A stretch of DNA of 64,000 nucleotides. Source: Solitalea lacus (lineage in GTDB: Bacteria; Bacteroidota; Bacteroidia; Sphingobacteriales; Sphingobacteriaceae). Shown here one piece after another: positions 1 through 64,000 of the stretch; positions within the stretch are counted from its first letter, which is position 1; every line of letters starts with the position of its first letter. Under the pieces are notes generated by a model. It worked only from the letters and a program-made list of their open reading frames with translations, was not told the origin of the DNA and did no database searches. Made by a program: the position numbers and the translations under genes. The stretch covers positions 1,536,200-1,600,199 of the forward strand of contig NZ_CP091740.1 of the NCBI RefSeq assembly GCF_022014595.1. The letters are read 5' to 3'.

Positions 1-1
1 A

Positions 2-889
2 AAAATTCAGGCTGTAAAAAAATCAATCACTGAAAAGAAGCCCGTAATAATCGGAATGCTTTGCCCTCCTTCGTTTCACTATGGAAGCGAAGTATGGAAT
101 CCAACAGAAGAGGTGGATTGGACTAAATATGGTGGCCATGCAATGTGTGTAGTAGGTTATGACGATGAAAAGTTTGGTGGCGCGGTAGAAGTTCAAAACA
201 GCTGGGGTAAAACCTGGGCTAATGAAGGCTATATATGGATCAAATATCAAGACTTCGCTAAATACACCAAATATGCTTATGAATTGGTGGATTTGCCTGA
301 GCCAAAGCCGGAGGTTGCTGATCTTTCCGGAAATATAAAATTTGTCTTGGCATCGGGCCAGGAAATGCCTGCAAATCTTCATATATCTACCCGGGGCTTA
401 ACCGTTGTGCCTGCAAAACCTGCAGCTGGGCCGTTAACGCTTTATCGCACTTCAGAATCATATATTTCTGGTACCCGTTTCAGAATTTTCATATCCAACA
501 ATGAGCCCGCATTTGTATACGCTTTCAGTACTGATCTAAGCAATGAAATAACCAAAATTTTTCCTTATGAGGATAATATTAGCGCAGCATTAACCGACAA
601 ACGCAATGACGTGGCCATCCCTGATGAAGATCATTTTATTGAATTTGACAATCGGCCTGGGACTGATTTTTTATGCGTTTTGTACAGTAGGGTAGAGTTG
701 AATATTAATGATTTGATTCAGAAGATAGGCACTCAGCAAGGAAGTTTTAGTGAAAAAATCTTTAAAGTGATGGGAGATAAAATGGTGGATCCTAAAAATA
801 TACAATTTTCCAAGGAAAAGATAGCATTTCAGGGTTTTAGTAAAGGGAAAAGTGTTGTTGCCATGATGGTTGAATTGGAACATAAATAA
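2..889 (+). CDS. Papain-like (C1A) cysteine peptidase, C-terminal part (5' end lies outside the window), fused to a C-terminal DUF4384-like beta-rich domain
   Basis: The reading frame is open back to nt 2, so the CDS is truncated by the window edge. The motifs HAMCVVGYDD (catalytic His region) and NSWGKTWANEGYIWIKY match the papain His and Asn-Ser-Trp-Gly signatures. The downstream segment GTRFRIFISNNEPAFVYAFSTDLSNEITKIFP fits the DUF4384 pattern (G-x-hydrophobic ... YhYhF..D..G.h.hLFP) that is often found fused to caspase-fold proteins. Confidence 0.7.
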   Translation, partial: KIQAVKKSITEKKPVIIGMLCPPSFHYGSEVWNPTEEVDWTKYGGHAMCVVGYDDEKFGGAVEVQNSWGKTWANEGYIWIKYQDFAKYTKYAYELVDLPEPKPEVADLSGNIKFVLASGQEMPANLHISTRGLTVVPAKPAAGPLTLYRTSESYISGTRFRIFISNNEPAFVYAFSTDLSNEITKIFPYEDNISAALTDKRNDVAIPDEDHFIEFDNRPGTDFLCVLYSRVELNINDLIQKIGTQQGSFSEKIFKVMGDKMVDPKNIQFSKEKIAFQGFSKGKSVVAMMVELEHK

Positions 890-911
890 TTCTAAAAATT
901 ATTCAAGTAAA

Positions 912-3065
912 ATGAAAAAGTTATTTCTCCTAATGCTTATTCTTTACACTTGTTCAACAAGTGTTCTTTATGCCCAATCTAAAAAGTTAAAAGATTTAGC
1001 ATCTTATAAAAGTGCTTTAATATCCGCAAAACCCATGGAGAAAGCCGTAGTGGATAAAGATTTTATTCTGGCAGAGAAACTGTTTTTGCAATCGTTGGAC
1101 ATTTATCCTGTTTGGGCTATTGTTTACGATGACTTTATAAATGCTAAAGTGAACATTGGAGATATAAAAGGAGCAAACCTCTTGTGGGAAAAGGCTATTG
1201 CGATTTATAAAAAACACGATCAAATATTAGTATATAATCCTCCTTTATTTTCAACCTTTAATATTGCTAAAGGTTCGGATTATGATTACGTTCCCAGTTC
1301 TGAAAAGATAAAATCAATTTACTTGGACAGGGCCTACGCCAATGCCACTCATGGCGATATCAACCAAACAGTAAAGGATTATTTAACTGTAGAGAGCTCC
1401 ATTGGCTTAAATACAGAGAATTATAACTTTTTGGCAGTTTATGCAACACAAGCCGGTGATTTTGAAACAGCAAGAAGAAGTGTTGATACTTTAAAAAAGG
1501 TTTACGCCAACGGTAAAAGAAAGTTAATGGATGCCCAGTTGCAGCCCGTTTATACTGAAGCATTTTTATTACTTGCTATGGGGGAGTACGCTAAAGCGCT
1601 TCCTTTGGCCGAGCGGCTAGATAATGAAGATAAGGGGCTCAATACAACCTGGAAAGGGTTTGCCCGAATGATGAAAGCCGAAGCATACGCAGGTTTAGGT
1701 GATTTGGAAAATGCTCAAAAAGCTCTTGAACATGCTTTGAAACATCCTGTATTTGGAAAAAATACCGTTAATGTTCAATACACTACTGGCCTTGTAGCTT
1801 TGTTAGCAAAGGATTATGTAAAAGCAGCGGATGCATTTACTAAAGAGATCAATCATAAAGGCGCTTGGGGAAAGCATAGATTTTATACTCGAAGAGCAGA
1901 AGCACACATCGGTCTGAAAGACTACATAAAGGCAAAAAGTGATTATGAAACAGCTTTGTTATATCATCCTAGCTATGAACCGGCCATATTAGGTTTGGCT
2001 AATTTGGAGGGACGTGCTATTGCAGTTCGTAAAACTGATAAAACTCCTCCTACTATAAAACTGACCGAACCTTCTAATGCTCGCGGTCTGAAAATCACTG
2101 CATCAAGTAATGATATGATGGTAAAAGGCGTTGCTAGCGATTTATCAGGCATAAAAAGTGTAAGCATTAATGGTCAACCGGTATTTTCAAAAGAGCAGGG
2201 AGATTTTTGGGGTAGTGTCTCCTTAAAAGATGGAATTAACAAGGTAACAGTGAAAGCCATTGATATTGCAGGCAATATTGCCGAACAGATTTTTGAAATT
2301 GAAAAGCAAAATACACCGGTTGCAGTTAATGATGAAATTTTGCCAGTTGCAACGGTTGAAGCAAAAAATTATGCTCTAATCATTGCTGCACAGAATTACG
2401 AAGATTCATCTATTCCTTCACTCGAAAATCCGGTTTCGGATGCCATAAAACTAAAACTAATCATTAAGAACAATTACAGTTTTGCCGATGATAACATTTA
2501 TACGCTTTTTAATCCAGGGGTGAATGATTTTAAGAAAAAATTTGCCGAGATGCTGGAAGTTATCCGGCCGGATGATAACCTTATTATATTCTATGCAGGC
2601 CATGGCATTTGGGTAGAGAAGGAGAAAAAGGGATATTGGTTGCTTACCGATGCTAAACGAAATGATATTAACACATGGCTTTCCAATAAACTGGTGTTGG
2701 AGATGATCTCCAAAATCCCTTCACGTCACACGCTTTTAATTACAGATGCCTGTTTTTCGGGCTCTGTGTTCAAAACCCGAAGCATAGGAGCTGGTGCACC
2801 TGCTGCGATTCGGGAAATGAGCGAAAAGATCAGCCGTGTGGCGATCACTTCGGGCAATGACACCGAAGTGCCGGATCAATCTGTGTTTATGAAATACTTG
2901 GTTAAGGCACTTTCTGAAAATAAAGAAAAGTATTTAACAGCTCAGAAAATGTTCATTAATCAGATCATTGAAGCGGTGATGACTGAAACAAAAACTGAGC
3001 CTCGTTACGGTACCTTAGAAGCAGCCGGCCATGTGGGTGGGGATTATATTTTTATGAAGAAGTAA
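912..3065 (+). CDS. Secreted TPR-repeat / Ig-like / caspase-fold (peptidase C14) protein, paralog 1 of 4 (most divergent)
   Basis: The signal peptide MKKLFLLMLILYTCSTSVLYAQS starts at the internal Met at 912; the ORF track starts at 870. The N-terminal ~330 aa is TPR-like helical repeats. The middle domain PPTIKLTEPSNARGLKITASSNDMMVKG...VTVKAIDIAGN is Ig-like. The C-terminus carries the caspase His-Cys dyad motifs IIFYAGHGIW and LLITDACFSGSV. Confidence 0.8.
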   Translation: MKKLFLLMLILYTCSTSVLYAQSKKLKDLASYKSALISAKPMEKAVVDKDFILAEKLFLQSLDIYPVWAIVYDDFINAKVNIGDIKGANLLWEKAIAIYKKHDQILVYNPPLFSTFNIAKGSDYDYVPSSEKIKSIYLDRAYANATHGDINQTVKDYLTVESSIGLNTENYNFLAVYATQAGDFETARRSVDTLKKVYANGKRKLMDAQLQPVYTEAFLLLAMGEYAKALPLAERLDNEDKGLNTTWKGFARMMKAEAYAGLGDLENAQKALEHALKHPVFGKNTVNVQYTTGLVALLAKDYVKAADAFTKEINHKGAWGKHRFYTRRAEAHIGLKDYIKAKSDYETALLYHPSYEPAILGLANLEGRAIAVRKTDKTPPTIKLTEPSNARGLKITASSNDMMVKGVASDLSGIKSVSINGQPVFSKEQGDFWGSVSLKDGINKVTVKAIDIAGNIAEQIFEIEKQNTPVAVNDEILPVATVEAKNYALIIAAQNYEDSSIPSLENPVSDAIKLKLIIKNNYSFADDNIYTLFNPGVNDFKKKFAEMLEVIRPDDNLIIFYAGHGIWVEKEKKGYWLLTDAKRNDINTWLSNKLVLEMISKIPSRHTLLITDACFSGSVFKTRSIGAGAPAAIREMSEKISRVAITSGNDTEVPDQSVFMKYLVKALSENKEKYLTAQKMFINQIIEAVMTETKTEPRYGTLEAAGHVGGDYIFMKK

Positions 3066-3075
3066 ACTGCAAATT

Positions 3076-5151
3076 ATGAGAAAAATACTACTTACTCTAT
3101 TTTTTTTAATTTCCTTTTTGACTGTCTATTCACAGTCGATTCTCGCACCTTACGCAACTAATCAGGATTATAAATCCTATAATCAAGCTAAAAAACTCTG
3201 GAAAAATGGAGATTATGTTGAAGCTGAAAAGTTTTATAGAAAAGCTTATACAAATAGTGGTAATACTAGCTATTTAGCTGAATTAGGAAAAAAGAAATTT
3301 GAAATTGGAGATGCAAAGGGTGCCAATTCAGTTTATGATATTATCATTAAAGCTGAGAAAGAGAAATCTCAAATTTTTCGAACGACTTTGAATTTGTACT
3401 ATTATGAAAAGATAGATAACAACTTTAAAAAAGGAGATCCGGAGGTTGGGCTAGCTTCGACTCTTGAGTTTATGGAATCGTTGGGCGATAAGATCGGACT
3501 ATCAGAACGTAATCTTTTTCTACCTATATATACTTCGGCTGCTGAAACTGCCTTTGCCCTTGAAAATAAAGAAGCCCTCATAAAGCTTCATGATAAGGCT
3601 GCAAGTATAAAAAATGCTGATTACGGCGAGTTTTTAAGTTTCGTATATCTCAATCTGTTGAATAAGGACTATGAAAAGGTACTTAAAAGGGTTGAAGATG
3701 TACAAGTGAACGGCGGTTTTATGTCCTCAAAAACGGTTGCTAATAGTTTATTGCCAACTGTTTTTGCCCATATGGGAGAAAATGAGAAGGCGCTGGCAGC
3801 TATTGACAGGGCGAAAGGAAGTATTCTAATAGGAGAGGATTACTTTCATTATGTTTATGGATTAATAGCGCTTAATAAAAAAGATTATAAGGAAGCGATT
3901 GATCGTTTCTCTAAGGCCATAAAGGGTTATACGTTTATAGTTCGCATAGAGCCTGTAGGAAAATACAAGCATTATAGCAAAAGAGCCGAAGCCTATCTTG
4001 GCCTCGGTGATTTTATTCAAGCAAGAAAAGATTATGAGGCTGCATTGGTATACAACCCCGATTATGAACCTGCTTTAAATGGAATTGCAAAATTAGAAGG
4101 AAGAATGGTGCAGGATCGTAAAGCAGATAAAACACCTCCTGTTATTGCTGTTACTGAGCCTTCGGTAAATAGAGGGTTAAAGGTGACTGCTTCCGGAAAT
4201 GATATCATGGTAAAAGGAACCGCTATGGATCCTTCAGGTTTAAAAGCGGTAACCATTAACGGGCAAGCAGTGTATTCACAGGAGGCTGGAAGTTTTTGGG
4301 GCAATGCTGCTTTAAAAGCTGGTGCATCCAAAATTGTGATTGCCGCGACTGATATGGCTGGCAATACAGCTGAGTTTACTTTTGATATCGAAAAACCAAT
4401 AAATCCAGTTGCAGTTAATGACATTGTACCTATAGCAGAAAAAGAAGGCAGAAATTTCGCTGTTTTAATTGCTAGTCAAAATTATGACGACAGTTCAATT
4501 CCATCTTTGGAAAACCCTATTTCGGATGCGGTGAAATTGAAACTGATCCTTAAAAACAGTTATAATTTTACTGACGAGAATATCATCACTCTATTTAACC
4601 CTGAACGATCTGATTTTAAAAAACAGTTTTTGCACTTAACGGAGATGATTCAACCGGAAGATAACCTGATCATTTTTTATGCCGGCCACGGTATTTGGGT
4701 GGATAAAGAGAAGAAGGGGTATTGGTTGCTGACAGATGCCAAACGAAATGATGTAAACACATGGCTGCCGAACAAGGAGGTTTTAAATATGATTTCCGGA
4801 CTCTCTTCCCGCCATACATTATTGATTACCGATGCATGTTTCTCGGGATCAGTATTCAAAACACGGAGTATTGGAGCCGATGCGCCTGCAGCAGTAAAGG
4901 AAATGAGTCAAAAGATCAGCCGTGTGGCCATTACTTCGGGCAATGATACAGAAGTGCCAGATGAATCGGTATTTATGAAATACCTGGTTAAAGCTTTGTC
5001 TGAAAATAAAGATAAATACCTCACTGCGCAGAAAATGTTCATCACTCAAATCATTGAAGCGGTGATGACCGAAACCAAAACAGAACCTCGTTATGGAACG
5101 CTTGAAGCAGCCGGCCATGTTGGTGGAGATTTTATTTTTATGAAGAGGTAA
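3076..5151 (+). CDS. Secreted TPR / Ig-like / caspase-fold (C14) protein, paralog 2
   Basis: Signal peptide MRKILLTLFFLISFLTVYSQS, TPR region, Ig-like domain, YAGHG and DACFSG motifs. The C-terminal ~330 aa is about 90% identical to paralogs 3 and 4. There is a 10-bp intergenic gap to the upstream gene. Confidence 0.8.
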   Translation: MRKILLTLFFLISFLTVYSQSILAPYATNQDYKSYNQAKKLWKNGDYVEAEKFYRKAYTNSGNTSYLAELGKKKFEIGDAKGANSVYDIIIKAEKEKSQIFRTTLNLYYYEKIDNNFKKGDPEVGLASTLEFMESLGDKIGLSERNLFLPIYTSAAETAFALENKEALIKLHDKAASIKNADYGEFLSFVYLNLLNKDYEKVLKRVEDVQVNGGFMSSKTVANSLLPTVFAHMGENEKALAAIDRAKGSILIGEDYFHYVYGLIALNKKDYKEAIDRFSKAIKGYTFIVRIEPVGKYKHYSKRAEAYLGLGDFIQARKDYEAALVYNPDYEPALNGIAKLEGRMVQDRKADKTPPVIAVTEPSVNRGLKVTASGNDIMVKGTAMDPSGLKAVTINGQAVYSQEAGSFWGNAALKAGASKIVIAATDMAGNTAEFTFDIEKPINPVAVNDIVPIAEKEGRNFAVLIASQNYDDSSIPSLENPISDAVKLKLILKNSYNFTDENIITLFNPERSDFKKQFLHLTEMIQPEDNLIIFYAGHGIWVDKEKKGYWLLTDAKRNDVNTWLPNKEVLNMISGLSSRHTLLITDACFSGSVFKTRSIGADAPAAVKEMSQKISRVAITSGNDTEVPDESVFMKYLVKALSENKDKYLTAQKMFITQIIEAVMTETKTEPRYGTLEAAGHVGGDFIFMKR

Positions 5152-5163
5152 ACTGTAATAATT

Positions 5164-7260
5164 ATGAGAAAAATACTGCTTACTCTATTACTTTTAATTT
5201 CAGTTTCGATTGTCTATTCACAGTCGATTCTCTCACCTTACTCAACTAATCAGGATTATAAATCATATAGTCAAGCCCAAAAACTCTGGAAAAATGGAGA
5301 TTATGTTGAAGCTGAAAAGTTTTATAAAAAAGCTTATACCAATAGTGGGAATGTTTCGTACTTATGGACATTAGCAAAAAATAAATTCGAAATCGGTGAT
5401 GTAAAGGGTGGCAATTCGGTTTATGACATCATCATTAAAGATAAAACTGAATACGTAAAGGGGAAGCCTCAAATTTTCCGAACGAATCATTTAAATCCGT
5501 TTTATTTTGAAAAGATAGATAACAACTTTAAAAAAGGTGATCCGGAGGTGGGTTTGGCCTCGTCTCTTGAGTTTGTTGAAACAATGGGGGATAGGATTGG
5601 ATTTACTGAAAGTAATTTCTTTGTAGTTGTATATACCTCGGCAACTGAGACTGCCTTTGCTCTGGATAATAAAGAAGCCCTCAAAAAATTGCATGAGAAA
5701 GCTGCAAGTGTAAAAAATGGCGAATACGGTGAATTTTTAAGTTTTGTATATCTCAATATATTGAATAAAGATTACGAAAAGGTTCTCAAAAGAATTGAAG
5801 ACGTACAAACGAATGGTGGCGGTTTTACGAACTCTAAATTAGTTGCCAGAAGCTTATTGCCAACTCTTTATGCTCATATGGGAGAAAATGAGAAGGCTTT
5901 GGCTGCCATAGACAGAGCGAAAGAAAGTATACTATTAGGAGAAGATTACTTTCACTATGTTTATGGGTTAATCGCGCTCAATAAAAAAGATTATAAGGAA
6001 GCGATTGATCGATTCACAAAGGCGATAAAAGGTCGCATGTTTTTAGTTCACAGGATAGAGCCTGCAGGAAAATTTAAACATTATACTAAAAGAGCAGAAG
6101 CTTATGAAGGGCTTGGTGATTTGATACAAGCAAGAAAGGACTATGAAGCTGCATTAACGTATAATCCGGATTACGAACCGGCTTTAAATGGAATTGCAAA
6201 ATTAGAAGGAAGGATGGTGCAAGATCGTAAAGCAGATAAAAATCCTCCTGTAATTACAGTGACTGAACCTTCTGTAAACCGAGGATTAAAAGTGACCGCT
6301 TCCGGAAATGATATCATGGTAAAGGGTACCGCTATAGATCCTTCGGGTTTAAAAGCGGTAACCATTAACGGACAAGCTGCATATTCACAAGAAGCTGGAA
6401 ATTTTTGGGGGAATGTTGCTTTAAAAGAAGGATCATCCAAAATCGTGATTGCTGCAACGGATATGGCCGGCAATACAGCAGAGTATACTTTTGATATCGA
6501 AAAGCCAATATCTCCGGTAGCGGTTAATGACATTGTCCCCGTAAAAGAAAAAGAAGGAAGAAATTTCGCGGTTTTAATTGCCAGTCAAAATTATGACGAC
6601 AGTTCAATTCCATCTTTGGAAAACCCTATTGCTGATGCTGTAAAATTGAAATTGATCCTCAAAAACAGTTATAATTTTATTGACGAGAATATCATCACCC
6701 TGTTTAATCCGGGCCGAGCTGACTTTAAGAAACAGTTTTTACTGCTATCTGAAATCATTCAGCCTGAAGACAATTTGATCATTTTCTATGCCGGTCACGG
6801 TATTTGGGTGGATAAAGAAAAGAAAGGATATTGGTTATTGACGGACGCACAGCGAAGTGATGTAAATACGTGGCTACCTAACAAGGAGGTTTTAAATATG
6901 ATTGCCGGCCTTCCCTCACGCCATACATTGTTGATTACCGATGCATGTTTTTCTGGCTCAGTATTCAAAACACGGAGCATTGGAGCCGATGCACCTGCAG
7001 CTGTAAGGGAAATGAGCCAAAGGATTAGCCGTGTTGCCATTACTTCGGGTAATGATACGGAAGTGCCTGATCAATCAGTATTCATGAAATACCTGGTTAA
7101 AGCCTTGTCTGAAAATAAAGATAAATACCTCACCGCGCAGAAAATGTTCATTACTCAAATTATTGAAGCAGTCATGACCGAAACGAAAACCGAACCTCGT
7201 TATGGCACTTTAGAGGCAGCCGGACATGTGGGCGGAGATTTTATTTTTACAAAGAAGTAA
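5164..7260 (+). CDS. Secreted TPR / Ig-like / caspase-fold (C14) protein, paralog 3
   Basis: Same architecture. The catalytic His codon is at 6796-6798 (FYAGHG) and the Cys codon at 6937-6939 (DACFSG). There is a 12-bp gap to the upstream gene. Confidence 0.8.
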   Translation: MRKILLTLLLLISVSIVYSQSILSPYSTNQDYKSYSQAQKLWKNGDYVEAEKFYKKAYTNSGNVSYLWTLAKNKFEIGDVKGGNSVYDIIIKDKTEYVKGKPQIFRTNHLNPFYFEKIDNNFKKGDPEVGLASSLEFVETMGDRIGFTESNFFVVVYTSATETAFALDNKEALKKLHEKAASVKNGEYGEFLSFVYLNILNKDYEKVLKRIEDVQTNGGGFTNSKLVARSLLPTLYAHMGENEKALAAIDRAKESILLGEDYFHYVYGLIALNKKDYKEAIDRFTKAIKGRMFLVHRIEPAGKFKHYTKRAEAYEGLGDLIQARKDYEAALTYNPDYEPALNGIAKLEGRMVQDRKADKNPPVITVTEPSVNRGLKVTASGNDIMVKGTAIDPSGLKAVTINGQAAYSQEAGNFWGNVALKEGSSKIVIAATDMAGNTAEYTFDIEKPISPVAVNDIVPVKEKEGRNFAVLIASQNYDDSSIPSLENPIADAVKLKLILKNSYNFIDENIITLFNPGRADFKKQFLLLSEIIQPEDNLIIFYAGHGIWVDKEKKGYWLLTDAQRSDVNTWLPNKEVLNMIAGLPSRHTLLITDACFSGSVFKTRSIGADAPAAVREMSQRISRVAITSGNDTEVPDQSVFMKYLVKALSENKDKYLTAQKMFITQIIEAVMTETKTEPRYGTLEAAGHVGGDFIFTKK

Positions 7261-7272
7261 ACTGCAATAATT

Positions 7273-9360
7273 ATGAGAAAAATACTACTAACTCTAATAC
7301 TTTCAATATCTGTTTCGATTGTCTATTCACAGTCGATTTTCTCAAATCCTGGTTTTGATACCCAAACCTATAATCAAGCTGAAAAACTTTGGAAAAATGG
7401 AGATTATGTTGAAGCTGAAAAGCATTATAGAAAGGCTTATTCAAATACCGGAAACGTGTCGTATTTATGGACATTAGCAAAAAAGAAATTCGAAATCGGT
7501 GATGTAAAGGGGGCCAATTCGGTTTATGATATCCTCATTAAAGATCAAACTGAATACGTTAAAGGGAAACCCCAATTTTCCAGAACGACTTTAAATCTAT
7601 ACTATTATGAGAAAATAGATAACAACTTTAAAAAGGGTAATCCGGAGGTCGGATTATCAACTGCTTTGGAGTTTGTTGAGTCTATGGGTGAAAAGGTTAC
7701 GGAATCTGAACGAACATACTTTCAGAGTATTTATTATAATGCTTGTGAGACAGCATTTGCCCTTGATGATGAAAAAGCTCTGGTAAAATTACATGAGAAA
7801 GCTTCGGGAGTAAAAAACGGAGAATATGGTGAGTTCTTAAGCTTTGTTTATTTGAACTTGGTTCGAAAAGACTATACAAAGGCACTTGAAAAAATCGAGA
7901 ACGTTTTAGAAAAAGGTGGTGGGTTTATGTTCTCTAAAATGGTGGCAAAAAGTTTATTGCCAGTTGTTTATACTCAAATGGGAGAAAATGAAAAAGCGCT
8001 GGAAGCAATAAAACAATCAACGTCAAGTGTTTTAGTTGGTGAGGACTACTATAATTATCATTATGGGTTAATTGCCTTAAATCAAAAAAAATACCAAGAA
8101 GCGATCGATCGGTTTAACAAAGCTATTAAAGGTTATATGGTTCTGTATTTAAGAGTCGAACCAGTGGGGAAATATAAGCACTATACTAAAAGAGCAGAAG
8201 CTTATGAAGGGCTTGGTGATTTAATCCAGGCAAGAAAGGACTATGAAGCTGCATTAACGTATAATCCGGATTACGAGCCTGCTTTAAATGGAATTGCAAA
8301 ATTAGAAGGAAGGATGGTGCAAGATCGTAAAGCAGATAAAAATCCTCCCGTAATTACAGTGACTGAACCTTCTGTAAACCGAGGATTAAAAGTGACTGCT
8401 TCCGGAAATGATATCATGGTAAAGGGTACCGCTATAGATCCTTCGGGTTTAAAAGCGGTAACCATTAACGGACAAGCTGCGTATTCACAGGAAGCTGGAA
8501 ATTTTTGGGGGAATGTTGCTTTAAAAGAAGGATCTTCCAAAATCGTGATTGCTGCAACGGATATGGCCGGCAATACAGCTGATTATACTTTTGATATTGA
8601 AAAGCCAATAACTCCGGTAGCGGTTAATGATATTGTCCCTGTAAAAGAAAAAGAAGGAAGAAATTTCGCGGTTTTAATTGCCAGTCAAAATTATGACGAC
8701 AGTTCAATTCCATCTTTGGAAAACCCTATTGCTGATGCTGTAAAATTGAAATTGATCCTCAAAAACAGTTATAATTTTATTGACGAGAATATCATCACCC
8801 TGTTTAATCCGGGCCGCTCTGACTTTAAGAAACAGTTTTTACTGCTATCTGAGATCATTCAGCCTGAAGACAACCTGATCATTTTCTATGCCGGTCATGG
8901 TATTTGGGTAGATAAAGAAAAGAAAGGATATTGGTTGTTGACAGACGCCACTCGAAATGATGTAAATACGTGGCTACCTAACAAGGAGGTTTTAAATATG
9001 ATTGCCGGACTTCCTTCACGCCATACATTGTTGATTACCGATGCATGTTTCTCTGGTTCAGTATTCAAAACACGGAGCATTGGAGCCGATGCACCAGCAG
9101 CTGTGCGGGAAATGAGCCAAAGGATCAGTCGTGTTGCCATTACCTCGGGTAATGATACGGAGGTGCCTGATCAATCAGTATTCATGAAATACCTGGTTAA
9201 AGCCTTGTCTGAAAATAAAGATAAATACCTCACCGCGCAGAAAATGTTCATCACTCAAATTATTGAAGCGGTCATGACCGAAACGAAAACAGAACCTCGT
9301 TATGGAACGCTTGAAGCTGCCGGACATGTGGGTGGAGATTTTATTTTTACGAAGAAATGA
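7273..9360 (+). CDS. Secreted TPR / Ig-like / caspase-fold (C14) protein, paralog 4
   Basis: Same architecture. The 3' ~1.08 kb (about 8281-9360) is about 97% identical at the nucleotide level to 6181-7260 of paralog 3. The N-terminal TPR half is diverged. Confidence 0.8.
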   Translation: MRKILLTLILSISVSIVYSQSIFSNPGFDTQTYNQAEKLWKNGDYVEAEKHYRKAYSNTGNVSYLWTLAKKKFEIGDVKGANSVYDILIKDQTEYVKGKPQFSRTTLNLYYYEKIDNNFKKGNPEVGLSTALEFVESMGEKVTESERTYFQSIYYNACETAFALDDEKALVKLHEKASGVKNGEYGEFLSFVYLNLVRKDYTKALEKIENVLEKGGGFMFSKMVAKSLLPVVYTQMGENEKALEAIKQSTSSVLVGEDYYNYHYGLIALNQKKYQEAIDRFNKAIKGYMVLYLRVEPVGKYKHYTKRAEAYEGLGDLIQARKDYEAALTYNPDYEPALNGIAKLEGRMVQDRKADKNPPVITVTEPSVNRGLKVTASGNDIMVKGTAIDPSGLKAVTINGQAAYSQEAGNFWGNVALKEGSSKIVIAATDMAGNTADYTFDIEKPITPVAVNDIVPVKEKEGRNFAVLIASQNYDDSSIPSLENPIADAVKLKLILKNSYNFIDENIITLFNPGRSDFKKQFLLLSEIIQPEDNLIIFYAGHGIWVDKEKKGYWLLTDATRNDVNTWLPNKEVLNMIAGLPSRHTLLITDACFSGSVFKTRSIGADAPAAVREMSQRISRVAITSGNDTEVPDQSVFMKYLVKALSENKDKYLTAQKMFITQIIEAVMTETKTEPRYGTLEAAGHVGGDFIFTKK

Positions 9361-10538
9361 GAAATTGGATAAAATGGCTGATTAGTTTTGGGCATGCAAT
9401 TGTCTTGCTTGTACTTACTGCTTTTTGGCTAAATACAGACTTTAGTTATGGCGATGAGCAATTACTTGTAAAATGGTCATCTATTCTTAAACGAGTGGTC
9501 TTCAATATAGATGAAGACCCTCCTAAAGAAGATTATTTATTTATCAATTTGGCTTATGAAAAGGCATTAATTCCAAGAGAAGAAGGACTGGGGAATGAAG
9601 TAATTACTGACAGGGTAAAGCTTGCACAGTTTTTTGAAATTCTTAAACGGAATCAGAAGTCGGTTAAATTTACAGTCTGTGATGTATTTCTTAAAGGAAA
9701 ATCAGAAAGTGATAGCTTGCTTCAAAGTAGTATTTCTGGAATCAAGAATATTGTTTTTCCAACGCATCACGGCGAGGATGGAAAGCCTGAAGAACTTGAT
9801 TTGAATGTTCCTCATGCTATTGCTGATTATAGAATGGCAAGCGGAGGATTCCTGAAATTCAAGCTTTTTCAGGACGATAATCTTTCCACCATTCCGGTTT
9901 ATTTATATGAAAAAACCAAAGGCCGTAAAATTGATCATCAAAACGGACTCTATTTCGACAACGGAAAATTGAGTTTAAATTCTACTATAATTGATTATCA
10001 AATACGCAGTCATGAACTATTTGAGCAAGGTGAATATCCGGTGGTTAACCTTTCAGAACTTCTTATGCTTCCGGAAGATGTAATTGTGAATGAATTTTTA
10101 AAGAACCGAATTGTATTGATTGGAGATTTTAACAATGATGTACATGAAACAATTTTTGGTTCTACACCGGGCACGCTCATACTTCTCAATGTTTATTTGA
10201 CACTTAAGGCGGGATATCACTTTGTAACTTACTGGTGGGTTGTTTTTATGCTTATGGCATATACCATTTTCTCAAGATTAATGCTTTTTCCCGAAAATGA
10301 TTCAGAAAAAATCAAAAAAATAAACTGGATCGGCCCACTTTTAGGAAGCGCAACTTATCTTTCTGTTCTTTCTGTAGCCTCTTATTTAATGTTTAATATT
10401 CATCTTCAAGTCTTGATATTAACTTTATATATTACTCTTCTCCGATACATCATTCGACTTAATCAAGTTGAGTGGAGTAAGGATCAGTTAAAAGAATGGG
10501 CATTAGCTCTACGTGAAACTTATTTTAATTTTAAATAA
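9357..10538 (+). CDS. Stand-alone CHASE2-like extracytoplasmic sensor domain membrane protein (no output domain)
   Basis: The start ATG overlaps the upstream stop (ATGA). Topology is an N-terminal TM (WLISFGHAIVLLVLTAFWL), then a ~270-aa extracytoplasmic region, then 3 C-terminal TMs, then a ~30-aa cytoplasmic tail. The segment NRIVLIGDFNNDVHETIFGSTPGTLILLNVYLTL resembles the conserved CHASE2 core (D.x.TP.G..PG..h.A). Confidence 0.5.
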   Translation: MRNWIKWLISFGHAIVLLVLTAFWLNTDFSYGDEQLLVKWSSILKRVVFNIDEDPPKEDYLFINLAYEKALIPREEGLGNEVITDRVKLAQFFEILKRNQKSVKFTVCDVFLKGKSESDSLLQSSISGIKNIVFPTHHGEDGKPEELDLNVPHAIADYRMASGGFLKFKLFQDDNLSTIPVYLYEKTKGRKIDHQNGLYFDNGKLSLNSTIIDYQIRSHELFEQGEYPVVNLSELLMLPEDVIVNEFLKNRIVLIGDFNNDVHETIFGSTPGTLILLNVYLTLKAGYHFVTYWWVVFMLMAYTIFSRLMLFPENDSEKIKKINWIGPLLGSATYLSVLSVASYLMFNIHLQVLILTLYITLLRYIIRLNQVEWSKDQLKEWALALRETYFNFK

Positions 10539-11359
10539 TGATGGGAAACTTACTTGCAATTTTATTATGGATTTTAATGGCTTTTTTGCCAGCTGAAAAA
10601 TATTATGTCACGTTTATAAAGGGGACTGTTCTTTTAGAGCGCACAAAAAAACAGGTTAAAATTGGAGATGCGCTAGAACCAGAAGATAAGCTTGTGTTTA
10701 GTGATAAAAACGCAAAGATTTCTTGCATAAGCCCATCAAAAGGTAGATTTGATATTAGTGCTCTATCTGCTAAGGCAGGCAGCAAAGGAGAGTTATTAGC
10801 TGTTTTACGCTCAAGCCTTATTCCAGCCACCGGAACCTATCATTTAAGTACACGCTCTTTATCCGATCAGAATGTGGATCCGGAAGCCTATTTTAAAACC
10901 GGTACTGATGATCGTTTTTTAATTGTCGAAAACGAGTGGATTCCTGTAAATGATATATACTCAACTAAGGGTGGGAATTTTTTCTTTCTTCAATATACAA
11001 TCAATGGAAAAACTGTATTGAAGAAATTACCAAAACAAGAGAATGCTATTGCTTTTAACAAGAGTCTTTTTGTTGATGAAAGTGGGGGTATATTAAATTC
11101 CGATAATTACGTTAACACTATGCTTTGTTTTCAAGAGAGCACCAACGGAGTCCCTAAGTCAAAAACTGTAGCAAAGTTTATCCCTGTTATAGTTGATAAA
11201 GCTGAAATACTCGCTGAATTAGCAGTGCTTCGTAATAATTTACAAAACCTTTATCCTAATAATGAAAAAGCAGTAAAGACGGAGCTATATGCTCATCTTG
11301 CTGCAAATTATGGTACAATAAATCAAAATTTATTTGAAGATTTGATGCACAGTAAATAA
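10538..11359 (+). CDS. Secreted or membrane-anchored protein with an N-terminal FecR-like beta domain
   Basis: The start overlaps the upstream stop (TAATG). N-terminal hydrophobic signal/anchor LLAILLWILMAFLPA. The segment VTFIKGTVLLERTKKQVKIGDALEPEDKLVFSDKNAKISCISPSKGRFDI matches the FecR fold pattern (GxV......G..L..GD.L...D.L.T...A...L.F.DGS). Confidence 0.4.
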   Translation: MMGNLLAILLWILMAFLPAEKYYVTFIKGTVLLERTKKQVKIGDALEPEDKLVFSDKNAKISCISPSKGRFDISALSAKAGSKGELLAVLRSSLIPATGTYHLSTRSLSDQNVDPEAYFKTGTDDRFLIVENEWIPVNDIYSTKGGNFFFLQYTINGKTVLKKLPKQENAIAFNKSLFVDESGGILNSDNYVNTMLCFQESTNGVPKSKTVAKFIPVIVDKAEILAELAVLRNNLQNLYPNNEKAVKTELYAHLAANYGTINQNLFEDLMHSK

Positions 11360-11436
11360 TTATTCTGCCTTTGGATTGAAACCAATAAATGATGCAGATT
11401 AGGGTGGAGAATGCATATAAAAATTTGCAATAGCAA

Positions 11437-11472
11437 CAAAAGGATTTGAATTACAAATCCTTTTGTCTTTTA
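11437..11472 (+). terminator. Rho-independent terminator ending the protease/CHASE2/FecR operon
   Basis: Perfect 12-bp inverted repeat caaaaggatttg / caaatccttttg with a 5-nt loop, followed by tcttttat. Confidence 0.55.
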
Positions 11473-11686
11473 TAGCGTGCCAGGCATGTGTATCGGGAGG
11501 AAGGCTAAAAATTGCCGAAGCCCTTATAATAACAAGCTATGCACTTTTTATAATAGGGGTACCTAGCACTGAAGTTGCCAGAAAATATAAAACAATACAG
11601 ATTATTATGATTAATTCTTTATATTTTATTTTATTACTTATTGGTAATTAGTGTAAATTTAACACTTATCTATAAAATAAATATCA

Positions 11687-13078
11687 ATGAAAAAAAACAT
11701 CTTTTTAACCTTTTTTGTGCTTATTAGTTTTGCATCCCTGGGTCAGCAAAAATCTGTTATTACAGGGAAAATTACCAACCCACAAGCTGGGATTTCTGAA
11801 ATAAAATTCAAATACCTTTATGATTTTCGAAATTTTCGGAAGAATGCGGATGCGAAAATTTACAAAGTAGATGAGAAAGGAAATTTTAAAATTGAAGAAA
11901 ACCTTTCCGAACTAGTATTTGTGCAATTTGAATATGGAGATTGGGGTAATACTTTACTGTTAGAGCCAGGCGCTAATGCAACAATGTCATTTGATTCAAA
12001 ATCTAAAGATAAGGACAAATTATACAAAATTAATGGTAGAGGAGCAGTAGGTTGCCAATTTTTAGAAGCTATTTTTTATTCTGATACTACCATAAGTAAA
12101 TCCAAAGATTTTAGTAAAGCTTTTACAAAAATCGACGAATTGGGAAAACAAGCCCAGGAAGGATTAAATACTAAGTATTCAAAAGTGCTTTCTTCTGCCG
12201 CCATTACTCATTTGAAAGAAGAGCTTTATTATTTTACTTATCTCACCAAGTTGCAATTAATAACAAAAGACAGGGAAAATATTAACCAGATTTATAGCGG
12301 AAAGGCTCCAGAATATGTTGTTGAGTTCATTAAGGACCTTCCCTTTAAAGATGCCAAACTTAATAACTTTGGATTTTACCTTCTTTATAACAATGGATTA
12401 CATTTGAGATTTGCATTGGAGCAAGAAGATTATAATGTTAGGCAGTATAATGTTATTAATAAAGTGCTTCCACCTGTATTAGCAGAAAAGGAATCTGTTA
12501 GTGTAATTAATCGACTAATTGAAAATGGAGATTTCCTAATTGCTGACAAACTTATCAAGGATTTAAGTCAACGATTCCCAGCATCTGATAATCAAAAATC
12601 ATTTGATGAAAAAATTGCCGAAACAAAAAAATTGTTGTTCAACCTTGCTCCCGGCAAAAATGCACCAGCATTTATTTTGAAAAACTTGAATGGCAAGGAA
12701 GTTTCATTAAGCGATTTTAAAGATAAAGTTATATACCTTGATTTTTGGGCAAGCTGGTGTGGGCCATGCAGAGGGGAAATGCCTTATGCTAAAAGAATCA
12801 AAGAAAAATATAAGGACAATAAGGATGTTGTATTTCTTTATGTTTCTATAGATGAAAAGGAAGATGCTTGGAAAAAAGGTATTGAGGAAAATAAGATTGA
12901 GGGCGTTCATTTAATTAGCAATGGATTTTTCAGTGATGTTCCTAAGAAATACATGGTGAATGGTATACCCCGGTACTATTTGATTGGAAAAGGCGGAGAG
13001 ATTATCTCAAATGAAGCACCTCGCCCAAGCTCTGAAGAGCAGTTGACGACGATGATAGATAAAGCCCTTAAGAATTAA
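11687..13078 (+). CDS. TlpA/ResA-family periplasmic thiol:disulfide oxidoreductase with a long N-terminal domain
   Basis: Signal peptide. Thioredoxin-fold motif FWASWCGPCRGEMP in the C-terminal domain. Confidence 0.8.
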   Translation: MKKNIFLTFFVLISFASLGQQKSVITGKITNPQAGISEIKFKYLYDFRNFRKNADAKIYKVDEKGNFKIEENLSELVFVQFEYGDWGNTLLLEPGANATMSFDSKSKDKDKLYKINGRGAVGCQFLEAIFYSDTTISKSKDFSKAFTKIDELGKQAQEGLNTKYSKVLSSAAITHLKEELYYFTYLTKLQLITKDRENINQIYSGKAPEYVVEFIKDLPFKDAKLNNFGFYLLYNNGLHLRFALEQEDYNVRQYNVINKVLPPVLAEKESVSVINRLIENGDFLIADKLIKDLSQRFPASDNQKSFDEKIAETKKLLFNLAPGKNAPAFILKNLNGKEVSLSDFKDKVIYLDFWASWCGPCRGEMPYAKRIKEKYKDNKDVVFLYVSIDEKEDAWKKGIEENKIEGVHLISNGFFSDVPKKYMVNGIPRYYLIGKGGEIISNEAPRPSSEEQLTTMIDKALKN

Positions 13079-13139
13079 ATTTTTGGTAGATTTTTATTTG
13101 AGGCGTCCTAAAATAAGTTGATAGTTTTTCAACACTAAA

Positions 13140-13178
13140 AACAGTCCTTGTTAATTATTGGCAAGGACTGTTTGTTTA
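13140..13178 (+). terminator. Putative rho-independent terminator
   Basis: 11-bp perfect inverted repeat aacagtccttg / caaggactgtt with an 11-nt loop, followed by a T-rich tail tgtttat. Confidence 0.4.
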
Positions 13179-13332
13179 TGCACCTTTTCCAGAGTCTGAG
13201 CTCCGCTCGAGCAGGAGGTGGGTGAGTTGTGAATTTGTAAGGTTTAGTATAATATGCCGGTTGGAGGCCTGAATTAATTTATAGTTTGACGCCTCACTGA
13301 GATGAGACTTCAAACTAGTAGTGGAATGAATG

Positions 13333-14829
13333 TTATAAATGCTTTGAAATTTGTTCAAACAATAATTCTTTTTGGCTAGGTCGATAGGCTTTTTTTTCGG
13401 CAATATTCCCTTGTTTATCTATAATTATATAAGTGGGTACACTGTAACCATTGCCATCCCAAATAAGCTTATTGATATCATTTTGTAACTCTTTATTCGC
13501 TCTAACATGAGTGCCCTCTAACTCATAGTATTTAATCATTTCTTTCCATCGCGTATCGTATTTGTCTTCATCAATGGAAATATACAGCATGGTAACATCC
13601 TTTTCATTCAGGAATTTCTTCAATTCTTTAGTGTATTGGAATTCAGCTTTGCATGGTCCACACCATGTGGCCCAGGTGTCAATTAAAATAGTTTTGCCTT
13701 TAAATTGATCAGTAAGCTCTTTTAGTGTGTTTATTTGGCTATACTTTGATCCAATTTTCTCGCCGCTTGCATATTTGGCTTTTGCTTTGATTTGAAAAGC
13801 AATAACATCCTCTATTAATGGTTGAATTAAAGGAGCGTATTTGCTGTAGGGGAATTGTCTTTTGAAATCGTTAAATAATTCAATTAATGCCGATTGGTAA
13901 AGTTTGCTATTGGCATCTGAATAAATTATATTGGCTAGAGCATACTCTGCAGCGTGGTCTTTAAATTCAGAATTAATAGTGTTTCCGATTCTTTTTAAAT
14001 CGTCATTTTCACGTTCACTAGGCGGGTTCTGACCTGATTTTTTAATTAGATAATGCTTATATTTTACCAGATAGGTATAATAATAATCAAACACCCAAAG
14101 CATTTGAGTGGCGCTAAAGCTGTTTGGTGGGTATAGTTGATAGGTTTTGTGCCACAAAGCTTCAAAATCAGAAGGTAAGGAACTTTGATAAAGCTTATGG
14201 TTTTTAGGTAATTCCTGTTTTCTAAATTGATGTACTATTGCATAAGCGGTAATCCCAGCAAAGTAATAATTAGTTGATATTTTTAAATAGTTAAAAAAAG
14301 TGGTATCTATTTGAAATTGATTAAATAGTTTTTCTTCCTCAGCAAAGGTGCTTAAACGTCTGCGATTGATTTTTTCTTCCACATCAACAGCAGCGCTATC
14401 AGTCAAGTATTGATAGCCTTCATACATTATGGGAGATACGTACCTTCCTTTAGGCAAGAAGTTCTCTGTTAAAAAATGTTGTCCGGTGGCGTTACTGCCT
14501 TCGAATTGCCAAGGATTGGTTTTATTAGCGGTATCCAAACTTATTTTTATTGAGTTGCCTTTTTGTACATACAAGAAGGCTTTTTTGTCCAATACCTTTA
14601 TTGTTATCGGGCCGGTTTCATCTTCTTTAAGTGGAATTGATAAGGTTCCCGAATTTGAGATTTTTGCATGTCTTTCGTTGCCCGCAAAATAATTATGATT
14701 AATAGGTATGCTTATAGTTACATCATCGTTTTTAGCATTTCTGACATTCAATTCAATTGTTGCGATTTGCGCATGTGCTACTGTATACGCACAGGTAAAC
14801 AATATAAAACTCAGTAGGAGTTGTCTCAT
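13333..14829 (-). CDS. TlpA/ResA-family periplasmic thiol:disulfide oxidoreductase (second paralog, convergent)
   Basis: Signal peptide MRQLLLSFILFTCAYTVAHAQ. C-terminal motif WATWCGPCKAEF. Confidence 0.8.
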   Translation of the reverse strand: MRQLLLSFILFTCAYTVAHAQIATIELNVRNAKNDDVTISIPINHNYFAGNERHAKISNSGTLSIPLKEDETGPITIKVLDKKAFLYVQKGNSIKISLDTANKTNPWQFEGSNATGQHFLTENFLPKGRYVSPIMYEGYQYLTDSAAVDVEEKINRRRLSTFAEEEKLFNQFQIDTTFFNYLKISTNYYFAGITAYAIVHQFRKQELPKNHKLYQSSLPSDFEALWHKTYQLYPPNSFSATQMLWVFDYYYTYLVKYKHYLIKKSGQNPPSERENDDLKRIGNTINSEFKDHAAEYALANIIYSDANSKLYQSALIELFNDFKRQFPYSKYAPLIQPLIEDVIAFQIKAKAKYASGEKIGSKYSQINTLKELTDQFKGKTILIDTWATWCGPCKAEFQYTKELKKFLNEKDVTMLYISIDEDKYDTRWKEMIKYYELEGTHVRANKELQNDINKLIWDGNGYSVPTYIIIDKQGNIAEKKAYRPSQKELLFEQISKHL

Positions 14830-15193
14830 AAAAAATATTAGGTTATAAATAAATGTATCCTGTAAATTGTAAGTATCAGAAAATAAAGATGTTTGGTATT
14901 TATTGAAGCGCTAATTTTTTCCTCTATCTATAAGAAATTTTCGTTATTTATTCATACGATTGAGATTAGATGTTAAAAAATGTTTTCCTTTTGAAATTGA
15001 TGTGGAATGAATATAATTAACCACAGGTTAAATGCAAAATTATTTAAGTAATAATTAATAATAATTAGTTAAAATACAGATTTATGACTTCAACTCTTTG
15101 TCCGGCCTAAGAAACAATTACTCGCACAGGTTTGTTGGTAATGAAAGTCAGTCCTTATCCCTGAAATCTGGATAAACACTAAAAACGAGGATT

Positions 15194-15472
15194 ATGGAAG
15201 CGATTCAAAAATTAGAACTGATGGATAAAATCCTTCGGGAAATGGAGGATTTGAAAAATAGTGAGGCGGCCGTGGTTCAAAAAATTGCGAAGATGGATAT
15301 CGATAATATGACTTTGAGCGACAAAGAGCTTGACGACAAGTTAATCGATGTGCATACAGAAGCCGCAAACTTGGTTGATCATATAACGGAAGTTCAAATC
15401 GAGTTCGAAATGAAACGAAACAGGTTTGAAATTGAATATCATCCTACAACTCCTAAGTCGGAAGGCAAATAA
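15194..15472 (+). CDS. Hypothetical small acidic protein
   Basis: ORF only; no recognisable motif. Confidence 0.3.
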   Translation: MEAIQKLELMDKILREMEDLKNSEAAVVQKIAKMDIDNMTLSDKELDDKLIDVHTEAANLVDHITEVQIEFEMKRNRFEIEYHPTTPKSEGK

Positions 15473-15658
15473 GAAGGAACGGATAACATATGGGCGAGCG
15501 GTTGATGCCCGCTAACTGAAACAGGTTTTCAACAACCTCTTAACAATTCCGGCTTTTCATTACCTTTGAAATTCCTTTATTTTAGATATTGTTAATTTTC
15601 AATAGGTTGATAGTCTAGGTTTTAGGCTTTTAATTATTGATCAAGGACTCTCAAAGAA

Positions 15659-18600
15659 ATGCCTGAATTCAGTCACCTGCACGTACATACTCAGTTTTCC
15701 CTGCTCGATGGAGCTGCGGATATCTCCAAGCTTTTTAAAAAGGCGGCCAATGACGGCATGCGCGCTCTTGCCATTACCGACCATGGTAACATGTTCGGCG
15801 TGTTCAAGTTCGTTGCCGAAGCCGGTAAGCATGATAACAAGGTAAAACCGATTGTTGGTTGTGAGTTCTATGTAGTGGCCGATCGTCATGAAAAGAAGTT
15901 TTCCAAAGAGAAAAAAGATAAGCGCTATCACCAGTTGTTCCTTGCCAAAAACGCCAATGGCTATAAGAATCTTACCAAGCTTTGTTCGTATGGATACATG
16001 GAGGGGTTATACAGTAAGTGGCCTCGTATTGATAAGGAATTGATTTTAAAATATCATGAAGACCTTATTGCTACTACCTGTTGTATTGGGGCTTCGGTTC
16101 CGCAGGCCATTTTAAATGAGGGCGAAGAAGCAGCAGAAAAGGAATTTAAATGGTGGTTGGATATTTTCGGTGAAGATTATTATATCGAACTGCAGCGCCA
16201 TAATCTGCCCGAACAAGTAAAAGTGAACGAAGTGCTTCTTCGCTTTGCTAAAAAATACAATGTAAAGGTGATTGCATCCAATGATTCGCACTATGTGGAT
16301 CAGGCAGATGCCAATGCCCATGATATTTTGCTGTGTATTAACACCGGTGATATTCAGTCGACTCCAATTGCAACGGATGAGGAAGGTGGTAAAGGTTATC
16401 GTTTTGGTTTCCCTAACGACCAGTTCTTCTTCAAAACTCAGGCAGAGATGAATGCCTTGTTTCATGACATTCCGGAAGCAATTGATAATACCAATGAGAT
16501 TGTCGATAAGGTTGACCTGCTGAAACTAAAGCAAGACATTTTGCTTCCGAACTTCCCAATTCCACCGGGCTTTGTCGATCAGATGCAATATCTGGAGCAT
16601 ATTACCTGGGAAGGAGCAAGGGCACGGTATGGAGATGACCTGACACCGGATAAGGAAGAACGTATCAATTTTGAGCTGCATACCATTCGTACAATGGGAT
16701 TTGCCGGTTACTTCCTTATCGTATCCGATTTCATTAAGGCCGGACGCGATATGGGCGTATTCATTGGTCCGGGCCGTGGTTCAGCTGCGGGTTCAGCCGT
16801 GGCTTATTGTATCGGTATCACCAATATTGACCCGATTAAATACAATCTCCTGTTTGAGCGTTTCCTGAATCCCGATCGTAAGTCAATGCCCGATATTGAT
16901 ACGGACTTCGACGACGAGGGCCGTCAGCGCGTGATTGATTATGTGGTTGATAAATATGGCAAGACACAGGTAGCACAAATCATTACCTACGGCTCCATGG
17001 CCGCCAAGATGAGTATCAAAGACGTGGCTCGTGCCTTGGATTTACCTTTGCCCGATTCGAATGCCATGGCCAAACTCGTACCTGATAAGCCTGGTATTTC
17101 TTTGGATAGGGTGATGAACGCCCCTATCGATGGGGATAAATCACTGAAAGATAAAGAGGGACTTGGTCCTGAAGATATAGAGAACGTGAAGCAGCTTCGC
17201 GAAATTCGTGAAGGATCTGATCTTCGTTCTAAAGTAATTAAGGAAGCCCTGATTTTGGAGGGTTCTATCCGCGGAACAGGTATCCACGCAGCGGGTATCA
17301 TCATTGCCCCAGAAGATTTAACGAATATCGTTCCCGTAGCAGTAGCCAAAGATTCTGATCTGTTGGTTACGCAGTACGAGGGAAAGGTAATTGAAGATGC
17401 CGGCGTAATCAAGATGGACTTTTTGGGTTTGAAGACCCTTACCATTATCCGTGATGCGTTGCGTATGATCAAGGAAAATCATGGAGTAGAATTCGATATT
17501 GATTATATCCCGTTGGATGATCAGAAGACCTTTGAGCTTTACCAACGTGGCGAAACCAATGGTACGTTCCAGTTTGAGAGTCCGGGTATGCAGAAATACC
17601 TGAAAGATCTGGTGCCCGATAAGTTCGAAGACTTGATTGCCATGAACGCCCTGTATCGTCCGGGACCGATCGAGTACATTCCCGACTTTATTGAGCGTAA
17701 ACATGGACGTAAAGCGGTAGAATATGACTTGGCCGACATGGAGGAATACCTCTTCGATACCTATGGGATTACCGTTTATCAGGAGCAGGTGATGTTGCTT
17801 TCGCAGAAACTTGCCAACTTTACCAAAGGTGATGCCGACGTGCTGCGTAAAGCGATGGGTAAAAAAGACCGTAAAACGTTGGATAAACTGAAACCGCAGT
17901 TTATTGATAATGCCAAAGAAAAAGGGCATGATGCCAAAGTGTTAGAAAAAGTTTGGACTGACTGGGAGGCCTTTGCATCTTACGCGTTCAATAAATCGCA
18001 CTCCACCTGCTATGCATTCGTTGCCTATCAAACTGCTTACTTAAAAGCGCATTATCCGGCTGAATATATGGCTTCGGTATTAACTCATACCAAAGGACAG
18101 ATTGATAAGATCACTTTCTTCATGGAAGAGTGTAAACGTATCGGTGTGCCAGTTTTGGGTCCTGATGTGAATGAAAGTGCGCTTCACTTTACTGCAACTA
18201 AGAAAGGGCAGATTCGTTTCGGTTTGTCGGGTATTAAAGGTTTGGGTGAAGCGGCCATTGAGAGTTTGGTGACCGAACGTAAAGAGAATGGTCCTTATGA
18301 ATCGGTTTATGATTTTGCCAGAAGAGTGAATTTACGTGCGGTTAATAAGAAATCATGGGAGAATTTAGTGTATTCAGGAGCTTTCGATTGCTATGGAGAG
18401 TACCATCGTGCACAATACTTTGGTGTAAACATTTCGGATCGATTAAATGGTATTGAACGCCTGGTGAAATACGGAAACGATTTCGTTGCCAACCAAAACA
18501 GCGCTCAGAACTCATTGTTTGGAGGGACGGCGGATGCCCATGTGCCGGAACCACCACTTCCGGATTCGGAAGAGTGGAGTTTGTTGCAGAAGTTGAGTTT

Positions 18601-19216
18601 CGAGAAAGAGGTTGTTGGAATGTACATTTCCGGCCATCCTTTGGATGATTATAAGCTGGAAATTGAGAATTTCTGTAATTCTCAGATAATTGATTTAGCA
18701 ACTCCAAAACCAGGAACATTGGTAGTGGCAGGTATTATTACTTCGGCTGAAGAGCGTTTAACCAAACATGGAAAACCATTTGGCGGATTCACTTTCGAAG
18801 ATTATTCGGGTAGTCATCGGATGATTATGTTTTCAGAGGATTATCTAAAAAATAAACACTTCTTCCAGTCGGGACTATTGGTATTTGTTCGAGGCTCGTT
18901 TAAACCTCGTTTCGGTCAGGCTGATAATTTAGAGTTCAAGGTGGAAAGCATACAATTACTGTCGGAAATACGGGAGAAAATGGCAAAGAATGTTACTCTA
19001 TCGTTTCCACTGCATGAACTTACGTTAGAATTTATTGATAATCTGGAAGCATTATGTAAAGCTAATCCGGGTAATTGTAAACTAAAGTTGAATGTGATTG
19101 ATGCACTTGAACGGATTGTGTTAGATCTTCCTTCAAAATCGATAAAAGTAGATCCAAATAACAATTTCATGAGTGAGATTGGAAAGTTTAAGAATGTAAA
19201 CTTTAGTTTGAATTAG
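15659..19216 (+). CDS. dnaE: DNA polymerase III alpha subunit
   Basis: PHP domain start MPEFSHLHVHTQFSLLDGA...AITDHGNMFG. Full-length 1185 aa with the polymerase core, OB and tau-binding regions typical of DnaE. Confidence 0.95.
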   Translation: MPEFSHLHVHTQFSLLDGAADISKLFKKAANDGMRALAITDHGNMFGVFKFVAEAGKHDNKVKPIVGCEFYVVADRHEKKFSKEKKDKRYHQLFLAKNANGYKNLTKLCSYGYMEGLYSKWPRIDKELILKYHEDLIATTCCIGASVPQAILNEGEEAAEKEFKWWLDIFGEDYYIELQRHNLPEQVKVNEVLLRFAKKYNVKVIASNDSHYVDQADANAHDILLCINTGDIQSTPIATDEEGGKGYRFGFPNDQFFFKTQAEMNALFHDIPEAIDNTNEIVDKVDLLKLKQDILLPNFPIPPGFVDQMQYLEHITWEGARARYGDDLTPDKEERINFELHTIRTMGFAGYFLIVSDFIKAGRDMGVFIGPGRGSAAGSAVAYCIGITNIDPIKYNLLFERFLNPDRKSMPDIDTDFDDEGRQRVIDYVVDKYGKTQVAQIITYGSMAAKMSIKDVARALDLPLPDSNAMAKLVPDKPGISLDRVMNAPIDGDKSLKDKEGLGPEDIENVKQLREIREGSDLRSKVIKEALILEGSIRGTGIHAAGIIIAPEDLTNIVPVAVAKDSDLLVTQYEGKVIEDAGVIKMDFLGLKTLTIIRDALRMIKENHGVEFDIDYIPLDDQKTFELYQRGETNGTFQFESPGMQKYLKDLVPDKFEDLIAMNALYRPGPIEYIPDFIERKHGRKAVEYDLADMEEYLFDTYGITVYQEQVMLLSQKLANFTKGDADVLRKAMGKKDRKTLDKLKPQFIDNAKEKGHDAKVLEKVWTDWEAFASYAFNKSHSTCYAFVAYQTAYLKAHYPAEYMASVLTHTKGQIDKITFFMEECKRIGVPVLGPDVNESALHFTATKKGQIRFGLSGIKGLGEAAIESLVTERKENGPYESVYDFARRVNLRAVNKKSWENLVYSGAFDCYGEYHRAQYFGVNISDRLNGIERLVKYGNDFVANQNSAQNSLFGGTADAHVPEPPLPDSEEWSLLQKLSFEKEVVGMYISGHPLDDYKLEIENFCNSQIIDLATPKPGTLVVAGIITSAEERLTKHGKPFGGFTFEDYSGSHRMIMFSEDYLKNKHFFQSGLLVFVRGSFKPRFGQADNLEFKVESIQLLSEIREKMAKNVTLSFPLHELTLEFIDNLEALCKANPGNCKLKLNVIDALERIVLDLPSKSIKVDPNNNFMSEIGKFKNVNFSLN

Positions 19217-19217
19217 T
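19187..19217 (+). repeat. Direct repeat copy 1 (3' end of dnaE including the stop codon)
   Basis: aaagtttaagaatgtaaactttagtttgaattag recurs at 20058-20089 with 3 differences (one indel). Both copies can encode NVNFSLN-stop. Confidence 0.7.
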
Positions 19218-19238
19218 CTTTTGAATTTTAAAAATAAT

Positions 19239-19270
19239 GGCCTCAGTATTAAAATATTGAGGCTTTTTTG
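19239..19270 (+). terminator. Rho-independent terminator after dnaE
   Basis: ggcctcagtatt / aatattgaggc stem with one mismatch, followed by tttttt. Confidence 0.5.
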
Positions 19271-19362
19271 ATGTTTACATCTTTTTTGTTACTAAATCTT
19301 TACTTTGAATTAATTACTTAAATGAATATTTGATAATTAATTATTAAATAACGTAATCAAAA

Positions 19363-20025
19363 ATGAAACATCTATTTGCTATTGTTGTCCTAGTTGCAAC
19401 ATCTATTGCGGCTAATGCACAAATTAATAAAGGGAATCAATCGATTGGGCTTAGTTTTAGTTCTAGGAATAGTAATTACACTGTAAGTGGAGTTAATGTA
19501 TACACGAGTGATCAAAGTAATTTTTCAGTTAACATTGACTATGCTTATTTTATAAAAGATAAGGTTTCATTGGGACTATTTGCAGGTTTTGGTAAGAATG
19601 ATGCTAGGTACGATAATTCAAGTAATGGCACCGATCAAAATAGTAAGAATTATACCGCAGGTGTCTTTGGTAAGCAATACTTTATGTTCGGAAATAAATT
19701 TGGTGCATTTGGGGCCGCAAACTTATCAACAACGATTGCTAAAAGTCATAATTACGATGCTAATGCATCACTGCTCCTAAGTAATTATAAATATTTTAAT
19801 GTTGGTCTTGGTTTGCAAGGTGGTATAGCATTCTTTCCATTTAAACGATTAAGCTGTGAGGCCGGAATTGGGGCTGTAAATATAGGATATTCAAAAAATA
19901 AATCTTTTAATTCAAATGATGAGTTAGATTCTGACAGTTCAGTTTCTTTATTTGATTTCTCTTTTGCAAAATCACTTGATAATATAATGTTTACCCTTCG
20001 ATACCACTTTGGTTTCAAGAAGTAA
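19363..20025 (+). CDS. Outer-membrane beta-barrel protein (OmpA-like N-terminal barrel / porin family)
   Basis: Signal peptide MKHLFAIVVLVATSIAANAQ. Alternating amphipathic beta strands. C-terminal aromatic residue (RYHFGFKK). Confidence 0.6.
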   Translation: MKHLFAIVVLVATSIAANAQINKGNQSIGLSFSSRNSNYTVSGVNVYTSDQSNFSVNIDYAYFIKDKVSLGLFAGFGKNDARYDNSSNGTDQNSKNYTAGVFGKQYFMFGNKFGAFGAANLSTTIAKSHNYDANASLLLSNYKYFNVGLGLQGGIAFFPFKRLSCEAGIGAVNIGYSKNKSFNSNDELDSDSSVSLFDFSFAKSLDNIMFTLRYHFGFKK

Positions 20026-20057
20026 TTATGTTAATTAAATTTCTTCAGTTATTGCTT

Positions 20058-20089
20058 AAAGTTTAAAACGTAAACTTTAGTTTGAACTA
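20058..20089 (+). repeat. Direct repeat copy 2 (duplicated dnaE 3' end)
   Basis: aaagtttaaaacgtaaactttagtttgaactag; see copy 1. Confidence 0.7.
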
Positions 20090-20163
20090 GCTACTGCAGA
20101 AGGAATGCTTAATTACTCCCGTATTTATTCAACAATAACAACTAATACAACATCAAAGAGTAA

Positions 20164-20400
20164 TGTATTTGCAGCCAAAATAGCTGGAAATCTGGTTTTT
20201 TTCCAACAAGCCGCTTTAAGATTCGTTTGAATTTATTTGATGTAGGTTATTCTTATATAAAGCCGGTAGAGTACAAGATCTCTCAAGCAACTGAAATTGT
20301 TAATGGTAACCTATCTTCTTATGGTAGAGGATTTAATTCTAATTTCCTGGATAAATTCAGTATTGGTGTTGGTTTTCATTTTGGTGGGGTAAAGAAATAA
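20164..20400 (+). pseudogene. C-terminal remnant of an outer-membrane beta-barrel gene (no start codon)
   Basis: The open frame has no ATG. It encodes ...ISYSYIKPVEYKISQATEIVNGNLSSYGRGFNSNFLDKFSIGVGFHFGGVKK, whose C-terminus (FHFGGVKK) parallels that of the upstream OMP (RYHFGFKK). Confidence 0.35.
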
Positions 20401-20638
20401 TTAACAAATTGATTAATTTATCGAAGGCTGTCTCATAAAGGGGTAGCCTTTATTTTTGGTATTTTAACCCGGGAGAATGTTATTAGATTGAATGTATTGT
20501 TGTAATATTTACAATACTTGCTAAATCGTTTTAGTAAAATTGTATTTTTAGCGTAAAATCTATAATGGTTTACGAATAATTGTAATGAACTTAATGGTAC
20601 AACATAATTATTCGTCCAAACCTTTTACAAGCATAAAC

Positions 20639-23290
20639 ATGAAGAAAAGATTAGGCTTATTAATTGTAGTTTTACTCTCCATTACTCCCAGGTTAACAGC
20701 TCAAAATAGGTACGAACTGAATTCGGGTTGGGTTTGCGCACCAAAGACTTTAGTTAAGGATGCCGGGACGGTTATTTCATCGCTTCCATATTCCTTACAA
20801 TCATGGAAACCTGCAGTTGTTCCAGGTACCGTTTTAACCACAATGCTGGCAAACAAAGAAATCCCAGATCCTTTTTGGGGGATGAATAATAAGAAGATAC
20901 CTGATATTTATCAAACTGGAAGAGATTATTACACATATTGGTTCGCTAAAGATTTCAAGGAAATTATTCCATCAGGAAATAGTCAAGTATGGCTTACATT
21001 TAGAGGTATTAACTACAGCTGTGATATTTTCTTAAATGGGAAAAAAGTAAATGCTTCACCTTTTGCGGGAATGTTCCTCAGAAAGTCCTTTAATATTACT
21101 TCTCTCTTATCAAAATCCGGAAATAACCGTTTGGTGGTAATTGTGTATCCTCCTGATCCAGTAGGTAATCCCAATGGTGGACAGGGTGGGGATGGGACCA
21201 TAGCCCGAAATGTATCTCATCAATATGTTGCCGGCTGGGACTGGATACAACCTATACGCGATCGAAATACAGGTATTTGGGATAAGGTTTATATCGAACA
21301 AACTGGAGCTGTTAATGTCAATGATCCGCATGTGGTAACATTGGTTCCTGGAAAAAGAAAAACCACCGGGAGGCAGGCTCCTGCACAGCTTAAAGTATCG
21401 GCTGATTTACACAATGCCACTAATAAAGCAATACAGGGTGTTTTACGCTATAATTTTGACGGTAAGACTATATCTAAAGCAGTATTACTAAAGGCCAATT
21501 CTGTTTTAACGGTAAATTTACCAGTGCTGACAATCAATACTCCTCGTTTATGGTGGCCAGCAGGTTATGGAGATCAACCTCTTTACAAAATTAACCTTGA
21601 ATTTGTGGAAAATGGAACTGTTGTTACAGATGCAGAAACTGTTTCGTTTGGGATTAGGGAAATACAGACTGAATGGAATGAAAGAACTAGAAGTAAGCAG
21701 GTATTGGTTAATGGACAGAAGATATTTATTAAAGGTGGAAACTGGATTATATCTGACGCAATGCTGAGATTTTCTAAAGAACGGTATGATGCTGAAGTGC
21801 GTTTTCACAGAGACATGAATTTAAACCTGATCAGGATATGGGGAGGAGCACTGGTGGAACGACCGGAGTTCTACGAAGCTTGTGATAAATACGGGTTGCT
21901 GGTATTTCAGGATTTCTGGATTTCAGGAGATTGTAACGGAAGATGGATAGACCCTATGAAATTGGAGGATCAGTGGACACGAAGGAAATATCCGGACGAT
22001 CATAAGTTGTTTCTTGAGTCAGCTGCTGATATGATTAAAATGGTGCGCAATCATCCATCGCTTGCCATGTGGTGTGGAGGAAATGAAATGACTCCACCCG
22101 AAGATATCTTAGTTGCGTTAAGGGACTCTATTTTGCCGGCTTTGGATGGTACCCGATGGTTTGTTGAATATTCCAATGCCGATGAGATGTCGTACAATTC
22201 AATAGGCGGAAATGGCGATGGCCCGTATGGAATTCAAAAGATCAGTACTTTTTGGGAGCAGCAAACTTATCCTTTCAATAGTGAAGTTGGGTCAGTGGGA
22301 ATAGGTGATTACGAATCTCTTGAACGATTTATTCCCAAGGAAAATATGATTGTGCCTTTTTTACAGCCAGGAATGAAACCAGCTGAATTGACAGATTCTG
22401 TATGGACTTATCATAAATATTCAGGGGTGGGGTACGGCCAATTTATAGAGCCCTATGGTAAGCCGAAAGACATTGAAGATTTTGCCCTAAAAGCACAACT
22501 GGTAAATTATGATCAGTATAGGGGGTTAATTGAAGGCTTTAGTTCAAAGATGTGGGATTGGTATACCGGAGTTATTATTTGGAAAACCCAAAATCCATGG
22601 ACTGCCATGAGAGGGCAGATGTACGATTATTATCTTGATCCCAATGCCTGTTTATACGGTTTAAGGTCAGGAAGTGAGCTTTTGCACATCATGTGTAATC
22701 CGGTGGATGGAATGGTGATGGTGGTTAATAATGGTGTCGAAGCACAGCGGAATCTGATGCTAGAGGTTAAGGTAATTGACATGGAGGGAAAAGAGAAGCT
22801 TCTTACGCAGGTGTTTTCAAATATTGATGCATCAAGTGTAAAGAAATATCTTTCAATAAAAAAAGAAGTTGATGTGGTAGCAAAAGATAAAGGAGCATTT
22901 TTATCATTAAGGTTACTTGATGAAAATAAAAAAGTACTGAGTGATAATTTTTACTGGCTGCCTGATTCTCAAGGGAAGTATTCGGGTTTGCAAGAAATGA
23001 AAAGTGCAGATCTTCAATTAAAAGTTCGGAAATTATCTCCGGGTACAGTGGAGGTAACTTTGAAGAATCCAGAAGGGGGAAGGATAGCATTCTTTAACAG
23101 ATTGTCTGTAGTTGATAAACAAACATCAAAAAGAATCCTTCCTGTGTTTTACTCAGATAACTACCTGTCGGTTTTGCCGGGTGCTGAAAAGAAAGTGGTT
23201 ATAGAATTTGAACCGAACCCAAATCAAGCGGCTCCTCTAATTAAACTGCAAGGATGGAATGTTGCAGAAAAAAATGTTGCAATTGAGTAA
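20639..23290 (+). CDS. Glycoside hydrolase family 2 (beta-mannosidase / exo-beta-glucosaminidase-like)
   Basis: Signal peptide MKKRLGLLIVVLLSITPRLTAQN at the internal Met; the ORF track begins at 20585. GH2-type segments WLTFRGINYSCDIFLNG and NLIRIWGGALVERPEFYEACDKYGLLVFQDF. Confidence 0.8.
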   Translation: MKKRLGLLIVVLLSITPRLTAQNRYELNSGWVCAPKTLVKDAGTVISSLPYSLQSWKPAVVPGTVLTTMLANKEIPDPFWGMNNKKIPDIYQTGRDYYTYWFAKDFKEIIPSGNSQVWLTFRGINYSCDIFLNGKKVNASPFAGMFLRKSFNITSLLSKSGNNRLVVIVYPPDPVGNPNGGQGGDGTIARNVSHQYVAGWDWIQPIRDRNTGIWDKVYIEQTGAVNVNDPHVVTLVPGKRKTTGRQAPAQLKVSADLHNATNKAIQGVLRYNFDGKTISKAVLLKANSVLTVNLPVLTINTPRLWWPAGYGDQPLYKINLEFVENGTVVTDAETVSFGIREIQTEWNERTRSKQVLVNGQKIFIKGGNWIISDAMLRFSKERYDAEVRFHRDMNLNLIRIWGGALVERPEFYEACDKYGLLVFQDFWISGDCNGRWIDPMKLEDQWTRRKYPDDHKLFLESAADMIKMVRNHPSLAMWCGGNEMTPPEDILVALRDSILPALDGTRWFVEYSNADEMSYNSIGGNGDGPYGIQKISTFWEQQTYPFNSEVGSVGIGDYESLERFIPKENMIVPFLQPGMKPAELTDSVWTYHKYSGVGYGQFIEPYGKPKDIEDFALKAQLVNYDQYRGLIEGFSSKMWDWYTGVIIWKTQNPWTAMRGQMYDYYLDPNACLYGLRSGSELLHIMCNPVDGMVMVVNNGVEAQRNLMLEVKVIDMEGKEKLLTQVFSNIDASSVKKYLSIKKEVDVVAKDKGAFLSLRLLDENKKVLSDNFYWLPDSQGKYSGLQEMKSADLQLKVRKLSPGTVEVTLKNPEGGRIAFFNRLSVVDKQTSKRILPVFYSDNYLSVLPGAEKKVVIEFEPNPNQAAPLIKLQGWNVAEKNVAIE

Positions 23291-23301
23291 TAAGACTTTA
23301 T

Positions 23302-25671
23302 ATGAATTTTAGAAGTACTTTTCTTTTACTGTTGGTTTTGTGTTTTGCCACTCTGACCTATGCTCAGAATCCTTTGTATAAAGATGCCAGCGCTCCGATT
23401 AATAGCCGGATAAGCGACCTACTTGGTAGAATGACTACCGAAGAAAAGGTGGGGCAATTATCAACGTTGTTAGGTTGGGATATGTATTTAAAAAATGGGA
23501 AACAGGTTGTAGTCAGTGATTTGTTTAAGAAATCTGTAGCCGAACAACATATCGGAATGCTTTGGGCTACATTAAGGGCCGATCCTTGGACGAAGAAAAC
23601 ATTGTTATCAGGATTGAATCCTACACTGGCGGCCAGGGCTACTAGTGAATTACAACGGTACGTGATCAATAATACCCGGTTAGGAATTCCATTGTTACTT
23701 GCTGAAGAGTGCCCGCATGGGCATATGGCCATAGGAACAACAGTTTTTCCAACGGCTATTGGTCAGGCAAGTACTTGGGACCCTGAATTAATTGAACAAA
23801 TGGCCGCTGTTATTGCTTCCGAAGCAAGGTCTCAAGGTGCACACATAGGGTATGGGCCTATTTTGGATCTTGCGAGGGAGCCTCGTTGGTCAAGATTGGA
23901 AGAGACTTATGGGGAAGATACTTACCTGAATTCAGTAATGGGCAAAGCAATGGTAAAAGGGTTTCAGGGAAATAATCTTAAGAGTGGGAAAAATATTGCC
24001 TCGACACTTAAGCATTTTGTTGCCTATGGCAATCCGGATGGTGGCCATAATGGAGGTAGCAACGCAGTAGGGCAGCGTGAACTGTTTCAGTTTTATTTAC
24101 CTCCTTTTGAGGCTGCAGTTAAGACAGGAGCTAGGTCGGTTATGACGGCATATAATTCTGTGGATGGAATACCATGTACAGGAGATGCATATCTGCTTAA
24201 ATCAATTCTTCGAGATCATTGGGGGTTTAAAGGTTTTACGGTTTCGGATCTTGGTAGCATATCAGGTCTTTATAGCAATCATGCTGTGGTAGCCTCAAAA
24301 GAAGATGCCGCAACACTGGCAATAAACTCAGGTTTGGATTCGGATTTGGGTGGTTACGGATATGGTGAGGCTTTACTTAAAGCATTTAAACAAGGAAAAG
24401 TGTCTCAGGTCGTACTTGATTCGGCTGTTTCCCGGGTCCTTCGACTGAAATTTGAAATGGGTTTATTTGAACAACCATTTGTTGATCAAAACAATGCTTC
24501 AAAATTGGTAGGGTCAACTCAAAATACCCAGTTGGCTAACCTGGTAGCTAAGAAATCGATTATCTTACTTAAGAATGAAAAACAACTTTTGCCCCTTAGC
24601 AAAAACCTAAAGAAAATAGCAGTTATTGGTCCTAATGCTGATAATATTTACAATCAGTTAGGCGATTATACGGCTCCTCAACCAGATGAACGAATCGTTA
24701 CTGTTCTTGAAGGAATAAAGAATAAGGTAGGGAAAGGTATGGAGGTTAATTACATAAAGGGGTGCAATATTCGTGATACAACAGAACAATCAATTGCTCA
24801 AGCCGTAGAGGTGGCCAAAAAATCAGAAGTAGCCATATTAGTGCTAGGAGGGTCAAGCGCGCGCGATTTTAAAACAGAGTATCAAAATACCGGAGCTGCT
24901 CTTGTTTCTGAGAAAACCATTAGTGATATGGAAAGTGGGGAAGGGTTTGATCGCTCAACACTTGATTTGATGGGATATCAGTTGAAACTTTTACAAGAAG
25001 TGGTAAAAACCGGGACACCTGTGGTGTTGGTACTTATTAAAGGCCGTCCTCTTAATCTTAACTGGCCTGCGGCAAATGTTCCGGCTATAGTAGATGCATG
25101 GTACCCTGGGCAAGAAGGTGGAAATGCTATCGCAGATGTATTATTTGGTGATTTTAACCCAGCAGGTCGCTTGACTGTTTCGGTGCCGAAATCGGTAGGA
25201 CAGCTCCCAGTGTATTACAATCATAAGAAACCTTCTCCTCATGGCTATGTCGAAATAGATGAGAAACCATTGTATCCTTTTGGGTTTGGTTTGAGTTATA
25301 CTTCATTTGCTTATCAGGACTTGAAGGTTAAAGTTTCGGAAACGGGGTCTGATATAAATGTTGAGACAGAATTTAAGCTTACCAATACGGGTAAATTTGA
25401 TGGAGACGAGGTGGTTCAGTTGTACATAAGAGATAATGTAAGCTCTGTAGTTACAGCTGTTAAACAATTGAAGAGATTTAAACGAGTTCACTTAAAAGCT
25501 GGAGAAGAAAAAGTGGTGAAGTTATCCCTAGTAGGTGAGGATTTAGCTCTTTTTGATCAAACAATGAGAAAAGTCGTAGAGCCAGGCCAGTTCACACTAA
25601 TGGTGGGTTCTTCATCAAAAGATATTAAGCTCCAGGAAGTAATTACTGTTTCCAAAGAAATTGCCTGGTAA
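23302..25671 (+). CDS. Glycoside hydrolase family 3 beta-glucosidase (BglX-like) with a C-terminal Fn3-like domain
   Basis: Signal peptide. GH3 N-terminal domain motifs (RMTTEEKVGQL; GIPLLLAEECPHG; SDLGS). C-terminal barrel segment QLYIRDNVSSVV. Confidence 0.85.
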   Translation: MNFRSTFLLLLVLCFATLTYAQNPLYKDASAPINSRISDLLGRMTTEEKVGQLSTLLGWDMYLKNGKQVVVSDLFKKSVAEQHIGMLWATLRADPWTKKTLLSGLNPTLAARATSELQRYVINNTRLGIPLLLAEECPHGHMAIGTTVFPTAIGQASTWDPELIEQMAAVIASEARSQGAHIGYGPILDLAREPRWSRLEETYGEDTYLNSVMGKAMVKGFQGNNLKSGKNIASTLKHFVAYGNPDGGHNGGSNAVGQRELFQFYLPPFEAAVKTGARSVMTAYNSVDGIPCTGDAYLLKSILRDHWGFKGFTVSDLGSISGLYSNHAVVASKEDAATLAINSGLDSDLGGYGYGEALLKAFKQGKVSQVVLDSAVSRVLRLKFEMGLFEQPFVDQNNASKLVGSTQNTQLANLVAKKSIILLKNEKQLLPLSKNLKKIAVIGPNADNIYNQLGDYTAPQPDERIVTVLEGIKNKVGKGMEVNYIKGCNIRDTTEQSIAQAVEVAKKSEVAILVLGGSSARDFKTEYQNTGAALVSEKTISDMESGEGFDRSTLDLMGYQLKLLQEVVKTGTPVVLVLIKGRPLNLNWPAANVPAIVDAWYPGQEGGNAIADVLFGDFNPAGRLTVSVPKSVGQLPVYYNHKKPSPHGYVEIDEKPLYPFGFGLSYTSFAYQDLKVKVSETGSDINVETEFKLTNTGKFDGDEVVQLYIRDNVSSVVTAVKQLKRFKRVHLKAGEEKVVKLSLVGEDLALFDQTMRKVVEPGQFTLMVGSSSKDIKLQEVITVSKEIAW

Positions 25672-25789
25672 ATAAATTTGGAAAGGAATGAAGATTTGGC
25701 AGTTTGTCAGTTGATTTTTGAATTGTCAGTAACTTAAGTAGTATAAACCGACAAGTAATTCTGTCAGAATAAAATCATAAAGTTGGAGT

Positions 25790-25823
25790 TGGAACAATTA
25801 TTGACTCAATCTGTTATATTTGC
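25790..25823 (+). promoter_or_regulatory. Candidate Bacteroidota sigma-A type promoter for trxA (-7 TAnnTTTG element)
   Basis: tatatttg at 25816-25823, about 20 nt upstream of the trxA ATG. The upstream TTG elements are at non-ideal spacing. Confidence 0.3.
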
Positions 25824-25842
25824 AAACGTAAATTTTTAAAAT

Positions 25843-26163
25843 ATGGCTTTAGTAATAACCGACGCAAACTTCGAAGAAGTTGTATTGAAATCAGATAAAC
25901 CTGTATTAGTTGATTTCTGGGCTGAGTGGTGTGGTCCATGCCGCATGGTGGGTCCTGTTGTTGAAGAACTGGCTAGCGAATACGAAGGCAAAGCTGTTAT
26001 CGGAAAAGTAGATGTTGATAACAATCCTGAAGTATCAATGAAATTTGGTATTCGTAATATCCCAGCTTTATTGTTCTTTAAAAACGGTGAAATCGTTGAT
26101 AAACAAATTGGTGCCGTTCCAAAATCAGTCTTAGCCGGTAAATTGGAAGCACAATTAGGATAA
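25843..26163 (+). CDS. trxA: Thioredoxin
   Basis: 106 aa with FWAEWCGPCRMVGP active site. Confidence 0.9.
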   Translation: MALVITDANFEEVVLKSDKPVLVDFWAEWCGPCRMVGPVVEELASEYEGKAVIGKVDVDNNPEVSMKFGIRNIPALLFFKNGEIVDKQIGAVPKSVLAGKLEAQLG

Positions 26164-26184
26164 GCATATTAATACAATAGTTTC

Positions 26185-26222
26185 AAAATGGCCTTGGAAT
26201 TTCCTAGGCCATTTTTATTTTT
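26185..26222 (+). terminator. Rho-independent terminator after trxA
   Basis: aaatggcc...ggccattt inverted repeat with an internal cctagg, followed by ttatttttag. Confidence 0.5.
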
Positions 26223-26304
26223 AGATAATAAGTTGATAAAAGTATATTTGATTTGATGAGGTAGTCTGAAAATCTCTCAATTTTTAAATCTCAGATTCAT
26301 AGTT

Positions 26305-27207
26305 ATGCTCGAAAATAAAGAAGAATTACAGCAACTCAATCTTGAATTATTAGCTAATCAGGTGGTAGAAGGATTTATTACCGGTTTGCACAAGAGTCCG
26401 TTTCATGGCTTTTCAGTTGAGTTTGCCGAGCATCGCTTATACAATAAAGGTGAATCGGTTAAAAATATTGATTGGAAGTTATTCGGTCGCACTGATCGGT
26501 TATTTACCAAGCGATTTGAAGAAGAAACCAATTTGCGCTGTCAGTTAGTAATAGATGCCTCCTCATCGATGTACTATCCGGATGGTTCAGTTAATAAGCT
26601 TCAATTCTCTGTTTATTGTGCAGCCTCATTAATCAATTTGTTAAAGCGTCAGCGCGATGCATTCGGATTAAGTGTTTTTGCTGAACAGGTACTATTGTCA
26701 ACCCAGGCAAAATCTACCACACCTCATCAACGCTTTATTTATTTCGAATTAGAAAAATTGTTGAATGCCAAACCTGTAAAAAAAACTACGGCGTTAGTAA
26801 ATGCACTTCATGAAATTGCTGAAAATATTCACAAACGTTCCATGGTGGTAATATTTAGTGATATGATGGAAAGCGCAGAAAATGAAGATGCTGTTTTCTC
26901 TGCTTTACAACACTTGAAACATAATAAGCATGAAGTGATTTTATTTAATGTAACAGATAAACGCCTCGAACAGGAGTTTAAATTTGATAACCGACCTTAT
27001 GTTTTTGTTGATACAGAAAGTGGAGAGGAAGTAAAGGTGCAGCCTAGCCAGGTAAAAGAATCCTATCTAAAAGCTATGGCTGATTTTAAACAGACCTTGA
27101 TGCTCAAATGTGCGCAATATCGGATAGATTATATAGATGCTGATATTAACGAAGGATTTTATCCTGTACTAAATGCTTATTTGGTTAAGCGAAACAGAAT
27201 GATGTAA
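26305..27207 (+). CDS. DUF58 family protein (vWA-like, MoxR-associated)
   Basis: SPFHGFSVEFAEHRLYNKGESVKNIDWKLFGRTDRLFTKRFEEE and VIDASSSM motifs typical of DUF58. Confidence 0.8.
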   Translation: MLENKEELQQLNLELLANQVVEGFITGLHKSPFHGFSVEFAEHRLYNKGESVKNIDWKLFGRTDRLFTKRFEEETNLRCQLVIDASSSMYYPDGSVNKLQFSVYCAASLINLLKRQRDAFGLSVFAEQVLLSTQAKSTTPHQRFIYFELEKLLNAKPVKKTTALVNALHEIAENIHKRSMVVIFSDMMESAENEDAVFSALQHLKHNKHEVILFNVTDKRLEQEFKFDNRPYVFVDTESGEEVKVQPSQVKESYLKAMADFKQTLMLKCAQYRIDYIDADINEGFYPVLNAYLVKRNRMM

Positions 27208-27231
27208 AAATCCTGACTTTCCAGGATTTTT
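27207..27231. terminator. Bidirectional rho-independent terminator
   Basis: aaaatcctg / caggatttt perfect 9-bp stem with a 6-nt loop. T-tract on the + side, A-tract on the other side. Sits between convergent genes. Confidence 0.5.
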
Positions 27232-27254
27232 GACTTTAACCGTCTACCAAAAAT

Positions 27255-27527
27255 TTATTGTTTTTTCTGAGTTGCGTCAGTTTTTTTATTCTGAGTTGCG
27301 TCAGATTTCTTAGTCTGAGTTGCGTCAGATTTCTTATTCTGAGTTGCGTCAGGTTTCTTAGTTTCAGCTGACTTTGCTTTTTTTACTTCTTTTTTCTCAC
27401 TGTGAGGTTTTGGAGCTGCTACTTTTTCTTTAGAAGTCGTTGCTTTTTCTGATTTTACAGGAGCGGTTTGAGCAAATACTCCGGTTGAGAAGGCTGCAAT
27501 TGCAACCATTAACATTAATTTTTTCAT
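27255..27527 (-). CDS. Small secreted Lys/Thr/Gln-rich repeat protein
   Basis: Signal peptide MKKLMLMVAIAAFSTGVFAQ at the internal Met; the ORF track starts at 27560. Four tandem octapeptide units KKSDATQN / KKSDATQT / KKTDATQK. Confidence 0.55.
   Translation of the reverse strand: MKKLMLMVAIAAFSTGVFAQTAPVKSEKATTSKEKVAAPKPHSEKKEVKKAKSAETKKPDATQNKKSDATQTKKSDATQNKKTDATQKKQ
27277..27372. repeat. About four tandem copies of a 24-bp unit (ctgagttgcgtcagatttcttagt-like) inside the small repeat-protein gene
   Basis: Direct reading of 27279-27372 shows the unit ttctgagttgcgtcag(a/g/t)tttctta(g/t) repeated in tandem. Confidence 0.7.
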
Positions 27528-27616
27528 TTTCTTTATTGTTTTAGTGGATTCAAGATCCATTTACCAAATGAAGATTTAATGAAGAAACTAAGGTTTTTTA
27601 AATTGATTTAATTGTT

Positions 27617-28939
27617 TTAAAGCCTTGGAAAGGTGAAGGTGATCCTTGTTCCCTTGTTAATTTGCGAATAAACGTTGATGTCTATTTTATGAAAGTTGGC
27701 TATGCTTTTTACTATAGCGAGTCCTAGTCCATGGCTTTCTTCTTCGTTTGTATTAAGTTTTTCAAACCGGTCGAATATATAAGGTAACCTTTCCTCATCA
27801 ATACCCTTGCCTGTATCTGCAATGCTTAACTGATATTTTTCATCCACAATACTATCCGATATAGTAATTGTTCCCTGTTCAGCATTGTATTTAATTGCAT
27901 TAGTTATTACGTTGAATAGCATCGTTCTGATAAGTGACTTGCTGCCGATGAAATGGTAGTTATACTTTAGATCTGCGTTGAAGTGTAATGATTTGTCATC
28001 CAATCGATCTTTTAATTCTTCACTTATTTCCTGAATTAATTTATTAACAACGATACTTTCATTAGGCTTAAATTGTTCATTCTCAATTTTTGAAATAAGC
28101 AACAGGCTGTTAACAATGTTTTTTAATTGGTATAATGTATTTAAAGAGGCGTAAATCTTGTTTTGAACTTCATCGCTTATACTGTTCTCATTTAATAAAT
28201 TTTCAAAGCGACTTTTAAGTATTGAAATTGGTGTTAATAATTCATGTGATACATTGCCGATAAATTCTTTTTGCGTATGAAACGACTGTGAAATACTTGT
28301 AAGCATTTCTTTAAGCTGCTTGTCAAGATGTTTAAAGTCGGAGGTTGAAGTAGCTATTGGTTCGAAATTGAAATGAGAAGGATCATTAACATCTTGTAAT
28401 CGTTTGTTTATTATTGCAGCAAGCGGTTTAAGCAGAAAACCGGTAAATAAAAAATCGGTAATCAGGGTAAGTAAAATAGCAACTAATAATACCACAAGTG
28501 TATAAGTACGGAGGGTTTGCTTAAATTGTTTAATGCTTGCAAGGCTCTCGCCAATTTCTAATTGATAATGACGCCTTTCAAAGTCGAAATTGTAAGTTAA
28601 TATTCTGTAGTCGTTAGTTTGGTTTTCGATAATGCGTGACTCCGTAGAAAATATTCCTGTTCCGTCTTTTTGATTTCCAGAAGAAATTGTTTTTAATAAA
28701 ATATATTCTTCTTTAAAAATATTATAGCTGGTAAAGTCGGTGTCTTGCTCCGAAATATATTCGGAGATTTCCTTTCCTGATAAGTTTTTAATGAACTGCT
28801 CTTTTTTCTGCAGTATTCGGGCATCTAAGTGACTATAAGCAACCTGTTCTGTACTGAAATTAAATAATAAAGCCAATGAAAGTATAATGGCTATTTTAGT
28901 CAATACATTATAGAGCGCAAATTTGGCTTGTAATCGCAT
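27617..28939 (-). CDS. Sensor histidine kinase (two TM, periplasmic sensor, HisKA + HATPase_c)
   Basis: H-box FIGNVSHELLTPISIL. N, G1 and G2 boxes (NAIKYN; DTGKGI; GLGLAIV). Confidence 0.85.
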   Translation of the reverse strand: MRLQAKFALYNVLTKIAIILSLALLFNFSTEQVAYSHLDARILQKKEQFIKNLSGKEISEYISEQDTDFTSYNIFKEEYILLKTISSGNQKDGTGIFSTESRIIENQTNDYRILTYNFDFERRHYQLEIGESLASIKQFKQTLRTYTLVVLLVAILLTLITDFLFTGFLLKPLAAIINKRLQDVNDPSHFNFEPIATSTSDFKHLDKQLKEMLTSISQSFHTQKEFIGNVSHELLTPISILKSRFENLLNENSISDEVQNKIYASLNTLYQLKNIVNSLLLISKIENEQFKPNESIVVNKLIQEISEELKDRLDDKSLHFNADLKYNYHFIGSKSLIRTMLFNVITNAIKYNAEQGTITISDSIVDEKYQLSIADTGKGIDEERLPYIFDRFEKLNTNEEESHGLGLAIVKSIANFHKIDINVYSQINKGTRITFTFPRL

Positions 28940-28976
28940 TTTTAAGGGTAGATTTTAAAGTAATGACTTGCCAATT

Positions 28977-29663
28977 TTATTGCTTGATTTTATATCCTAT
29001 ACTTCTTACAGTTTCGAACCAATCTATAGGTGAATGCGCTTGTAATTTCTTTCTAAGGTTTTTAACATGTACATCCACGAAGTTCGAATCGCTGTTGATT
29101 TCCAAAATATCACCCCAAACATGTTCGGTAAGCTGTAAGCGAGAAATTACTCTGTTTTTGTTCAGCATTAGGAAATTAAGAATGTCAAATTCTTTTTTGG
29201 TAAGGTTTAGTTTTATATTATTAAAGCTTACTTCTCTGTTTTGAATATCAATGACGAAACCGTGCAAATCCACCTCGTTTTTCACAAGCCGATGTTTGCG
29301 TCGTAGGATGGCATACATACGAGAATGTAACTCTGAAAGGTCAAACGGTTTACTTAGGTAATCATCTGCACCTAAGTCAAGGCCTTTTATTTTATCTTCA
29401 GTTGCCCCTCTGGCAGTTAACACAATCACCGCGTCTTCGCGATTAGGTAATTGTCGGAATTCTTTTAATAGTTCCAAACCGTCTCCATCAGGCAGTCCCA
29501 AATCGAGTAAAATAAAGTCATAAGTGTTAACAAACAACTTTTGAACTGCCTCTTTTTTAGTATATGCCAAATCGCACAAAAAGCCTTCTTGCTTCAGAAA
29601 TTTGGCTATTTCATCTGATAAGCTATAACGGTCTTCAAGAATCAAAACATTCATAAGAACCAA
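28977..29663 (-). CDS. OmpR-family response regulator (REC + winged-helix)
   Basis: DFILLDLGLPDGDG receiver motif. C-terminal ...VWG....SN.VDVH...LRKKL winged helix. Confidence 0.9.
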   Translation of the reverse strand: MVLMNVLILEDRYSLSDEIAKFLKQEGFLCDLAYTKKEAVQKLFVNTYDFILLDLGLPDGDGLELLKEFRQLPNREDAVIVLTARGATEDKIKGLDLGADDYLSKPFDLSELHSRMYAILRRKHRLVKNEVDLHGFVIDIQNREVSFNNIKLNLTKKEFDILNFLMLNKNRVISRLQLTEHVWGDILEINSDSNFVDVHVKNLRKKLQAHSPIDWFETVRSIGYKIKQ

Positions 29664-29727
29664 ATTAAGATTTTGAAGTAATAAGTACTAAATGATTTTA
29701 TCTTTAAGGTTTTTGCAGTGTTTGTTG

Positions 29728-30915
29728 TTAGATCGAAAATTCTATACTTTCCAAAATAATGCGGCAAGCCTCCTTAATTTGTTCTTCAGTTATGATAAGG
29801 GGAGGGGCTATGCGCATTGAGTTGCTGCAATGTAAAAACCAGTCGGTAAGTACCCCATTCTCAATACATTTATCAATTATTTTTTTGTTGATTTCGAAGT
29901 TTTCAAATTCAATGGTAAACATTAAACCCATCCCTCTGAAGTCTAGGATTGCAGGATGCTTTAGAAGACTTTTAAATAACTGATGTTTGGCTTCCACTTG
30001 TTCAATCAATTCGCTTTTTAATAAAGCTTCAAAACCGGCTAAGCCAGCGGCACAGCTTACCGGATGCCCGCCAAAAGTTGTAACATGGCCAAGGATTGGA
30101 TCAGTTTTTAAGCTCGACATAATCTCTGATGATGAAACAAAAGCCCCAATTGGCATTCCTGCTCCTAAAGCTTTGGCCAATAACAATACATCAGGAATAA
30201 TTCCAAAATGTTCAAAGGCAAACAGTTTGCCCGTTCGACCCATTCCGGCTTGTATCTCGTCTAAAATAAGTAACGTGCCCGTTTCGGTACAGCGTTTTCG
30301 TAAAGCTAGCATATATTCTTTAGAAGGAACACGCACACCGGCTTCTCCCTGAATAGTTTCAATTATTACACATGCTGTTTTTGGAGTGATTAAAGCTAAG
30401 TCGGGTAAGTGGTTGAAGTTAACGAAGCGAATGTCCGGCAATAATGGTCTGAACGCATACTTATAGTCTTCATTGCCCATTACACTCAATGCTCCGTTGG
30501 TACTACCATGGTAAGAATTTTTACAGGCAATAATTTCAGTGCGGCCCGTAAAGCGTTTGGCCAGTTTTAATGCACCTTCGGTCGCTTCAGCGCCTGAGTT
30601 AACAAAATAAACTGATTGTAATTGCTCGGGTAGGTGAGTTGCAAGTTTTTCAGCAAACAATGTTTGTGGGGCTTGAATATACTCACCATATACCATTTGA
30701 TGCATGTATGTTTCGGCTTGTTTTTTAATGGCCTCAACTACTTCAGGATGACAATGTCCAATATTGCTAACTCCAATGCCGGAGATTAAATCGATTGAAG
30801 GTTTATTATCCTTATCGTATAGGTAAATCCCTTCTGCTCGCGTAAATTCTAGCATTAAGGGGAAATTGGTAGTTTGTGCGTTATATTGAAGAAATAACTG
30901 TCGTAATGGAATCAT
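29728..30915 (-). CDS. Class-III (acetylornithine/ornithine-type) PLP-dependent aminotransferase
   Basis: LILDEIQAGMGRTGKLFA PLP-lysine region. GHVTTFGGHPV near the C-terminus. Confidence 0.8.
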   Translation of the reverse strand: MIPLRQLFLQYNAQTTNFPLMLEFTRAEGIYLYDKDNKPSIDLISGIGVSNIGHCHPEVVEAIKKQAETYMHQMVYGEYIQAPQTLFAEKLATHLPEQLQSVYFVNSGAEATEGALKLAKRFTGRTEIIACKNSYHGSTNGALSVMGNEDYKYAFRPLLPDIRFVNFNHLPDLALITPKTACVIIETIQGEAGVRVPSKEYMLALRKRCTETGTLLILDEIQAGMGRTGKLFAFEHFGIIPDVLLLAKALGAGMPIGAFVSSSEIMSSLKTDPILGHVTTFGGHPVSCAAGLAGFEALLKSELIEQVEAKHQLFKSLLKHPAILDFRGMGLMFTIEFENFEINKKIIDKCIENGVLTDWFLHCSNSMRIAPPLIITEEQIKEACRIILESIEFSI

Positions 30916-30990
30916 GTTGCAAAATTGGGGAATTTTTTACAGCCACGCACTTGGTTTATGTAATATTAAATAAAAACGAATGAATTGAAT

Positions 30991-31031
30991 TCATAATTCA
31001 AAAAAAACGAGCCTGGATTTTAGTCCCGGCT
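30991..31031 (-). terminator. Rho-independent terminator after the flotillin gene (minus strand)
   Basis: On the minus strand: gagccggga-ctaaaa-tccaggctc stem (9 bp, one mismatch) followed by T8. Confidence 0.45.
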
Positions 31032-31048
31032 CGATAAAGTATTATGAG

Positions 31049-32953
31049 TTAATCACGCTTATCTGTTTTAAACTTTATTTCAGGCTTAGCCTCACTACCT
31101 CCTTTTCGGGCCAATTCATCCATTAGTTTCAATCCCAATAATCCACTAATTGAACTATTAGTATTATCAACACCTCCAGAAATCAATATATCAGGAATAA
31201 TTTTGATGCGGTCTTTGCCAATTGTTTCAGCGATCTTATATTGTGTAAAGTTATCGCCACCCATTGCGCTTACAGCCAGTTTGTATGATTCGGCTGATGA
31301 CTTGCCGATTGCCAAAATTTTCTCTGCCTCTGCATTACCGGTTTTTGAGATCTTTTCCGCTTCGGCGGATGCAAGCATCTTTGTTTTTTCCGCTTCAGCA
31401 CTTGCCAACACTTTTACCCGTTCTGCCTCAGCGGTAGATTGTAGTTTTACACTTGCTGCCTCGCCAGTTGCTTTTTCAACAGAAGCATCAGCGACGCGTT
31501 TTGCAATCAATACACCTTGATCTGCCTTCACAATGTCCTTTTGAATCTCTGCCAATGCAGTTTCTTTCTCCAAAAGCTGGCGAGTTTCTTGCGCTTGTTT
31601 CTGTGTTTCAAAAGTTACTTTTTGTTCTTCAGCAATTTTACGATCGGTTAAGGTTTTCATTAATGATTCTGGAGGAACAATATCACCGATCAATGTATCA
31701 ACACCGTTTACGTTATATTGATCCAAAACTTGCCTGATGTGTTCTTTCGCTGATTGCTGACGCTCTTTACGAGTCCCCAGAAAAGCAATTACATCTGAAT
31801 CTTGTGCCGAATTACGGAAATAGTTACCAATTGTAGGTTCTAAAACCTGACTAACAAGGTTAGTCATGTTACCAAATCGTGCAATTACTTTTGGTGCTTC
31901 GTTTGTTGGGATATGGATGATTTGTGAAACGTCCAAATTGAAAGGGAAGCCATCTTTTGAACGAACCGTTATGGTTGACAGGTTTTTATCTAATTGGTGC
32001 GATTCGCTTCTTGCACTTGCCCAATTTAATACAAGGTTGGTAGTAGGTACCAATTCAACACGCATGATGTAATTATTAATCGGATATTTTCCTGGTCCGT
32101 AAGCTTCGGCCCAAACCCCTTTATAGCCTTTTGCAACAATGTTTCCATGTTTAAACTCGCTTCCGCTTAAATCTTCTCCATCTTGTCCCACATAAGAAAT
32201 AACTACACCTACATGTCCGATCGGGATTTCGGTCATTTTAGTTTCTTCGACTTGTGCAAACCATGGATTCAAATAATAAGAACCCGCCAACATTACCTGA
32301 GGCTGTAAGCCTTTATTTCCCCCAGCTTCTAAAAATGCATCAGCATTTTGGAACATGTTATGCCCATTAATTTCTTTACCGGCTATATTTCCCGGAGTTA
32401 ATGATTCACCATCTAGTGTAGTTACAATACCAACCATGTTTTCGTTGATAACCGTCATGTCTGTAAACTGAATTTCGAAGAGGTTGGTGTTTATACGATA
32501 AATACCTGTTGTAATGAATTGTGATTGACGGCCTTTTCTTCCACCATTGACAAGGAACTTCTCTGCATCCTGAAAGGAATCACAGTCCACTTTTCGTCCA
32601 AGGATACGACCGCTTTCAAGTTCGGCACCGTCCTTAGCATTGATCAGCCCGATTTTTCCCTGAGGAATTACGGTAAGGCCTTCAAGTTTTATTTCATATT
32701 GCCATAGCCAGTAGCCGAAATGAATTCCCGGCGGTAAAGGTTTAGCCTGGAATCCAGCTTCACCTTTTGTGGCTATAATTCTTCCTTCTGGTAAATTTTT
32801 ATTTGGTCCGAAAAGAACAAATTTCTTAGTTACTAATCCAATTTTGTCTTCCGGAACAAATACAATTCCGAAGAAAACTCTGAAGATCATTTTATAAAAA
32901 ACGATCATAACGATGGGAATAAGCACCCACCAAAAGCTTAATAAATTGCTCAT
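31049..32953 (-). CDS. SPFH/Band-7 flotillin-like protein (YqiK-like)
   Basis: N-terminal TM, SPFH domain, and a long Ala/Glu/Lys-rich coiled coil with repeated ASAEAEK units. Confidence 0.85.
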   Translation of the reverse strand: MSNLLSFWWVLIPIVMIVFYKMIFRVFFGIVFVPEDKIGLVTKKFVLFGPNKNLPEGRIIATKGEAGFQAKPLPPGIHFGYWLWQYEIKLEGLTVIPQGKIGLINAKDGAELESGRILGRKVDCDSFQDAEKFLVNGGRKGRQSQFITTGIYRINTNLFEIQFTDMTVINENMVGIVTTLDGESLTPGNIAGKEINGHNMFQNADAFLEAGGNKGLQPQVMLAGSYYLNPWFAQVEETKMTEIPIGHVGVVISYVGQDGEDLSGSEFKHGNIVAKGYKGVWAEAYGPGKYPINNYIMRVELVPTTNLVLNWASARSESHQLDKNLSTITVRSKDGFPFNLDVSQIIHIPTNEAPKVIARFGNMTNLVSQVLEPTIGNYFRNSAQDSDVIAFLGTRKERQQSAKEHIRQVLDQYNVNGVDTLIGDIVPPESLMKTLTDRKIAEEQKVTFETQKQAQETRQLLEKETALAEIQKDIVKADQGVLIAKRVADASVEKATGEAASVKLQSTAEAERVKVLASAEAEKTKMLASAEAEKISKTGNAEAEKILAIGKSSAESYKLAVSAMGGDNFTQYKIAETIGKDRIKIIPDILISGGVDNTNSSISGLLGLKLMDELARKGGSEAKPEIKFKTDKRD

Positions 32954-33127
32954 GTTTAAAGTATAAGATGATTAAGTTAAAATTGAGGTGATGAGGAGGT
33001 AGTTGACTACATTTTCGATTGCAATAATTTCTGAGCAATTTTAAGCAATTGAACAATAATGGCAATTGAAATTTGTTAACATTGTGTTAGGAATTGAGGG
33101 CCATTTTTCAATTGATTATTTTGCAAT

Positions 33128-34027
33128 ATGATTACTACTTTACAAGAGAAAGAAACAGCTGGATTTACTTGGATCGATGTAGAAAACCCAACTGCCGAAG
33201 AATTAAACGATATAGCCTTAAAATATAATTTACATTCTAGTTCCGTACAAGATTGCCTTGATCCTGAACATTTGCCAAAGTATGAGCAGATTGACGAGGT
33301 AGTATTTATTATTGCTAGGGTTTTTGATGACAATGCAAATGATAATGAATTGAGTATTAATTGGTTAACTCGTAAGGTGGCCATTTTCTCAGCTGATGGT
33401 CTTGTTATTACCATACATCGTTCTCCACAGCCATTTTTAATTAGTTTGCAAAAGAAATGTATTAAGATGAAAAAGGCCCCCGGAAGATTTCAATTGCTTG
33501 CCCTGATTATGGATGAAGTCCTCCTATCATATGAAAGTCCAATTAGGAGAATTGGTGAATTAATGGATTTTTATGAGGAGAGAATGTTCTTGAAAACCAA
33601 GTTGCCTAAACTCTTGCAGCACTTTTATCAGTTAAAACGAAAAGCAAATGTCTTAAAACGAACTATTTTTTTGTCCAAAGATATTCTTTATAAACTTTCA
33701 GAGAACCTTAAAGGGCCAATTATGCAGGATTTAAAGGATACTTATGTTGAAATAGAAACTAATCTCGATCAGCAGATTGATTCAGCCAACAATTTAATGA
33801 ACGTTTACATCTCGTTATCTTCTCAACGCACAAATGAGGTTATGCGTGTGTTAACTATTTTTTCAGTGTTTTTTATGCCGCTTACCTTTATTGTAGGTGT
33901 ATATGGTATGAATTTCGAGTTTATGCCTGAGCTTAAAGCACGATATGGTTACCTTTTAATTTGGTTGGTAATGATAGCGGTATCCATAGTCGTTTTCTTT
34001 TGGTTTAAACGAAAGCGGTGGCTTTAG
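33128..34027 (+). CDS. corA: CorA-family Mg2+/Co2+ transporter
   Basis: C-terminal two TMs with the YGMNFEFMPE (GMN) signature. Confidence 0.85.
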   Translation: MITTLQEKETAGFTWIDVENPTAEELNDIALKYNLHSSSVQDCLDPEHLPKYEQIDEVVFIIARVFDDNANDNELSINWLTRKVAIFSADGLVITIHRSPQPFLISLQKKCIKMKKAPGRFQLLALIMDEVLLSYESPIRRIGELMDFYEERMFLKTKLPKLLQHFYQLKRKANVLKRTIFLSKDILYKLSENLKGPIMQDLKDTYVEIETNLDQQIDSANNLMNVYISLSSQRTNEVMRVLTIFSVFFMPLTFIVGVYGMNFEFMPELKARYGYLLIWLVMIAVSIVVFFWFKRKRWL

Positions 34028-34524
34028 TCTTGACCAGGTGTTTGCTCACTACGTAATCGTTTTAGTAATTCACGTTTAAATTGCTCTTGAGCCATATATA
34101 AAAGTGCGACTTTTTTTAACGGAATAACTTTCTTAAAGCGATCGTAATATTTTCGTTCAACATCAAGTTCTTTCTGTTTAATGGAAAAATCATTGAGAAT
34201 TAAGTCCTCAATTTCTTTGTCGGAAAGAGTTTCAGCTTGCATGCGAGCAACAACCATTTTTTGACGACGCTCTTTTAAAAGTCTTTGCTTTTCTGCATCA
34301 TATTCGTTGTAAACCGGCCAAAAAAGCTTGCCCTCTTCCACTGTTAACCCCACTTTTGTAGTAATTATGGAAACCTTAAGCGCTTCAATATCAGCTTTGC
34401 GTTGGTTAAAGTTTTGTGCTCTTAATATCGAAGGTATAGAAAGTAAAAAAACGAGAGATAAAATAGATACACCAAAAGTTTTCTTCATCTGATTATAATT
34501 CTTGCAATAAAAGTTCTTCGTCAA
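34024..34524 (-). CDS. Hypothetical periplasmic helical protein (signal peptide)
   Basis: Signal peptide MKKTFGVSILSLVFLLSIPSILRAQ. Charged helical protein. Last gene of the ECF sigma/anti-sigma cluster. Confidence 0.45.
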   Translation of the reverse strand: MTKNFYCKNYNQMKKTFGVSILSLVFLLSIPSILRAQNFNQRKADIEALKVSIITTKVGLTVEEGKLFWPVYNEYDAEKQRLLKERRQKMVVARMQAETLSDKEIEDLILNDFSIKQKELDVERKYYDRFKKVIPLKKVALLYMAQEQFKRELLKRLRSEQTPGQD

Positions 34525-35170
34525 TATTATTTAAAATATAGTTTTCGAGTTTACCCGTTTTTTCAGGTTCGGAAACTTCATTCGGTTTAGGCTTGTTTAT
34601 CACTTCTTCAATCAGCATTGATTCGTCAAAATAGTTTAGATCGAAGTTATGATTGTCAATTTTTACAACATTGACAGAGCTATTCATTTGCCTGTCAATG
34701 CGGCTGGTTTGATAAACGTTATATCCAAACCAGGTACATAATAATGCAAAGCAAGCTGCCATGGTTAAACGATAAAATCGCTTAATAAACGTGTTGTTTG
34801 CATTTTTGAGTTCATTAAGTGCAATATCGGAGAAGATTTTTTCTTCTACTGTAGTAGATAATGTATCAAAGTACCCTTCTGGAATAGTAAATGGAAGATG
34901 ATTATTTGGAGAAGGGATGGATAAATCTATTGAATCTTCTTCTGCTCCTAATTGAGTATGTATTTTTTTAGAAAGAGAACTGAAGTAGTTATCAGGTGTT
35001 ATAAAAGGGTTTTTATTATCAAGACCCGGAATTGAAAGTGAGGGTTCTTCCTCAAGCCGAATTCTTTCCATAATACGTCCTTGTAAAGAATTAAAGTAAT
35101 TCTCTGGTACTGTATATGGCGATGACTGCTCTGGTTTAGGGATAATATTTTCTAGATCGTTATTCTCCAC
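34493..35170 (-). CDS. Putative anti-sigma factor (single TM) with internal Y-F repeats
   Basis: Sits immediately downstream of the ECF sigma gene. One TM (LTMAACFALLCTWFGYNVY). Repeated motif ENYFNSLQGRI / PDNYFSSLSKKI / PEGYFDTLSTTVEEKI. Confidence 0.45.
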   Translation of the reverse strand: MENNDLENIIPKPEQSSPYTVPENYFNSLQGRIMERIRLEEEPSLSIPGLDNKNPFITPDNYFSSLSKKIHTQLGAEEDSIDLSIPSPNNHLPFTIPEGYFDTLSTTVEEKIFSDIALNELKNANNTFIKRFYRLTMAACFALLCTWFGYNVYQTSRIDRQMNSSVNVVKIDNHNFDLNYFDESMLIEEVINKPKPNEVSEPEKTGKLENYILNNIDEELLLQEL

Positions 35171-35251
35171 CTCAAATCCTTTTAATATGATAGAATGATT
35201 AAGTAGTAAAAGGTTTAATATTTAAATTAAAAAAACTTAATAATGATTGTG

Positions 35252-35815
35252 TTATTCATTTTGCTTAAAGTATTCTTCAATTTTTTTTACAGCATGATGG
35301 TACGAAGCTTTTAGAGCACCAACACTCGTGCCTAAAATTTCCGACATGTCCTCATATTTCATTTCATCAAAATATTTTATATTGAAAACAATGCGTTGTT
35401 TTTCAGGTAGGGTTAAAATTGCCCTTTGCAGTTTCATCTGGATATGATTGCCATCTACATAGATGCTATCGGTAAGTTTGTCAACCAAATAACCGGCATG
35501 GTCCTCAAAGTTTTCTGAGGCTCTCATCTTTTGTCGGTTTAAAAAGGTGATAGATTCGTTGGTAGCAATGCGGTACAGCCAGGTATAAAGCAGTGAATCT
35601 TCTCTAAAGTTGTCGAGATTTTTCCAAACCTTTATAAAGACTTCCTGAATAACATCATCGGCATCATCATGATCAATTACCAATCGACGGATATGCCAAT
35701 ACAGGCGTTTTTGATATTTTTCAATTAGCAGACTAAAAGCAAGGTTTCGCGTGGATTCACTGCGAAACCTTGTTAATAAGTCTTTGTCACTTATTTCTTC
35801 TTTCATGAAGTTCAA
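35252..35815 (-). CDS. ECF-subfamily RNA polymerase sigma-70 factor
   Basis: Region 2 (DVIQEVFIKVWKNL...LYRIATNESI) and region 4 (MSEILGTSVGALKASYHHAVKKI). Confidence 0.85.
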   Translation of the reverse strand: MNFMKEEISDKDLLTRFRSESTRNLAFSLLIEKYQKRLYWHIRRLVIDHDDADDVIQEVFIKVWKNLDNFREDSLLYTWLYRIATNESITFLNRQKMRASENFEDHAGYLVDKLTDSIYVDGNHIQMKLQRAILTLPEKQRIVFNIKYFDEMKYEDMSEILGTSVGALKASYHHAVKKIEEYFKQNE

Positions 35816-35896
35816 GAGTCGTTTGCTTGTGCCCTGCCTAAAATAATAAAATTTACGTAGTAAGCCAGCGTTTCGAAACTTGATTTAAAAGCAAAA

Positions 35897-36850
35897 TTAT
35901 TTACGGCTGATAGCTCTTTTTACAGCTTCAACAATGTTGTTTTTATCCAATCCGTATTTTGTCATTAACTGATCAGGAGTACCACTTTCGCCAAATGAAT
36001 CGTTCACAGCGATGTACTCCATTGGAACTGGTTTGTTTTTAACCAAGAGTTGAGCAATGCTGTCCCCTAATCCACCTAAACGATTATGCTCTTCGCAACT
36101 TACTACGCAGCCGGTTTTGGCTACTGATGCTAAGATTGCTGCATCGTCTAAAGGTTTAATGGTGTGGATATTTATAATTTCAGCATTGATACCCATCTCT
36201 GCCAACATTTCGCCAGCTTCAATAGCCGGCCATACCAAGTGTCCTGTTGCAAAGATGGTTACATCCGTACCTTCGTTTAACATAATAGCCTTACCAATCT
36301 CAAATTTTTGGTCAGCTGGAGTGAAGTTAGGGACAGTTGGACGGCCAAAACGCAAATAAACCGGACCGTGATGGTCAGCAATTGCAATTGTGGCTGCTTT
36401 GGTTTGGTTATAGTCACAAGGGTTGATGACAGTCATACCCGGTAACATTTTCATCAAACCGATATCTTCTAAAATCTGGTGAGTAGCACCATCTTCACCT
36501 AAAGTTAAGCCTGCGTGTGAAGCACAGATTTTAACATTTTTATCAGAATAAGCTACAGACTGACGGATTTGATCATAAACACGACCAGTTGAGAAATTTG
36601 CAAAAGTTCCGGTGAAAGGAATTTTGCCCCCTACAGTCATACCCGCAGCTAAACCGATCATATTAGCTTCTGCAATGCCAACCTGGAAGAAACGCTCAGG
36701 GAATTCTTTTTTGAACGCATCCATTTTCAATGAGCCGATCAAATCAGCACAAAGGGCAACAACATTAGGGTTAATTTTACCAAGTTCGGCCAAACCGGCA
36801 CCAAAACCTGAGCGAGTATCTTTTTTTTCAGTGAAAGTGTATTTTTTCAT
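35897..36850 (-). CDS. Transketolase, C-terminal (pyrimidine-binding) subunit
   Basis: MKKYTFTEKKDTRSGFGAGLAELG start at the internal Met; the ORF track begins at 36904. Transketolase Pyr and C-terminal domains. Confidence 0.85.
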   Translation of the reverse strand: MKKYTFTEKKDTRSGFGAGLAELGKINPNVVALCADLIGSLKMDAFKKEFPERFFQVGIAEANMIGLAAGMTVGGKIPFTGTFANFSTGRVYDQIRQSVAYSDKNVKICASHAGLTLGEDGATHQILEDIGLMKMLPGMTVINPCDYNQTKAATIAIADHHGPVYLRFGRPTVPNFTPADQKFEIGKAIMLNEGTDVTIFATGHLVWPAIEAGEMLAEMGINAEIINIHTIKPLDDAAILASVAKTGCVVSCEEHNRLGGLGDSIAQLLVKNKPVPMEYIAVNDSFGESGTPDQLMTKYGLDKNNIVEAVKRAISRK

Positions 36851-36945
36851 TAGTTGGGTCTTAATTTTAGTTGATGCTTTACCTTTACACAGTTGTTTTT
36901 GCAAGCATCATTTTTCAAATCTTCAAATTATAAAATTCTCCAATC

Positions 36946-37803
36946 TTAATAGTCGCCGCAATAATTGTAACCAATAGGCTCTTCTAATTGCGATAAAGCT
37001 TGAGCTAACTGTTCATCGTTAGGAGCAACTCCATGCCATTTATGTGAACCCATCATGAAATCAACGCCAAAGCCCATTTCTGTTTTCATCAAAATTACCA
37101 CTGGCTTACCTTTTCCGGTTTGAGTTTTAGCGTAGTTTAAGGTTTTAATAACCTCGTCCATTTTGTTGCCATCCATGTCAATTACTTCCCAGCCAAATGC
37201 TTCCCATTTAGCACGCAAGTTGCCCAATGAAAGAACCTGATCAGTAGAACCGTCAATTTGCTGACCGTTGACATCAATAGTTGCAATAATGTTATCTACT
37301 TTGTTGTGAGATGCATACATGGCCGCTTCCCAAATTTGGCCTTCTTGTAACTCCCCATCACCGTGCAAACTAAATACTAAGCTTTTATCGTTGTTTAGTT
37401 TTTTTGTTTGAGCAGCTCCCAGAGCAACCGAAAGTCCTTGACCTAAGGATCCTGAAGCCATGCGTACACCTGGCAAGCCTTCATGTGTTGTAGGGTGACC
37501 TTGTAAGCGGCTGTTCAATTTACGGAACGTGCTCAGCTCTTTTACAGGAAAGTATCCCGAACGTGCTAAAACACTGTAGAATACTGGAGAAATGTGTCCG
37601 TTTGAAAGGAAAAACACATCTTCGCCAATAGCATCCATGTTAAATTCAGGGTTATGGTTCATTACTTCGAAGTATAAAGCAACAAGGTAATCTGTACAAC
37701 CTAATGAACCTCCAGGGTGTCCGGAGTTTACGGCGTGAACCATACGTACAATGTCTCTTCGCACTTGCAAAGCAACCTTTTTTAACTTTTCTGTAGTTGG
37801 CAT
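36946..37803 (-). CDS. Transketolase, N-terminal (thiamine-diphosphate-binding) subunit
   Basis: GHPGGSLG, LSNGH and GSLGQGL motifs of the transketolase TPP domain. Confidence 0.85.
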   Translation of the reverse strand: MPTTEKLKKVALQVRRDIVRMVHAVNSGHPGGSLGCTDYLVALYFEVMNHNPEFNMDAIGEDVFFLSNGHISPVFYSVLARSGYFPVKELSTFRKLNSRLQGHPTTHEGLPGVRMASGSLGQGLSVALGAAQTKKLNNDKSLVFSLHGDGELQEGQIWEAAMYASHNKVDNIIATIDVNGQQIDGSTDQVLSLGNLRAKWEAFGWEVIDMDGNKMDEVIKTLNYAKTQTGKGKPVVILMKTEMGFGVDFMMGSHKWHGVAPNDEQLAQALSQLEEPIGYNYCGDY

Positions 37804-38046
37804 TTCTTGGGTTTTAATAGTTATATTGAAGAATATGAACGAATTATTTAAAGGCGCAAAATTAAATAATTATCTGGGCTTTAAAATGATGAAAAGTAAA
37901 TAATCGAATTATGAACCCTTATTTGGCGTTTATTTCTTTTCCTGAATAGAAATTCTGAGTGAGGCGATGTTAACAGCTTTTTCTAAGGCAAAAGAAGTCC
38001 TCTTCAATTATAAATATAAATGCCATTAATGTTGAATAATGCGTTC

Positions 38047-38691
38047 TTAATAACTAATGAGTTGTAACATGGCTCCATAATGAGCTGCGGCTCCTCCCAA
38101 TACAAAAAAGTGCCAAATGGTATGATTATAGGTTATTTTTTCGTTTCGGTAGAAATAAACACCGATGGTATACAAGACTCCTCCTAAGCCAAATAAGGAT
38201 AGAGTAGGGTTTGGAACAGTTTCAATCAAAGGTTGAATAATGAATAATCCCATCCATCCCAAGCAAACATAAACTATTGTGGATAGGAGAGTGTACTTAC
38301 CCGTAAAGAATATTTTAAGAAAAATGCCTGTAATAATGATTGTCCACATTGAGGTTAGAAACACACTACCTGTGTCGTTTTTTATGTATCGCATAATTAC
38401 AGGAACATAGGTGCCGCCAATTAATAAAAAGATGCAACAATGGTCCACAATTTGCCAAATACGCTTTCTTTCAGGCTGTCGTGTAGCATGATAAATGCTT
38501 GAAACGATAAACATTGTAATGAGCGCCATTACATAAAAGCTAATTGGCATAAACAGATGTGCCTTTAAGAACTTACATTCCCATAGCAAATAGATTCCTC
38601 CAATTGCAAAAAAAATGGCACCATAAACATGTGTGAGCGTATTTAATCGCTCATGTCTTTCTTCGTAAGAGGGGTAGGTAAAAAGATTCAT
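38047..38691 (-). CDS. Hemolysin-III / PAQR family membrane protein
   Basis: Seven TMs. N-terminal EERHERLNTLTHVYGAIFF typical of HlyIII/YqfA. Confidence 0.8.
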   Translation of the reverse strand: MNLFTYPSYEERHERLNTLTHVYGAIFFAIGGIYLLWECKFLKAHLFMPISFYVMALITMFIVSSIYHATRQPERKRIWQIVDHCCIFLLIGGTYVPVIMRYIKNDTGSVFLTSMWTIIITGIFLKIFFTGKYTLLSTIVYVCLGWMGLFIIQPLIETVPNPTLSLFGLGGVLYTIGVYFYRNEKITYNHTIWHFFVLGGAAAHYGAMLQLISY

Positions 38692-38778
38692 AAGCCGCGT
38701 TTTTGTTAGTTTAATTTACAAAAAACAGGCCATAAGAAAAAGTGGTTAATCTATTTTTAATTGATTTAGCCTAAGTTT

Positions 38779-39393
38779 TTATCGCAATAATTGATTGTTT
38801 TTGGCACGTTCAACCAACTGTAAAAAAAGGTCCCAAAGTTCTGTTGATCCTTGCTCAATGATGTTTAATTTGCGCATTGCCTGCTCAGCTTTCACTCCGG
38901 CTTCTGTCCAGCTTTGGCCACCGTTTACTGAATTTAGCAGGAATGGTGTGATGCGATCAATTGTATTGGCAAAAACCGATTCTTTGGTATTCCCAGCCTC
39001 AAATTCAAGCCATAGAGCACTAAATTCTTCCTTTTGTTCTGAAGGTAATAGCCCGAATAATTGTTCTGCTGAAATCTTTTCGTTTTCAAATTTGCCTATG
39101 TTAGCTTTTTCATCAAAAAGAAAGACATCGCCAGAATAAATTTCTACAAGATCATGTAGGGTAAGCATTTTGATAACTTTAAGTAAATCAATGTCTCGTT
39201 CCTTAGCATAATCAGCAAAAAGTAGGGTGATTAGAATAATTTGCCACGAGTGTTCGGCAGTATTTTCTCTTCGGCTACCATCTGCAATAAAGTTTCTACG
39301 GATTACTTGTTTAAGTTTGTCGGTCTCGAGGATAAAGTTAAGTTGTTGAGCAAGTCGACCGTTAACCTGCAAATCATTAATGAGTTGGTGCAT
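38779..39393 (-). CDS. HD-domain phosphohydrolase (YfbR-like)
   Basis: AEHSW...LTLHDLVEIYSGD HD motif. Confidence 0.75.
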   Translation of the reverse strand: MHQLINDLQVNGRLAQQLNFILETDKLKQVIRRNFIADGSRRENTAEHSWQIILITLLFADYAKERDIDLLKVIKMLTLHDLVEIYSGDVFLFDEKANIGKFENEKISAEQLFGLLPSEQKEEFSALWLEFEAGNTKESVFANTIDRITPFLLNSVNGGQSWTEAGVKAEQAMRKLNIIEQGSTELWDLFLQLVERAKNNQLLR

Positions 39394-39395
39394 AA

Positions 39396-40790
39396 TTAGA
39401 ATCTCAAAAACATGCGGGCCATTTTAATTTTATTTTTAAATGGTGCATAGTAAAGGTCACTGTCAAACCAAGTTCCTGTTTTTACCATCGATTTTAAACG
39501 CGTAAAGGAATCAAAGCTGTATTTACCGTGATAATGTCCTAATCCGCTATTCCCAACTCCCCCAAACGGTATACAAGGATTTCCCAAATGGACCAGTGTG
39601 TTGTTTATGCAACCGCCCCCAAATGCAAGGTTTTGAATGTAGAGTTGTTCAACCTCATTATTCTTCGTAAATAAATAAAACGAAAGCGGATTTGGATTTC
39701 GGTTGATGATAGCGAAGGTTTCTTCATAGTTATCGAATCCAAATACTGGAAGTATTGGGCCGAAGATTTCATCATGCATCAAGGGTGCACTTAATGGGAC
39801 GTTTATCATTAAGGTAGGCTCAATGAATAATTCATCGTCATCAGTGCGACCTCCCAGCAGAATGTCTCCCTGACTCAAATATTTTTTCAATGTTTCATGA
39901 CGACGTTTGTTTATAATTCGTCCATAATCAGCCTTAATGGGGTGCTCGGAATAGAATTGAAGAATATATTTTTTAATTAAGGATAGTAATTCATCTTTTC
40001 TCGAATTGTGAACCAATAAGTAATCAGGGGCAACACAGGTTTGACCGGCATTGGTAAATTTACCCCAAACAATACGTTTGGCTGCATGGTGAAGATCGAC
40101 ATCTTTATCTACCACACAAGGACTTTTTCCTCCGAGCTCTAAAATTACAGGGGTGAGTTTTTTTGCAGCCATTTCGGCAATAGCGTAGCCAACTGGAATG
40201 CTGCCTGTAAAAAACACTAAGTCGAAGCGATTTTTGTTCATCATTTCAGGAATTAGCTGAGCTCCATCACCCGTTACAGCAACAATGTATTCTGGCTGAA
40301 ATGTTTCCTTAATGATTTTTTCGATTATTTGAGCTGTTGCTGGAGCCAGCTCTGAAGGTTTTATAATAGCACAATTTCCTCCTGCAATTGCACCAATTAG
40401 TGGATTAATAACCAGTTGAAAAGGGTAATTCCAGGGACCTACAATTAATACGCAACCTAATGGGTCCTTGTGAATGTAGCTTCTTGAGGGAAATAGGGCT
40501 ATTGGTGAGCTTACTCTTTCCGGCTTCATCCATTTTTTTAAACTTTTAATAGCCAGATTAAGTTCTTCGTACACAATCCCAACTTCAGTGCCATAAGCTT
40601 CAAACTCATGCTTGTTTAAATCCTTCTCCAATGCATCAAAAATGGCTTTCTCGTGGATCCTGATAACTTGCTTAAGTTTTTTTAGTTGTTCAATTCTAAA
40701 TCTATAAGTTAATGTTGCTTTAGAATTATAAAAGCCACGTTGACTGCTTATTAAGGTTGATAATGACGAACTTTCGATCTCCGCAATCAT
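39396..40790 (-). CDS. NAD(P)-dependent aldehyde dehydrogenase
   Basis: ELGGKSP, GQTCVAPDY catalytic Cys region, FGGVGNSG. Confidence 0.85.
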   Translation of the reverse strand: MIAEIESSSLSTLISSQRGFYNSKATLTYRFRIEQLKKLKQVIRIHEKAIFDALEKDLNKHEFEAYGTEVGIVYEELNLAIKSLKKWMKPERVSSPIALFPSRSYIHKDPLGCVLIVGPWNYPFQLVINPLIGAIAGGNCAIIKPSELAPATAQIIEKIIKETFQPEYIVAVTGDGAQLIPEMMNKNRFDLVFFTGSIPVGYAIAEMAAKKLTPVILELGGKSPCVVDKDVDLHHAAKRIVWGKFTNAGQTCVAPDYLLVHNSRKDELLSLIKKYILQFYSEHPIKADYGRIINKRRHETLKKYLSQGDILLGGRTDDDELFIEPTLMINVPLSAPLMHDEIFGPILPVFGFDNYEETFAIINRNPNPLSFYLFTKNNEVEQLYIQNLAFGGGCINNTLVHLGNPCIPFGGVGNSGLGHYHGKYSFDSFTRLKSMVKTGTWFDSDLYYAPFKNKIKMARMFLRF

Positions 40791-40941
40791 AACAGTTTAT
40801 TGAATTAGGTAAATTAAGCAAAAAATAACCAGAGAACTATAAATGTTTCAATAAAAACTATGCAAGCATTATAGTTGCTTGCAAAAGCAAAAACAACGCC
40901 CTGAACATTGGTATTCAGGGCGTTGTTAAAACCTTCAAAAT

Positions 40942-41403
40942 CTATCCTATTACATCCAATACTTGTTGGGTGGAGTTTTTGGTATCAACTTTATCAATAA
41001 TATGTGTAATCATGCCATTGCCGTCAATTATAAATGTAGTTCTGGCAATTCCCATATATGCCTTACCAAACATACTTTTTTCAGTCCAAACACCATAGTC
41101 TTCAACCATTTTCTTGTGGGTATCAGCAATAAGGGTAAAGGGGAGGTTATACTTATCTGCAAATTTGTCATGTGACTTTTCACTGTCAACACTTACTCCA
41201 ATTACTTCAAACCCCTTGTTTGTCAATGTAGCATAGTTATCTCTAAAGTTGCATGACTCTGCTGTACAGCCGGGAGTGCTATCTTTGGGATAAAAATATA
41301 AGACAATAGTTTTTCCTTTATAGTCTTCTAGTACAACAGGTTTGCCATTTCGGTCTGATCCTGAAAAGCCAGGTGCTTTATCTCCAACTTTTAATTTTGC
41401 CAT
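40942..41403 (-). CDS. bcp: Thioredoxin-dependent peroxiredoxin Bcp
   Basis: FYPKDSTPGCTAESCNFRD. Confidence 0.85.
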   Translation of the reverse strand: MAKLKVGDKAPGFSGSDRNGKPVVLEDYKGKTIVLYFYPKDSTPGCTAESCNFRDNYATLTNKGFEVIGVSVDSEKSHDKFADKYNLPFTLIADTHKKMVEDYGVWTEKSMFGKAYMGIARTTFIIDGNGMITHIIDKVDTKNSTQQVLDVIG

Positions 41404-41428
41404 AGTGAATTCGTACTGTTTAACTTGG

Positions 41429-43195
41429 TTATTTATAGAAATCAGCTTCGTACAGAGTAGAATTGTTTTTCATATCAGTAACAACTAATTGTAATGTATG
41501 TTTGCCAGAAGTCGTTTGGTCAGTAAATGTATGTTTAAGTAAACTGCTTTTCCCATCGAGCTCAAAAAGAACCCAATCGCCGTCTATCAACCCTTTCCAT
41601 TCTTTAATCCCCGATAATGAGTCGCTTATGCGGAATGTGATTGATGGAATCCCGGCCATATTTTTTTCATTTATTATATTGATTGGCGTAATACGAGGGG
41701 CAACAGTATCAACCGTAATATAATATGTACCAAAGTTTTTTATTTGTGCTTTTACGTAACCATTTTCAAACTCTCCACCTTGATAAACTTTATTTTCATT
41801 TACAATAATAGCTTTCAGTGGTTTTGTAAGCTGTTCGTCCGGTTTTATTTGCAATATATAAGGTTGACTTAACGGAATGTACTTATTGTGAATGGTGTGC
41901 AGGTTAGAATATGCTCCATAAATCTTTCCTCCTAGGTGATACTCAAAGTTGAAGTTGTTAAAAAAGCAGCCAATTGGAAAGGTCGCAATTATATTTTGAT
42001 TAGTATATTGATTTTGTTTATTCCATTCAAATGGCACTGTTCCTGGTTTTATTGGGCGATTAAACGTTTTACCTTCACTTGTTCCAGTTACTTTAAAACT
42101 TAGGGTTGAAGTATTACCCACAACATCCTTTACAATGTATTCCATTTGGTATTCTTCATCACCTTCAAAGCTTTGGATTCCGCCATTTGGAGCAGTTTTG
42201 TAAATAGGAAGTTTGTTGCCTGGATCAATAAATGACCTTTGTATGAAATTATGGTTCAGCAGAAATGAGTTAAAATCAATGTATGAATTAATGGAACGTT
42301 GCAAGCTAAAGTCTAAGTGATCAAACACTGCTTTATATATTGTTTCGTCATTTCGTTTTAACTCAATAGAATAAATGCCGTTTTGGTTTCCTGCACCGTC
42401 TTGCATGTCGTCGGTTATTATGCCAAAGCCGATTTGCCCGTTTACGTTAATTTTGGATGCTTTCCCCACCACATAATTGCCACTGCCTTGTGATACAATT
42501 GGAAACCCTGAACGAACATTATTCCCATTTACGGAGCTGTTCTCATTCATCGGATACACATATAAACCTTTAATGAAAGGCTTTTTACTATCGCTAACAG
42601 GCAGGCCAAAAAGCAAAGGGTTAATTGGCTCTTCCGTTTTAGTATCTCTTATTTCGAAATGTAAATGAGGTCCACCTGAACTCCCAGTATTACCTGAGTA
42701 ACCAATAAGTTCACCTTTTTTTACAGGAATTTCGATCGGAAGTAAATTGAAGTCAACCTCAAATGACTGAAGATGTGATTGGGTGTTACGTAACACCCTT
42801 TCTAGTCTTGGAGCATAACGCTGTAAATGTGCATAAACAGAGGTATAGCCATTAGGGTGATCAATGTATGCTGCGTTGCCAAATCCCCATACTTGAACTC
42901 TTATACGAGATATATGGCCATCTGCAACGGCATAAATAGGGTAGCCCTCCCGTTGCTGAGTTTTAAAATCTAGTCCAGTATGAAAGTGATTGGGCCTAAG
43001 CTCTCCAAATGTTCCTGAAATGACAACAGGGATATCCATGGGCAAGCGAAAATAACCTTCAGGATAAATTTTTTCCTGTAAAGTGGATGTGTCTTTAACT
43101 GACGCTATTTCTGGTTTGGCAAGAAGATAACTTAAAAATGCTGTAATACTTGCGGTAGTGAACAGAATCCCTTTAAATAAACCCATACTTGACAC
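41429..43195 (-). CDS. M23-family (LytM-type) metallopeptidase with a long C-terminal extension
   Basis: HFHTGLDFKT and GNTGSSGGPHLHFEIR motifs. Confidence 0.8.
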   Translation of the reverse strand: MSSMGLFKGILFTTASITAFLSYLLAKPEIASVKDTSTLQEKIYPEGYFRLPMDIPVVISGTFGELRPNHFHTGLDFKTQQREGYPIYAVADGHISRIRVQVWGFGNAAYIDHPNGYTSVYAHLQRYAPRLERVLRNTQSHLQSFEVDFNLLPIEIPVKKGELIGYSGNTGSSGGPHLHFEIRDTKTEEPINPLLFGLPVSDSKKPFIKGLYVYPMNENSSVNGNNVRSGFPIVSQGSGNYVVGKASKINVNGQIGFGIITDDMQDGAGNQNGIYSIELKRNDETIYKAVFDHLDFSLQRSINSYIDFNSFLLNHNFIQRSFIDPGNKLPIYKTAPNGGIQSFEGDEEYQMEYIVKDVVGNTSTLSFKVTGTSEGKTFNRPIKPGTVPFEWNKQNQYTNQNIIATFPIGCFFNNFNFEYHLGGKIYGAYSNLHTIHNKYIPLSQPYILQIKPDEQLTKPLKAIIVNENKVYQGGEFENGYVKAQIKNFGTYYITVDTVAPRITPINIINEKNMAGIPSITFRISDSLSGIKEWKGLIDGDWVLFELDGKSSLLKHTFTDQTTSGKHTLQLVVTDMKNNSTLYEADFYK

Positions 43196-43197
43196 GA

Positions 43198-43809
43198 TTA
43201 CTTTATTTCAAAATCTAATAACTTCTTACCTTCAATATAACCGATTAGTCGATCTCCGAGATTTACTTTACCAACACCTTCAGGAGTTCCGGTGAAAATC
43301 AAGTCACCTTTTTTTAGGGTTATAAACTTTGAAATATAGCTGATAAGGCTCTCGAATGGGAAAATCATGTCTTTAGTGTTCCCCCTTTGAACCTCTCTAT
43401 TGTTAATTTGCAAATTGAAGTTGATATTCTTTAAATCAGAAAATTCGGTTTTAGCAATAAATTCACTTACAGGAGCAGAGTTATCGAAGCCTTTAGCCAA
43501 TTCCCATGGCAATCCTTTTTCTTTCAAGTTTTGTTGAATATCTCTTGCTGTAAAGTCAACTCCCAACCCAATTTCTTCAAAATAGTTTCCTGCAAATTTT
43601 TGGTCGATATGCTTTCCTTCTTTGGCAATTTTTAGCACGATCTCAATTTCGTGATGGATGTCAGTGGAAAAATCTGGATGGTAAAATGGTTGATTATGCT
43701 TAAGCAAAGCAGTGTCAGGTTTCATGAAAATAACCGGCGAGCCAGGAACCGGGTTGTTCAATTCTTTTGCGTGAGCAATGTAGTTTCTGCCTATTGCAAT
43801 AATCTTCAT
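43198..43809 (-). CDS. Fumarylacetoacetate hydrolase (FAH) family protein
   Basis: MKIIAIGRNYIAHAKE start. FAH-fold metal-binding residues. Confidence 0.8.
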   Translation of the reverse strand: MKIIAIGRNYIAHAKELNNPVPGSPVIFMKPDTALLKHNQPFYHPDFSTDIHHEIEIVLKIAKEGKHIDQKFAGNYFEEIGLGVDFTARDIQQNLKEKGLPWELAKGFDNSAPVSEFIAKTEFSDLKNINFNLQINNREVQRGNTKDMIFPFESLISYISKFITLKKGDLIFTGTPEGVGKVNLGDRLIGYIEGKKLLDFEIK

Positions 43810-44009
43810 AGTAAATTATGATTTTATTAAGTGAAGTGGGATTATAAGTCGAAATAAAGCCCAAAGCTTATACTGCGAATATCCCTGAAAAAAGCGGTTT
43901 AGGCAATTTTTATCTGAAAAAGTTTTGTTTCGTAAAGTTTTGTCCTAATAAAACAAAAACAGCTTTGCAAATTTTGCAAAGCTGTTTTTGTTATCAAACG
44001 TGAGTAGTT

Positions 44010-44579
44010 TTATAGAATTGAAATACGTTTGGAAACAGATTCATTTCCTACTGTTACCCTTACAAAGTAAAAGCCTTTTTGCAATGAGTTTCTAACATTG
44101 AATTTTATCTCTTGTGTTCCTGCAGTGGCACGTTGCTGCGACACCAGCGTAGATATTTCATTGCCAAGTAAATCCATCAATTTAATGGTTACCGTATTAT
44201 CTCTTTTCAGATTATAACTGATAGTAAATTCGTCATTAACAGGGTTAGGATAAACCTTAACATCGCTAATCAACTTTTCTTCACTTGCATCAGCAAACAT
44301 AATTGAACGGCTTGGAGCAGCAGTTGCCGGTGTTAAAATGTTTTTGGCGTTATATAACAGCTTTGAAACAGAATACGGTTTTGGTGCTGTGTTTTTTAAC
44401 ACGTAGTTATTACGTTTTTCAGATAAAACAGATTTGCTGAATGAGCTTAAGGTATCCGCTAAGCCTCCGTCTGGGTAGAAGCCCGGACGCAACTCTTCAA
44501 AGCCGTGCGCAATGGCAGCTATTGAAGCGGATAAGGCTATCAACAGGAGTAAGGTATGTTTATTGTAAAAGTATTTCAT
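44010..44579 (-). CDS. Secreted protein with a T9SS C-terminal sorting domain
   Basis: Signal peptide. C-terminal KVYPNPVNDEFTISYNL...GFYFVRVTVGNESVSKRISIL matches a type-A Por secretion tail. Confidence 0.6.
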   Translation of the reverse strand: MKYFYNKHTLLLLIALSASIAAIAHGFEELRPGFYPDGGLADTLSSFSKSVLSEKRNNYVLKNTAPKPYSVSKLLYNAKNILTPATAAPSRSIMFADASEEKLISDVKVYPNPVNDEFTISYNLKRDNTVTIKLMDLLGNEISTLVSQQRATAGTQEIKFNVRNSLQKGFYFVRVTVGNESVSKRISIL

Positions 44580-44788
44580 CGTATCTGCTACAAATATATA
44601 ACATAAAATCTTTTTGAGAGCAAGTAGATTATCTAAATTTACTAATTATACTTCTAAAATCTTAAAAGGTTTAATTGAAAATTTAATAAAAACTTTAATA
44701 CAATTATTAGTCCAAAAAAATGAAATGTTTTTAATTGGGTGATATTTAGTCAAAAAGTATATTTGCACACATTTCTTTTACATTTATT

Positions 44789-46795
44789 TTGAGCAGTCAC
44801 AAACTTACTCGGTTGAGTGCCGCTGGTTTATTAATCAGTTTAGGTATTATTTATGGCGATATAGGAACATCGCCACTTTACGTTTTTAAGGCGATTATCG
44901 CTGATAGAATAGTTAATGAAGGATTGGTTTTGGGCGGCATTTCTTGCGTCTTTTGGACATTAACCCTGCAAACTACTTTGAAGTATGTGGTAATAACACT
45001 ACAAGCAGACAACAAAGGGGAGGGTGGAATTTTCTCACTTTTTTCCCTGGTTAGAAGGAAAGCAAAATGGTTGGTGATTCCGGCTATGATTGGTGGTTGT
45101 GCCCTTTTAGCTGATGGTATAATTACTCCCCCGATTACTGTAACTTCTGCCATTGAGGGTTTAAAATTGGTGCCAAGTTTAGAACATGTGCCAGTTATTC
45201 CGGTTGTTCTTGTCATTATTTCAGTGTTGTTTTTCATTCAACAATTCGGAACTAACATTGTAGGTAAGGCATTTGGCCCTATTATGCTTTTATGGTTCTC
45301 AATGCTTGGAGTTTTAGGGATCATGCAATTAGTGCATAATCCAAAGGTATTAAAAGCATTAAATCCATATTGGGCATATAAAATTTTGTTTGAAAATCCT
45401 GAAGGGTTTCTGATTTTAGGAGCAGTGTTCCTGTGTACTACAGGTGCTGAAGCATTGTATTCTGATTTGGGGCACTGTGGAAAGCATAACATAAGAGTTA
45501 GTTGGATGTTTGTTAAAACCATGTTGGTGCTTAATTATTTAGGTCAAGGAGCATGGTTGCTGAACAATTTTGTGGGACAGAAAATATCTGATAATCCATT
45601 TTATGGAATGATGCCAAATGATTTTCGATTATTTGGTATTGCAATGGCGACTGCGGCTGCAGTTGTTGCCAGTCAGGCTCTTATCAGTGGGTCGTTTACC
45701 CTGATCAGTGAGGCCGTAAGAATGAATTTGTGGCCTAAGGTAAGAATCAACTATCCTTCAGAATCAAAAGGACAATTGTATGTTCCAAGTGTAAACTGGT
45801 TATTGTGGTTTGGATGCTGTTTCGTGGTTATCCATTTTGAAGAATCAGGCCAAATGGAAGCTGCCTACGGGTTGTCAATTACCATTGCCATGTTGATGAC
45901 CACTGTGTTGATGTGTATTTACCTTGCAGCCAAAAAGGTTGTGCTACCTGTGGTGCTGGTTTTTGTGGGTATATATGTTTTTGTTGAAGGAGCATTTTTA
46001 TTAGGTAATCTGTCGAAGTTTATGCATGGAGGTTATTTTACCGTTATTTTGGGTGGATTGATCTTTTCGGTAATGTGGACTTGGTTCAGAGCTCGTAAAA
46101 TCAAGAATCGTTATGTTAAGTTTGTTGAGATAGAAGACTATTTTGAAATTATTGAAGATTTAAGCAAAGACGAAACTGTTTCAAAATATTCTTCGCAATT
46201 GGTTTATTTAACCAGTGCCAATTTCGATTCTGAGATTGAGTCGAAGATTATTTATTCTATACTGCAAAAACAGCCAAAACGAGCCGATGTGTACTGGCTT
46301 GTTCACGTAGATGTACTGGATGAACCTTATAAAAAGGAATATCGAGTAATGGAGATGGTTCCAGGAATTCTTTACCGTGTTGATTTCCGCTTAGGATTCA
46401 GAGAAGGACAACGCATCAATATTTTATTCAGAAAAGTGGTAGAGGAAATGGTGAAAAGTAAAGAAGTTAACATTACTAGTCAATATAAATCATTACGTAA
46501 GCATAATTTGGTAGGCGATTTTCGATTTGTTGTGCTTGAAAAAATTCTTTCAGATCCGCGTGCTTTGTCATTCATTGAACGAATTGTAATGTATTATTAC
46601 TTTGTACTGAAAAAACTAAGTCTTTCTGAAGAAAAAGGGTTTGGATTGGATTTAAGTTCTGTAGCTGTAGAAAAGGTGCCTTTGGTTTTGGCAACTACTG
46701 AAAATGTTGAAATAAACAGAGTAAGTTACGACTCAGGTAATGGCATTGATCATCATTTTCATGCAAATCCACACCAGCATACTAGTGTAAGTTAA
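44789..46795 (+). CDS. kup: KUP/HAK/KT potassium uptake transporter
   Basis: GDIGTSPLYV signature at the N-terminus. 12 TMs plus a cytoplasmic C-terminal domain. The apparent start is TTG. Confidence 0.9.
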   Translation: MSSHKLTRLSAAGLLISLGIIYGDIGTSPLYVFKAIIADRIVNEGLVLGGISCVFWTLTLQTTLKYVVITLQADNKGEGGIFSLFSLVRRKAKWLVIPAMIGGCALLADGIITPPITVTSAIEGLKLVPSLEHVPVIPVVLVIISVLFFIQQFGTNIVGKAFGPIMLLWFSMLGVLGIMQLVHNPKVLKALNPYWAYKILFENPEGFLILGAVFLCTTGAEALYSDLGHCGKHNIRVSWMFVKTMLVLNYLGQGAWLLNNFVGQKISDNPFYGMMPNDFRLFGIAMATAAAVVASQALISGSFTLISEAVRMNLWPKVRINYPSESKGQLYVPSVNWLLWFGCCFVVIHFEESGQMEAAYGLSITIAMLMTTVLMCIYLAAKKVVLPVVLVFVGIYVFVEGAFLLGNLSKFMHGGYFTVILGGLIFSVMWTWFRARKIKNRYVKFVEIEDYFEIIEDLSKDETVSKYSSQLVYLTSANFDSEIESKIIYSILQKQPKRADVYWLVHVDVLDEPYKKEYRVMEMVPGILYRVDFRLGFREGQRINILFRKVVEEMVKSKEVNITSQYKSLRKHNLVGDFRFVVLEKILSDPRALSFIERIVMYYYFVLKKLSLSEEKGFGLDLSSVAVEKVPLVLATTENVEINRVSYDSGNGIDHHFHANPHQHTSVS

Positions 46796-46840
46796 TTCTT
46801 TTGAAATGATATCATCTCAAAATACAATGAGGTTAAAAAA

Positions 46841-46870
46841 AGCGCGATTGGACTCCAATCGCGCTTTTTT
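46841..46870. terminator. Bidirectional rho-independent terminator
   Basis: gcgcgattgg / ccaatcgcgc perfect 10-bp GC-rich stem with a 3-nt loop, flanked by A7 upstream and T6 downstream. Confidence 0.65.
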
Positions 46871-46921
46871 GTCTTTTACTTGTGTATTAAAACAGTACCT
46901 TTTTTTTAGGATTAAAAGCGT

Positions 46922-48883
46922 TTAGCTTATTGAAACTTCTGTAGAAGCAGTATTAGCTAGTTTGCTATTTTTCTGTCCGTAAGCAAAGTAGATAATTAAA
47001 CCCACCAATAACCAAATTCCAAAACCAATCCAGTTAGTAATCCCAAGCTCGCTCATCATATACAAACATGATAGAAAACCTAAAACGGGTATTAATGACA
47101 AATTCTTCTTAACGCACAAAAATGTTGTGTATAAGGTAATAAGCACGAAAATCCACATAGGTATTTTGTGCTTGAATAAAGCCCAACCACTTTCGTATTT
47201 GCGTTCATACGGTACATTCACCTCCTCAATAAACGCCTTGTATTTTTCTTCACTTAATCCACTTAAAAAAGCCTCTGTGTCATCATGAGCATGTCCTTTA
47301 GTTGTTGCAAATTGTTTTACTGTACTAAGCTCATTATTGTTTAATGAAGTTACAAAATCTGCAGGCGTGTACATTTGAGGTGTATTGTTTACAAAAGACA
47401 TAGTTTTTTGCTTATTGACTGTCAATGCAACTATTAAGCCTATGATTAACAACACTGGTAAAACATATTTTGCGTTAATGTATGGTGTTTTAAACTTACC
47501 TTGTGGAGCATTAGGGGTATTCTGTAATTTTAAAACTCCGGCGCAAACCAATACAAAGGCAAATAAAGTTCCAATACTGCACAAATCAGTTACGATGGTT
47601 AAGTTCATGAAGAGTGCAGGAATAGATACAACAAAACCAGTTACAATTGTTGCAAAACTTGGAGTTTTGTATTTAGGATGAATGGTTGAAAATTTCTTTG
47701 GCATTAATCCATCACGACTCATGCTCATCCAAATGCGTGGTTGCCCCATTTGAAATACCAATAAAACACTGGCCATAGCAATAACAGCGCTTATTGCTAT
47801 TATAACAGATAGCCATTGTAAGTCAAGTTTGCCAAAAACAAATGCTAACGGATCCCCAACATTTAAGGATTTATAAGACACCATTCCGGTTAATACTAAG
47901 GCTATGGCAACATATAAAATGGTACAAATAATGATTGCCCACATCATGCCTCTTGGCAAATCACGCTGTGGATTCTTGCATTCTTCAGCTGTAGTTGAAA
48001 TCGCATCAAATCCAATATAGGCAAAGAATACTGCAGAAACACCCTTAAGAACACCTGAGATCCCATTTGGCGAAAAAGGGTTCCAATTGTTTGTATCAAT
48101 ATAAAAAATGCCCACTGATAATACGAGTAGTATAACAGCTAGTTTGACTATTACCATGGCATTTCCCGCGTTTCTTGATTCTTTCATTCCTCTATATACC
48201 AACCATGTGATTAAAATAATAATTATCAGGGCTGGAATATCCAGTATTAAATGTAACCCACCAAGTTGCGGAGCGGCATTCCAGGCGTTGAAGGCCATCT
48301 GTAAATGAGGGTCTAGATTTTCGAAGGTTTTGCCGCTTTGCATAAGCGCTACAGCATCTTTGTGTCCTTTGGATATTGTCAAATAATCAGTTGACATCCA
48401 ATCGGGTATATGGATACCATTGATGTTTAGAGCTTTGATATGGATATGCTCTAAGAAACCGGTGAAATAATCAGACCATGAAATCGCTACAGTAATGTTT
48501 CCTATGGCGTATTCCATAATCAATGCCCATCCTATAATCCAGGCCGTAAGTTCACCAAAGGCTACATAAGAGTAGGTGTAGGCACTGCCGGAAACAGGAA
48601 CCATTGAGGCAAATTCGGCATAAGCAAAGGCGGCAAAGCTGCAGGCTATAGCAGTAAATACAAATAAGAAAATTACCGCCGGTCCTCCATCAAATGAGGC
48701 TTTTCCAATAGTACTGAAAATCCCTGCGCCGATGATTGCTGCAATACCAAAAGATGTTAAGTCTCTAACACTTAGGGTTCGCTGTAGTGAATGCTCGCTA
48801 TCATGCGTACTATCACTCATGCCCATATTGGCTTCTTTTAAAATGGTGTCAACAGATTTCTTTCTAAAAAGATCTTTCCACAT
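46922..48883 (-). CDS. APC-superfamily amino-acid permease (CAT-like, 14 TM with an inserted loop)
   Basis: 12-TM APC core plus a ~90-aa hydrophilic insert and two extra C-terminal TMs. Confidence 0.8.
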   Translation of the reverse strand: MWKDLFRKKSVDTILKEANMGMSDSTHDSEHSLQRTLSVRDLTSFGIAAIIGAGIFSTIGKASFDGGPAVIFLFVFTAIACSFAAFAYAEFASMVPVSGSAYTYSYVAFGELTAWIIGWALIMEYAIGNITVAISWSDYFTGFLEHIHIKALNINGIHIPDWMSTDYLTISKGHKDAVALMQSGKTFENLDPHLQMAFNAWNAAPQLGGLHLILDIPALIIIILITWLVYRGMKESRNAGNAMVIVKLAVILLVLSVGIFYIDTNNWNPFSPNGISGVLKGVSAVFFAYIGFDAISTTAEECKNPQRDLPRGMMWAIIICTILYVAIALVLTGMVSYKSLNVGDPLAFVFGKLDLQWLSVIIAISAVIAMASVLLVFQMGQPRIWMSMSRDGLMPKKFSTIHPKYKTPSFATIVTGFVVSIPALFMNLTIVTDLCSIGTLFAFVLVCAGVLKLQNTPNAPQGKFKTPYINAKYVLPVLLIIGLIVALTVNKQKTMSFVNNTPQMYTPADFVTSLNNNELSTVKQFATTKGHAHDDTEAFLSGLSEEKYKAFIEEVNVPYERKYESGWALFKHKIPMWIFVLITLYTTFLCVKKNLSLIPVLGFLSCLYMMSELGITNWIGFGIWLLVGLIIYFAYGQKNSKLANTASTEVSIS

Positions 48884-49120
48884 ACGTTTTCGGTTGAATA
48901 ATTATTTTAGCTTGAAAGATATAAAGTTTATTGTATATCATCTTATAAAATTAATGCTTAATAAAACTATTATTGCTGTTTTAGTGGCTTATTCTCGTTT
49001 TTACTTAGGGCGCTTTTACCATAATTACGATTGAATAGGTTTGATTATAACATGGTTGAATTATTATATTTATCTTGATCTTGTTTTGATATAATCTACA
49101 TTAACAGATATCGACTTACA

Positions 49121-49453
49121 ATGAAATATTTAAAGTTTATTCTTATAGTTGTTGCATTTCTTAGCTTAAGTTGTGCTTCGGCCCAGATATCACCCAAAAT
49201 GGAGTCAGCAGAAATTAAAATGAATGTTATCTCAAGAGGAAGCTATCAGTACCTGATAAAAATAGGTGAACATTTGTATCTGCCCAAATCCCTTAGCGAT
49301 GAATATAAGGAGGAGGGATTGAAAATTGAGATTTCCTATGTAGTGTTAAGCAAAAAAGGCATTGTGTATAAGACTTCCCCGACAGATGCTCCTTTGCCAG
49401 ATTTCAAGGTTAATTATATCGACATAAAGAGTATCAAGAAAGTAGAAAAATAA
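49121..49453 (+). CDS. Hypothetical lipoprotein
   Basis: Signal peptide with the lipobox FLSLSC. Confidence 0.4.
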   Translation: MKYLKFILIVVAFLSLSCASAQISPKMESAEIKMNVISRGSYQYLIKIGEHLYLPKSLSDEYKEEGLKIEISYVVLSKKGIVYKTSPTDAPLPDFKVNYIDIKSIKKVEK

Positions 49454-49480
49454 AGGGCTGAATAATCACTCAGCCCTTAC
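49453..49480. terminator. Bidirectional terminator hairpin
   Basis: aagggctga / tcagccctt perfect 9-bp stem, followed by acttttaaaaa. Confidence 0.45.
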
Positions 49481-49497
49481 TTTTAAAAATGGAAAAA

Positions 49498-50484
49498 TTA
49501 ATTTGCAAATGCAGCGCGAGGGCCTCCTGCTGCAAATACAGCTAAAGCTCTTGCTTTTTGACCTGCAGTAAACATATACATACAAGCATCATCAGTATAA
49601 TCCATATAGTTCATGGTCATTTCAACAGGAGTGCCTGTGCAAGTACTTAAATGAGGGTATGAAGGACAACCGTAGTTGGCTGCATTATGCTGAGGAGTAT
49701 CGTTAACTTGATCGTTTCCGCATGTAGCATCACCCCAGATATGGCGAAGATTCATCCAGTGGCCCACTTCGTGTGTAGCAGTTCTTCCTTTATTAAATGG
49801 AGCTCTGGCAGTTCCTACTCTACCGAAAGCGGTGTTTAAAATTACCACTCCATCAGTTGCTGGTGCACCTCCAGGGAACTGGGCATAGCCTAATAAGCTG
49901 TTGCCTAAAGTGCAAGACCATAAGTTTAAAGTGGTGGTTGGATTGGTAGGATCAATACCGCCACGAGCAGTGCTCTTCATAGCATCATCCGTACCCCAGC
50001 TTCTTTTTTTAGTAGATTTACGAAATATATTAACCAGTTTGAATTTAACACCAATTGCTGCTTTTGAATCCGAAAACAAAGCTGGAACATTTCCGTAATC
50101 TGCATTAGTTCCGCTAAAGTCTTCATTTAAAACATCAATTTGAGATTGGATTTGTGCATCAGAAATGTTTTCATCGGTTGTTCTGTACAATACGTTTACT
50201 ACAACCGGAATTTCAATGGTTCCATCCGGCAACAAAGAGTTCAACTCTTTTTCGTTTGAAGCCAAACGCTGTGTAAAGGCTTCAATGGCATTCATGCGCT
50301 GTTGCAAGCTAGGGTCTTGACTAAGTTGCTGATTTAATACCTCCATTGATCCACATTCACGTTTAAGTACTGCATTTTCTTCAACATCGATGCGCTCATT
50401 TTTAGCTGAATCCATTTTGGTACAGCTAAATGTCATAAATGCTGCGGCTATTAATAAGCCAATTTTTAAGTTTTCCTTCTTCAT
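49498..50484 (-). CDS. Secreted zinc metalloprotease, M43 (pappalysin/ulilysin-like) family
   Basis: Signal peptide. HEVGHWMNLRH (HExxHxxxxxH) followed by a Cys-rich segment typical of M43. Confidence 0.6.
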   Translation of the reverse strand: MKKENLKIGLLIAAAFMTFSCTKMDSAKNERIDVEENAVLKRECGSMEVLNQQLSQDPSLQQRMNAIEAFTQRLASNEKELNSLLPDGTIEIPVVVNVLYRTTDENISDAQIQSQIDVLNEDFSGTNADYGNVPALFSDSKAAIGVKFKLVNIFRKSTKKRSWGTDDAMKSTARGGIDPTNPTTTLNLWSCTLGNSLLGYAQFPGGAPATDGVVILNTAFGRVGTARAPFNKGRTATHEVGHWMNLRHIWGDATCGNDQVNDTPQHNAANYGCPSYPHLSTCTGTPVEMTMNYMDYTDDACMYMFTAGQKARALAVFAAGGPRAAFAN

Positions 50485-51128
50485 AGTTTTTAAATTAAAA
50501 TTTATTTATTGTTATTGTTATTCGAATAGTTTTAATGCTTTATGCAAAAGCAGAGAAGACTGGATCTGATGAAAAAACAATTGAGAGAAAGGAGCTTATT
50601 TGTCAGCATTATTGCCGACAATTAATAAGTCACTAGCAGAGAAGGTTGTAAATAAAAGAGATTGGGTAATTATTGATTCCATTACAAATTGTCAATCTAT
50701 ATAGTGTTCAAATTAGTTACTCTTATTGATGAATCCGTTTAAAATTAAGTTTATGTAATTGGTCTGTTACATTTATGCTGGTTTATTGTAACGGCAATGA
50801 TACGGCAATAAAATTGAATTAATAATGTTTAAACAAGTAGTTCTAGTGAAAAGGTGGGTTTTGACTATTTTTTTGATTATTAAATAGTTAATGCTTTTTA
50901 GTTAAAAATGCGAGCTTGTTAAAATTGAGGTAGAAATTTTTTAACCATTAATTTATTTTGGTTTTAAGCTTAAATTATTTGTAAAAATGATAATTATGAA
51001 ATAAAATTTTAAATACTTTGTTTTTTCATGGTTATTATTTGGTTTTTTCTTACTGTAGCCAATGGATTAAAATAAAAAAGAGGAGTTGGTTATTATTCCA
51101 ACTCCTCTTTTTAGGTATATTTTTTTCT

Positions 51129-52826
51129 TTAATCTAATTTTTCTAATTCATTTTTTACGAACTGCATTAATTCATGTACATATTCTTTTGAAAAATTGAA
51201 TTCAATGCCTGCGGTTTCATAAATTTTCCCAATTGGCTTGGTATATCCCAGTTTTAATGCATTTAAATAATTTTTTAAACCTTTTTCTGGATTTTGTTTG
51301 TAGTTTCTCCAAACTGCAATGGCTCCTAATTGGGCAATAGCATATTCTATGTAGTAAAAAGGAACTTCAAATAGGTGCAATTGTTTTTGCCATAAATTGG
51401 CTTTGGCTTGGTCAAGCCCGGTCCAATCAACAAAACCTGCCCCAAACCGATCGTAAATTTCAATCCACGCCTTGGTTCTTTCTTCAACTGTATGGTTAGG
51501 ATGTGTATAAATCCAATGTTGAAAAGCATCAATTACAGCTACCCAAGGCAATGTTTTTAAAACGTCTTTAAGCTGATCTTTTTTAGCACGAATTAAATCT
51601 TCTTCGTTATCAAAAAAATCATCCCAGTGATCCATAGAAATCAATTCCATGGACATTGAAGCCAGTTCTGCAATTTCTGAAGTAAGGTGTTTGAAATCAT
51701 TCAGTTCCAAATCAGCCGAAATAAAAGTATGAACCGCATGACCTCCTTCGTGCACCATAGTACTTAAATCGCGCATTGAGTTAGCTGAATTCATGAAAAT
51801 AAAAGGCATACCCGTTTCAGCCAAAGGGTAGTTATAACCGCCAGGGGCTTTACCCTTACGTGATTCAACATCGAATAGTCCTTCGGTTTTCATTGTGCCT
51901 AAGCATTTACCCAAATAGGGGTCAAGTTTTTCAAAACAGGCAATGGACTTATCAATAAGTTCTTGGCCGTTGTTGAAAGGCTTTAGCATTGGTTTGCCGG
52001 TTACGTCAACTTCCGTGTCCCAGGGTTTTAAAGTAGCCAAATTTAAGACGGCCTTCCGTTTTTCGGCTTGGGTCTTTAATATTGGAACAACTTCTTTCTC
52101 TATTGCCTCATGAAATGCAAAGCAATCCTGTACAGTATAATCAAAACGACCTAATGCAGCAAAAGCGTAATCCCTAAAATTTTCAAAGCCTGCATTATGG
52201 GCTACTTGTTGACGTAGGCCAATTAAGGTTGTGTATAGATCATTCAATGGATTTTTATCCTGTAAACGACGAGTGCTTATTTTTTCGTAGGCTTTTTCCC
52301 GAACCTCTCTGTCAACATCTTTTAAAAAATTAGAAGCTTGCTCAAGTGTATATTCTTTGTCGTTAATGGTAACACTCATTGCACCGGAAATGGCTCCGAA
52401 TTTTTGTTGTTCAACTTGTAATTGGCTCATTAAAGGAATGTTTTCATCCCGAAACAGTTCCAGTTGTTTTTTTATGCCTCTTATTAATACAAAGTATTTT
52501 TGTTGATCAAGTTTGGATAAATAAGGTGAAGCGATGAACTTTTTGTTTAGATCATTGGTATACGGAGCAATTTTGGGTTCAATTTCAGTAGCGAAATACT
52601 GGAAATCCGCCAGCAGCTTTTCATCAGTTGTGTCACAGGTCATTTTTATATATCGCCATGCAAAATCCTCTTCTAAAGTTGCTTCAAGTTCGCTGCGGTC
52701 ACGTAACCATTGTTCAAGTTCTTCTTTGGATTGAATTGAACGTTCTAACAGTTGTTTATAAAAAGGTTCAATACTTTCGAATGTGATTTCGAAGGATTGA
52801 GGAAGGAAAGTTCTGTTTTTTAACAT
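51129..52826 (-). CDS. pepF: M3B-family oligoendopeptidase F
   Basis: VHEGGHAVH zinc-binding HExxH motif, in a protein of about 565 aa. Confidence 0.85.
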   Translation of the reverse strand: MLKNRTFLPQSFEITFESIEPFYKQLLERSIQSKEELEQWLRDRSELEATLEEDFAWRYIKMTCDTTDEKLLADFQYFATEIEPKIAPYTNDLNKKFIASPYLSKLDQQKYFVLIRGIKKQLELFRDENIPLMSQLQVEQQKFGAISGAMSVTINDKEYTLEQASNFLKDVDREVREKAYEKISTRRLQDKNPLNDLYTTLIGLRQQVAHNAGFENFRDYAFAALGRFDYTVQDCFAFHEAIEKEVVPILKTQAEKRKAVLNLATLKPWDTEVDVTGKPMLKPFNNGQELIDKSIACFEKLDPYLGKCLGTMKTEGLFDVESRKGKAPGGYNYPLAETGMPFIFMNSANSMRDLSTMVHEGGHAVHTFISADLELNDFKHLTSEIAELASMSMELISMDHWDDFFDNEEDLIRAKKDQLKDVLKTLPWVAVIDAFQHWIYTHPNHTVEERTKAWIEIYDRFGAGFVDWTGLDQAKANLWQKQLHLFEVPFYYIEYAIAQLGAIAVWRNYKQNPEKGLKNYLNALKLGYTKPIGKIYETAGIEFNFSKEYVHELMQFVKNELEKLD

Positions 52827-52915
52827 TTTTTATTGATGTTTTCATCCATTAGCAAGCGTTAAATTATTCTAAGGAAAGATGTTTATATTTCCTGCTTTCG
52901 GACGAGGTTTTTTTA

Positions 52916-53770
52916 TTAAAATTTAATGTAAGTGTCTGCCAAAAAAAATACTGCAAAGCAAACGCTTGCAATGCCATTGGCGGTCATAAATGCTAAATTA
53001 ACACGGCTTAGGTCATTTGGTTTTACAATAGAATGCTGATAGATGAGCATTCCAATGTATCCAGCCACGCCAATCCAATAAAATAAACCAAATAGGCCCA
53101 GCCAGCCCGCAGCAATTACAAACAAGGCTGATAATAAATGTAGAATTGATGAAAAGTTTAGTGCTTTTCGGGTTCCTAACCATTCAGGGATAGAATGAAG
53201 TTGCTGAGAACGGTCAAAATCTTCATCTTGTAAGGCATAAATAATATCAAAACCACTGACCCAAGTAATAACAGCTAGTGAAAATAAAATGGGTAATAGA
53301 GCAAATTCACCTGTAACCACCAAATAAGCACCAATTGGTGCTAAAGATAAGCCTAACCCCAATACCAAATGACAAAATGAAGTAAAACGCTTGGTATAAC
53401 TGTACCCTAAAACAACTAGAAGAGCAATTGGTGATAAGTAGAAACAAATGCTATTAATAAAATATGTGGTAGTGATGAATGCTGCACAGTTAAATAGTGT
53501 AAATAGCATTGCCTTTTGAGGGCTTATTATTCCTGCCGGGATCTCACGTACTTTGGTTCTAGGGTTTTTAGCATCAAATTCCCTGTCAATAAAGCGGTTA
53601 AATGCCATAGCGGCACTCCGTGCAAATACCATGCAGGCAATCATTAGTATAAATTTCTTTAATTCAAATGCGGCACCGGTAGATGAAACTGCCAATACAA
53701 ACCCAATAACGGCAAATGGCATGGCAAATATGGTGTGGCTGAATTTTATAAGTGATAAATAATTCTTCAT
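52916..53770 (-). CDS. UbiA-family aromatic prenyltransferase (quinone biosynthesis)
   Basis: NRFIDREFDAKNPRTKVREIPAG Asp-rich motif. 8-9 TMs. Confidence 0.8.
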   Translation of the reverse strand: MKNYLSLIKFSHTIFAMPFAVIGFVLAVSSTGAAFELKKFILMIACMVFARSAAMAFNRFIDREFDAKNPRTKVREIPAGIISPQKAMLFTLFNCAAFITTTYFINSICFYLSPIALLVVLGYSYTKRFTSFCHLVLGLGLSLAPIGAYLVVTGEFALLPILFSLAVITWVSGFDIIYALQDEDFDRSQQLHSIPEWLGTRKALNFSSILHLLSALFVIAAGWLGLFGLFYWIGVAGYIGMLIYQHSIVKPNDLSRVNLAFMTANGIASVCFAVFFLADTYIKF

Positions 53771-53825
53771 TCTATTGGTTAATAGTAATTGGCTTACTAG
53801 CGGAAGGCTTAATGTGATGAATTGA

Positions 53826-54446
53826 TTAGTCTTTTTGTATATCTTCTAAACGGAAACTTTGATTTACTCCATTAATGAACTCTAACAGCTCTTCTCTTCC
53901 GCTTTTATCTTCTGATGAAGTAACAAATATTTGAGGAATTTCTTCCCAAGTTTTTAAAAGTTCATTCTTAAATAACTGTACGTTTTGTGCGGTTTTACCC
54001 TTAGATTGCTTGTCTGATTTAGTAAATACAATAACAAACGGCAATCCCATCTCGCCTAAAGAGTCAATGAATTGAAGATCTAATTTTTGCGGCTCCAGTC
54101 TTGAGTCAACCAATACCATAACACATTGCAAATTTTCACGCTTGGACAAATATTGGCGAATAAATTTCTCCCATTTTTCAGCCAGTGTTTTAGAAACGCG
54201 AGCAAAGCCATAACCAGGTAAATCAACCAAAAACCAATTGTTATTAATCACAAAATGATTAATTAATTGAGTTTTGCCAGGTGTTTGAGATGTTTTAGCC
54301 AAACCCTTTATGCCTGTCAGCATGTTAATTAATGACGATTTACCTACGTTCGACCGGCCGATGAATGCGTATTCGGGTAAAGTAGGATCCGGTAACTTGC
54401 TTATCTGGGTATTGCTGCAAACAAATTCTGCTGATTTTATTATCAT
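53826..54446 (-). CDS. engB: Ribosome biogenesis GTP-binding protein EngB/YsxC
   Basis: GRSNVGKSSLIN (G1), DLPGYG (G3), TKSDK (G4). Confidence 0.85.
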   Translation of the reverse strand: MIIKSAEFVCSNTQISKLPDPTLPEYAFIGRSNVGKSSLINMLTGIKGLAKTSQTPGKTQLINHFVINNNWFLVDLPGYGFARVSKTLAEKWEKFIRQYLSKRENLQCVMVLVDSRLEPQKLDLQFIDSLGEMGLPFVIVFTKSDKQSKGKTAQNVQLFKNELLKTWEEIPQIFVTSSEDKSGREELLEFINGVNQSFRLEDIQKD

Positions 54447-54583
54447 GTTGGCAAAGGTAGGAAATATTGATTTATTGATTGCGTTTTACCTGGTAAGGAT
54501 TAATTTGCAAAATCGTAACCAATACTCATAACCAGAATTTTTCGATTCAATTTCAGCTCAATCTAACTATATTTGCCCCCGAC

Positions 54584-55324
54584 ATGGCAGAAACAATAAA
54601 ACCTTACAAAGAACTCGATTCAACCAAAAAAGAGCAAGTTGCTCAAATGTTCGATAAAATTGCAGGCAAGTATGATTTTCTCAATCATTTTCTTTCATTG
54701 GGAATTGATATATGGTGGAGAAAAAAAGCCATTGCCGAGCTAAAATCAATTAATCCAAAGTATATTTTGGACGTTGCTACCGGAACGGGGGATTTGGCGT
54801 TTCAGGCAATTGAAACCTTAAAACCGGAAAAGGTGATTGGAGTTGATATTTCTGAAGGTATGTTGTCTTTTGCTGAAAAGAAAATTGCAGAGCGTAACTT
54901 ACAAAACGTGTTTTCTGTTAATGTTGGTGACTCAGAAAATCTTCCCTTTGAAGATAACACATTTGATGCAGTTATTGTAAGTTTTGGAGTGCGGAACTTC
55001 GAAAATCTGGAAAAAGGATTGGTAAATATTCAACGAGTTTTAAAGCCCGGTGGTAAGGCAGTTGTGCTTGAATTTTCTAAACCTACAATGTTTCCTTTTA
55101 AACAGTTGTATAATTTCTACTTTTTCAATTTATTGCCGTTTATTGGTAAGATGTTCTCAAAGGATAATAGTGCGTATACTTATTTGCCAGAATCGGTTCA
55201 TGCGTTTCCGGATGGAGAAAAATTTACCGATATTTTACAGCGTTCCGGTTTTAAAGAAACTAAAATTAAGAAATTAACGTTAGGTATTAGTTCTATTTAT
55301 ACAGGAATTAAGCCCGCGAGATAA
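54584..55324 (+). CDS. ubiE: Demethylmenaquinone / ubiquinone C-methyltransferase UbiE/MenG
   Basis: VLDVATGTGD SAM-binding motif and UbiE-type N-terminus YDFLNHFLSLGID. Confidence 0.85.
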   Translation: MAETIKPYKELDSTKKEQVAQMFDKIAGKYDFLNHFLSLGIDIWWRKKAIAELKSINPKYILDVATGTGDLAFQAIETLKPEKVIGVDISEGMLSFAEKKIAERNLQNVFSVNVGDSENLPFEDNTFDAVIVSFGVRNFENLEKGLVNIQRVLKPGGKAVVLEFSKPTMFPFKQLYNFYFFNLLPFIGKMFSKDNSAYTYLPESVHAFPDGEKFTDILQRSGFKETKIKKLTLGISSIYTGIKPAR

Positions 55325-55380
55325 GTAGTGATAAGAGAATAGGACTTTGTTGGGTAAAACATTAGCAAACTATAAGATAA

Positions 55381-56118
55381 ATGAAAAACTTTTTACTGTT
55401 CGTTCTCTTTTCGTTCTTAGGATTATCAGCCAACGCTCAGTTCTTGAATACGGCAGGTGATATAGATCATGAACGGTGGAATTTTGGCTTTTTGTTAGGA
55501 GTTGATAAAGCTTCTTTCACTGTAGCCAAGCAAAAGAATTACAGTATTCCTGGGTCAAATCCATATACATCGGATACATTACAAGCCATTCGACCAATGG
55601 GAAATATGGGCTTTAGTTTAGGGTTATTGGCAAATCTTAAACTCGATAAAAATTTTGATTTGCGTTTTACTCCCAAATTTTCCTTCGTTGATCGACAATT
55701 GGAGTATCAGTATAATAAGCAGTCTGACAATAAAATTTTGCTAAAACAAATTGAGTCAACATTTTTAGAGTTGCCGTTATTGTTGAAATTTAAGTCAGAC
55801 CGACAGAAAGATGTTCGTTTATATGTTATTGGCGGCTTTAAGTTTGTGACCGATATACGTTCTAAAAAGAAAAAAGCCGACGATGCGGAATTTAACCCTG
55901 ATGATGACCGTAAACTAGTTAAGATTGATAATAGCTTTATGGCTTTAGAAGCAGGGATAGGAGCCGATATTTACTTGGAATATTTCAAATTCTCTCCTGA
56001 ATTTAAATTGTCACATAGTATTAACAATGTGATGCAGAAAGGAGATGATAACATTGTAACTCGTCCGCTTGCAGGCTTATTTGCGGAGGCTCTACACTTT
56101 ACCATGTATTTTGAGTAA
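55381..56118 (+). CDS. PorT-like outer-membrane beta-barrel protein
   Basis: Signal peptide. About 245 aa beta-barrel. Sits downstream of ubiE, as is common for PorT-family genes in Bacteroidota. Confidence 0.5.
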   Translation: MKNFLLFVLFSFLGLSANAQFLNTAGDIDHERWNFGFLLGVDKASFTVAKQKNYSIPGSNPYTSDTLQAIRPMGNMGFSLGLLANLKLDKNFDLRFTPKFSFVDRQLEYQYNKQSDNKILLKQIESTFLELPLLLKFKSDRQKDVRLYVIGGFKFVTDIRSKKKKADDAEFNPDDDRKLVKIDNSFMALEAGIGADIYLEYFKFSPEFKLSHSINNVMQKGDDNIVTRPLAGLFAEALHFTMYFE

Positions 56119-56181
56119 CACTTAACTCAATAATTTAAGTTGTATTTTACTCTTTGATTCAGATCAATCAGTTTTTATAGT

Positions 56182-56946
56182 ATGAATAAAATTGCCTTGA
56201 TTACCGGAGCTACTGCCGGTATTGGAGAAGCATCAGCACATATCTTTGCAAAGAATAATTTTGACCTGATAATTACCGGTAGGCGAGAAGACCGGTTGAC
56301 CCAACTTGCCGATAATTTAAAGGCCACTTATTCTATTAATGTGCTACCATTAGTTTTTGATGTACGAAAACTATACGAAGTACAAAAAGCTATTGAGGGT
56401 TTGGATGAAAACTGGCAGGCAATAGATATTCTTGTGAATAATGCAGGATTATCTGCTGGATTAGAGCCTATTCAGGAGGGATCTTTTGCTGATTGGGACG
56501 TCATGATAGATACTAATATTAAAGGACTGCTTTATGTAACTCGTTTGGTTTCTCCACTAATGATTAAGCATAAGAAAGGTCATATTATTAACTTGGGCTC
56601 GATTGCAGGGAAAGAGACATATGCCAACGGAAACGTCTATTGTGCAACCAAACATGCTGTTGATTCACTAAGCAAAGCTATGCGTATCGATTTGCTGCCT
56701 CATAATATTAAGGTTACAGCAATTAATCCTGGTGCAGTTGAAACGGAGTTTTCCATTGTACGATTTAAAGGTGATGAAGAGCGAGCCAAAAATGTTTATA
56801 AAGGTTTTGATCCGTTAACAGCTCAAGACATTGCTGACACAATTTACTATGTCGCATCATTGCCTCCTCATGTTAATATCAATGATTTAACCATTATGCC
56901 AACAGCTCAGGCTAATACCGTTTATTGGAATAAGTCAAATTCGTAA
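56182..56946 (+). CDS. SDR-family NADP-dependent oxidoreductase (YdfG-like)
   Basis: TGATAGIGEA Rossmann motif and YCATKHAV catalytic YxxxK. Confidence 0.85.
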   Translation: MNKIALITGATAGIGEASAHIFAKNNFDLIITGRREDRLTQLADNLKATYSINVLPLVFDVRKLYEVQKAIEGLDENWQAIDILVNNAGLSAGLEPIQEGSFADWDVMIDTNIKGLLYVTRLVSPLMIKHKKGHIINLGSIAGKETYANGNVYCATKHAVDSLSKAMRIDLLPHNIKVTAINPGAVETEFSIVRFKGDEERAKNVYKGFDPLTAQDIADTIYYVASLPPHVNINDLTIMPTAQANTVYWNKSNS

Positions 56947-57038
56947 CCTAACAGAGAAATGAGGCTAAAAATCAATTAAAATCGTAATTTCTAGTTGGAA
57001 TTTATCGATTCCAATTGTTCCACATAATAATTAAATAC

Positions 57039-57488
57039 ATGTCGTTATTAGAAAAAATTGATCAGGATATAAAAAAGGCAATGTTGGCCAAAGAAGAGGC
57101 GACTTTGCGTGGTTTAAGGTCTATAAAATCAGCATTGTTGCTTGCCAAAACAGAGAAAGGAGCTGCCGAAACTTTATCAGAAGATACTGAAATAAAGGTA
57201 TTGCAAAAACAAGCCAAACAGCGTAAAGAGTCTGCAGATATTTATTTGGCACAAAATCGTCCTGATTTAGCGCAAATTGAGCAGGAAGAGCTTGCTGTTA
57301 TCGAAAGCTACCTTCCTAAGCAGTTGTCAGAAGAAGAGGTAGAGGGTATCATTAAGCAACTTATTGCCGAAACAGGTGCCTCTGGGATGAAAGATATGGG
57401 TAAAGTTATGGGAGCTGCCACAAAGCAATTGGCTGGACAGGCTGACGGTAAAATCGTATCAGCATTGGTGAAAAAATTGTTGGCTTAA
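57039..57488 (+). CDS. GatB/YqeY domain protein
   Basis: MSLLEKIDQDIKKAMLAKEE... typical YqeY helical protein. Start set at the internal Met; the ORF track begins at 57015. Confidence 0.75.
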   Translation: MSLLEKIDQDIKKAMLAKEEATLRGLRSIKSALLLAKTEKGAAETLSEDTEIKVLQKQAKQRKESADIYLAQNRPDLAQIEQEELAVIESYLPKQLSEEEVEGIIKQLIAETGASGMKDMGKVMGAATKQLAGQADGKIVSALVKKLLA

Positions 57489-57615
57489 CATTTTTAAACA
57501 GAGTTACTTAATTTTAACTGACATAAATTTTAATGAATTTAACACGGTTAATTTTTTGATTTTAGTCGACCGTTTTTAATTTTAGCTATATATTTGGTCG
57601 ATATTTAGAATAATT

Positions 57616-58392
57616 ATGAGTTATCAGTTACGAGAAGAAGACGGATACAGATACATTGATGAAGGTACGGGAGAAGTATTGGTTTTATTGCATGGATTAA
57701 TGGGTGCATTAAGCAATTGGGAGCCTGTAGTTAACCGTTTTTCAGGTAACTATCGTGTAATTATTCCGGTATTACCACTTTATGAAATGCCTCTGCTAAC
57801 AACAGGGGTGAAAACCCTTTCGAAGTTTTTGCACAAGTTTGTTGAGCACTTGAAGTTAAACAGATTTACGCTGATGGGTAATTCATTGGGTGGACACGTT
57901 GCATTGATTTATGCTTTAAATCATCCTGAGCACATTAAATCTTTAGTATTAACGGGAAGTTCGGGGCTGTATGAAAATGCAATGGGAGCATCTTTCCCTC
58001 GTCGCGAAAGTTATGATTACATTAAGGAGAAAGTGGCGTACACTTTTTATGATCCTGCCATGGCTACTAAGGAGCTTGTTGACGAGGTTTTTGCAACAGT
58101 AAATGATCGAAATCGAGTAATTCGTATTTTGGCAATGGCTAAATCAGCGATTCGTCATAATATGGAAAAGGACTTGGATAAGATCAGTGTTCCTGTGTCT
58201 TTGATATGGGGTAAAAATGATAAAATCACACCTCCTGATGTTGCTGAAGAGTTTCATCGTTTGTTACCTGATTCAGAATTGAATTGGATTGATAAATGTG
58301 GACATGCTCCAATGATGGAACAGCCTGAAGAGTTCAATCAACATCTTGATTTATTTTTGAGAAAAGTTTATTCGAACGGTAAGGTTGTTTAA
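57616..58392 (+). CDS. Alpha/beta-fold hydrolase
   Basis: LLHGL oxyanion region, GNSLGG nucleophile elbow, C-terminal His (CGHAPM). Confidence 0.75.
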   Translation: MSYQLREEDGYRYIDEGTGEVLVLLHGLMGALSNWEPVVNRFSGNYRVIIPVLPLYEMPLLTTGVKTLSKFLHKFVEHLKLNRFTLMGNSLGGHVALIYALNHPEHIKSLVLTGSSGLYENAMGASFPRRESYDYIKEKVAYTFYDPAMATKELVDEVFATVNDRNRVIRILAMAKSAIRHNMEKDLDKISVPVSLIWGKNDKITPPDVAEEFHRLLPDSELNWIDKCGHAPMMEQPEEFNQHLDLFLRKVYSNGKVV

Positions 58393-58557
58393 GTAATAAA
58401 TACTCATCGGTTTCAGATTTAATATAAGTAAATCTGAAACCGATATTTTTATTTTGTCATATTTCCTCCCTACAAGTCTGAAGTAAGTTAAATCTCTGCT
58501 TATAAAATTTGAATTCTCAGGCTTATTTTTTACATTAAGGTAAATAATCATAGTACT

Positions 58558-59220
58558 ATGATAGCCTCACAATTATCCAGCGATTATATTCCTCCCTTGA
58601 GAACATCTGATTCAGCCCAGAAGGCCCTTGATCGGATGGCTGAATTTCGCGTGAGTCATTTGCCTATAGTAAATGAAAAAGAGTTTTTAGGATTAATTTC
58701 TGACCGCGATATTGCTGAACTTACAGACTTAAACGAACCTATCGGCAGTTCAGGCCTGTCAACTATCTATCAAACCGTAAATGAAGATCAACACTTGTTT
58801 GATGTAATTCGTCTTATTCACGAGCAACAGCTTACTGTGGTTCCGGTTATAGATAATAAGAATAATTACCTTGGTCTTATTACCCTCACCACGCTTGCAG
58901 AGTATTTTGCTGTAATTACTGCTATCGAAAGTCCGGGGGGAATCATTATTCTCGAATTGGGAATCCGTGATTTTTCACTTTCTGAAATTGCCCGGATAAT
59001 TGAATCGGAAGGAGCAATGATTTTGAGCTCATATGTAAAAACCTTTAATGATTCAACTAAGCTTGAACTTACCGTTAAAGTAAATAAGACGGATTTAACC
59101 GCAATTTTGGCTTCTTTTCAACGGTTTAATTATCATATTAAAGCATCATTTTCTCAAGTTTCCCGTTCAGACGACACAATGGATCGGTTCGATTCCTTTA
59201 TGAATTACCTAAATATGTAG
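58558..59220 (+). CDS. CBS-pair domain protein
   Basis: Two CBS-like modules (HLPIVNEKEFLGLISDRDI; VVPVIDNKNNYLGLITLTTL). Confidence 0.7.
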   Translation: MIASQLSSDYIPPLRTSDSAQKALDRMAEFRVSHLPIVNEKEFLGLISDRDIAELTDLNEPIGSSGLSTIYQTVNEDQHLFDVIRLIHEQQLTVVPVIDNKNNYLGLITLTTLAEYFAVITAIESPGGIIILELGIRDFSLSEIARIIESEGAMILSSYVKTFNDSTKLELTVKVNKTDLTAILASFQRFNYHIKASFSQVSRSDDTMDRFDSFMNYLNM

Positions 59221-59306
59221 TAATAGGTTTGCAGAAAATTTATATCTTTCAACCCTGAAAACAATTCCGGTTAAATTATAACTGGCTTTAAGCAAGCATA
59301 AAATAA

Positions 59307-60188
59307 ATGAAAATTGCCCTTTACGGACGACAGTTTAGCAACAATTCCCTGCCCTTTGTTCAAGAAATTATTGATAACCTGGTTGGTCATGAGGTAGAAG
59401 TTTTGATCTATGAAGATTTTAAAAACTTTCTTGAAACAAAAAAAATTAATACATACCAGGCTGAAAGCTTTAATCATTATTCTCAGCTAACTGGTCATGT
59501 AAAGTGTATGCTAAGCTTAGGGGGAGATGGAACATTGTTAGATACCCTATCCCTTATCCGTGATTCAGGCTTGCCGGTACTTGGTATAAATTTGGGGCGG
59601 TTAGGATTTCTGGCCAGTATCAATAAAACAGAGATCAAAACAGCCATTGATAGCGTAGTAAAGGGGGAGTACACGCTTGATACACGTGTGTTGATAAATC
59701 TGGAATCCTCAGATGCTGATATATTTGGAGAGGTGAATTATGCATTAAACGAAATCACCATTCATAAGAAAGATGCATCACCAATGATCATTATTCATAC
59801 CTATATTAATGGTGAATTTTTGAACTCTTACTGGGCCGATGGATTGATTATCTCTACGCCAACTGGTTCCACAGCATATTCTTTAAGTTGCGGCGGCCCT
59901 ATCGTTTTTCCTCAATCAGGGAATTTTGTAATAACACCAATTTGTCCGCATAATTTAAGTGTTCGTCCAATCGTTATATCCGATAGTAGTGTGCTTACAT
60001 TTAAAATAGAAGCAAGAGCTACCCAGTTTTTAGTTACCTTGGACTCAAGAACTGAAACAGTGGAAAAGAATGTTGTATTAACTGCCAAGAAAGAAAATTT
60101 CTCAATAAATCTGATACGCCTCTACAATGAAAGTTATTTAACCACGTTAAGAAACAAGTTAATGTGGGGACTGGATTCAAGAAATTAA
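59307..60188 (+). CDS. nadK: NAD+ kinase
   Basis: LGGDGTLL and NEITIHK...DGLIISTPTGSTAYSLS motifs. Confidence 0.9.
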   Translation: MKIALYGRQFSNNSLPFVQEIIDNLVGHEVEVLIYEDFKNFLETKKINTYQAESFNHYSQLTGHVKCMLSLGGDGTLLDTLSLIRDSGLPVLGINLGRLGFLASINKTEIKTAIDSVVKGEYTLDTRVLINLESSDADIFGEVNYALNEITIHKKDASPMIIIHTYINGEFLNSYWADGLIISTPTGSTAYSLSCGGPIVFPQSGNFVITPICPHNLSVRPIVISDSSVLTFKIEARATQFLVTLDSRTETVEKNVVLTAKKENFSINLIRLYNESYLTTLRNKLMWGLDSRN

Positions 60189-60204
60189 TCAGATACTGAA
60201 ATAA

Positions 60205-61005
60205 ATGTTAAAAAAGATAGTTGCCGTATTTACTGTTTTATTTTCAGTTATTACCACAAATGCCAGTGCTCAAAAATACGAGTTGGGTTTGTTTGCAGGT
60301 GCTGCTGGGTACAAAGGGGATTTAAGTCAGTTTAATTACTTCCGGTTTACGGATCCTGCGTTTGGTTTAATGTTTCGGAAGAACTTTAATCCGCGTAATA
60401 CATTAAAAGTTGCTTTAACCCATGGGAAAGTACAGGCGAACGATGCAACTTCGGATATTCCTGATCAGATTTATAGAAATCTTCGCTTTGAATCCATAAT
60501 TAATGAGTTAACTGTTCAGTATGAATTTAATTTCTTTAGTTTAAACCCATATAAAGAAGACGAACGTTTTTCCCCATATTTGACTGCGGGTATTTCGGTG
60601 TTTAACTTTGATCCGAAAGCAGAAGATGGACAAGCATTGCAACCATTAGGCACGGAAGGACAGGGACTTAATGGAAATCCATCTCCTTATCATTTGACCG
60701 AGTTTGCTGTTCCGTTAGGATTTGGATTGAAATTTAGAATGAATGATCGTTGGAACTTGTTTAGTGAATTAGGCTATCGATTTACATTTACAGATTATAT
60801 TGATGATGTTAGCGGGTATTATGTCAATTTGAATTCTGCTCCGTCAACATTAACAAAATTATATGCTGATCGTTCGCCTGAAGCAGGTTATCCTGCTAAC
60901 ATACCAGGTAATCAGCGAGGGGATTTGCGGAAAAATGATACATACATGTTTGCCGTTGTTGGCATTGCTTTTAGTTTTGTATCTTCGCGCTGTCCAACTT
61001 TTTAG
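60205..61005 (+). CDS. Hypothetical outer-membrane beta-barrel protein
   Basis: Signal peptide. Amphipathic beta strands. C-terminal aromatic residue. Conserved position between nadK and uppS. Confidence 0.5.
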   Translation: MLKKIVAVFTVLFSVITTNASAQKYELGLFAGAAGYKGDLSQFNYFRFTDPAFGLMFRKNFNPRNTLKVALTHGKVQANDATSDIPDQIYRNLRFESIINELTVQYEFNFFSLNPYKEDERFSPYLTAGISVFNFDPKAEDGQALQPLGTEGQGLNGNPSPYHLTEFAVPLGFGLKFRMNDRWNLFSELGYRFTFTDYIDDVSGYYVNLNSAPSTLTKLYADRSPEAGYPANIPGNQRGDLRKNDTYMFAVVGIAFSFVSSRCPTF

Positions 61006-61020
61006 TATAGCAGGGAAATA

Positions 61021-61761
61021 ATGAGTTTTAAGGAAAAGATTGATATAAATCGTTTGCCACGTCACATTGCCGTCATTATGGATGGTAACGGCCGATGGGC
61101 GAAAGAGAAAGGGAAATTACGGGTTTTCGGGCATCAAAACGGAGTAAAAGCTGTTAGAGATACAGTTGAAGCCGCTGCCGAACTTGGAGTTGAATATCTT
61201 ACTTTGTATGCTTTTTCAACCGAGAATTGGAATCGGCCTGCTTTAGAGGTGACTGCACTTATGGAGCTATTGGTTGCCACCATTAATAAAGAAACCAAAA
61301 CATTGATGGAAAACAATGTCCGTCTTAATGCTTTTGGTGATTTGAAATCATTGCCTTCAAAATGTTATAAAGAATTAATGGAGGCAATAGACAAAACCCG
61401 TAACAATAAAGGTTTAACATTAAACTTGGCGCTAAGCTACAGTGCGCGTTGGGAATTGATCCAAATGGCACAAAAGCTGGCTCAACAGGTAGAAAATAAA
61501 GAATTAGCATCTACCGACATATCAGAAGACGTTGTTTCTTCGTTATTGTGTACAGCAGGTATGCCTGATCCTGAATTGTTGATTCGTACTAGTGGAGAGT
61601 ATCGTGTCAGCAATTTCTTGTTGTGGCAAATTGCATATTCTGAGTTATATTTTACAGATATCTTTTGGCCTGATTTCAGGCGGGAGCAACTGTATGAAGC
61701 TATTGCAAATTATCAAGGCCGTGAACGACGTTTCGGCAAAACAAGTGAACAAGTTATCTAA
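61021..61761 (+). CDS. uppS: Isoprenyl transferase (undecaprenyl-diphosphate synthase)
   Basis: PRHIAVIMDGNGRWA and FSTENWNRP motifs. Confidence 0.9.
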   Translation: MSFKEKIDINRLPRHIAVIMDGNGRWAKEKGKLRVFGHQNGVKAVRDTVEAAAELGVEYLTLYAFSTENWNRPALEVTALMELLVATINKETKTLMENNVRLNAFGDLKSLPSKCYKELMEAIDKTRNNKGLTLNLALSYSARWELIQMAQKLAQQVENKELASTDISEDVVSSLLCTAGMPDPELLIRTSGEYRVSNFLLWQIAYSELYFTDIFWPDFRREQLYEAIANYQGRERRFGKTSEQVI

Positions 61762-61793
61762 TATATCGATTCGAACTGACTTAATGAAGAGGA

Positions 61794-64000
61794 CCCTTTT
61801 AACAGCGCTTTTAACTTTATTGCTGTTCAACTTAACCCATGCCCAAATTATTTATAAGCCACAAGCCAGGCCTCAAGTTGACCCTAACTCACCTAAGGAA
61901 TACATTATTGGCGGTATCACCGTAAGTGGTACACAGTCATTAGATAATGATGTCCTGATTACTATCTCAAAATTAAAAGTTGGTGAACGTATAAAAGTTC
62001 CCGGAGAAAAAATAGCTAATTCTATTAAAGACCTTTGGGCTCAGGGACTGTTTGACGATGTTCAAATTAATATTACTGATATCCGTCAAGATTCAATTTT
62101 CCTTGAATTATACTTATTGGAACGGCCACGTTTATCAAAAGTAATTTTTAGAGGATTAAAAAAATCAGAGGTTGATGATTTAAATGAGAAAAAACTGAAA
62201 GATATTACTGGTAAGGTAGTAAATGAAAATCTTGTTCAAACCACAACTCTTATTGTTAAAAATTACTTTGTTGATAAGGGATATTATAATACTGAGGTTA
62301 TGGCCACGCAACGTCCTGACTCACTATCCGGACGAACCGCATTGGTATTAACTGTTGATAAGCACACCAAAGTAAAAGTAAACACGATTACTTTTGAAGG
62401 TAATACTGCGCTTTCAAACGCAAAGCTTAAAAAGTACATGAAGAACACCAAAGAGCGTAAAGCATATAAAATCTTTGGATCCAAAAAATACCTTGAAGCC
62501 AAGTACGAAGAGGATAAGAAAGAGGTTATTAAAAAATACAACCAACGTGGTTTTCGTGATGCAGCTATTGTGATGGATACTGTTTATAGTCATGATATGG
62601 CTTCGGTCGACATTAATGTTAAAATTTCAGAAGGCCGTAAATATTATTTTGGTGATATTAAGTGGGTTGGCAACGCTATTTATAAAGCTGATGTTTTAGA
62701 AAAACTATTGGCTATAAAGAAAGGCGATGTATATGACGAAGAAAAGCTTGAAAAACGTTTGCGCAACAGCCCTTCGGAAGATGATGTATCATCAATGTAT
62801 TTAAATAACGGTTATTTATTTTTTAATGTTAACCCTGTACAAACCAGCGTTAAGAACGATACGATTAACCTTGAAATGCAAATTTTCGAAGGTGAGCAGG
62901 CTACTATTAACAAGGTTTTAGTAAATGGTAATGATCGTACTAATGATAAAGTCGTATTGCGCGAAATAAGAACTAAACCAGGTGATAAGTTCAATAAGTC
63001 CTTATTAATTCGTACCGTACGTGAATTAAATCAACTTGGTTATTTTGACGAGCAAAAAACAAGTCCAGATGTAAAACCTAACCAACAAGATGGCACGGTT
63101 GATCTAGCCTACAATGTAACTGAAAAGCCTTCAGATCAATTAGAGCTTTCAGGAGGTTTCGGCGGAGGACGTATCATTGGTACACTTGGTTTAACATTCA
63201 ATAACTTCTCACTACGTAAGTTGTTTACCAAAGACTGGGGGGGGATCTTACCAGCAGGTGATGGACAAAAGCTTTCGTTACGTGTACAATCAAATGGTAA
63301 GTATTATCAGGCCTATAGTTTTTCTTTCTCAGAGCCTTGGTTAGGAGGAGATAAGCCTCGCTATTTTACAGTTAGCTTTACCCATACTAATCAAAATCTT
63401 TATGGTTATGATCGTTCTAATCCGAACTATTCTGGCTTACAGTTAACAGGTGTTTCTTTAGGTTTAGGACAACGCTTGAAATGGCCTGATGACTATTTTA
63501 CACTAAATACATCTGCTGCATTTAATAGGTATAATTTCACAAACTACCAGGGCTTTTATCAATTCCCTACAGGTACTTCGTATACGTTAAGTTTGACAGA
63601 GACACTTGGCCGCAACTCAATTGATGCGCCTATTTATCCAACTTCAGGTTCAAACGTACAGCTTAGTGTTGAGTTGACTCCTCCGTATTCATTAATTAAC
63701 GGACGTGATTACTCTGATCCAAATTTGGCTCCTCAAACCAAGTATAAATTTACAGAGTTTCACCGTTGGAAATTTGATGCCGGATGGTATACTAAGGCTG
63801 CTTCATCAAGCAAGTTTGTATTTCACATGGGAATGCACTTAGGTTTCTTAGGATACTATAATAAAGATATTGGTACAACCCAGTTTGATCGTTGGAAAGT
63901 AGGAGGTAGCGGTTTGCAAGGGTATGATTATATTCAAGGTGTTGAGATCATTCCTTTGCGCGGTTATGCCGATAACTCAATTGTTCCGGAGGGATATCCT
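61794..64000 (+). CDS. bamA: Outer membrane protein assembly factor BamA (3' end lies outside the window)
   Basis: Signal peptide MKRTLLTALLTLLLFNLTHAQ. Tandem POTRA-like domains, then the barrel region. The frame is open to the window end. Confidence 0.85.

Follow-up and report, generated by a model that had tools for sequence, protein, structure and literature searches.

A conserved, predicted extracytoplasmic operon of Bacteroidota combines a stand-alone CHASE2 protein with caspase-like and papain-like peptidases

The operon described here occupies positions 1-11475 of the window, the 64,000-nucleotide stretch of Solitalea lacus DNA that was analysed, and consists of seven co-directional genes. 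Judged from sequence, it appears to be a conserved, self-contained and entirely extracytoplasmic module of Bacteroidota that is made up of four protein families: a C1-DUF4384 peptidase, one to at least five repeat/Ig-like/caspase proteins, a CHASE2 protein with four transmembrane (TM) segments and a secreted protein with two beta-domains, g7 (Table 1). The recurrence of the gene set across Bacteroidota points to a protease system which works outside the cytoplasm. The favoured reading, to which we assign a probability of roughly 40%, is regulated proteolysis in which CHASE2 and g7 act as the control unit and the caspase as the output. Related kinds of system are known in the form of CHASE2 accessory clusters and bacterial caspase operons; no description of this gene set was found in the searched literature.

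Table 1. Features of the operon, with positions numbered from the first letter of the window
Feature	Position	Strand	Description	Basis
g1	1..889	+	C1 cysteine peptidase fused to C-terminal DUF4384; 3' part, 295 codons	Pfam
g2	912..3065	+	Signal peptide, divergent TPR, Ig-like beta-sandwich, caspase (C14); old paralogue class	Pfam TPR_2, Glucodextran_B and Peptidase_C14 above cut-off
g3	3076..5151	+	Signal peptide, TPR, Ig-like and caspase domains	Pfam, dyad motifs
g4	5164..7260	+	Signal peptide, TPR, Ig-like and caspase domains; recent tandem duplicate	Pfam, dyad motifs
g5	7273..9360	+	Signal peptide, TPR, Ig-like and caspase domains; recent tandem duplicate	Pfam, dyad motifs
g6	9357..10538	+	Stand-alone CHASE2 membrane protein, 4 TM, no output domain	Pfam, hydropathy, AF2 model
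g7	10538..11359	+	Secreted protein of ~270 aa, unannotated family	Signal peptide, two beta-rich domains, C-terminal three-helix bundle
Terminator	11436..11475	+	Intrinsic terminator-like hairpin and T-run at the operon end	13-bp stem (11436-11466), 5-nt loop, tail CTTTTAT

The tight packing proposed in the first-pass annotation is borne out by the ORF coordinates, with gaps of 22, 10, 12 and 12 bp between successive genes from g1 to g5, a start/stop overlap of g5 and g6 (ATGA at 9357) and another of g6 and g7 (TAATG at 10536-10540). The same holds for the single strong terminator said to close the operon, which is the strongest + strand terminator-like site within 1-13500. A gap of 327 bp separates the operon end from the next gene. 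Further downstream the window encodes glycoside hydrolases. Thioredoxin-like genes are also present downstream; they do not adjoin the operon in the remaining Solitalea genomes, and their recurrence, in two MAG loci, is weak.

The first gene had been read as a papain-like C1 peptidase fused to a DUF4384-like domain, and both parts of the g1 fragment exceed their Pfam cut-offs, with 33.2 bits for Peptidase_C1 (PF00112, cut-off 20.7) and 33.1 bits for DUF4384 at residues 154-230 (PF14326, cut-off 27). The fragment carries the His motif GGHAMCVVGY and the Asn motif QNSWG. The 5' end with the signal peptide and catalytic Cys falls left of the window, and because the window edge cuts g1 this Cys is visible in orthologues only. 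The full-length orthologues are 471-485 aa long and possess a signal peptide, and the catalytic motif QGxxGTCxAW is present in all nine that were examined. Relatives of g1 in the PDB include xylellain and cathepsin K.

The four proteins g2-g5 share the architecture that had been claimed for them. Each matches Pfam TPR families, the Ig-like beta-sandwich Glucodextran_B (32-36 bits, cut-off 27) and Peptidase_C14 (PF00656; 41.7-44.9 bits, cut-off 21.4), and the His-Cys dyad motifs IFYAGHG and ITDACFSG are intact in all four. An open-position motif scan of the window and 33 genome loci caught 61 caspase copies, every one of which keeps both His and Cys. The D-x-C-x-S-G motif of the operon caspases resembles on inspection that of Arg/Lys-specific relatives, and the D-x-C element suggests a P1 specificity for Arg or Lys. 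No solved structure related to the operon caspases was detectable by sequence. The claim that the proteins are exported agrees with signal-peptide-like N-termini on g2-g5 (for g2, MKKLFLLMLILYTCSTSVLYAQS), on g7 and on the full-length C1 orthologues. Caspase-fold domains do not only occur in hydrolases: the fold includes transamidases, among them GPI8 and the PorU protein of type IX secretion in Bacteroidota, and enzymes that link proteins to surface polymers. The domains of g2-g5 could be transpeptidases or sortase-like ligases rather than hydrolytic proteases, in a cluster that builds or anchors a surface structure, given the intact dyad and the predicted periplasmic location in a phylum with transamidase chemistry. 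This is very unlikely, however: the sequence similarity is to Peptidase_C14, C13-type matches are weak and confined to one distant relative, and the cluster has no conserved type IX secretion C-terminal domain, cargo gene or glycan gene.

The caspase genes form tandem repeats with a unit of ~2.1 kb. The C-terminal halves of g4 and g5 are 93-99% identical at the DNA level. Solitalea agri and S. koreensis each have one copy, of which g3 is the orthologue; in its TPR part g3 shares 81-82% identity with the sole copy in loci L008 and L018. The TPR part of g2 is closest to paralogues of other genera (38-40% identity), and the g2-type and g3-type TPR modules are old paralogue classes common to several genera. 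Across genera the caspase domain retains 72-92% identity as opposed to 23-41% for the TPR part, which together with an exchange of TPR for WD40 repeats in more distant loci bears out the proposed contrast between a protease that is conserved and a repeat module that varies. A diversifying TPR array, as first envisaged, is not what the substitution rates describe: dN/dS among the window paralogues amounts to 0.06 for the caspase half and 0.17-0.46 for the TPR half, both indicative of purifying selection, and the TPR halves are divergent yet not hypervariable.

The membrane protein g6 has 100% identity with a protein of Solitalea lacus that is named 'CHASE2 domain-containing protein'. Hydropathy places TM segments at residues 7-25, 293-311, 328-346 and 348-366, with the last ending by about residue 368, and the AF2 model (pLDDT 83.5) has helices in agreement with them. 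The resulting topology is one TM segment, a periplasmic domain of ~265 aa, three TM segments and a cytoplasmic tail of 25 aa. The description of g6 as an output-less CHASE2 protein stands in part. Neither Pfam nor NCBIfam detects a kinase, cyclase, GGDEF/EAL or other output domain in g6, which stops 25 residues past TM4, and for 14 of the 20 family members CHASE2 is the sole family matched (best E 1.2e-8). On the other hand g6 itself scores 25.3 bits, slightly below the CHASE2 cut-off of 26.3, and its tail is largely conserved at majority-consensus level among the 20 members, so that signalling into the cytoplasm by the CHASE2 protein is possible, which qualifies the term output-less.

The last gene had been assigned a FecR fold, and this had to be abandoned. 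No match to the FecR profile (PF04773) was obtained with 28 close members of the g7 family at E<=5 or with 41 remote members at E<=1, a comparison by hhalign with aligned genuine FecR proteins gave a probability of 0.2-0.3% (with a shallow FecR profile of 67-87% identity), and the comparison of folds likewise failed to support a FecR/PupR-like structure. Instead, g7 belongs to a separate, large and unannotated family of secreted ~270-aa proteins. Its two nearly invariant cysteines, C63 and C197, fit a periplasmic location. A search for informative solved relatives of the g6 and g7 structure models returned none.

Comparison of the neighbourhood in 33 species genomes, with flanks of up to 10 kb, shows that CHASE2 adjoins a g7-family gene in 32 and has caspase genes nearby in 30, the caspases numbering from one to at least five copies. 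The C1-DUF4384 peptidase, which appears where the flank extends far enough, was verified in only 11 of the 33 loci, partly owing to the 10-kb limit. Gene order is permuted in three loci. Between genera the flanking genes show no relationship, and none of the compared flanks reveals a conserved regulator. The parts are nevertheless separable, since g7-family genes are also found in tandem pairs that lack CHASE2 and caspase (L044) and CHASE2-g7 without a nearby caspase is found in two genomes (L009 and L032). Beside CHASE2 relatives of 28-32% identity a WD40-caspase takes the place of the TPR-caspase, and a bare caspase adjoins one relative at 36% identity. Conservation of the module in differing flanks speaks against chance adjacency, and with it the gene set combines C14 and CHASE2 profile matches, signal peptides and a stable neighbourhood. 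The outcomes that the first-pass annotation would have taken as refutation did not occur. That the genes encode secreted nutritional proteases lying beside the CHASE2 pair by coincidence, or share no functional link at all, might be argued from the many secreted peptidases of Bacteroidota and the glycoside hydrolases of the window. This reading is largely refuted by the tabulation, as the same four families stay together in at least 30 species amid unrelated flanks and even in permuted order; the genes are moreover translationally coupled, and the caspase C-termini show no type IX secretion C-terminal domain for export past the periplasm.

Gene clusters that join a CHASE2 receptor to periplasmic TPR, Ig/TPR and further accessory proteins have been found repeatedly (PMC9239204, PMC5498481, PMC5192318, PMC4439547). 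In other phyla the sensor domain in such company drives cytoplasmic cyclases or kinases. Such clusters include a CHASE2 adenylate cyclase with a FecR-domain protein and a TPR protein in Campylobacterota (PMC9239204), the CyaD1/SMc02177/SMb20495 cluster of Sinorhizobium meliloti (PMC5498481), MtxA (Ig-like and TPR) of magnetotactic bacteria, which precedes a CHASE2 cyclase (PMC4439547), and a LysM-FecR protein with a CHASE2 histidine kinase in Burkholderia (PMC5192318). Like the S. lacus operon they encode a CHASE2 protein of 1+3 TM segments next to secreted proteins with TPR and/or Ig-like domains and one more secreted partner that is rich in beta-structure, with all sensing parts in the periplasm. 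The S. lacus version differs in that CHASE2 lacks the cyclase or kinase, the TPR/Ig protein bears a caspase, the partner resembles FecR in none of the tests applied and a papain-like peptidase is added. A link between C14 caspase-like proteases and CHASE2 sensors is also known from fusions, in cyanobacterial proteins and in EACC2-caspase proteins with a C-terminal CHASE2 (PMC3501461, PMC8195603), but there the caspase is predicted to be cytoplasmic, whereas the S. lacus caspases are separate proteins with signal peptides on the sensor-domain side of the membrane. Orthocaspases and bacterial metacaspase-like proteases such as MaOC1 share the p20-type His-Cys dyad and recurrently carry TPR, WD40 and DUF4384 as accessory domains (PMC5756287, PMC7475262); unlike them the S. 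lacus caspases are exported, present in multiple tandem copies and part of a fixed four-family operon. Craspase, which consists of the type III-E CRISPR TPR-CHAT protease Csx29 and its substrate Csx30 that can bear DUF4384 (bioRxiv 10.1101/2022.08.17.504292), is similar in working principle only, namely a TPR-fused caspase-fold protease with a partner able to carry DUF4384. It is cytoplasmic and RNA-guided, whereas the S. lacus operon contains no CRISPR components and its DUF4384 bearer is itself a peptidase.

What the sequence shows is the gene set with its conservation, the topology signals and the intact catalytic residues; how the products interact physically, what triggers them, in which order the proteases act and which role the module has are inferred. 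CHASE2 and its constant partner g7 would form an inner-membrane control unit that faces the periplasm, with a protease as the output in place of a cyclase or kinase. The accessory TPR/Ig protein would itself bear this output, a caspase-type protease, and a periplasmic cue could thereby be converted directly into extracytoplasmic proteolysis. The conserved half of g2-g5 (last TPR, Ig-like domain and caspase) may dock to the control unit and be regulated by it, and the divergent N-terminal repeats of the paralogues may pick different ligands or substrates. The C1-DUF4384 peptidase would be a second protease of the same pathway, plausibly a substrate or partner of the caspases via DUF4384, which the known TPR-caspase substrate Csx30 likewise carries in its tail. 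A point against regulated extracytoplasmic proteolysis is that no conserved reductase is linked to the operon, though the catalytic Cys must stay reduced in an oxidising compartment. Alternatively, the exported caspases and the C1 peptidase may serve constitutive processing or turnover, maturing, trimming or releasing envelope and surface proteins like LapG or caspase-fold processing enzymes, with CHASE2 as an anchor or scaffold that senses nothing. This appears possible but doubtful. No homology in sequence to LapD-LapG-LapA was found for the operon proteins, and LapD receives cytoplasmic c-di-GMP (PMC4359373), whereas g6 has just its 25-aa tail.

A bolder reading is a hitherto unrecognised class of receptor-gated extracytoplasmic caspases, in which an inner-membrane CHASE2/g7 sensor licenses periplasmic arrays of TPR- or WD40-caspases, with a different envelope ligand for each, and sets off a caspase-to-papain cascade that remodels or destroys the envelope. 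This is speculative and on balance improbable; if true, the class would be to the periplasm what NLR-caspase immunity and cell-death pathways are to the cytoplasm. Similarly improbable is a role in envelope-level defence, abortive infection or programmed lysis, with the TPR/WD40-caspases as a periplasmic receptor array for invader or damage signals which triggers destructive proteolysis of the cell's own envelope. A conserved caspase effector, a variable repeat sensor and lineage-specific tandem expansion to between one and at least five copies mirror caspase conflict systems (PMC7159879, PMC8195603), and the caspases weakly match the model of the EACC1-associated caspase (NF047832 of NCBIfam; 57.6-63.5 bits, cut-off 140) and the generic 'caspase' model of PADLOC-DB 2.0 (E 1e-7 to 5e-6). 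However, the latter database yielded no defined system and otherwise only a chance-level Csn2 match, and the cluster contains no EACC1-like gene, no EACC/EAD adaptor and no NTPase. The operon proteins are exported, whereas the described systems are cytoplasmic, and the locus is neither a defence island nor a mobile element. Finally, dN/dS is below 1 throughout and the g2- and g3-type TPR classes are old and common to several genera, unlike the turnover of an arms race.

The operon for extracytoplasmic proteolysis that opens this window of Solitalea lacus DNA is real, conserved and apparently undescribed, and no published account of its gene set was found in the literature searched. It is not categorically new, because it is built from known domain families in a new combination: a papain-like C1 peptidase with a DUF4384 domain (g1), four TPR/Ig-like/caspase proteins (g2-g5), a stand-alone CHASE2 membrane protein (g6) and a secreted partner of about 270 residues (g7). 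The first ORF is truncated by the window edge; successive genes are spaced by 22, 10, 12 and 12 bp and then overlap twice, through ATGA at 9357 and TAATG at 10536-10540. The hairpin behind g7 outranks all other plus-strand terminator-like sites within positions 1-13500, and the next gene begins after a 327-bp gap. Since the re-derived ORFs, gaps, overlaps and terminator agree with the first-pass annotation, its coordinates and junction details are correct, and its core observation of an operon joining proteases to CHASE2 stands.

Features of the operon, its chromosomal surroundings and two distant loci (window positions unless a locus is named)
Feature	Position	Strand	Basis or remark
ORF g1	(1)-889	+	ORF calling
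ORF g2	912-3065	+	ORF calling
ORF g3	3076-5151	+	ORF calling
ORF g4	5164-7260	+	ORF calling
ORF g5	7273-9360	+	ORF calling
ORF g6	9357-10538	+	ORF calling
ORF g7	10538-11359	+	ORF calling
Terminator-like hairpin, 13-bp stem, then T-run	11436-11466	+	terminator scan
Sigma-70-like site	4537-4566	+	inside g3
Sigma-70-like site	6646-6675	+	inside g4
Sigma-70-like site	8746-8775	+	inside g5
Gene with unannotated N-terminal region (~320-360 aa) and C-terminal TlpA/ResA-like thioredoxin-fold (Redoxin) domain	11687-13078	+	
Second gene of the same make-up	13333-14829	-	
DnaE-type DNA polymerase III alpha subunit	15659-19216	+	
GH2 and GH3 glycoside hydrolases	20585-25671	+	
Distant stand-alone CHASE2 with WD40 beta-propeller-caspase replacing TPR-caspase	L035:4551-9982		
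Distant stand-alone CHASE2 with WD40 beta-propeller-caspase replacing TPR-caspase	L040:12029-15703		

The same gene set surrounds the CHASE2 relatives of Pedobacter foliorum, Daejeonella rubra, a Ferruginibacter metagenome-assembled genome (MAG) and a metagenome contig (four look-ups): C1-DUF4384, between one and three caspase genes, CHASE2 itself and a gene whose product has about 265-274 residues and no domain match. The flanking genes are unrelated among these four loci. A scan of species-representative genomes, scored by tblastn with the window's domains and two profile checks, yielded 33 loci, in 32 of which a member of the g7 family adjoins CHASE2. Caspase genes occur in 30 of the 33, in one to at least five tandem copies, and are missing near the CHASE2-g7 pair in two genomes (L009 and L032). 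C1-DUF4384 is present in 11/33 within 10-kb flanks, a count that is not scorable where caspase arrays fill the flank; eight of these finds come from loci where the caspase genes number one to three and so do not fill the flank, and the gene is absent at L013 and L030 though their flanks reach equally far. The order is permuted to CHASE2, g7, C1 in three loci, with caspases alongside in L033 and L038, as the contig permits, and with the contig ending within C1 in L037. At greater distance, a WD40-caspase adjoins CHASE2 proteins of 28-32% identity in L040 and L035, the latter with an additional separate WD40 protein and a g7 homologue upstream of CHASE2, and a bare caspase adjoins a CHASE2 of 36% identity in L036; in the Cytophagales locus the g7 homologue lies directly upstream of CHASE2. 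The main refuting outcome named in the first-pass annotation, a neighbourhood not conserved in relatives, is clearly contradicted: the gene set recurs across loci, and His and Cys are intact in all 61 caspase copies that a motif scan with open position picked up. The gene set is a functional module and chance adjacency is effectively excluded.

In profile searches the g1 product scores 33.2 bits for Peptidase_C1 (cut-off 20.7) and 33.1 bits for DUF4384 (cut-off 27), and it retains the papain-type His and Asn motifs, its catalytic Cys position lying to the left of the window beyond the truncated end. The nine full-length orthologues extracted are 471-485 aa long; all begin with a signal-peptide-like sequence and contain a QGxxGTCxAW motif, and their closest solved structures are xylellain and cathepsin K. 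A rival but improbable reading takes the operon's exported proteases as nutritional. A metagenomic protein of 428 aa, P0297, carries a Peptidase_C1 fragment (60-209), a Peptidase_C14 fragment (220-293) and, at 340-427, the C-terminal helices that mark the g7 family. A reading of this protein as a Rosetta-stone fusion was rejected because each domain is there only in fragments; most likely a deletion has collapsed an operon, or the gene is mis-assembled or chimeric.

The four caspase genes form a repeat unit of about 2.1 kb, and their products all start with signal-peptide-like sequences (e.g. MRKILLTLFFLISFLTVYSQS). Each combines TPR matches with a beta-sandwich of the Glucodextran_B type (32-36 bits, cut-off 27) and a Peptidase_C14 domain (42-45 bits, cut-off 21.4) with the motifs FYAGHG and TDACFSG; a rival reading of this domain is that the caspase fold acts as a transpeptidase. 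The C-terminal halves, which comprise the last TPR, the Ig-like and the caspase domains, are nearly identical as protein and have a dN/dS of 0.06 (pairwise Nei-Gojobori). The N-terminal TPR halves are divergent, that of g2 most of all. Their dN/dS of 0.17-0.46 by the same method does not indicate diversifying selection, and the first-pass adjective 'diversifying' was overstated; hypervariation or positive selection of the TPRs is rejected at the level of the whole region. Synonymous divergence among g2-g5 is substantial, with dS from 0.6 to saturation, except in a tract shared by g4 and g5 (about 6130-6730 and about 8230-8830) that spans the last TPR, the Ig-like and the early caspase region. 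This tract has 96-99% DNA identity against 58-90% elsewhere, which suggests recent gene conversion. The single caspase copy in S. agri and S. koreensis is the orthologue of g3, and the TPR part of g2 is nearest to paralogues from other genera. Judged from the dN/dS values, the g3 orthology and the g2 affinities, the repeat module is far less constrained than the protease and represents a mix of old classes and recent duplicates. An 11/12 match to the sigma-70 consensus (TTGAAA-18-TATAAT) lies at the same position in g3, g4 and g5; because Bacteroidota promoters have another consensus, these sites are probably a mere part of the repeated coding unit.

Solitalea lacus (Sphingobacteriales) has a 'CHASE2 domain-containing protein' that the 393-aa g6 product matches with 100% identity. 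The profile score of g6 for CHASE2 is 25.3 bits, one bit below the cut-off, and 14 of 20 relatives match CHASE2 and no other family. Hydropathy gives the canonical arrangement of one transmembrane helix, about 265 residues and three further helices, the last followed by 25 residues to the end; comparison of the model with the PDB copy searched returned no informative solved relative. No output domain is recognisable, and a rival reading of the operon is an envelope-processing machine without sensing. The 25 C-terminal residues (10461-10535), ending in LRExYFNFK, are largely conserved at majority-consensus level among 20 family members with identities as low as about 45%, which hints at an interaction motif in the cytoplasmic tail of this otherwise 'output-less' protein. 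The neighbouring g7 is not the FecR-fold protein that had first been proposed; it belongs to a large unannotated family (764 clusters at 50% identity), and the solved-structure comparison found no informative relative for its model. The family is not exclusive to the protease-CHASE2 module, because L044:3358-4994 has two tandem paralogues (271 and 274 aa) behind an ORF of 141 aa, with no CHASE2 or caspase gene found nearby.

Bacterial caspase homologues are numerous and their roles largely unclear; to our knowledge those discussed to date are all cytoplasmic, and we know of no ligand for CHASE2 after two decades. Here the two unknowns meet in a single operon that is compact, conserved and amenable to genetics, and strains of Pedobacter, Solitalea and Daejeonella that carry the module can be cultured. 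In Campylobacterota, genes for CHASE2 adenylate cyclases form clusters with those for a FecR-domain protein and a TPR protein (PMC9239204), and the CHASE2-cyclase regulon of S. meliloti includes FecR- and TPR-containing periplasmic proteins (PMC5498481). In magnetotactic bacteria the periplasmic Ig-like and TPR protein MtxA lies upstream of a CHASE2 cyclase (PMC4439547), and Burkholderia CHASE2 kinases are preceded by LysM-FecR proteins (PMC5192318). Caspase-CHASE2 fusions are known from cyanobacteria and EACC2 systems, with the caspase side predicted to be cytoplasmic (PMC3501461, PMC8195603). Some Csx30 proteins, substrates of the type III-E CRISPR TPR-CHAT protease, have DUF4384 at their C-terminus (bioRxiv 10.1101/2022.08.17.504292), and the operon offers this domain a testable role as a handle that proteases would recognise.

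It is established which genes make up the set, that the set is conserved, that export signals are present and that the active sites are intact. We tentatively infer a mechanism, including its interactions, trigger, order of events and biological role, to which as a whole we give a probability of roughly 40%. CHASE2 and g7 would act together as a periplasm-facing control unit with its anchor in the inner membrane, and the TPR/Ig protein that typically accompanies CHASE2 as an accessory would have gained an output of its own, a caspase-type protease, so that a signal leads to proteolysis outside the cytoplasm in place of cAMP or phosphorylation. Docking and catalysis may fall to the conserved C-terminal half of the caspase proteins and the choice of ligands or substrates to the variable N-terminal repeats, with C1-DUF4384 as a second protease of the same pathway, possibly engaged via DUF4384. 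The CHASE2 'output' would then be proteolysis that can be measured on the sensor's own side of the membrane. Should this model hold, a classical sensor domain would prove able to switch from nucleotide signalling to proteolysis carried out directly outside the cytoplasm.

A defence or lysis system is a further rival to this control-unit mechanism. The window caspases fall far short of the score that the EACC1-associated caspase model requires, and a generic caspase model is their sole match in PADLOC. The surrounding chromosome of the window has no mobile-element or defence-island signs, and such a setting is rejected: PADLOC is negative, and the flanking genes are of ordinary chromosomal kinds and differ by genus. 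Directly downstream of the operon lie two convergent Redoxin genes, which are apart from the module in Solitalea agri, S. koreensis and most genera and recur in two MAG loci (L021 and L023) at no more than a weak 27-30% identity. A functional tie to the operon is rejected given this rare adjacency, and their proximity is probably coincidental.

Follow-up and report, generated by a model that had tools for sequence, protein, structure and literature searches.

Four tandem genes of Solitalea lacus encode paralogous proteins, predicted to be exported, in which a TPR region, an Ig-like domain and a caspase follow one another. The array is real; it lies near the start of the 64,000-nucleotide stretch of DNA that was analysed (the window), to which all positions refer. 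Each paralog consists of two modules that join at a fixed point, about residue 307 of the third copy (P3). The variable module comprises the signal peptide and about eight TPR-like repeats; the constant module runs from the last TPR through an Ig-like sandwich to a C14 caspase with a His/Cys dyad. In the explanation that we consider probable, the types of the variable module have been reshuffled, whole or piecewise, from paralog to paralog and among related species, and the constant module has been overwritten repeatedly in neighbouring copies through homologous recombination, either gene conversion or unequal exchange. The array would then supply a panel of extracytoplasmic proteases that differ in specificity and are built on one catalytic chassis.

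The operon and its products

The genes lie on the forward strand in the order C1 peptidase-DUF4384, four TPR-Ig-caspase paralogs (P1 to P4), CHASE2 membrane protein, g273 and terminator. The first, papain-like gene (Pfam PF00112 and PF14326) is truncated by the window start, so that its 3' part occupies 56-889; in relatives the full gene encodes about 475-479 amino acids (full-length orthologs at L002 8419-9858 and L012 6262-7689). P1 (912-3065), whose ORF the ORF lister extends to a TTG at 870, is followed by P2 (3076-5151), P3 (5164-7260) and P4 (7273-9360), all co-oriented. The earlier note had described ORF starts at 3076, 5164 and 7273 with a period of about 2.1 kb and conserved junctions, and both descriptions are accurate: the spacing is 2088 nt from P2 to P3 and 2109 nt from P3 to P4, and the conserved sequences GTAAACTGCAAATTATGAGAAAAATACT, GTAAACTGTAATAATTATGAGAAAAATACT and GTAAACTGCAATAATTATGAGAAAAATACT are present at all three paralog boundaries, as a 10-12 nt junction, TAAACTGCAA(T)AATTATG, at 3063-3078 and again at 5149-5166 and 7258-7275. 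The CHASE2 gene (9357-10538) overlaps the P4 stop with its start (ATGA), and g273 (10538-11359), which encodes a 273-aa protein of unknown family with an N-terminal hydrophobic segment, is the last gene before a terminator-like hairpin with a 13-bp stem and a T-rich tail (11436-11466). Because the junctions measure 10-12 nt, stop and start codons overlap and a terminator follows g273 only, the cluster was taken to be a single operon that the hairpin closes.

The CHASE2-domain protein scores 25.3 bits against Pfam PF05226, slightly under the cut-off of 26.3, and is without a cytoplasmic output domain. Searches of g273 against Pfam, NCBIfam and PDB profiles gave no match, and its single-sequence AF2 model (pLDDT 46) was unusable. 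Tandem Repeats Finder reported nothing on the array because its maximum period was 500. The neighbours of the operon are core chromosomal genes (dnaE, glycosidases and thiol-disulfide oxidoreductases), and the GC content at the locus is ordinary. No defence system in PADLOC-DB 2.0 was matched by the operon genes; a generic "caspase" model scored weakly (25-29 bits), and a match to Csn2 was at chance level (E 0.0012).

In all four paralogs a signal peptide precedes a TPR solenoid, after which come an Ig-like domain and a C14 caspase whose His/Cys dyad is intact. In P3, the protein of which is identical to an NCBI "caspase family protein" of Solitalea lacus, the signal peptide (aa 1-19) is followed by the variable TPR (aa 20-306; 5221-6081), the last TPR (aa 307-357; 6082-6234), the Ig-like domain (aa 362-447; 6247-6504) and the caspase (aa 467-698; 6562-7257), with His545 at 6796-6798 and Cys595 at 6946-6948. 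Scores of 41.7-44.9 bits against Pfam PF00656 (Peptidase_C14; gathering cut-off 21.4), and the motifs YAGHG (H545) and DACFSG (C595), which are present in P1-P4 and invariant in an alignment of 57 sequences, indicate that the four proteins are Peptidase C14 members. Their scores against the EACC1-associated caspases (NCBIfam NF047832) were 57.6-61.3 bits, under the curated cut-off of 140. The AF2 model of P3 has a mean pLDDT of 77, with moderate to low values in the caspase part (40-80). Foldseek matched the model to the MALT1 caspase domain (probability 1.0, TMt 0.59), and also to metacaspases and GSU0716, which identifies a caspase/hemoglobinase fold, in a region modelled with moderate confidence.

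The N-termini are hydrophobic and signal-like and end in ...YSQS or ...YAQS, and Gln20 is shared by 90% or more of the 57 aligned homologs. They fit the Bacteroidetes Q-rule, by which SPase I substrates carry Gln at +1 after the signal (PMC5837995), and Sec/SPase I export is predicted on this basis. The possibility that the proteins are type IX secretion cargo was rejected: no C-terminal sorting domain was found in Pfam at E <= 0.01, and the caspase domain forms the end of the protein.

Separate histories of the two gene halves

Recombination has shaped P3 and P4, beyond what stronger constraint would leave. The maximum chi-square breakpoint of this pair lies at 6082 in P3, equivalent to 8182 in P4 (chi2 209; the maximum in 2000 permutations was 21.9, p <= 0.0005). 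Across it mismatches fall from 26.8% on the left to 4.5% on the right, third-position mismatches from 40.6% to 11.5%, and dS from 1.16-1.30 in the TPR half to 0.20-0.21 in the constant half, which is a drop of about six-fold at a sharp point. Divergence along the gene is therefore not uniform, and the mosaic conservation that had been noticed in this pair is upheld. The P3 arm of the tract (6082-7260) is 95.5% identical to the P4 arm (8182-9360), so that the high identity claimed for 6181-7260 and 8281-9360 stands at a lower value than the 97% given; 97.5% is reached only over 6082-6716, with 93.2% over 6717-7260 and a second, inner step at 6717 (p ~0.011). The tract is real but starts about 100 nt before the claimed position, where the last TPR begins, and the constant half consequently consists of the last TPR, the Ig-like domain and the caspase, not the caspase only. 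The first 40 codons (pS 0.15-0.31) and the junction are also conserved among the copies.

Trees of the two halves also took in the one gene of this kind that S. koreensis and S. agri each carry. In the N-half tree P3 groups with S. koreensis in 300 of 300 bootstraps and P2 with S. agri in 296 of 300, whereas in the C-half tree P3 groups with P4, and P2, P3 and P4 with S. agri, in 300 of 300 each. Because the half-trees conflict at 100% bootstrap, recombination is demonstrated for P3 and P4, as the earlier note had proposed for the effector half. The event may have been either a conversion of the catalytic half or the replacement of one TPR half; the TPR half of P4 is the most divergent within P2-P4, and its catalytic half is near-identical to that of P3.

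The P3/P4 tract is the sole recent homogenisation in the window; P1 and P2 are older and carry no recent conversion. P2 and P3 are uniformly diverged (dS 0.62-0.65 in the N half and 0.76-0.77 in the C half). The caspase half of P1 is conserved at the amino acid level (82% identity to P2-P4), but its nucleotide identity over the caspase domain is 73-75%, not about 85%, and reaches 80-82% solely in the last 100 codons. The N half of P1, previously called unrelated, scores as TPR with 25-28% amino acid identity to P2-P4 and is a different TPR type. Synonymous sites between P1 and P2-P4 are saturated over the full gene (pS 0.6-1.0), which contradicts its homogenisation, and the idea of homogenised catalytic halves survives for P3 and P4 but not for P2 or P1. 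The TPR half of P1 is most closely related to L028_168 and L018_10168, and its catalytic half to L003_5524.

The TPR halves of P3 and the S. koreensis gene, and of P2 and the S. agri gene, differ by a dS of 0.43-0.45. For P3 and S. koreensis the value is 0.44, whereas dS between these species is 1.9-3.6 in three flanking genes and about 2 in the constant module. These TPR halves appear younger than the genomic background, which supports their movement between species, on a comparison with those three genes in which dS is close to saturation. Within P2 the TPR half is a mosaic of three pieces, koreensis-like, agri-like and koreensis-like (informative-site runs test, p = 0.0002), and module swapping, also suggested earlier, gains support from both observations.

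The operon family and alternative explanations

The same operon occurs in 32 loci from Sphingobacteriia and Chitinophagia, some of them MAG loci that may be chimeric. Caspase copies number 1 to about 10, in agreement with a prediction that copy number would vary. The C1 peptidase-DUF4384 gene lies upstream of the caspase array, the CHASE2 gene comes after it and g273 is kept, each in 19 related loci. Related loci show the same module boundary and homogenised catalytic halves within arrays: of the 12 pairs tested, from several lineages, 10 had their breakpoint between P3 residues 304 and 312, although in strongly diverged pairs its recurrence is partly a change of selective constraint at the domain boundary. 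The nearest C-half relative was in the gene's own genome for 23 of 61 genes, and the nearest N-half relative for 4 of 61; C-half pS in the family is 0.41-0.61 where N-half pS is saturated. L007_5730 and L014_5719 have a TPR type in common (75%) and C-halves that are just 79% identical, and L007_5730 has neighbours whose C-halves match its own at 90-94% and whose TPR halves are 25-29% identical. Paralogs thus resemble one another more within a genome than they resemble orthologs, in the converted segment only, both in the window (versus S. koreensis and S. agri) and in L007 versus L014, and the latter arrays provide a classical test of concerted evolution.

An assembly artefact, with copies falsely expanded or joined, is scarcely credible, since the four ORFs are intact and the copies can all be told apart, exact stretches common to two copies extend to 176 nt at most (P3/P4; at most 48 nt in other pairs), the source contig has 4,402,330 bp, and arrays of 2 to about 10 copies recur in many independent assemblies. 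The risk of assembly collapse raised in the earlier note is at odds with the same stretch length and contig size. It is very unlikely that the mosaic arose with no recombination, merely by stronger purifying selection on the catalytic half. dN/dS is indeed lower in the constant module (0.04-0.07) than in the TPR half (0.11-0.31), and for P1, where amino acid identity rises towards the caspase over saturated synonymous sites, that reading stands; for P3 and P4 it is refuted by the synonymous-site step, which P2 and P3 lack, and by the tree incongruence. An arms race, in which the TPR halves would be immune-receptor-like sensors under positive or diversifying selection, is improbable to a lesser degree. 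The three- to four-fold higher dN/dS of the TPR half, the range in paralog number and the control of Myxococcus phage defence by DdvA, a periplasmic protein with TPR and a caspase-like part (PMC11506125), would suit it. However, dN/dS in the TPR half is 0.11-0.31, and the windowed check did not recover the diversifying selection that had been suggested: no 40-codon sliding window has pN clearly above pS, and the single window with pN > pS (codons 1-40 of P2-P4, 0.25 vs 0.22) is non-significant. TPR types are moreover conserved across genera and common to distinct genomes with their order kept, and neither the PADLOC result nor the core gene neighbourhood points to defence. The TPR module types are discrete, anciently diverged and under purifying selection.

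Less probable than the explanation given at the outset, but deserving more weight than the three above, is that a whole-gene duplication produced P4 (or P3) fairly recently and that the front half of this copy was later swapped for a divergent TPR from another paralog or species, by recombination in two conserved regions, the signal-peptide/junction and the last TPR. TPR halves do move, as the P3 and P2 comparisons with S. koreensis and S. agri and the three-piece structure of P2 indicate, and the conserved 5' end and junction offer a possible left homology arm. Nevertheless, the 32 loci yielded no donor of the P4 TPR type, the closest match having 70% amino acid identity, and in other arrays the 3-gene blocks that share one catalytic half, with TPR halves 25-29% identical, are more easily produced by spread of the catalytic half. 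TPR replacement and catalytic-half conversion are non-exclusive, and both recombine at the same boundary.

In the favoured explanation, with shuffled TPR modules and overwritten constant modules, tracts would stop at about residue 307 because recombination needs nucleotide similarity, which collapses there; conversion of the TPR module is probably selected against too. The proteins would be exported by Sec and signal peptidase I, the TPR solenoid would pick a protein ligand or substrate, and the Ig-caspase module would do the cutting and would interact with the constant operon partners (papain-like peptidase, CHASE2 protein and g273). A partner interaction common to all copies is a possible reason for the uniformity of the constant module in each genome. 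That TPR recognition gates a caspase-like cut is a working analogy from DdvA-type proteases.

Comparison with known systems

TPR is among the commonest partner domains of prokaryotic C14 caspase homologs (Asplund-Samuelsson et al. 2012, PMC3501461). That survey noted Bacteroidetes operons with several metacaspases, as well as caspase-CHASE2 fusions in a cyanobacterium (PMC3501461), and such fusions occur in other phyla (PMC3501461, PMC8195603). P1-P4 resemble orthocaspases and metacaspases in their above-threshold Peptidase_C14 match, His/Cys dyad and TPR partner. Unlike the surveyed metacaspases, they have signal peptides and an Ig-like domain between TPR and caspase, and their operon differs in its constant partners (C1 peptidase-DUF4384, stand-alone CHASE2 and g273) and in arrays of up to about 10 copies.

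The TPR-CHAT proteases, which include the periplasmic domain of Myxococcus xanthus DdvA, craspase Csx29 and separase (PMC11506125), likewise place an N-terminal TPR solenoid before a caspase-fold protease, and that of DdvA is also extracytoplasmic. DdvA was the top Foldseek match of the P3 model (E 2.9e-7, TMq 0.26, with an rmsd of 22 A over the whole chain). P1-P4 nonetheless match Peptidase_C14 and no CHAT family in Pfam at E <= 0.01. They are soluble, exported proteins by prediction whereas DdvA is membrane-anchored, their operon is without a transmembrane anti-sigma part or a sigma factor, and no paralog arrays of this kind are described for DdvA.

Gingipains, too, have the caspase-type fold (MEROPS clan CD). 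The gingipain-family paralogs RgpA, RgpB, Kgp and HagA of Porphyromonas gingivalis are mosaics (PMC10319874, PMC5266723), their diversity having been created by domain rearrangement and allelic exchange (PMC5266723). Like P1-P4 they are exported Bacteroidota cysteine proteases, and their domain-delimited homogenisation is of the same kind. They belong, however, to family C25, are T9SS cargo with a C-terminal sorting domain and are encoded by dispersed genes, whereas P1-P4 are C14 proteins with no T9SS tail by Pfam, in strict tandem in one operon.

No description of the operon or of its modular recombination was found in the searchable literature. Partial gene conversion is a general route of concerted evolution for tandem paralogs, and the array agrees with it in a within-genome closeness exceeding that to orthologs, a sharp synonymous step and conflicting trees of adjacent segments. 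It departs from the typical case in that the same domain junction bounds the tracts in many independent lineages and the non-converted TPR half is also exchanged between species. The array is a clear case of a known evolutionary process, in an operon hitherto uncharacterised yet widespread.

Organization of the operon and its products

Positions 1-11,466 of the window form a single co-directional gene block. It begins with the 3' part of a gene for a papain-like peptidase with DUF4384 (Peptidase_C1; 56-889), followed by the tandem paralogs P1 (912-3065), P2 (3076-5151), P3 (5164-7260) and P4 (7273-9360), a gene for a CHASE2-domain membrane protein (9357-10538) and g273 (10538-11359), which encodes a 273-aa protein without a family; it closes with a terminator-like hairpin with a 13-bp stem (11436-11466). 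The spacing between paralogs is 10-12 nt with a conserved junction, and the gene starts, period (2088 and 2109 nt) and junctions agree with an earlier note on this array. The start of the CHASE2 gene overlaps the stop of P4 (ATGA), and g273 begins at the CHASE2 stop, an arrangement that suggests translational coupling of the CHASE2 gene to its neighbours. In the CHASE2 protein the sensor domain lies between transmembrane segments and stands alone, without a kinase, cyclase or other output domain.

All four paralogs score for TPR repeats, an Ig-like sandwich (Pfam Glucodextran_B) and Peptidase_C14, the last with 41.7-44.9 bits against a Pfam cut-off of 21.4. In an alignment of 57 homologs the His of YAGHG (H545 in P3 numbering) and the Cys of DACFSG (C595) are invariant, and Q20, directly after the hydrophobic N-terminus, is conserved in at least 90%, consistent with the Q-rule for substrates of signal peptidase I in Bacteroidetes (PMC5837995). 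Judged from sequence, P1-P4 are shown to be exportable TPR-Ig-caspase proteins with the His/Cys dyad intact. NCBI lists a protein identical to P3 as a "caspase family protein" of Solitalea lacus, and an exact-protein look-up in an assembly index gave no match. In the AlphaFold2 model of P3 (mean pLDDT 77) the TPR solenoid (aa 30-357) is confident, a beta-sandwich spans 363-447, and confidence is lower for the caspase domain (467-698). A phmmer search of P3 against PDB sequences gave no match and fold comparison was used instead; the best PDB matches were the periplasmic TPR-CHAT domain of the anti-sigma factor DdvA, MALT1 paracaspase, metacaspases and GSU0716. PADLOC matched the operon to no known defence system, and scores for the EACC1-caspase model were far below its cut-off.

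Pfam (searched to E = 10), NCBIfam and PADLOC gave no match for the g273 protein, nor did scanning 15 orthologs or searching PDB with a profile; the single-sequence AlphaFold2 model of this protein was unusable (pLDDT 46). Its orthologs (13276-14085 in the S. koreensis locus, 13269-14087 in that of S. agri, and others) are 260-273 aa long, always follow the CHASE2 gene, and share the invariant motifs YYVTF.KG near the N-terminus, C63, F148-F150 and H253..N257.G259. A FecR-like identity, guessed from the CHASE2-FecR neighbourhood known in Burkholderia (PMC5192318), was unsupported by the searches.

The operon lies in ordinary chromosome, near two TlpA-like redoxin genes, dnaE, and GH2 and GH3 glycosidase genes. 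These core-gene neighbours and a GC content of 35-40%, like that of the surroundings, rule out a horizontally acquired island. The two redoxin genes are convergent and directly downstream (11687-13078, plus strand; 13333-14829, minus strand). Each product has a signal peptide, a long N-terminal stretch and, at its C-terminus, a TlpA-like redoxin/thioredoxin domain; the pair was not detected beside the operon in any related locus. Internal sigma-70-like promoters at 4537, 6646 and 8746 were disregarded, as the match count equalled that of shuffled sequence; promoters of Bacteroidota are not expected to follow the sigma-70 consensus. Minus-strand ORFs of 81-120 aa recur at equal relative positions in P2, P3 and P4; these (4062-4424, 6171-6533, 8271-8573, 6795-7040, 8895-9140 and others) arise from conservation of the sense frame and are no evidence of genes.

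Histories of the TPR and catalytic halves

A maximum chi-square scan placed a breakpoint between P3 and P4 at 6082/8182, with a chi-square of 209 compared with at most 21.9 in 2000 permutations. Across it, from left to right, mismatch drops from 26.8% to 4.5%, and at third codon positions from 40.6% to 11.5%. Identity between 6181-7260 and 8281-9360, previously put at 97%, is 95.5%. The high-identity tract starts at the last TPR repeat, so that the constant module comprises the last TPR, the Ig-like domain and the caspase, and the TPR half extends to about residue 306 of P3. A weaker inner step at 6717 (97.5% identity before, 93.2% after; p ~0.011) hints that the tract may reflect more than one event. 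Tandem Repeats Finder reported no repeat, which is uninformative because the 2.1-kb period exceeds the program's limit.

We used Nei-Gojobori estimates of divergence to tell recombination from constraint. Synonymous divergence (dS) between P3 and P4 is 1.16-1.30 in the TPR half versus 0.20-0.21 in the constant module, and between P2 and P4 it is 1.42 versus 0.66-0.68. The mosaic conservation that the earlier note ascribed to the array is real for P3/P4. Between P2 and P3, divergence is uniform (dS 0.62-0.65 versus 0.76-0.77). Synonymous sites of P1 are saturated against all other paralogs along the whole gene (pS 0.6-1.0), so that its homogenisation is rejected and its caspase half is better conserved through purifying selection only. 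Identity of the P1 caspase domain to the others is 73-75% in nucleotides (82% aa), below the 85% claimed for that half, and its supposedly unrelated TPR half is indeed of low identity (25-28% aa) but still scores as TPR.

Bootstrap neighbour-joining trees of P2-P4 and the single-copy orthologs of S. koreensis and S. agri, rooted on a Flavihumibacter gene as outgroup, conflict between the halves. The TPR-half tree groups P3 with koreensis (300/300) and P2 with agri (296/300), with P4 outside; the constant-module tree groups P3 with P4 (300/300) and P2, P3, P4 and agri together (300/300), with koreensis outside. The two halves thus have different histories, and the trees demonstrate recombination at the module boundary. 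Together with the P3-P4 step in dS, they bear out the proposal that the effector half has recombined.

Paralogy alone is insufficient to account for the TPR halves. Between S. lacus and S. koreensis, dS is 1.9-3.6 for the three other operon genes and ~2 or saturated for the constant module, yet the TPR halves of P3 and P2 differ from the koreensis gene by only 0.44-0.45, and that of P2 from the agri gene by 0.43. Divergence below the species background, here three genes with near-saturated values, would require exchange of TPR halves between lineages. The P2 TPR half is itself mosaic at informative sites: codons 1-120 are koreensis-like, 121-240 agri-like and 241-306 koreensis-like (runs test, p = 0.0002). 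The low divergence and this mosaic support module swapping down to sub-module patches. Also, S. lacus-S. agri dS is uneven among flanking operon genes (g273, 0.63; C1 peptidase, 1.33; CHASE2, 2.2), and the mosaic may reach beyond the caspase genes.

Two other explanations fare less well. Diversifying selection on the TPR half, proposed earlier, is not supported: dN/dS is 0.11-0.31 there and 0.04-0.07 in the constant module, and pN exceeds pS in only one 40-codon window, not significantly. An assembly artefact is unlikely because all copies are intact and distinguishable, their longest exact shared stretch is 176 nt, the source contig is chromosome-sized (4.40 Mb), and caspase arrays recur in many independent assemblies. 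With its numbers corrected, the earlier observation stands, as do recombination and module swapping; the note's reading of P1 is wrong, and diversifying selection is unsupported.

Related loci and concerted evolution

A scan of one genome per species yielded 32 loci from Sphingobacteriia, Chitinophagia and related MAGs, in which the order C1 peptidase-DUF4384, caspases, CHASE2, g273 is conserved. The loci carry anything from one caspase copy (S. koreensis, S. agri, Daejeonella rubra) or two (Pedobacter planticolens) up to about ten (MAG loci L007 and L014). Among 72 full-length genes the TPR halves form deep types common to different genomes, and the catalytic halves often group by genome. For genes of multi-copy genomes, 23 of 61 constant modules but only 4 of 61 TPR halves have their nearest relative in the same genome. 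In the most extreme pairs, amino acid identity is 17% in the TPR half and 95% in the constant module (L031_5316/7530), 29% and 94% (L007_3484/5730), and 34% and 93% (L012_7667/9941); in these pairs pS reaches saturation in the TPR half but is 0.41-0.61 in the constant module.

The order of TPR types is kept between L007 and L014. The TPR halves of L007_5730 and L014_5719 are 75% identical and their constant modules only 79%, whereas the L007_5730 constant module is 90-94% identical to those of neighbours whose TPR halves match at 25-29%. This is a textbook signature of concerted evolution. Of 12 pairs tested, from several lineages, 10 have the breakpoint at P3 residue 304-312; in old pairs its position partly reflects a change of constraint where the domains meet.

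The constant module of the S. koreensis gene (10001-12097 of its locus) shares 81% aa identity with the gene at ~9971 in Flavihumibacter soli, of the Chitinophagaceae, and 78-80% with S. lacus. This slightly closer match is a hint that constant modules, or entire operons, may also pass between more distant taxa. Many arrays (L003, L005, L007, L011, L016, L018 and L031) have more distant caspase paralogs as their first or last genes, with 36-47% identity in the constant module and much longer or shorter N-terminal regions (170-690 aa) that are not of the analysed TPR types.

Possible function and comparison with known systems

The data show a single operon whose partner genes are constant, and a fixed junction between variable and constant modules with recombination to either side of it. 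This is a clean and quantifiable example, in bacteria, of concerted evolution delimited by domains. The junction, at P3 residue ~307, splits a constant catalytic chassis from interchangeable TPR modules across many Sphingobacteriia and Chitinophagia. A shared junction suggests different partners for the two modules: probably invariant operon proteins for the constant module and diverse ligands for the variable one. The TPR solenoid would pick the ligand or substrate, and the Ig-caspase module would act as the protease and contact invariant operon proteins, a contact that would favour a constant module uniform within the genome; conversion tracts would end where nucleotide similarity collapses.

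It is a rather improbable further step, in our estimate, that the operon is an extracytoplasmic protease-based sensing system with TPR types as receptors and a shared caspase output. Each TPR type would then bind its own protein in the periplasm or at the surface, whether foreign or self, and binding would activate the shared Ig-caspase module to cleave a common operon-encoded target (for example the CHASE2 membrane protein or g273). Cleavage, by this module on its own or together with the papain-like peptidase in a cascade, would produce a signal or envelope damage. Through recombination the output module would stay uniform while the receptor repertoire grew and was traded between species.

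The analysis defines a widespread operon of a C1 peptidase-DUF4384, 1 to ~10 exported TPR-Ig-caspases, CHASE2 and an orphan protein. It thereby links exported caspase homologs to CHASE2 and offers a concrete system for asking what CHASE2 senses. For annotation, whole-gene similarity cannot assign orthology among paralogs of such arrays.

The phenomenon is of a known kind. As for the system itself, in which exported TPR-Ig-caspases form an array within a CHASE2 operon and the module boundary is independent of lineage, the searchable literature appears to contain no description. Caspase homologs are fused to CHASE2 in other phyla (PMC3501461, PMC8195603), an independent indication of the association. 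The closest evolutionary analogy within the phylum is the gingipains, for which domain rearrangements and allelic exchange have been described (PMC5266723). In DdvA, a periplasmic TPR plus caspase-like domain can serve as a signal sensor (PMC11506125), and a sensing system of the kind outlined here would be a soluble, multi-receptor counterpart of the logic of DdvA and craspase.

Follow-up and report, generated by a model that had tools for sequence, protein, structure and literature searches.

An output-less CHASE2-family membrane protein encoded with exported caspase-fold proteases in a conserved Bacteroidota gene cassette

Introduction

CHASE2 proteins share a membrane topology in which one N-terminal transmembrane (TM) helix precedes an extracytoplasmic domain of about 250-300 aa and three further TM helices. 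A cytoplasmic transmitter, which lies outside the definition of the domain itself, is typical of CHASE2 receptors, and the canonical CHASE2 sensors are histidine kinases, class III adenylate/guanylate cyclases (for example S. meliloti CyaD1/CyaD2/CyaK), GGDEF/EAL proteins and Ser/Thr kinases. The S. meliloti CHASE2 cyclases answer a proteinaceous signal by way of a partner in the outer membrane (PMC13001267), which sets a precedent for protein-coupled CHASE2 sensing. CHASE2 domains are also found fused to caspases, as in the metacaspase-CHASE2 protein of Trichodesmium erythraeum and the EACC2-caspase-CHASE2 proteins of bacterial TRADD-N systems (PMC3501461, PMC2853523, PMC8195603). In the literature searched, nothing was found on CHASE2 with CHAT, nor on periplasmic metacaspases in Bacteroidetes.

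Here we analyze a 64,000-nucleotide stretch of the Solitalea lacus genome (hereafter, the window), in which a CHASE2-like gene lies downstream of four genes for exported caspase-fold proteases. Like the canonical CHASE2 sensors, its product matches PF05226, is predicted to have TM1, an extracytoplasmic domain of ~260 aa and three TM helices, and carries the ...GDFxxDxHxT...PG...LN... core; unlike them, it has no output, a 23-aa tail and unconserved cytoplasmic parts, and its gene sits in a protease cassette rather than in a two-component or cyclic-nucleotide context. It shares with the caspase-CHASE2 fusions a CHASE2 domain with 1+3 TM helices, the absence of a kinase or cyclase, and a coupling to caspase-fold proteases, which in S. 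lacus is suggested by the gene arrangement. In the fusions, however, the caspase is N-terminal to TM1 and hence cytoplasmic, making CHASE2 an outside sensor for an inside protease, whereas the S. lacus proteases are separate proteins with signal peptides, predicted to share the periplasmic side of the membrane with the CHASE2 domain. The cassette proteases also differ from the fusions in copy number, which ranges from 1 to 5 or more, and in being accompanied by a C1 peptidase and a small exported protein that we call DS270. A CHASE2 membrane protein gene beside a small exported periplasmic partner is likewise seen in the Burkholderia 'BiofilmReg' operon (PMC5192318), but that partner is recognized by Pfam as LysM+FecR and the CHASE2 protein itself is a kinase paired with its cognate response regulator, whereas DS270 has no FecR signal and S. 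lacus has neither kinase nor regulator. Finally, the Bacteroidetes multi-metacaspase operons of a 2012 survey of prokaryotic metacaspases resemble the cassette in combining several C14 genes with TPR/WD40 accessory domains, and the N-terminal hydrophobic segments of those metacaspases were thought to be signal peptides; in that survey, neither the CHASE2-like/DS270 pair nor C1-DUF4384 is described as a constant component (PMC3501461).

Results

A divergent CHASE2 protein without an output domain

The ORF at 9357..10538 (+) is real and encodes an output-less CHASE2-family membrane protein of 393 aa, as judged from Pfam, homologues, hydropathy, an AlphaFold2 (AF2) model and conservation. By itself the protein matches PF05226 over aa 84-298 with an E-value of 1.3e-5 and 25.3 bits, 1 bit short of the gathering cut-off of 26.3 bits. 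The same profile is matched by 17 of 30 homologues (best E 3.2e-9), the database entry of identical sequence (P0001) comes with a precomputed PF05226.17 match and the NCBI name 'CHASE2 domain-containing protein', and two output-bearing relatives of the same clade score above the cut-off (P0193, 27.7 bits; P0222, 29.1 bits), so that at the family level the similarity goes beyond chance. We conclude that the ORF product is a genuine but divergent CHASE2-family inner-membrane protein, in agreement with the assignment made in an earlier, sequence-only reading of the window. Its profile gave no meaningful sequence matches in the PDB, and no PDB fold match indicated a binding target of the domain.

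No Pfam or NCBIfam domain follows TM4, after which only 23 aa remain, and the typical C-terminal transmitter of CHASE2 proteins (kinase, cyclase or GGDEF/EAL) is absent, as the sequence-only reading had also claimed. This output-less form is the norm within the clade: some 130 homologues are all roughly 370-420 aa long (43-83% identity), and among the 1035 clusters found with E<=1e-3 the protein is shorter than 510 aa in 142 of the top 150. Same-clade relatives with Guanylate_cyc or HisKA/HATPase outputs do exist, and the earlier statement that CHASE2 nearly always comes fused to an output goes too far, the output-less clade alone comprising 876 clusters (50% identity) with E<=1e-10. A hidden frameshift joining the ORF to a downstream signaling domain can be dismissed, because the TAA stop overlaps the ATG of the following gene (TAATG), the homologues are of uniform length and the next gene belongs to a separate conserved family.

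Topology and conservation

Kyte-Doolittle hydropathy, with segments at aa 4-27, 293-311 and 337-368, and the AF2 model (pLDDT 83.7, pTM 0.82), with helices at 3-25, 292-310, 325-346 and 352-370 and an alpha/beta domain in between, agree on the topology of the protein. Both predict the canonical 1+3 TM arrangement of CHASE2 and bear out the order of TM1, large extracytoplasmic domain, three TM helices and short tail that had been read from the sequence. TM1 (aa 8-25; 9378..9431, +), located by hydropathy and corresponding to AF2 helix 3-25, is preceded by R2 and K6, and the predicted N-in orientation is consistent with the positive-inside rule, placing the N-terminus in the cytoplasm. The periplasmic CHASE2 domain that follows (aa 26-288; 9432..10220, +) is delimited by the Pfam match, conservation and the AF2 alpha/beta fold, and leads into a three-helix TM bundle (aa 289-310, 325-346, 352-370; 10221..10466, +) identified by hydropathy, AF2 and conservation. 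The 23-aa cytoplasmic tail (10467..10535, +) has one short helix and no domain in the AF2 model and the alignment.

Conservation, analyzed over 130 diverse output-less representatives, is concentrated outside the cytoplasm. The residues conserved family-wide are nearly all periplasmic (R86, D109, D119, K167, P180, G256, D261, H263, T265, G268, G272, N278). Of the 20 positions with conservation of >=85%, 19 likewise lie in the periplasmic domain and one is Y358 in TM4. The seven residues listed from G256 to N278, each conserved at >=86%, fall in the core motif NRIVLIGDFNNDVHETIFGSTPGTLILLNVYLTL (aa 250-283; 10104..10205, +), which recurs in cyclase- and kinase-bearing relatives and had been recognized beforehand as close to the CHASE2 consensus. 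The short cytoplasmic loop between TM2 and TM3 is unconserved (score 0.21), and the cytoplasmic tail scores 0.06 and varies from 5 to 61 aa in length (median 16.5), its end, '...ETYFNFK', being conserved only within the close clade. That conservation lies in the periplasmic domain and not in the loop or tail fits an action in the periplasm or the membrane. Polar residues are also conserved within the TM helices (Y358 90%, S306 83%, S339 73%), and an alignment of 30 homologues contains 39 invariant columns. A catalytic or redox role was considered for Cys108, which is invariant in the close clade, but was rejected, because across the wider family this residue does not reach >=70% conservation.

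DS270, the downstream partner

The gene that overlaps the CHASE2-like stop codon (10538..11359, +) encodes DS270, a 273-aa exported protein of an uncharacterized family, delineated from its neighborhood, alignments and AF2. It directly adjoins the CHASE2-like gene in 36 of 42 genome loci, and in two relatives, P0195 and P0238, a DS270-like domain is fused to the CHASE2-like protein plus a TM helix, the hhalign alignments being colinear over 236-237 columns with moderate support (E 2.7e-5 and 7.4e-5, probability 62-74%). DS270 is the tightest partner of the CHASE2-like gene, a pairing that the sequence-only reading had overlooked. It is predicted to be a beta-rich exported protein with a C-terminal helical bundle, and the sole segment of its model with pLDDT<50 (aa 99-112) contains the invariant L103-S104-T105-R106 motif (10844..10855, +), found in alignments and in the AF2 model and kept in distant homologues as [ST][ST]R[SGA]. 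This loop, predicted to be flexible, is a candidate protease cleavage site or binding motif.

The sequence-only reading had called this gene FecR-like. No FecR match was found among 21 family members at E<=1, none of 85 homologues carries a precomputed Pfam domain and a PDB profile search with the family came back empty, and the FecR identity was rejected for want of a signal in any of these tests. In PADLOC-DB 2.0, DS270 gives only a weak and probably spurious match to Csn2 (E 0.0012). Proteins of ~210 aa encoded downstream in Bacteroidales relatives were likewise rejected as DS270 homologues (hhalign E 0.0025, probability 12%, and E 0.042) and are positional analogues only.

The protease genes of the cassette

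The cassette opens with a Peptidase_C1 (papain-type)-DUF4384 gene; the window starts inside it and contains its 3' part (2..889, +). It was identified through Pfam DUF4384, the C-terminal part of Peptidase_C1 and a local HMM built from full-length homologues (E 7e-173); the S. koreensis homologue (L018:6246-7709), which is full-length, combines a signal peptide with catalytic Cys/His/Asn motifs. Four caspase paralogues follow, at 912..3065, 3076..5151, 5164..7260 and 7273..9360 (all +), each with a signal peptide, TPR, an Ig-like domain and Peptidase_C14. In paralogue 1 the signal peptide is MKKLFLLMLILYTCSTSVLYAQS, the Ig-like domain is of Glucodextran_B type, and ATG 912 is a likelier start than the TTG 870 of the ORF list. 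All four match PF00656 above the cut-off (E 1e-10 to 1e-11), contain the catalytic motifs 'AGHG' and 'DACxSG' and have predicted Sec-type signal peptides. Their TPR halves are fast-diverging (31-81% identity) and their catalytic halves homogenized (74-98.5%). Scores against NCBIfam NF047832 (EACC1-associated caspase conflict systems) reach 57.6 and 62.6 bits, below the cut-off of 140, which is general caspase similarity only.

The TGA stop of paralogue 4 and the ATG start of the CHASE2-like gene overlap (ATGA), in keeping with the translational coupling to a secreted caspase-fold protease that had been claimed for it. Together, the overlapping stop and start codons indicate that the CHASE2-like gene is co-transcribed with the exported protease genes, and a terminator-like hairpin followed by a T-run (11436..11466, +), recognized from the sequence, probably marks the operon end.

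Conservation of the cassette

Across many Bacteroidota, the CHASE2-like protein and DS270 recur in a cassette with C1-DUF4384 and between one and five or more exported caspase-fold proteases, whose repeat domains are TPR, WD40 or WG. A local HMM detected a C14 gene within <=10 kb in 33 of 42 genome loci, and Pfam detected C14 or CHAT in three more, so that the survey of C14 peptidases near output-less CHASE2 genes, proposed with the sequence-only reading, yielded a systematic association (36/42). The C1-DUF4384 gene was found in 15 of the 42. Bacteroidales relatives have TPR-CHAT or WG-repeat-C14 instead. The same gene set occurs between different flanks in Daejeonella, Ferruginibacter and a JGI contig, and no conserved cytoplasmic or signaling gene is linked to any of the cassettes. 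A link to the TlpA-like thioredoxin genes adjacent to the S. lacus cassette (11687..13078 and 13333..14829) was rejected, since other genomes have different flanks.

The association is not obligatory. Two loci with long flanks (L008 and L039) contain the CHASE2/DS270 pair and no detected caspase gene, so the pair can exist without a linked protease, and since the cyclase-output relatives P0134 and P0222 stand alone, without proteases, the CHASE2 domain is not intrinsically protease-dependent. The kinase-bearing relative P0193, for its part, has a C14 gene immediately upstream.

An origin in a defense island or phage was rejected on three grounds: PADLOC-DB 2.0 contains no match for the CHASE2-like or C1 protein and only generic 'caspase' matches for the caspases (E 1e-5 to 1e-7), no cassette relatives were found on viral contigs, and the GC content of the cassette (37.3%) is close to that of the rest of the window (36.7%), giving no compositional sign of a mobile island.

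Discussion

The reading that we favor, with a probability of about 0.5, is that the CHASE2-like protein and DS270 constitute a periplasm-facing membrane module that docks or regulates the proteases and does not signal inward. In this model, the CHASE2-like protein would present its conserved functional part to the periplasm, with no cytoplasmic transmitter, and would form with DS270 a constant pair, serving as the membrane part of a Bacteroidota cassette that is complete in itself. The two proteins may interact physically, and their complex could be a receptor or docking platform anchored in the membrane, positioning or gating the proteases or being switched by them. The invariant [ST][ST]R-[SGA] loop of DS270 would be the probable point of proteolytic contact, with putative cleavage at the Arg motif. 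The idea of a periplasmic scaffold or receptor regulating the proteases had already been put forward in the sequence-only reading; periplasmic conservation and the cassette association now lend weight to its placement, and the regulatory mechanism that it presumes is compatible with the data, from which we infer it.

In an alternative, the CHASE2-like protein is still a transmembrane transducer. It would sense a ligand or protease product and relay the event sideways, via its TM bundle, to a membrane kinase or cyclase encoded at an unlinked site, or via its short C-terminal helix to a cytoplasmic partner. Such a relay could make use of the conserved polar TM residues (Y358, S306, S339), and a cytoplasmic contact is conceivable at the '...ETYFNFK' tail motif, which the close clade conserves. 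Same-clade relatives bear cyclase or histidine-kinase outputs, and the C14 gene immediately upstream of kinase-bearing P0193 makes signaling from protease to CHASE2 to cytoplasm plausible in relatives. We nevertheless consider a transducer unlikely for the output-less form, in which conservation is lowest in the cytoplasmic loop (0.21) and the length-variable tail (0.06), and around which flanks vary and no conserved cytoplasmic or signaling gene is linked in any cassette.

The co-location of the genes would fit equally well if the CHASE2/DS270 pair were a substrate of the proteases or their effector. Activated periplasmic caspases might cleave the Arg loop of DS270 or the CHASE2 ectodomain, producing a membrane-perturbing 4-TM effector or a released fragment in an envelope-level suicide or defense response. 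In metacaspases, Arg/Lys specificity at P1 is associated with an Asp at position -2 relative to the catalytic Cys, and the cassette proteases have this Asp ('TDACFSG') while DS270 offers an invariant [ST][ST]R[SGA] in a loop predicted to be flexible; moreover, tandem proteases with diverging TPR and homogenized catalytic halves are a pattern typical of conflict systems. This scenario is, however, improbable given the lack of matches to PADLOC defense models for the CHASE2-like and C1 proteins (with only the weak Csn2 match for DS270), of viral-contig occurrences, of any compositional mobile-island sign and of a resemblance between the TM bundle and known pore formers. Least probable by far, at the margin of what deserves consideration, is that the ORF is a pseudogene left by decay or truncation of a kinase or cyclase sensor, or that its CHASE2 match is fortuitous. 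The single-sequence Pfam score just under the gathering cut-off would fit such a view, but it is effectively refuted by conservation: more than 130 full-length homologues of equal length at 43-83% identity, the 876 clusters at E<=1e-10, the 39 invariant columns among 30 homologues, family-level CHASE2 matches down to 3.2e-9, a confident AF2 model and a conserved stop codon that overlaps the next gene.

The physiological role of the periplasm-facing module may be envelope surveillance or defense, or alternatively protein processing. A more elaborate joint version of the control-platform model, which we regard as speculative and doubtful in its entirety, would have the TPR/WD40/WG caspases sense an envelope trigger and cleave DS270 at [ST][ST]R-[SGA], with the CHASE2 ectodomain reading the event at the membrane. 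CHASE2 domains would then be protease- or protein-coupled receptors and not small-molecule sensors, and the output-less Bacteroidota form would represent a stripped-down, wholly extracytoplasmic version acting, for instance, in envelope defense or programmed lysis.

An output-less clade with a strongly conserved ectodomain and a specific exported partner offers a tractable route to the binding targets of CHASE2 ectodomains, and the cassette places periplasmic caspase homologues of the Bacteroidota in an organized, membrane-linked system. If cleavage does take place at the Arg loop, DS270 would also provide a concrete substrate for bacterial C14 proteases.

Family assignment and architecture of the CHASE2-like protein

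The ORF at window 9357..10538 (+) encodes a 393-aa protein with 100% identity to a Solitalea lacus protein named "CHASE2 domain-containing protein" at NCBI. Searched alone, this CHASE2-like protein matches Pfam PF05226 over aa 84–298 (E 1.3e-5, 25.3 bits), 1 bit short of the gathering cut-off of 26.3, and an NCBIfam search returned no match for it. The CHASE2 profile is matched by 17 of 30 homologues (43–83% identity; best E 3.2e-9), and a profile built from the homologues and searched against 1.84 billion representative proteins revealed same-clade relatives with output domains: Guanylate_cyc in P0134 and P0222 (E about 1e-49), and HATPase_c, the histidine-kinase ATPase domain, in P0193 and P0253, with HisKA additionally in P0193. 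Both P0193 and P0222 exceed the CHASE2 cut-off on their own, and the ...GDFxxDxHxT...PG...LN... core that the sequence-only reading had considered CHASE2-type is common to the S. lacus protein and its cyclase- and kinase-bearing relatives. At the family level, these profile comparisons make for a solid CHASE2 assignment.

Hydropathy and an AlphaFold2 model computed with 30 homologues as input (pLDDT 83.7, pTM 0.82) agree on a layout that reproduces the topology first proposed for this protein: a short, basic N-terminus (R2, K6), TM1 (aa 8–25), an alpha/beta domain (aa 26–288), three TM helices (aa 289–310, 325–346, and 352–370), and a C-terminal tail of 23 aa with one short helix. The lack of an output domain, also claimed at that stage, is real and conserved. 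The TAA stop of the gene overlaps the ATG of the next one (TAATG), and the homologues found in a search of 5.8 billion proteins are nearly all 370–420 aa long; no frameshift was found, and one joining the ORF to a downstream signalling domain is excluded by the overlapping stop and start and by these uniform lengths. In the representative search, the profile matches 1035 clusters (50% identity) at E<=1e-3 and 876 at E<=1e-10, and 142 of the 150 top clusters are shorter than 510 aa (most 350–450 aa), so that output-less CHASE2 proteins constitute a large clade and their rarity had been overstated. The remaining eight (576–700 aa) comprise two cyclases, two kinases, two fusions to a DS270-like region, and two proteins (P0205 and P0219) with long acidic low-complexity inserts, rich in D/E/G/T repeats, within the periplasmic domain.

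Among 130 diverse output-less representatives aligned to the family HMM, 20 positions are conserved at >=85%, and 19 of them are periplasmic (E34, F62, G79, R86, L89, D109, D119, L122, K167, P180, G256, F258, D261, H263, T265, G268, G272, N278, and L281), the sole exception being Y358 in TM4. Mean conservation in this set is 0.43 for the ectodomain and 0.34–0.40 for the TM helices. The values for the cytoplasmic loop (0.21) and the tail (0.06) are lower; the tail ranges from 5 to 61 aa (median 16.5) and keeps its ...ETYFNFK end in the close clade only. This periplasm-centred conservation, together with a poorly conserved loop and tail, argues that the protein acts in the periplasm and membrane rather than by way of conserved contacts on the cytoplasmic side.

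The protease genes of the cassette

Five protease genes lie upstream on the same strand. The first encodes a Peptidase_C1-DUF4384 protein, of which only the 3' part (1..889) is present, placing the operon start and promoter beyond the left edge of the window; its full-length homologue in S. koreensis has a signal peptide and catalytic Cys/His/Asn. It is followed by four tandem paralogues spanning 912..9360 (912..3065, 3076..5151, 5164..7260, and 7273..9360, all +), which combine a signal peptide, TPR, an Ig-like (Glucodextran_B-type) domain, and Peptidase_C14, with the AGHG and DACxSG catalytic motifs intact in all four. The mechanical ORF list starts the first paralogue at TTG 870; ATG 912 is the more likely start, since a typical signal peptide (MKKLFLLMLILYTCSTSVLYAQS) results from it. 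The cassette caspases have an Asp two residues ahead of the catalytic Cys (TDACFSG), a feature that goes with Arg/Lys P1 specificity in metacaspases and orthocaspases. The last paralogue ends in an ATGA overlap with the CHASE2-like gene, in line with the translational coupling originally proposed.

Amino acid identity among the paralogues is 31–81% in the N-terminal TPR half and 74–98.5% in the Ig and caspase halves, and the last ~1 kb of copies 3 and 4 is 92–99% identical in DNA. Since S. koreensis and S. agri have one copy each, these homogenised catalytic halves point to a recent expansion of the array in S. lacus, with diversifying recognition domains and, possibly, gene conversion.

DS270, the probable partner of the CHASE2-like protein

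The next gene (10538..11359, +) overlaps the CHASE2-like gene by one base and encodes a 273-aa protein, here DS270, whose N-terminus carries a hydrophobic stretch, either a signal or an anchor. The FecR label initially given to this gene is wrong, as tests of DS270 yielded no FecR signal; its family is uncharacterised, and the 85 homologues found are annotated as "hypothetical" throughout and lack Pfam domains. In its AF2 model (pLDDT 82.7), a helix at the N-terminus is followed by a beta domain (aa 22–89), a low-confidence loop (aa 99–112), a second beta domain (aa 126–219), and three C-terminal helices.

Two proteins, P0195 and P0238 (loci L051 and L054), fuse a CHASE2-like part to an extra hydrophobic segment and a C-terminal region of ~270 aa that is colinear with the DS270 profile over 236–237 columns (hhalign E 2.7e-5 and 7.4e-5; probability 74% and 62%). 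The extra TM segment predicts a periplasmic location for the DS270-like domain, beside the CHASE2 ectodomain, and the fusions give a moderate Rosetta-stone indication that both proteins act together. In both fusions the hydrophobic segment retains a signal-peptidase-like ...A-x-A-Q end, and the fused domain might thus still be cleaved off.

The invariant L103-S104-T105-R106 of DS270 (window 10844..10855) sits in the only loop of the model with pLDDT<50, and [ST][ST]R[SGA] is retained in distant homologues. Given an invariant Arg motif in such a loop, and caspases with Asp two residues ahead of the catalytic Cys, the loop is a candidate site at which the cassette's Arg/Lys-type C14 proteases might cleave or dock.

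Conservation of the cassette

The same set of genes (C1-DUF4384, repeat-Ig-C14, CHASE2-like, and a ~270-aa protein) occurs in Daejeonella rubra, a Ferruginibacter MAG, and a JGI contig, amid unrelated flanking genes. Across 185,579 species genomes, a scan yielded 42 loci with a CHASE2-like gene, 41 of them in the Bacteroidota; the exception is a Desulfobacterales MAG in which the gene falls into two neighbouring ORFs (L048:266-1398; possibly a frameshift, pseudogene, or assembly error). According to local HMMs, a DS270 gene immediately adjoins the CHASE2-like gene in 36 loci, a C14 protease gene lies <=10 kb away in 33 (1 to 5 or more copies), and C1-DUF4384 is found in 15. Three Bacteroidales loci have caspase-fold genes directly upstream where the local HMMs find no match: TPR-CHAT in L045 (2-673) and L047 (89-3109), and WG-repeat-Ig-C14 (L046:2784-4793) with C1-DUF4384 in L046. 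Caspase-fold neighbours hence accompany the CHASE2-like gene in 36 of 42 loci, so that the neighbourhood first noticed in S. lacus is systematic. Four of the other loci (L027, L035, L040, and L048) are on contigs of 2.5–8.5 kb with ~200–1300 nt of upstream flank, and in only two (L008 and L039) does the CHASE2-like/DS270 pair stand alone, with no caspase gene despite long flanks.

In distant loci the gene order is permuted and the pair is still together. WD40-C14 genes occur at L043 (12029-15703) and at the locus of the fusion P0238; among distant relatives, the proteases differ in repeat type and caspase-fold family but remain paired with an output-less CHASE2-like gene. A small C14 gene directly precedes the gene for the kinase-bearing P0193, and the cyclase-bearing P0134 and P0222 stand alone, with no protease neighbour. 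In the three Bacteroidales loci, an exported protein of ~210 aa overlaps the CHASE2-like 3' end in the DS270 position (L045:1894-2517, L046:7541-8185, and L047:4336-4959); it has little or no detectable homology to DS270, although the L047 protein keeps an LSTR string.

A proposed periplasm-facing module

The data show family membership, topology, the missing output, conservation centred on the periplasm, the operon structure, the conserved cassette, and the gene fusions. In the reading that we prefer, at a probability of about one half, the CHASE2-like protein and DS270 would jointly make up a periplasm-facing membrane unit; this unit would dock or gate the exported proteases, or be switched by them. 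The interpretation drawn from the sequence alone, a membrane scaffold or receptor that regulates the proteases in the periplasm, is partly supported and had the right direction; it gains DS270 as key partner and is corrected on FecR and rarity. The existence of output-bearing relatives and the conservation of polar TM residues would also fit a signal passed on to the cytoplasm by way of a partner encoded elsewhere, but this is rather improbable given that the cytoplasmic parts are unconserved and no signalling gene is linked. Somewhat less probable still, the pair could be a protease substrate or effector in a suicide or defence response at the envelope, as the Arg loop of DS270 and the diversifying protease arrays might suggest; no PADLOC model supports this, however, and neither viral association nor island signature is seen. 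That the protein is a decayed sensor, or resembles CHASE2 by chance, is refuted by its conservation and very improbable.

The CHASE2 domain and its caspase link are already known. Caspase-CHASE2 fusions are on record for cyanobacteria and for TRADD-N/EACC2 systems (PMC3501461, PMC2853523, PMC8195603); in these, the caspase lies in the cytoplasm with CHASE2 as its outside sensor, whereas the S. lacus proteases are periplasmic. Multi-metacaspase operons were reported in Bacteroidetes in 2012, without the CHASE2-like/DS270 context (PMC3501461); a FecR/LysM protein adjoins a CHASE2 kinase in Burkholderia (PMC5192318), and in S. meliloti a protein signal acts on CHASE2 cyclases by way of an outer-membrane partner (PMC13001267). 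The literature searched yielded no description of the cassette, and the combination of an output-less CHASE2 form with proteases in the periplasm, DS270 as obligate partner, and a C1-DUF4384 protease seems not to have been described before. It does not overturn current views, and provides a concrete, testable handle on the roles of CHASE2 ectodomains and bacterial periplasmic caspases.

Genomic surroundings

A terminator-like hairpin (11436..11466) lies downstream of the DS270 gene. Elsewhere in the window, none of the cassette components occurs a second time, and the cassette, located in the core chromosome, shows no GC anomaly with respect to the rest of the window, its GC content equalling that of its surroundings. 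Beyond it lie convergent genes for TlpA/ResA-like thioredoxin-fold proteins (11687..13078, +; 13333..14829, -), with N-terminal extensions of ~320–360 aa that have no Pfam match; this pair is not conserved beside the cassette in other genomes. The housekeeping gene for DnaE, the DNA polymerase III alpha subunit (15659..19216, +), lies 4 kb downstream of the cassette.
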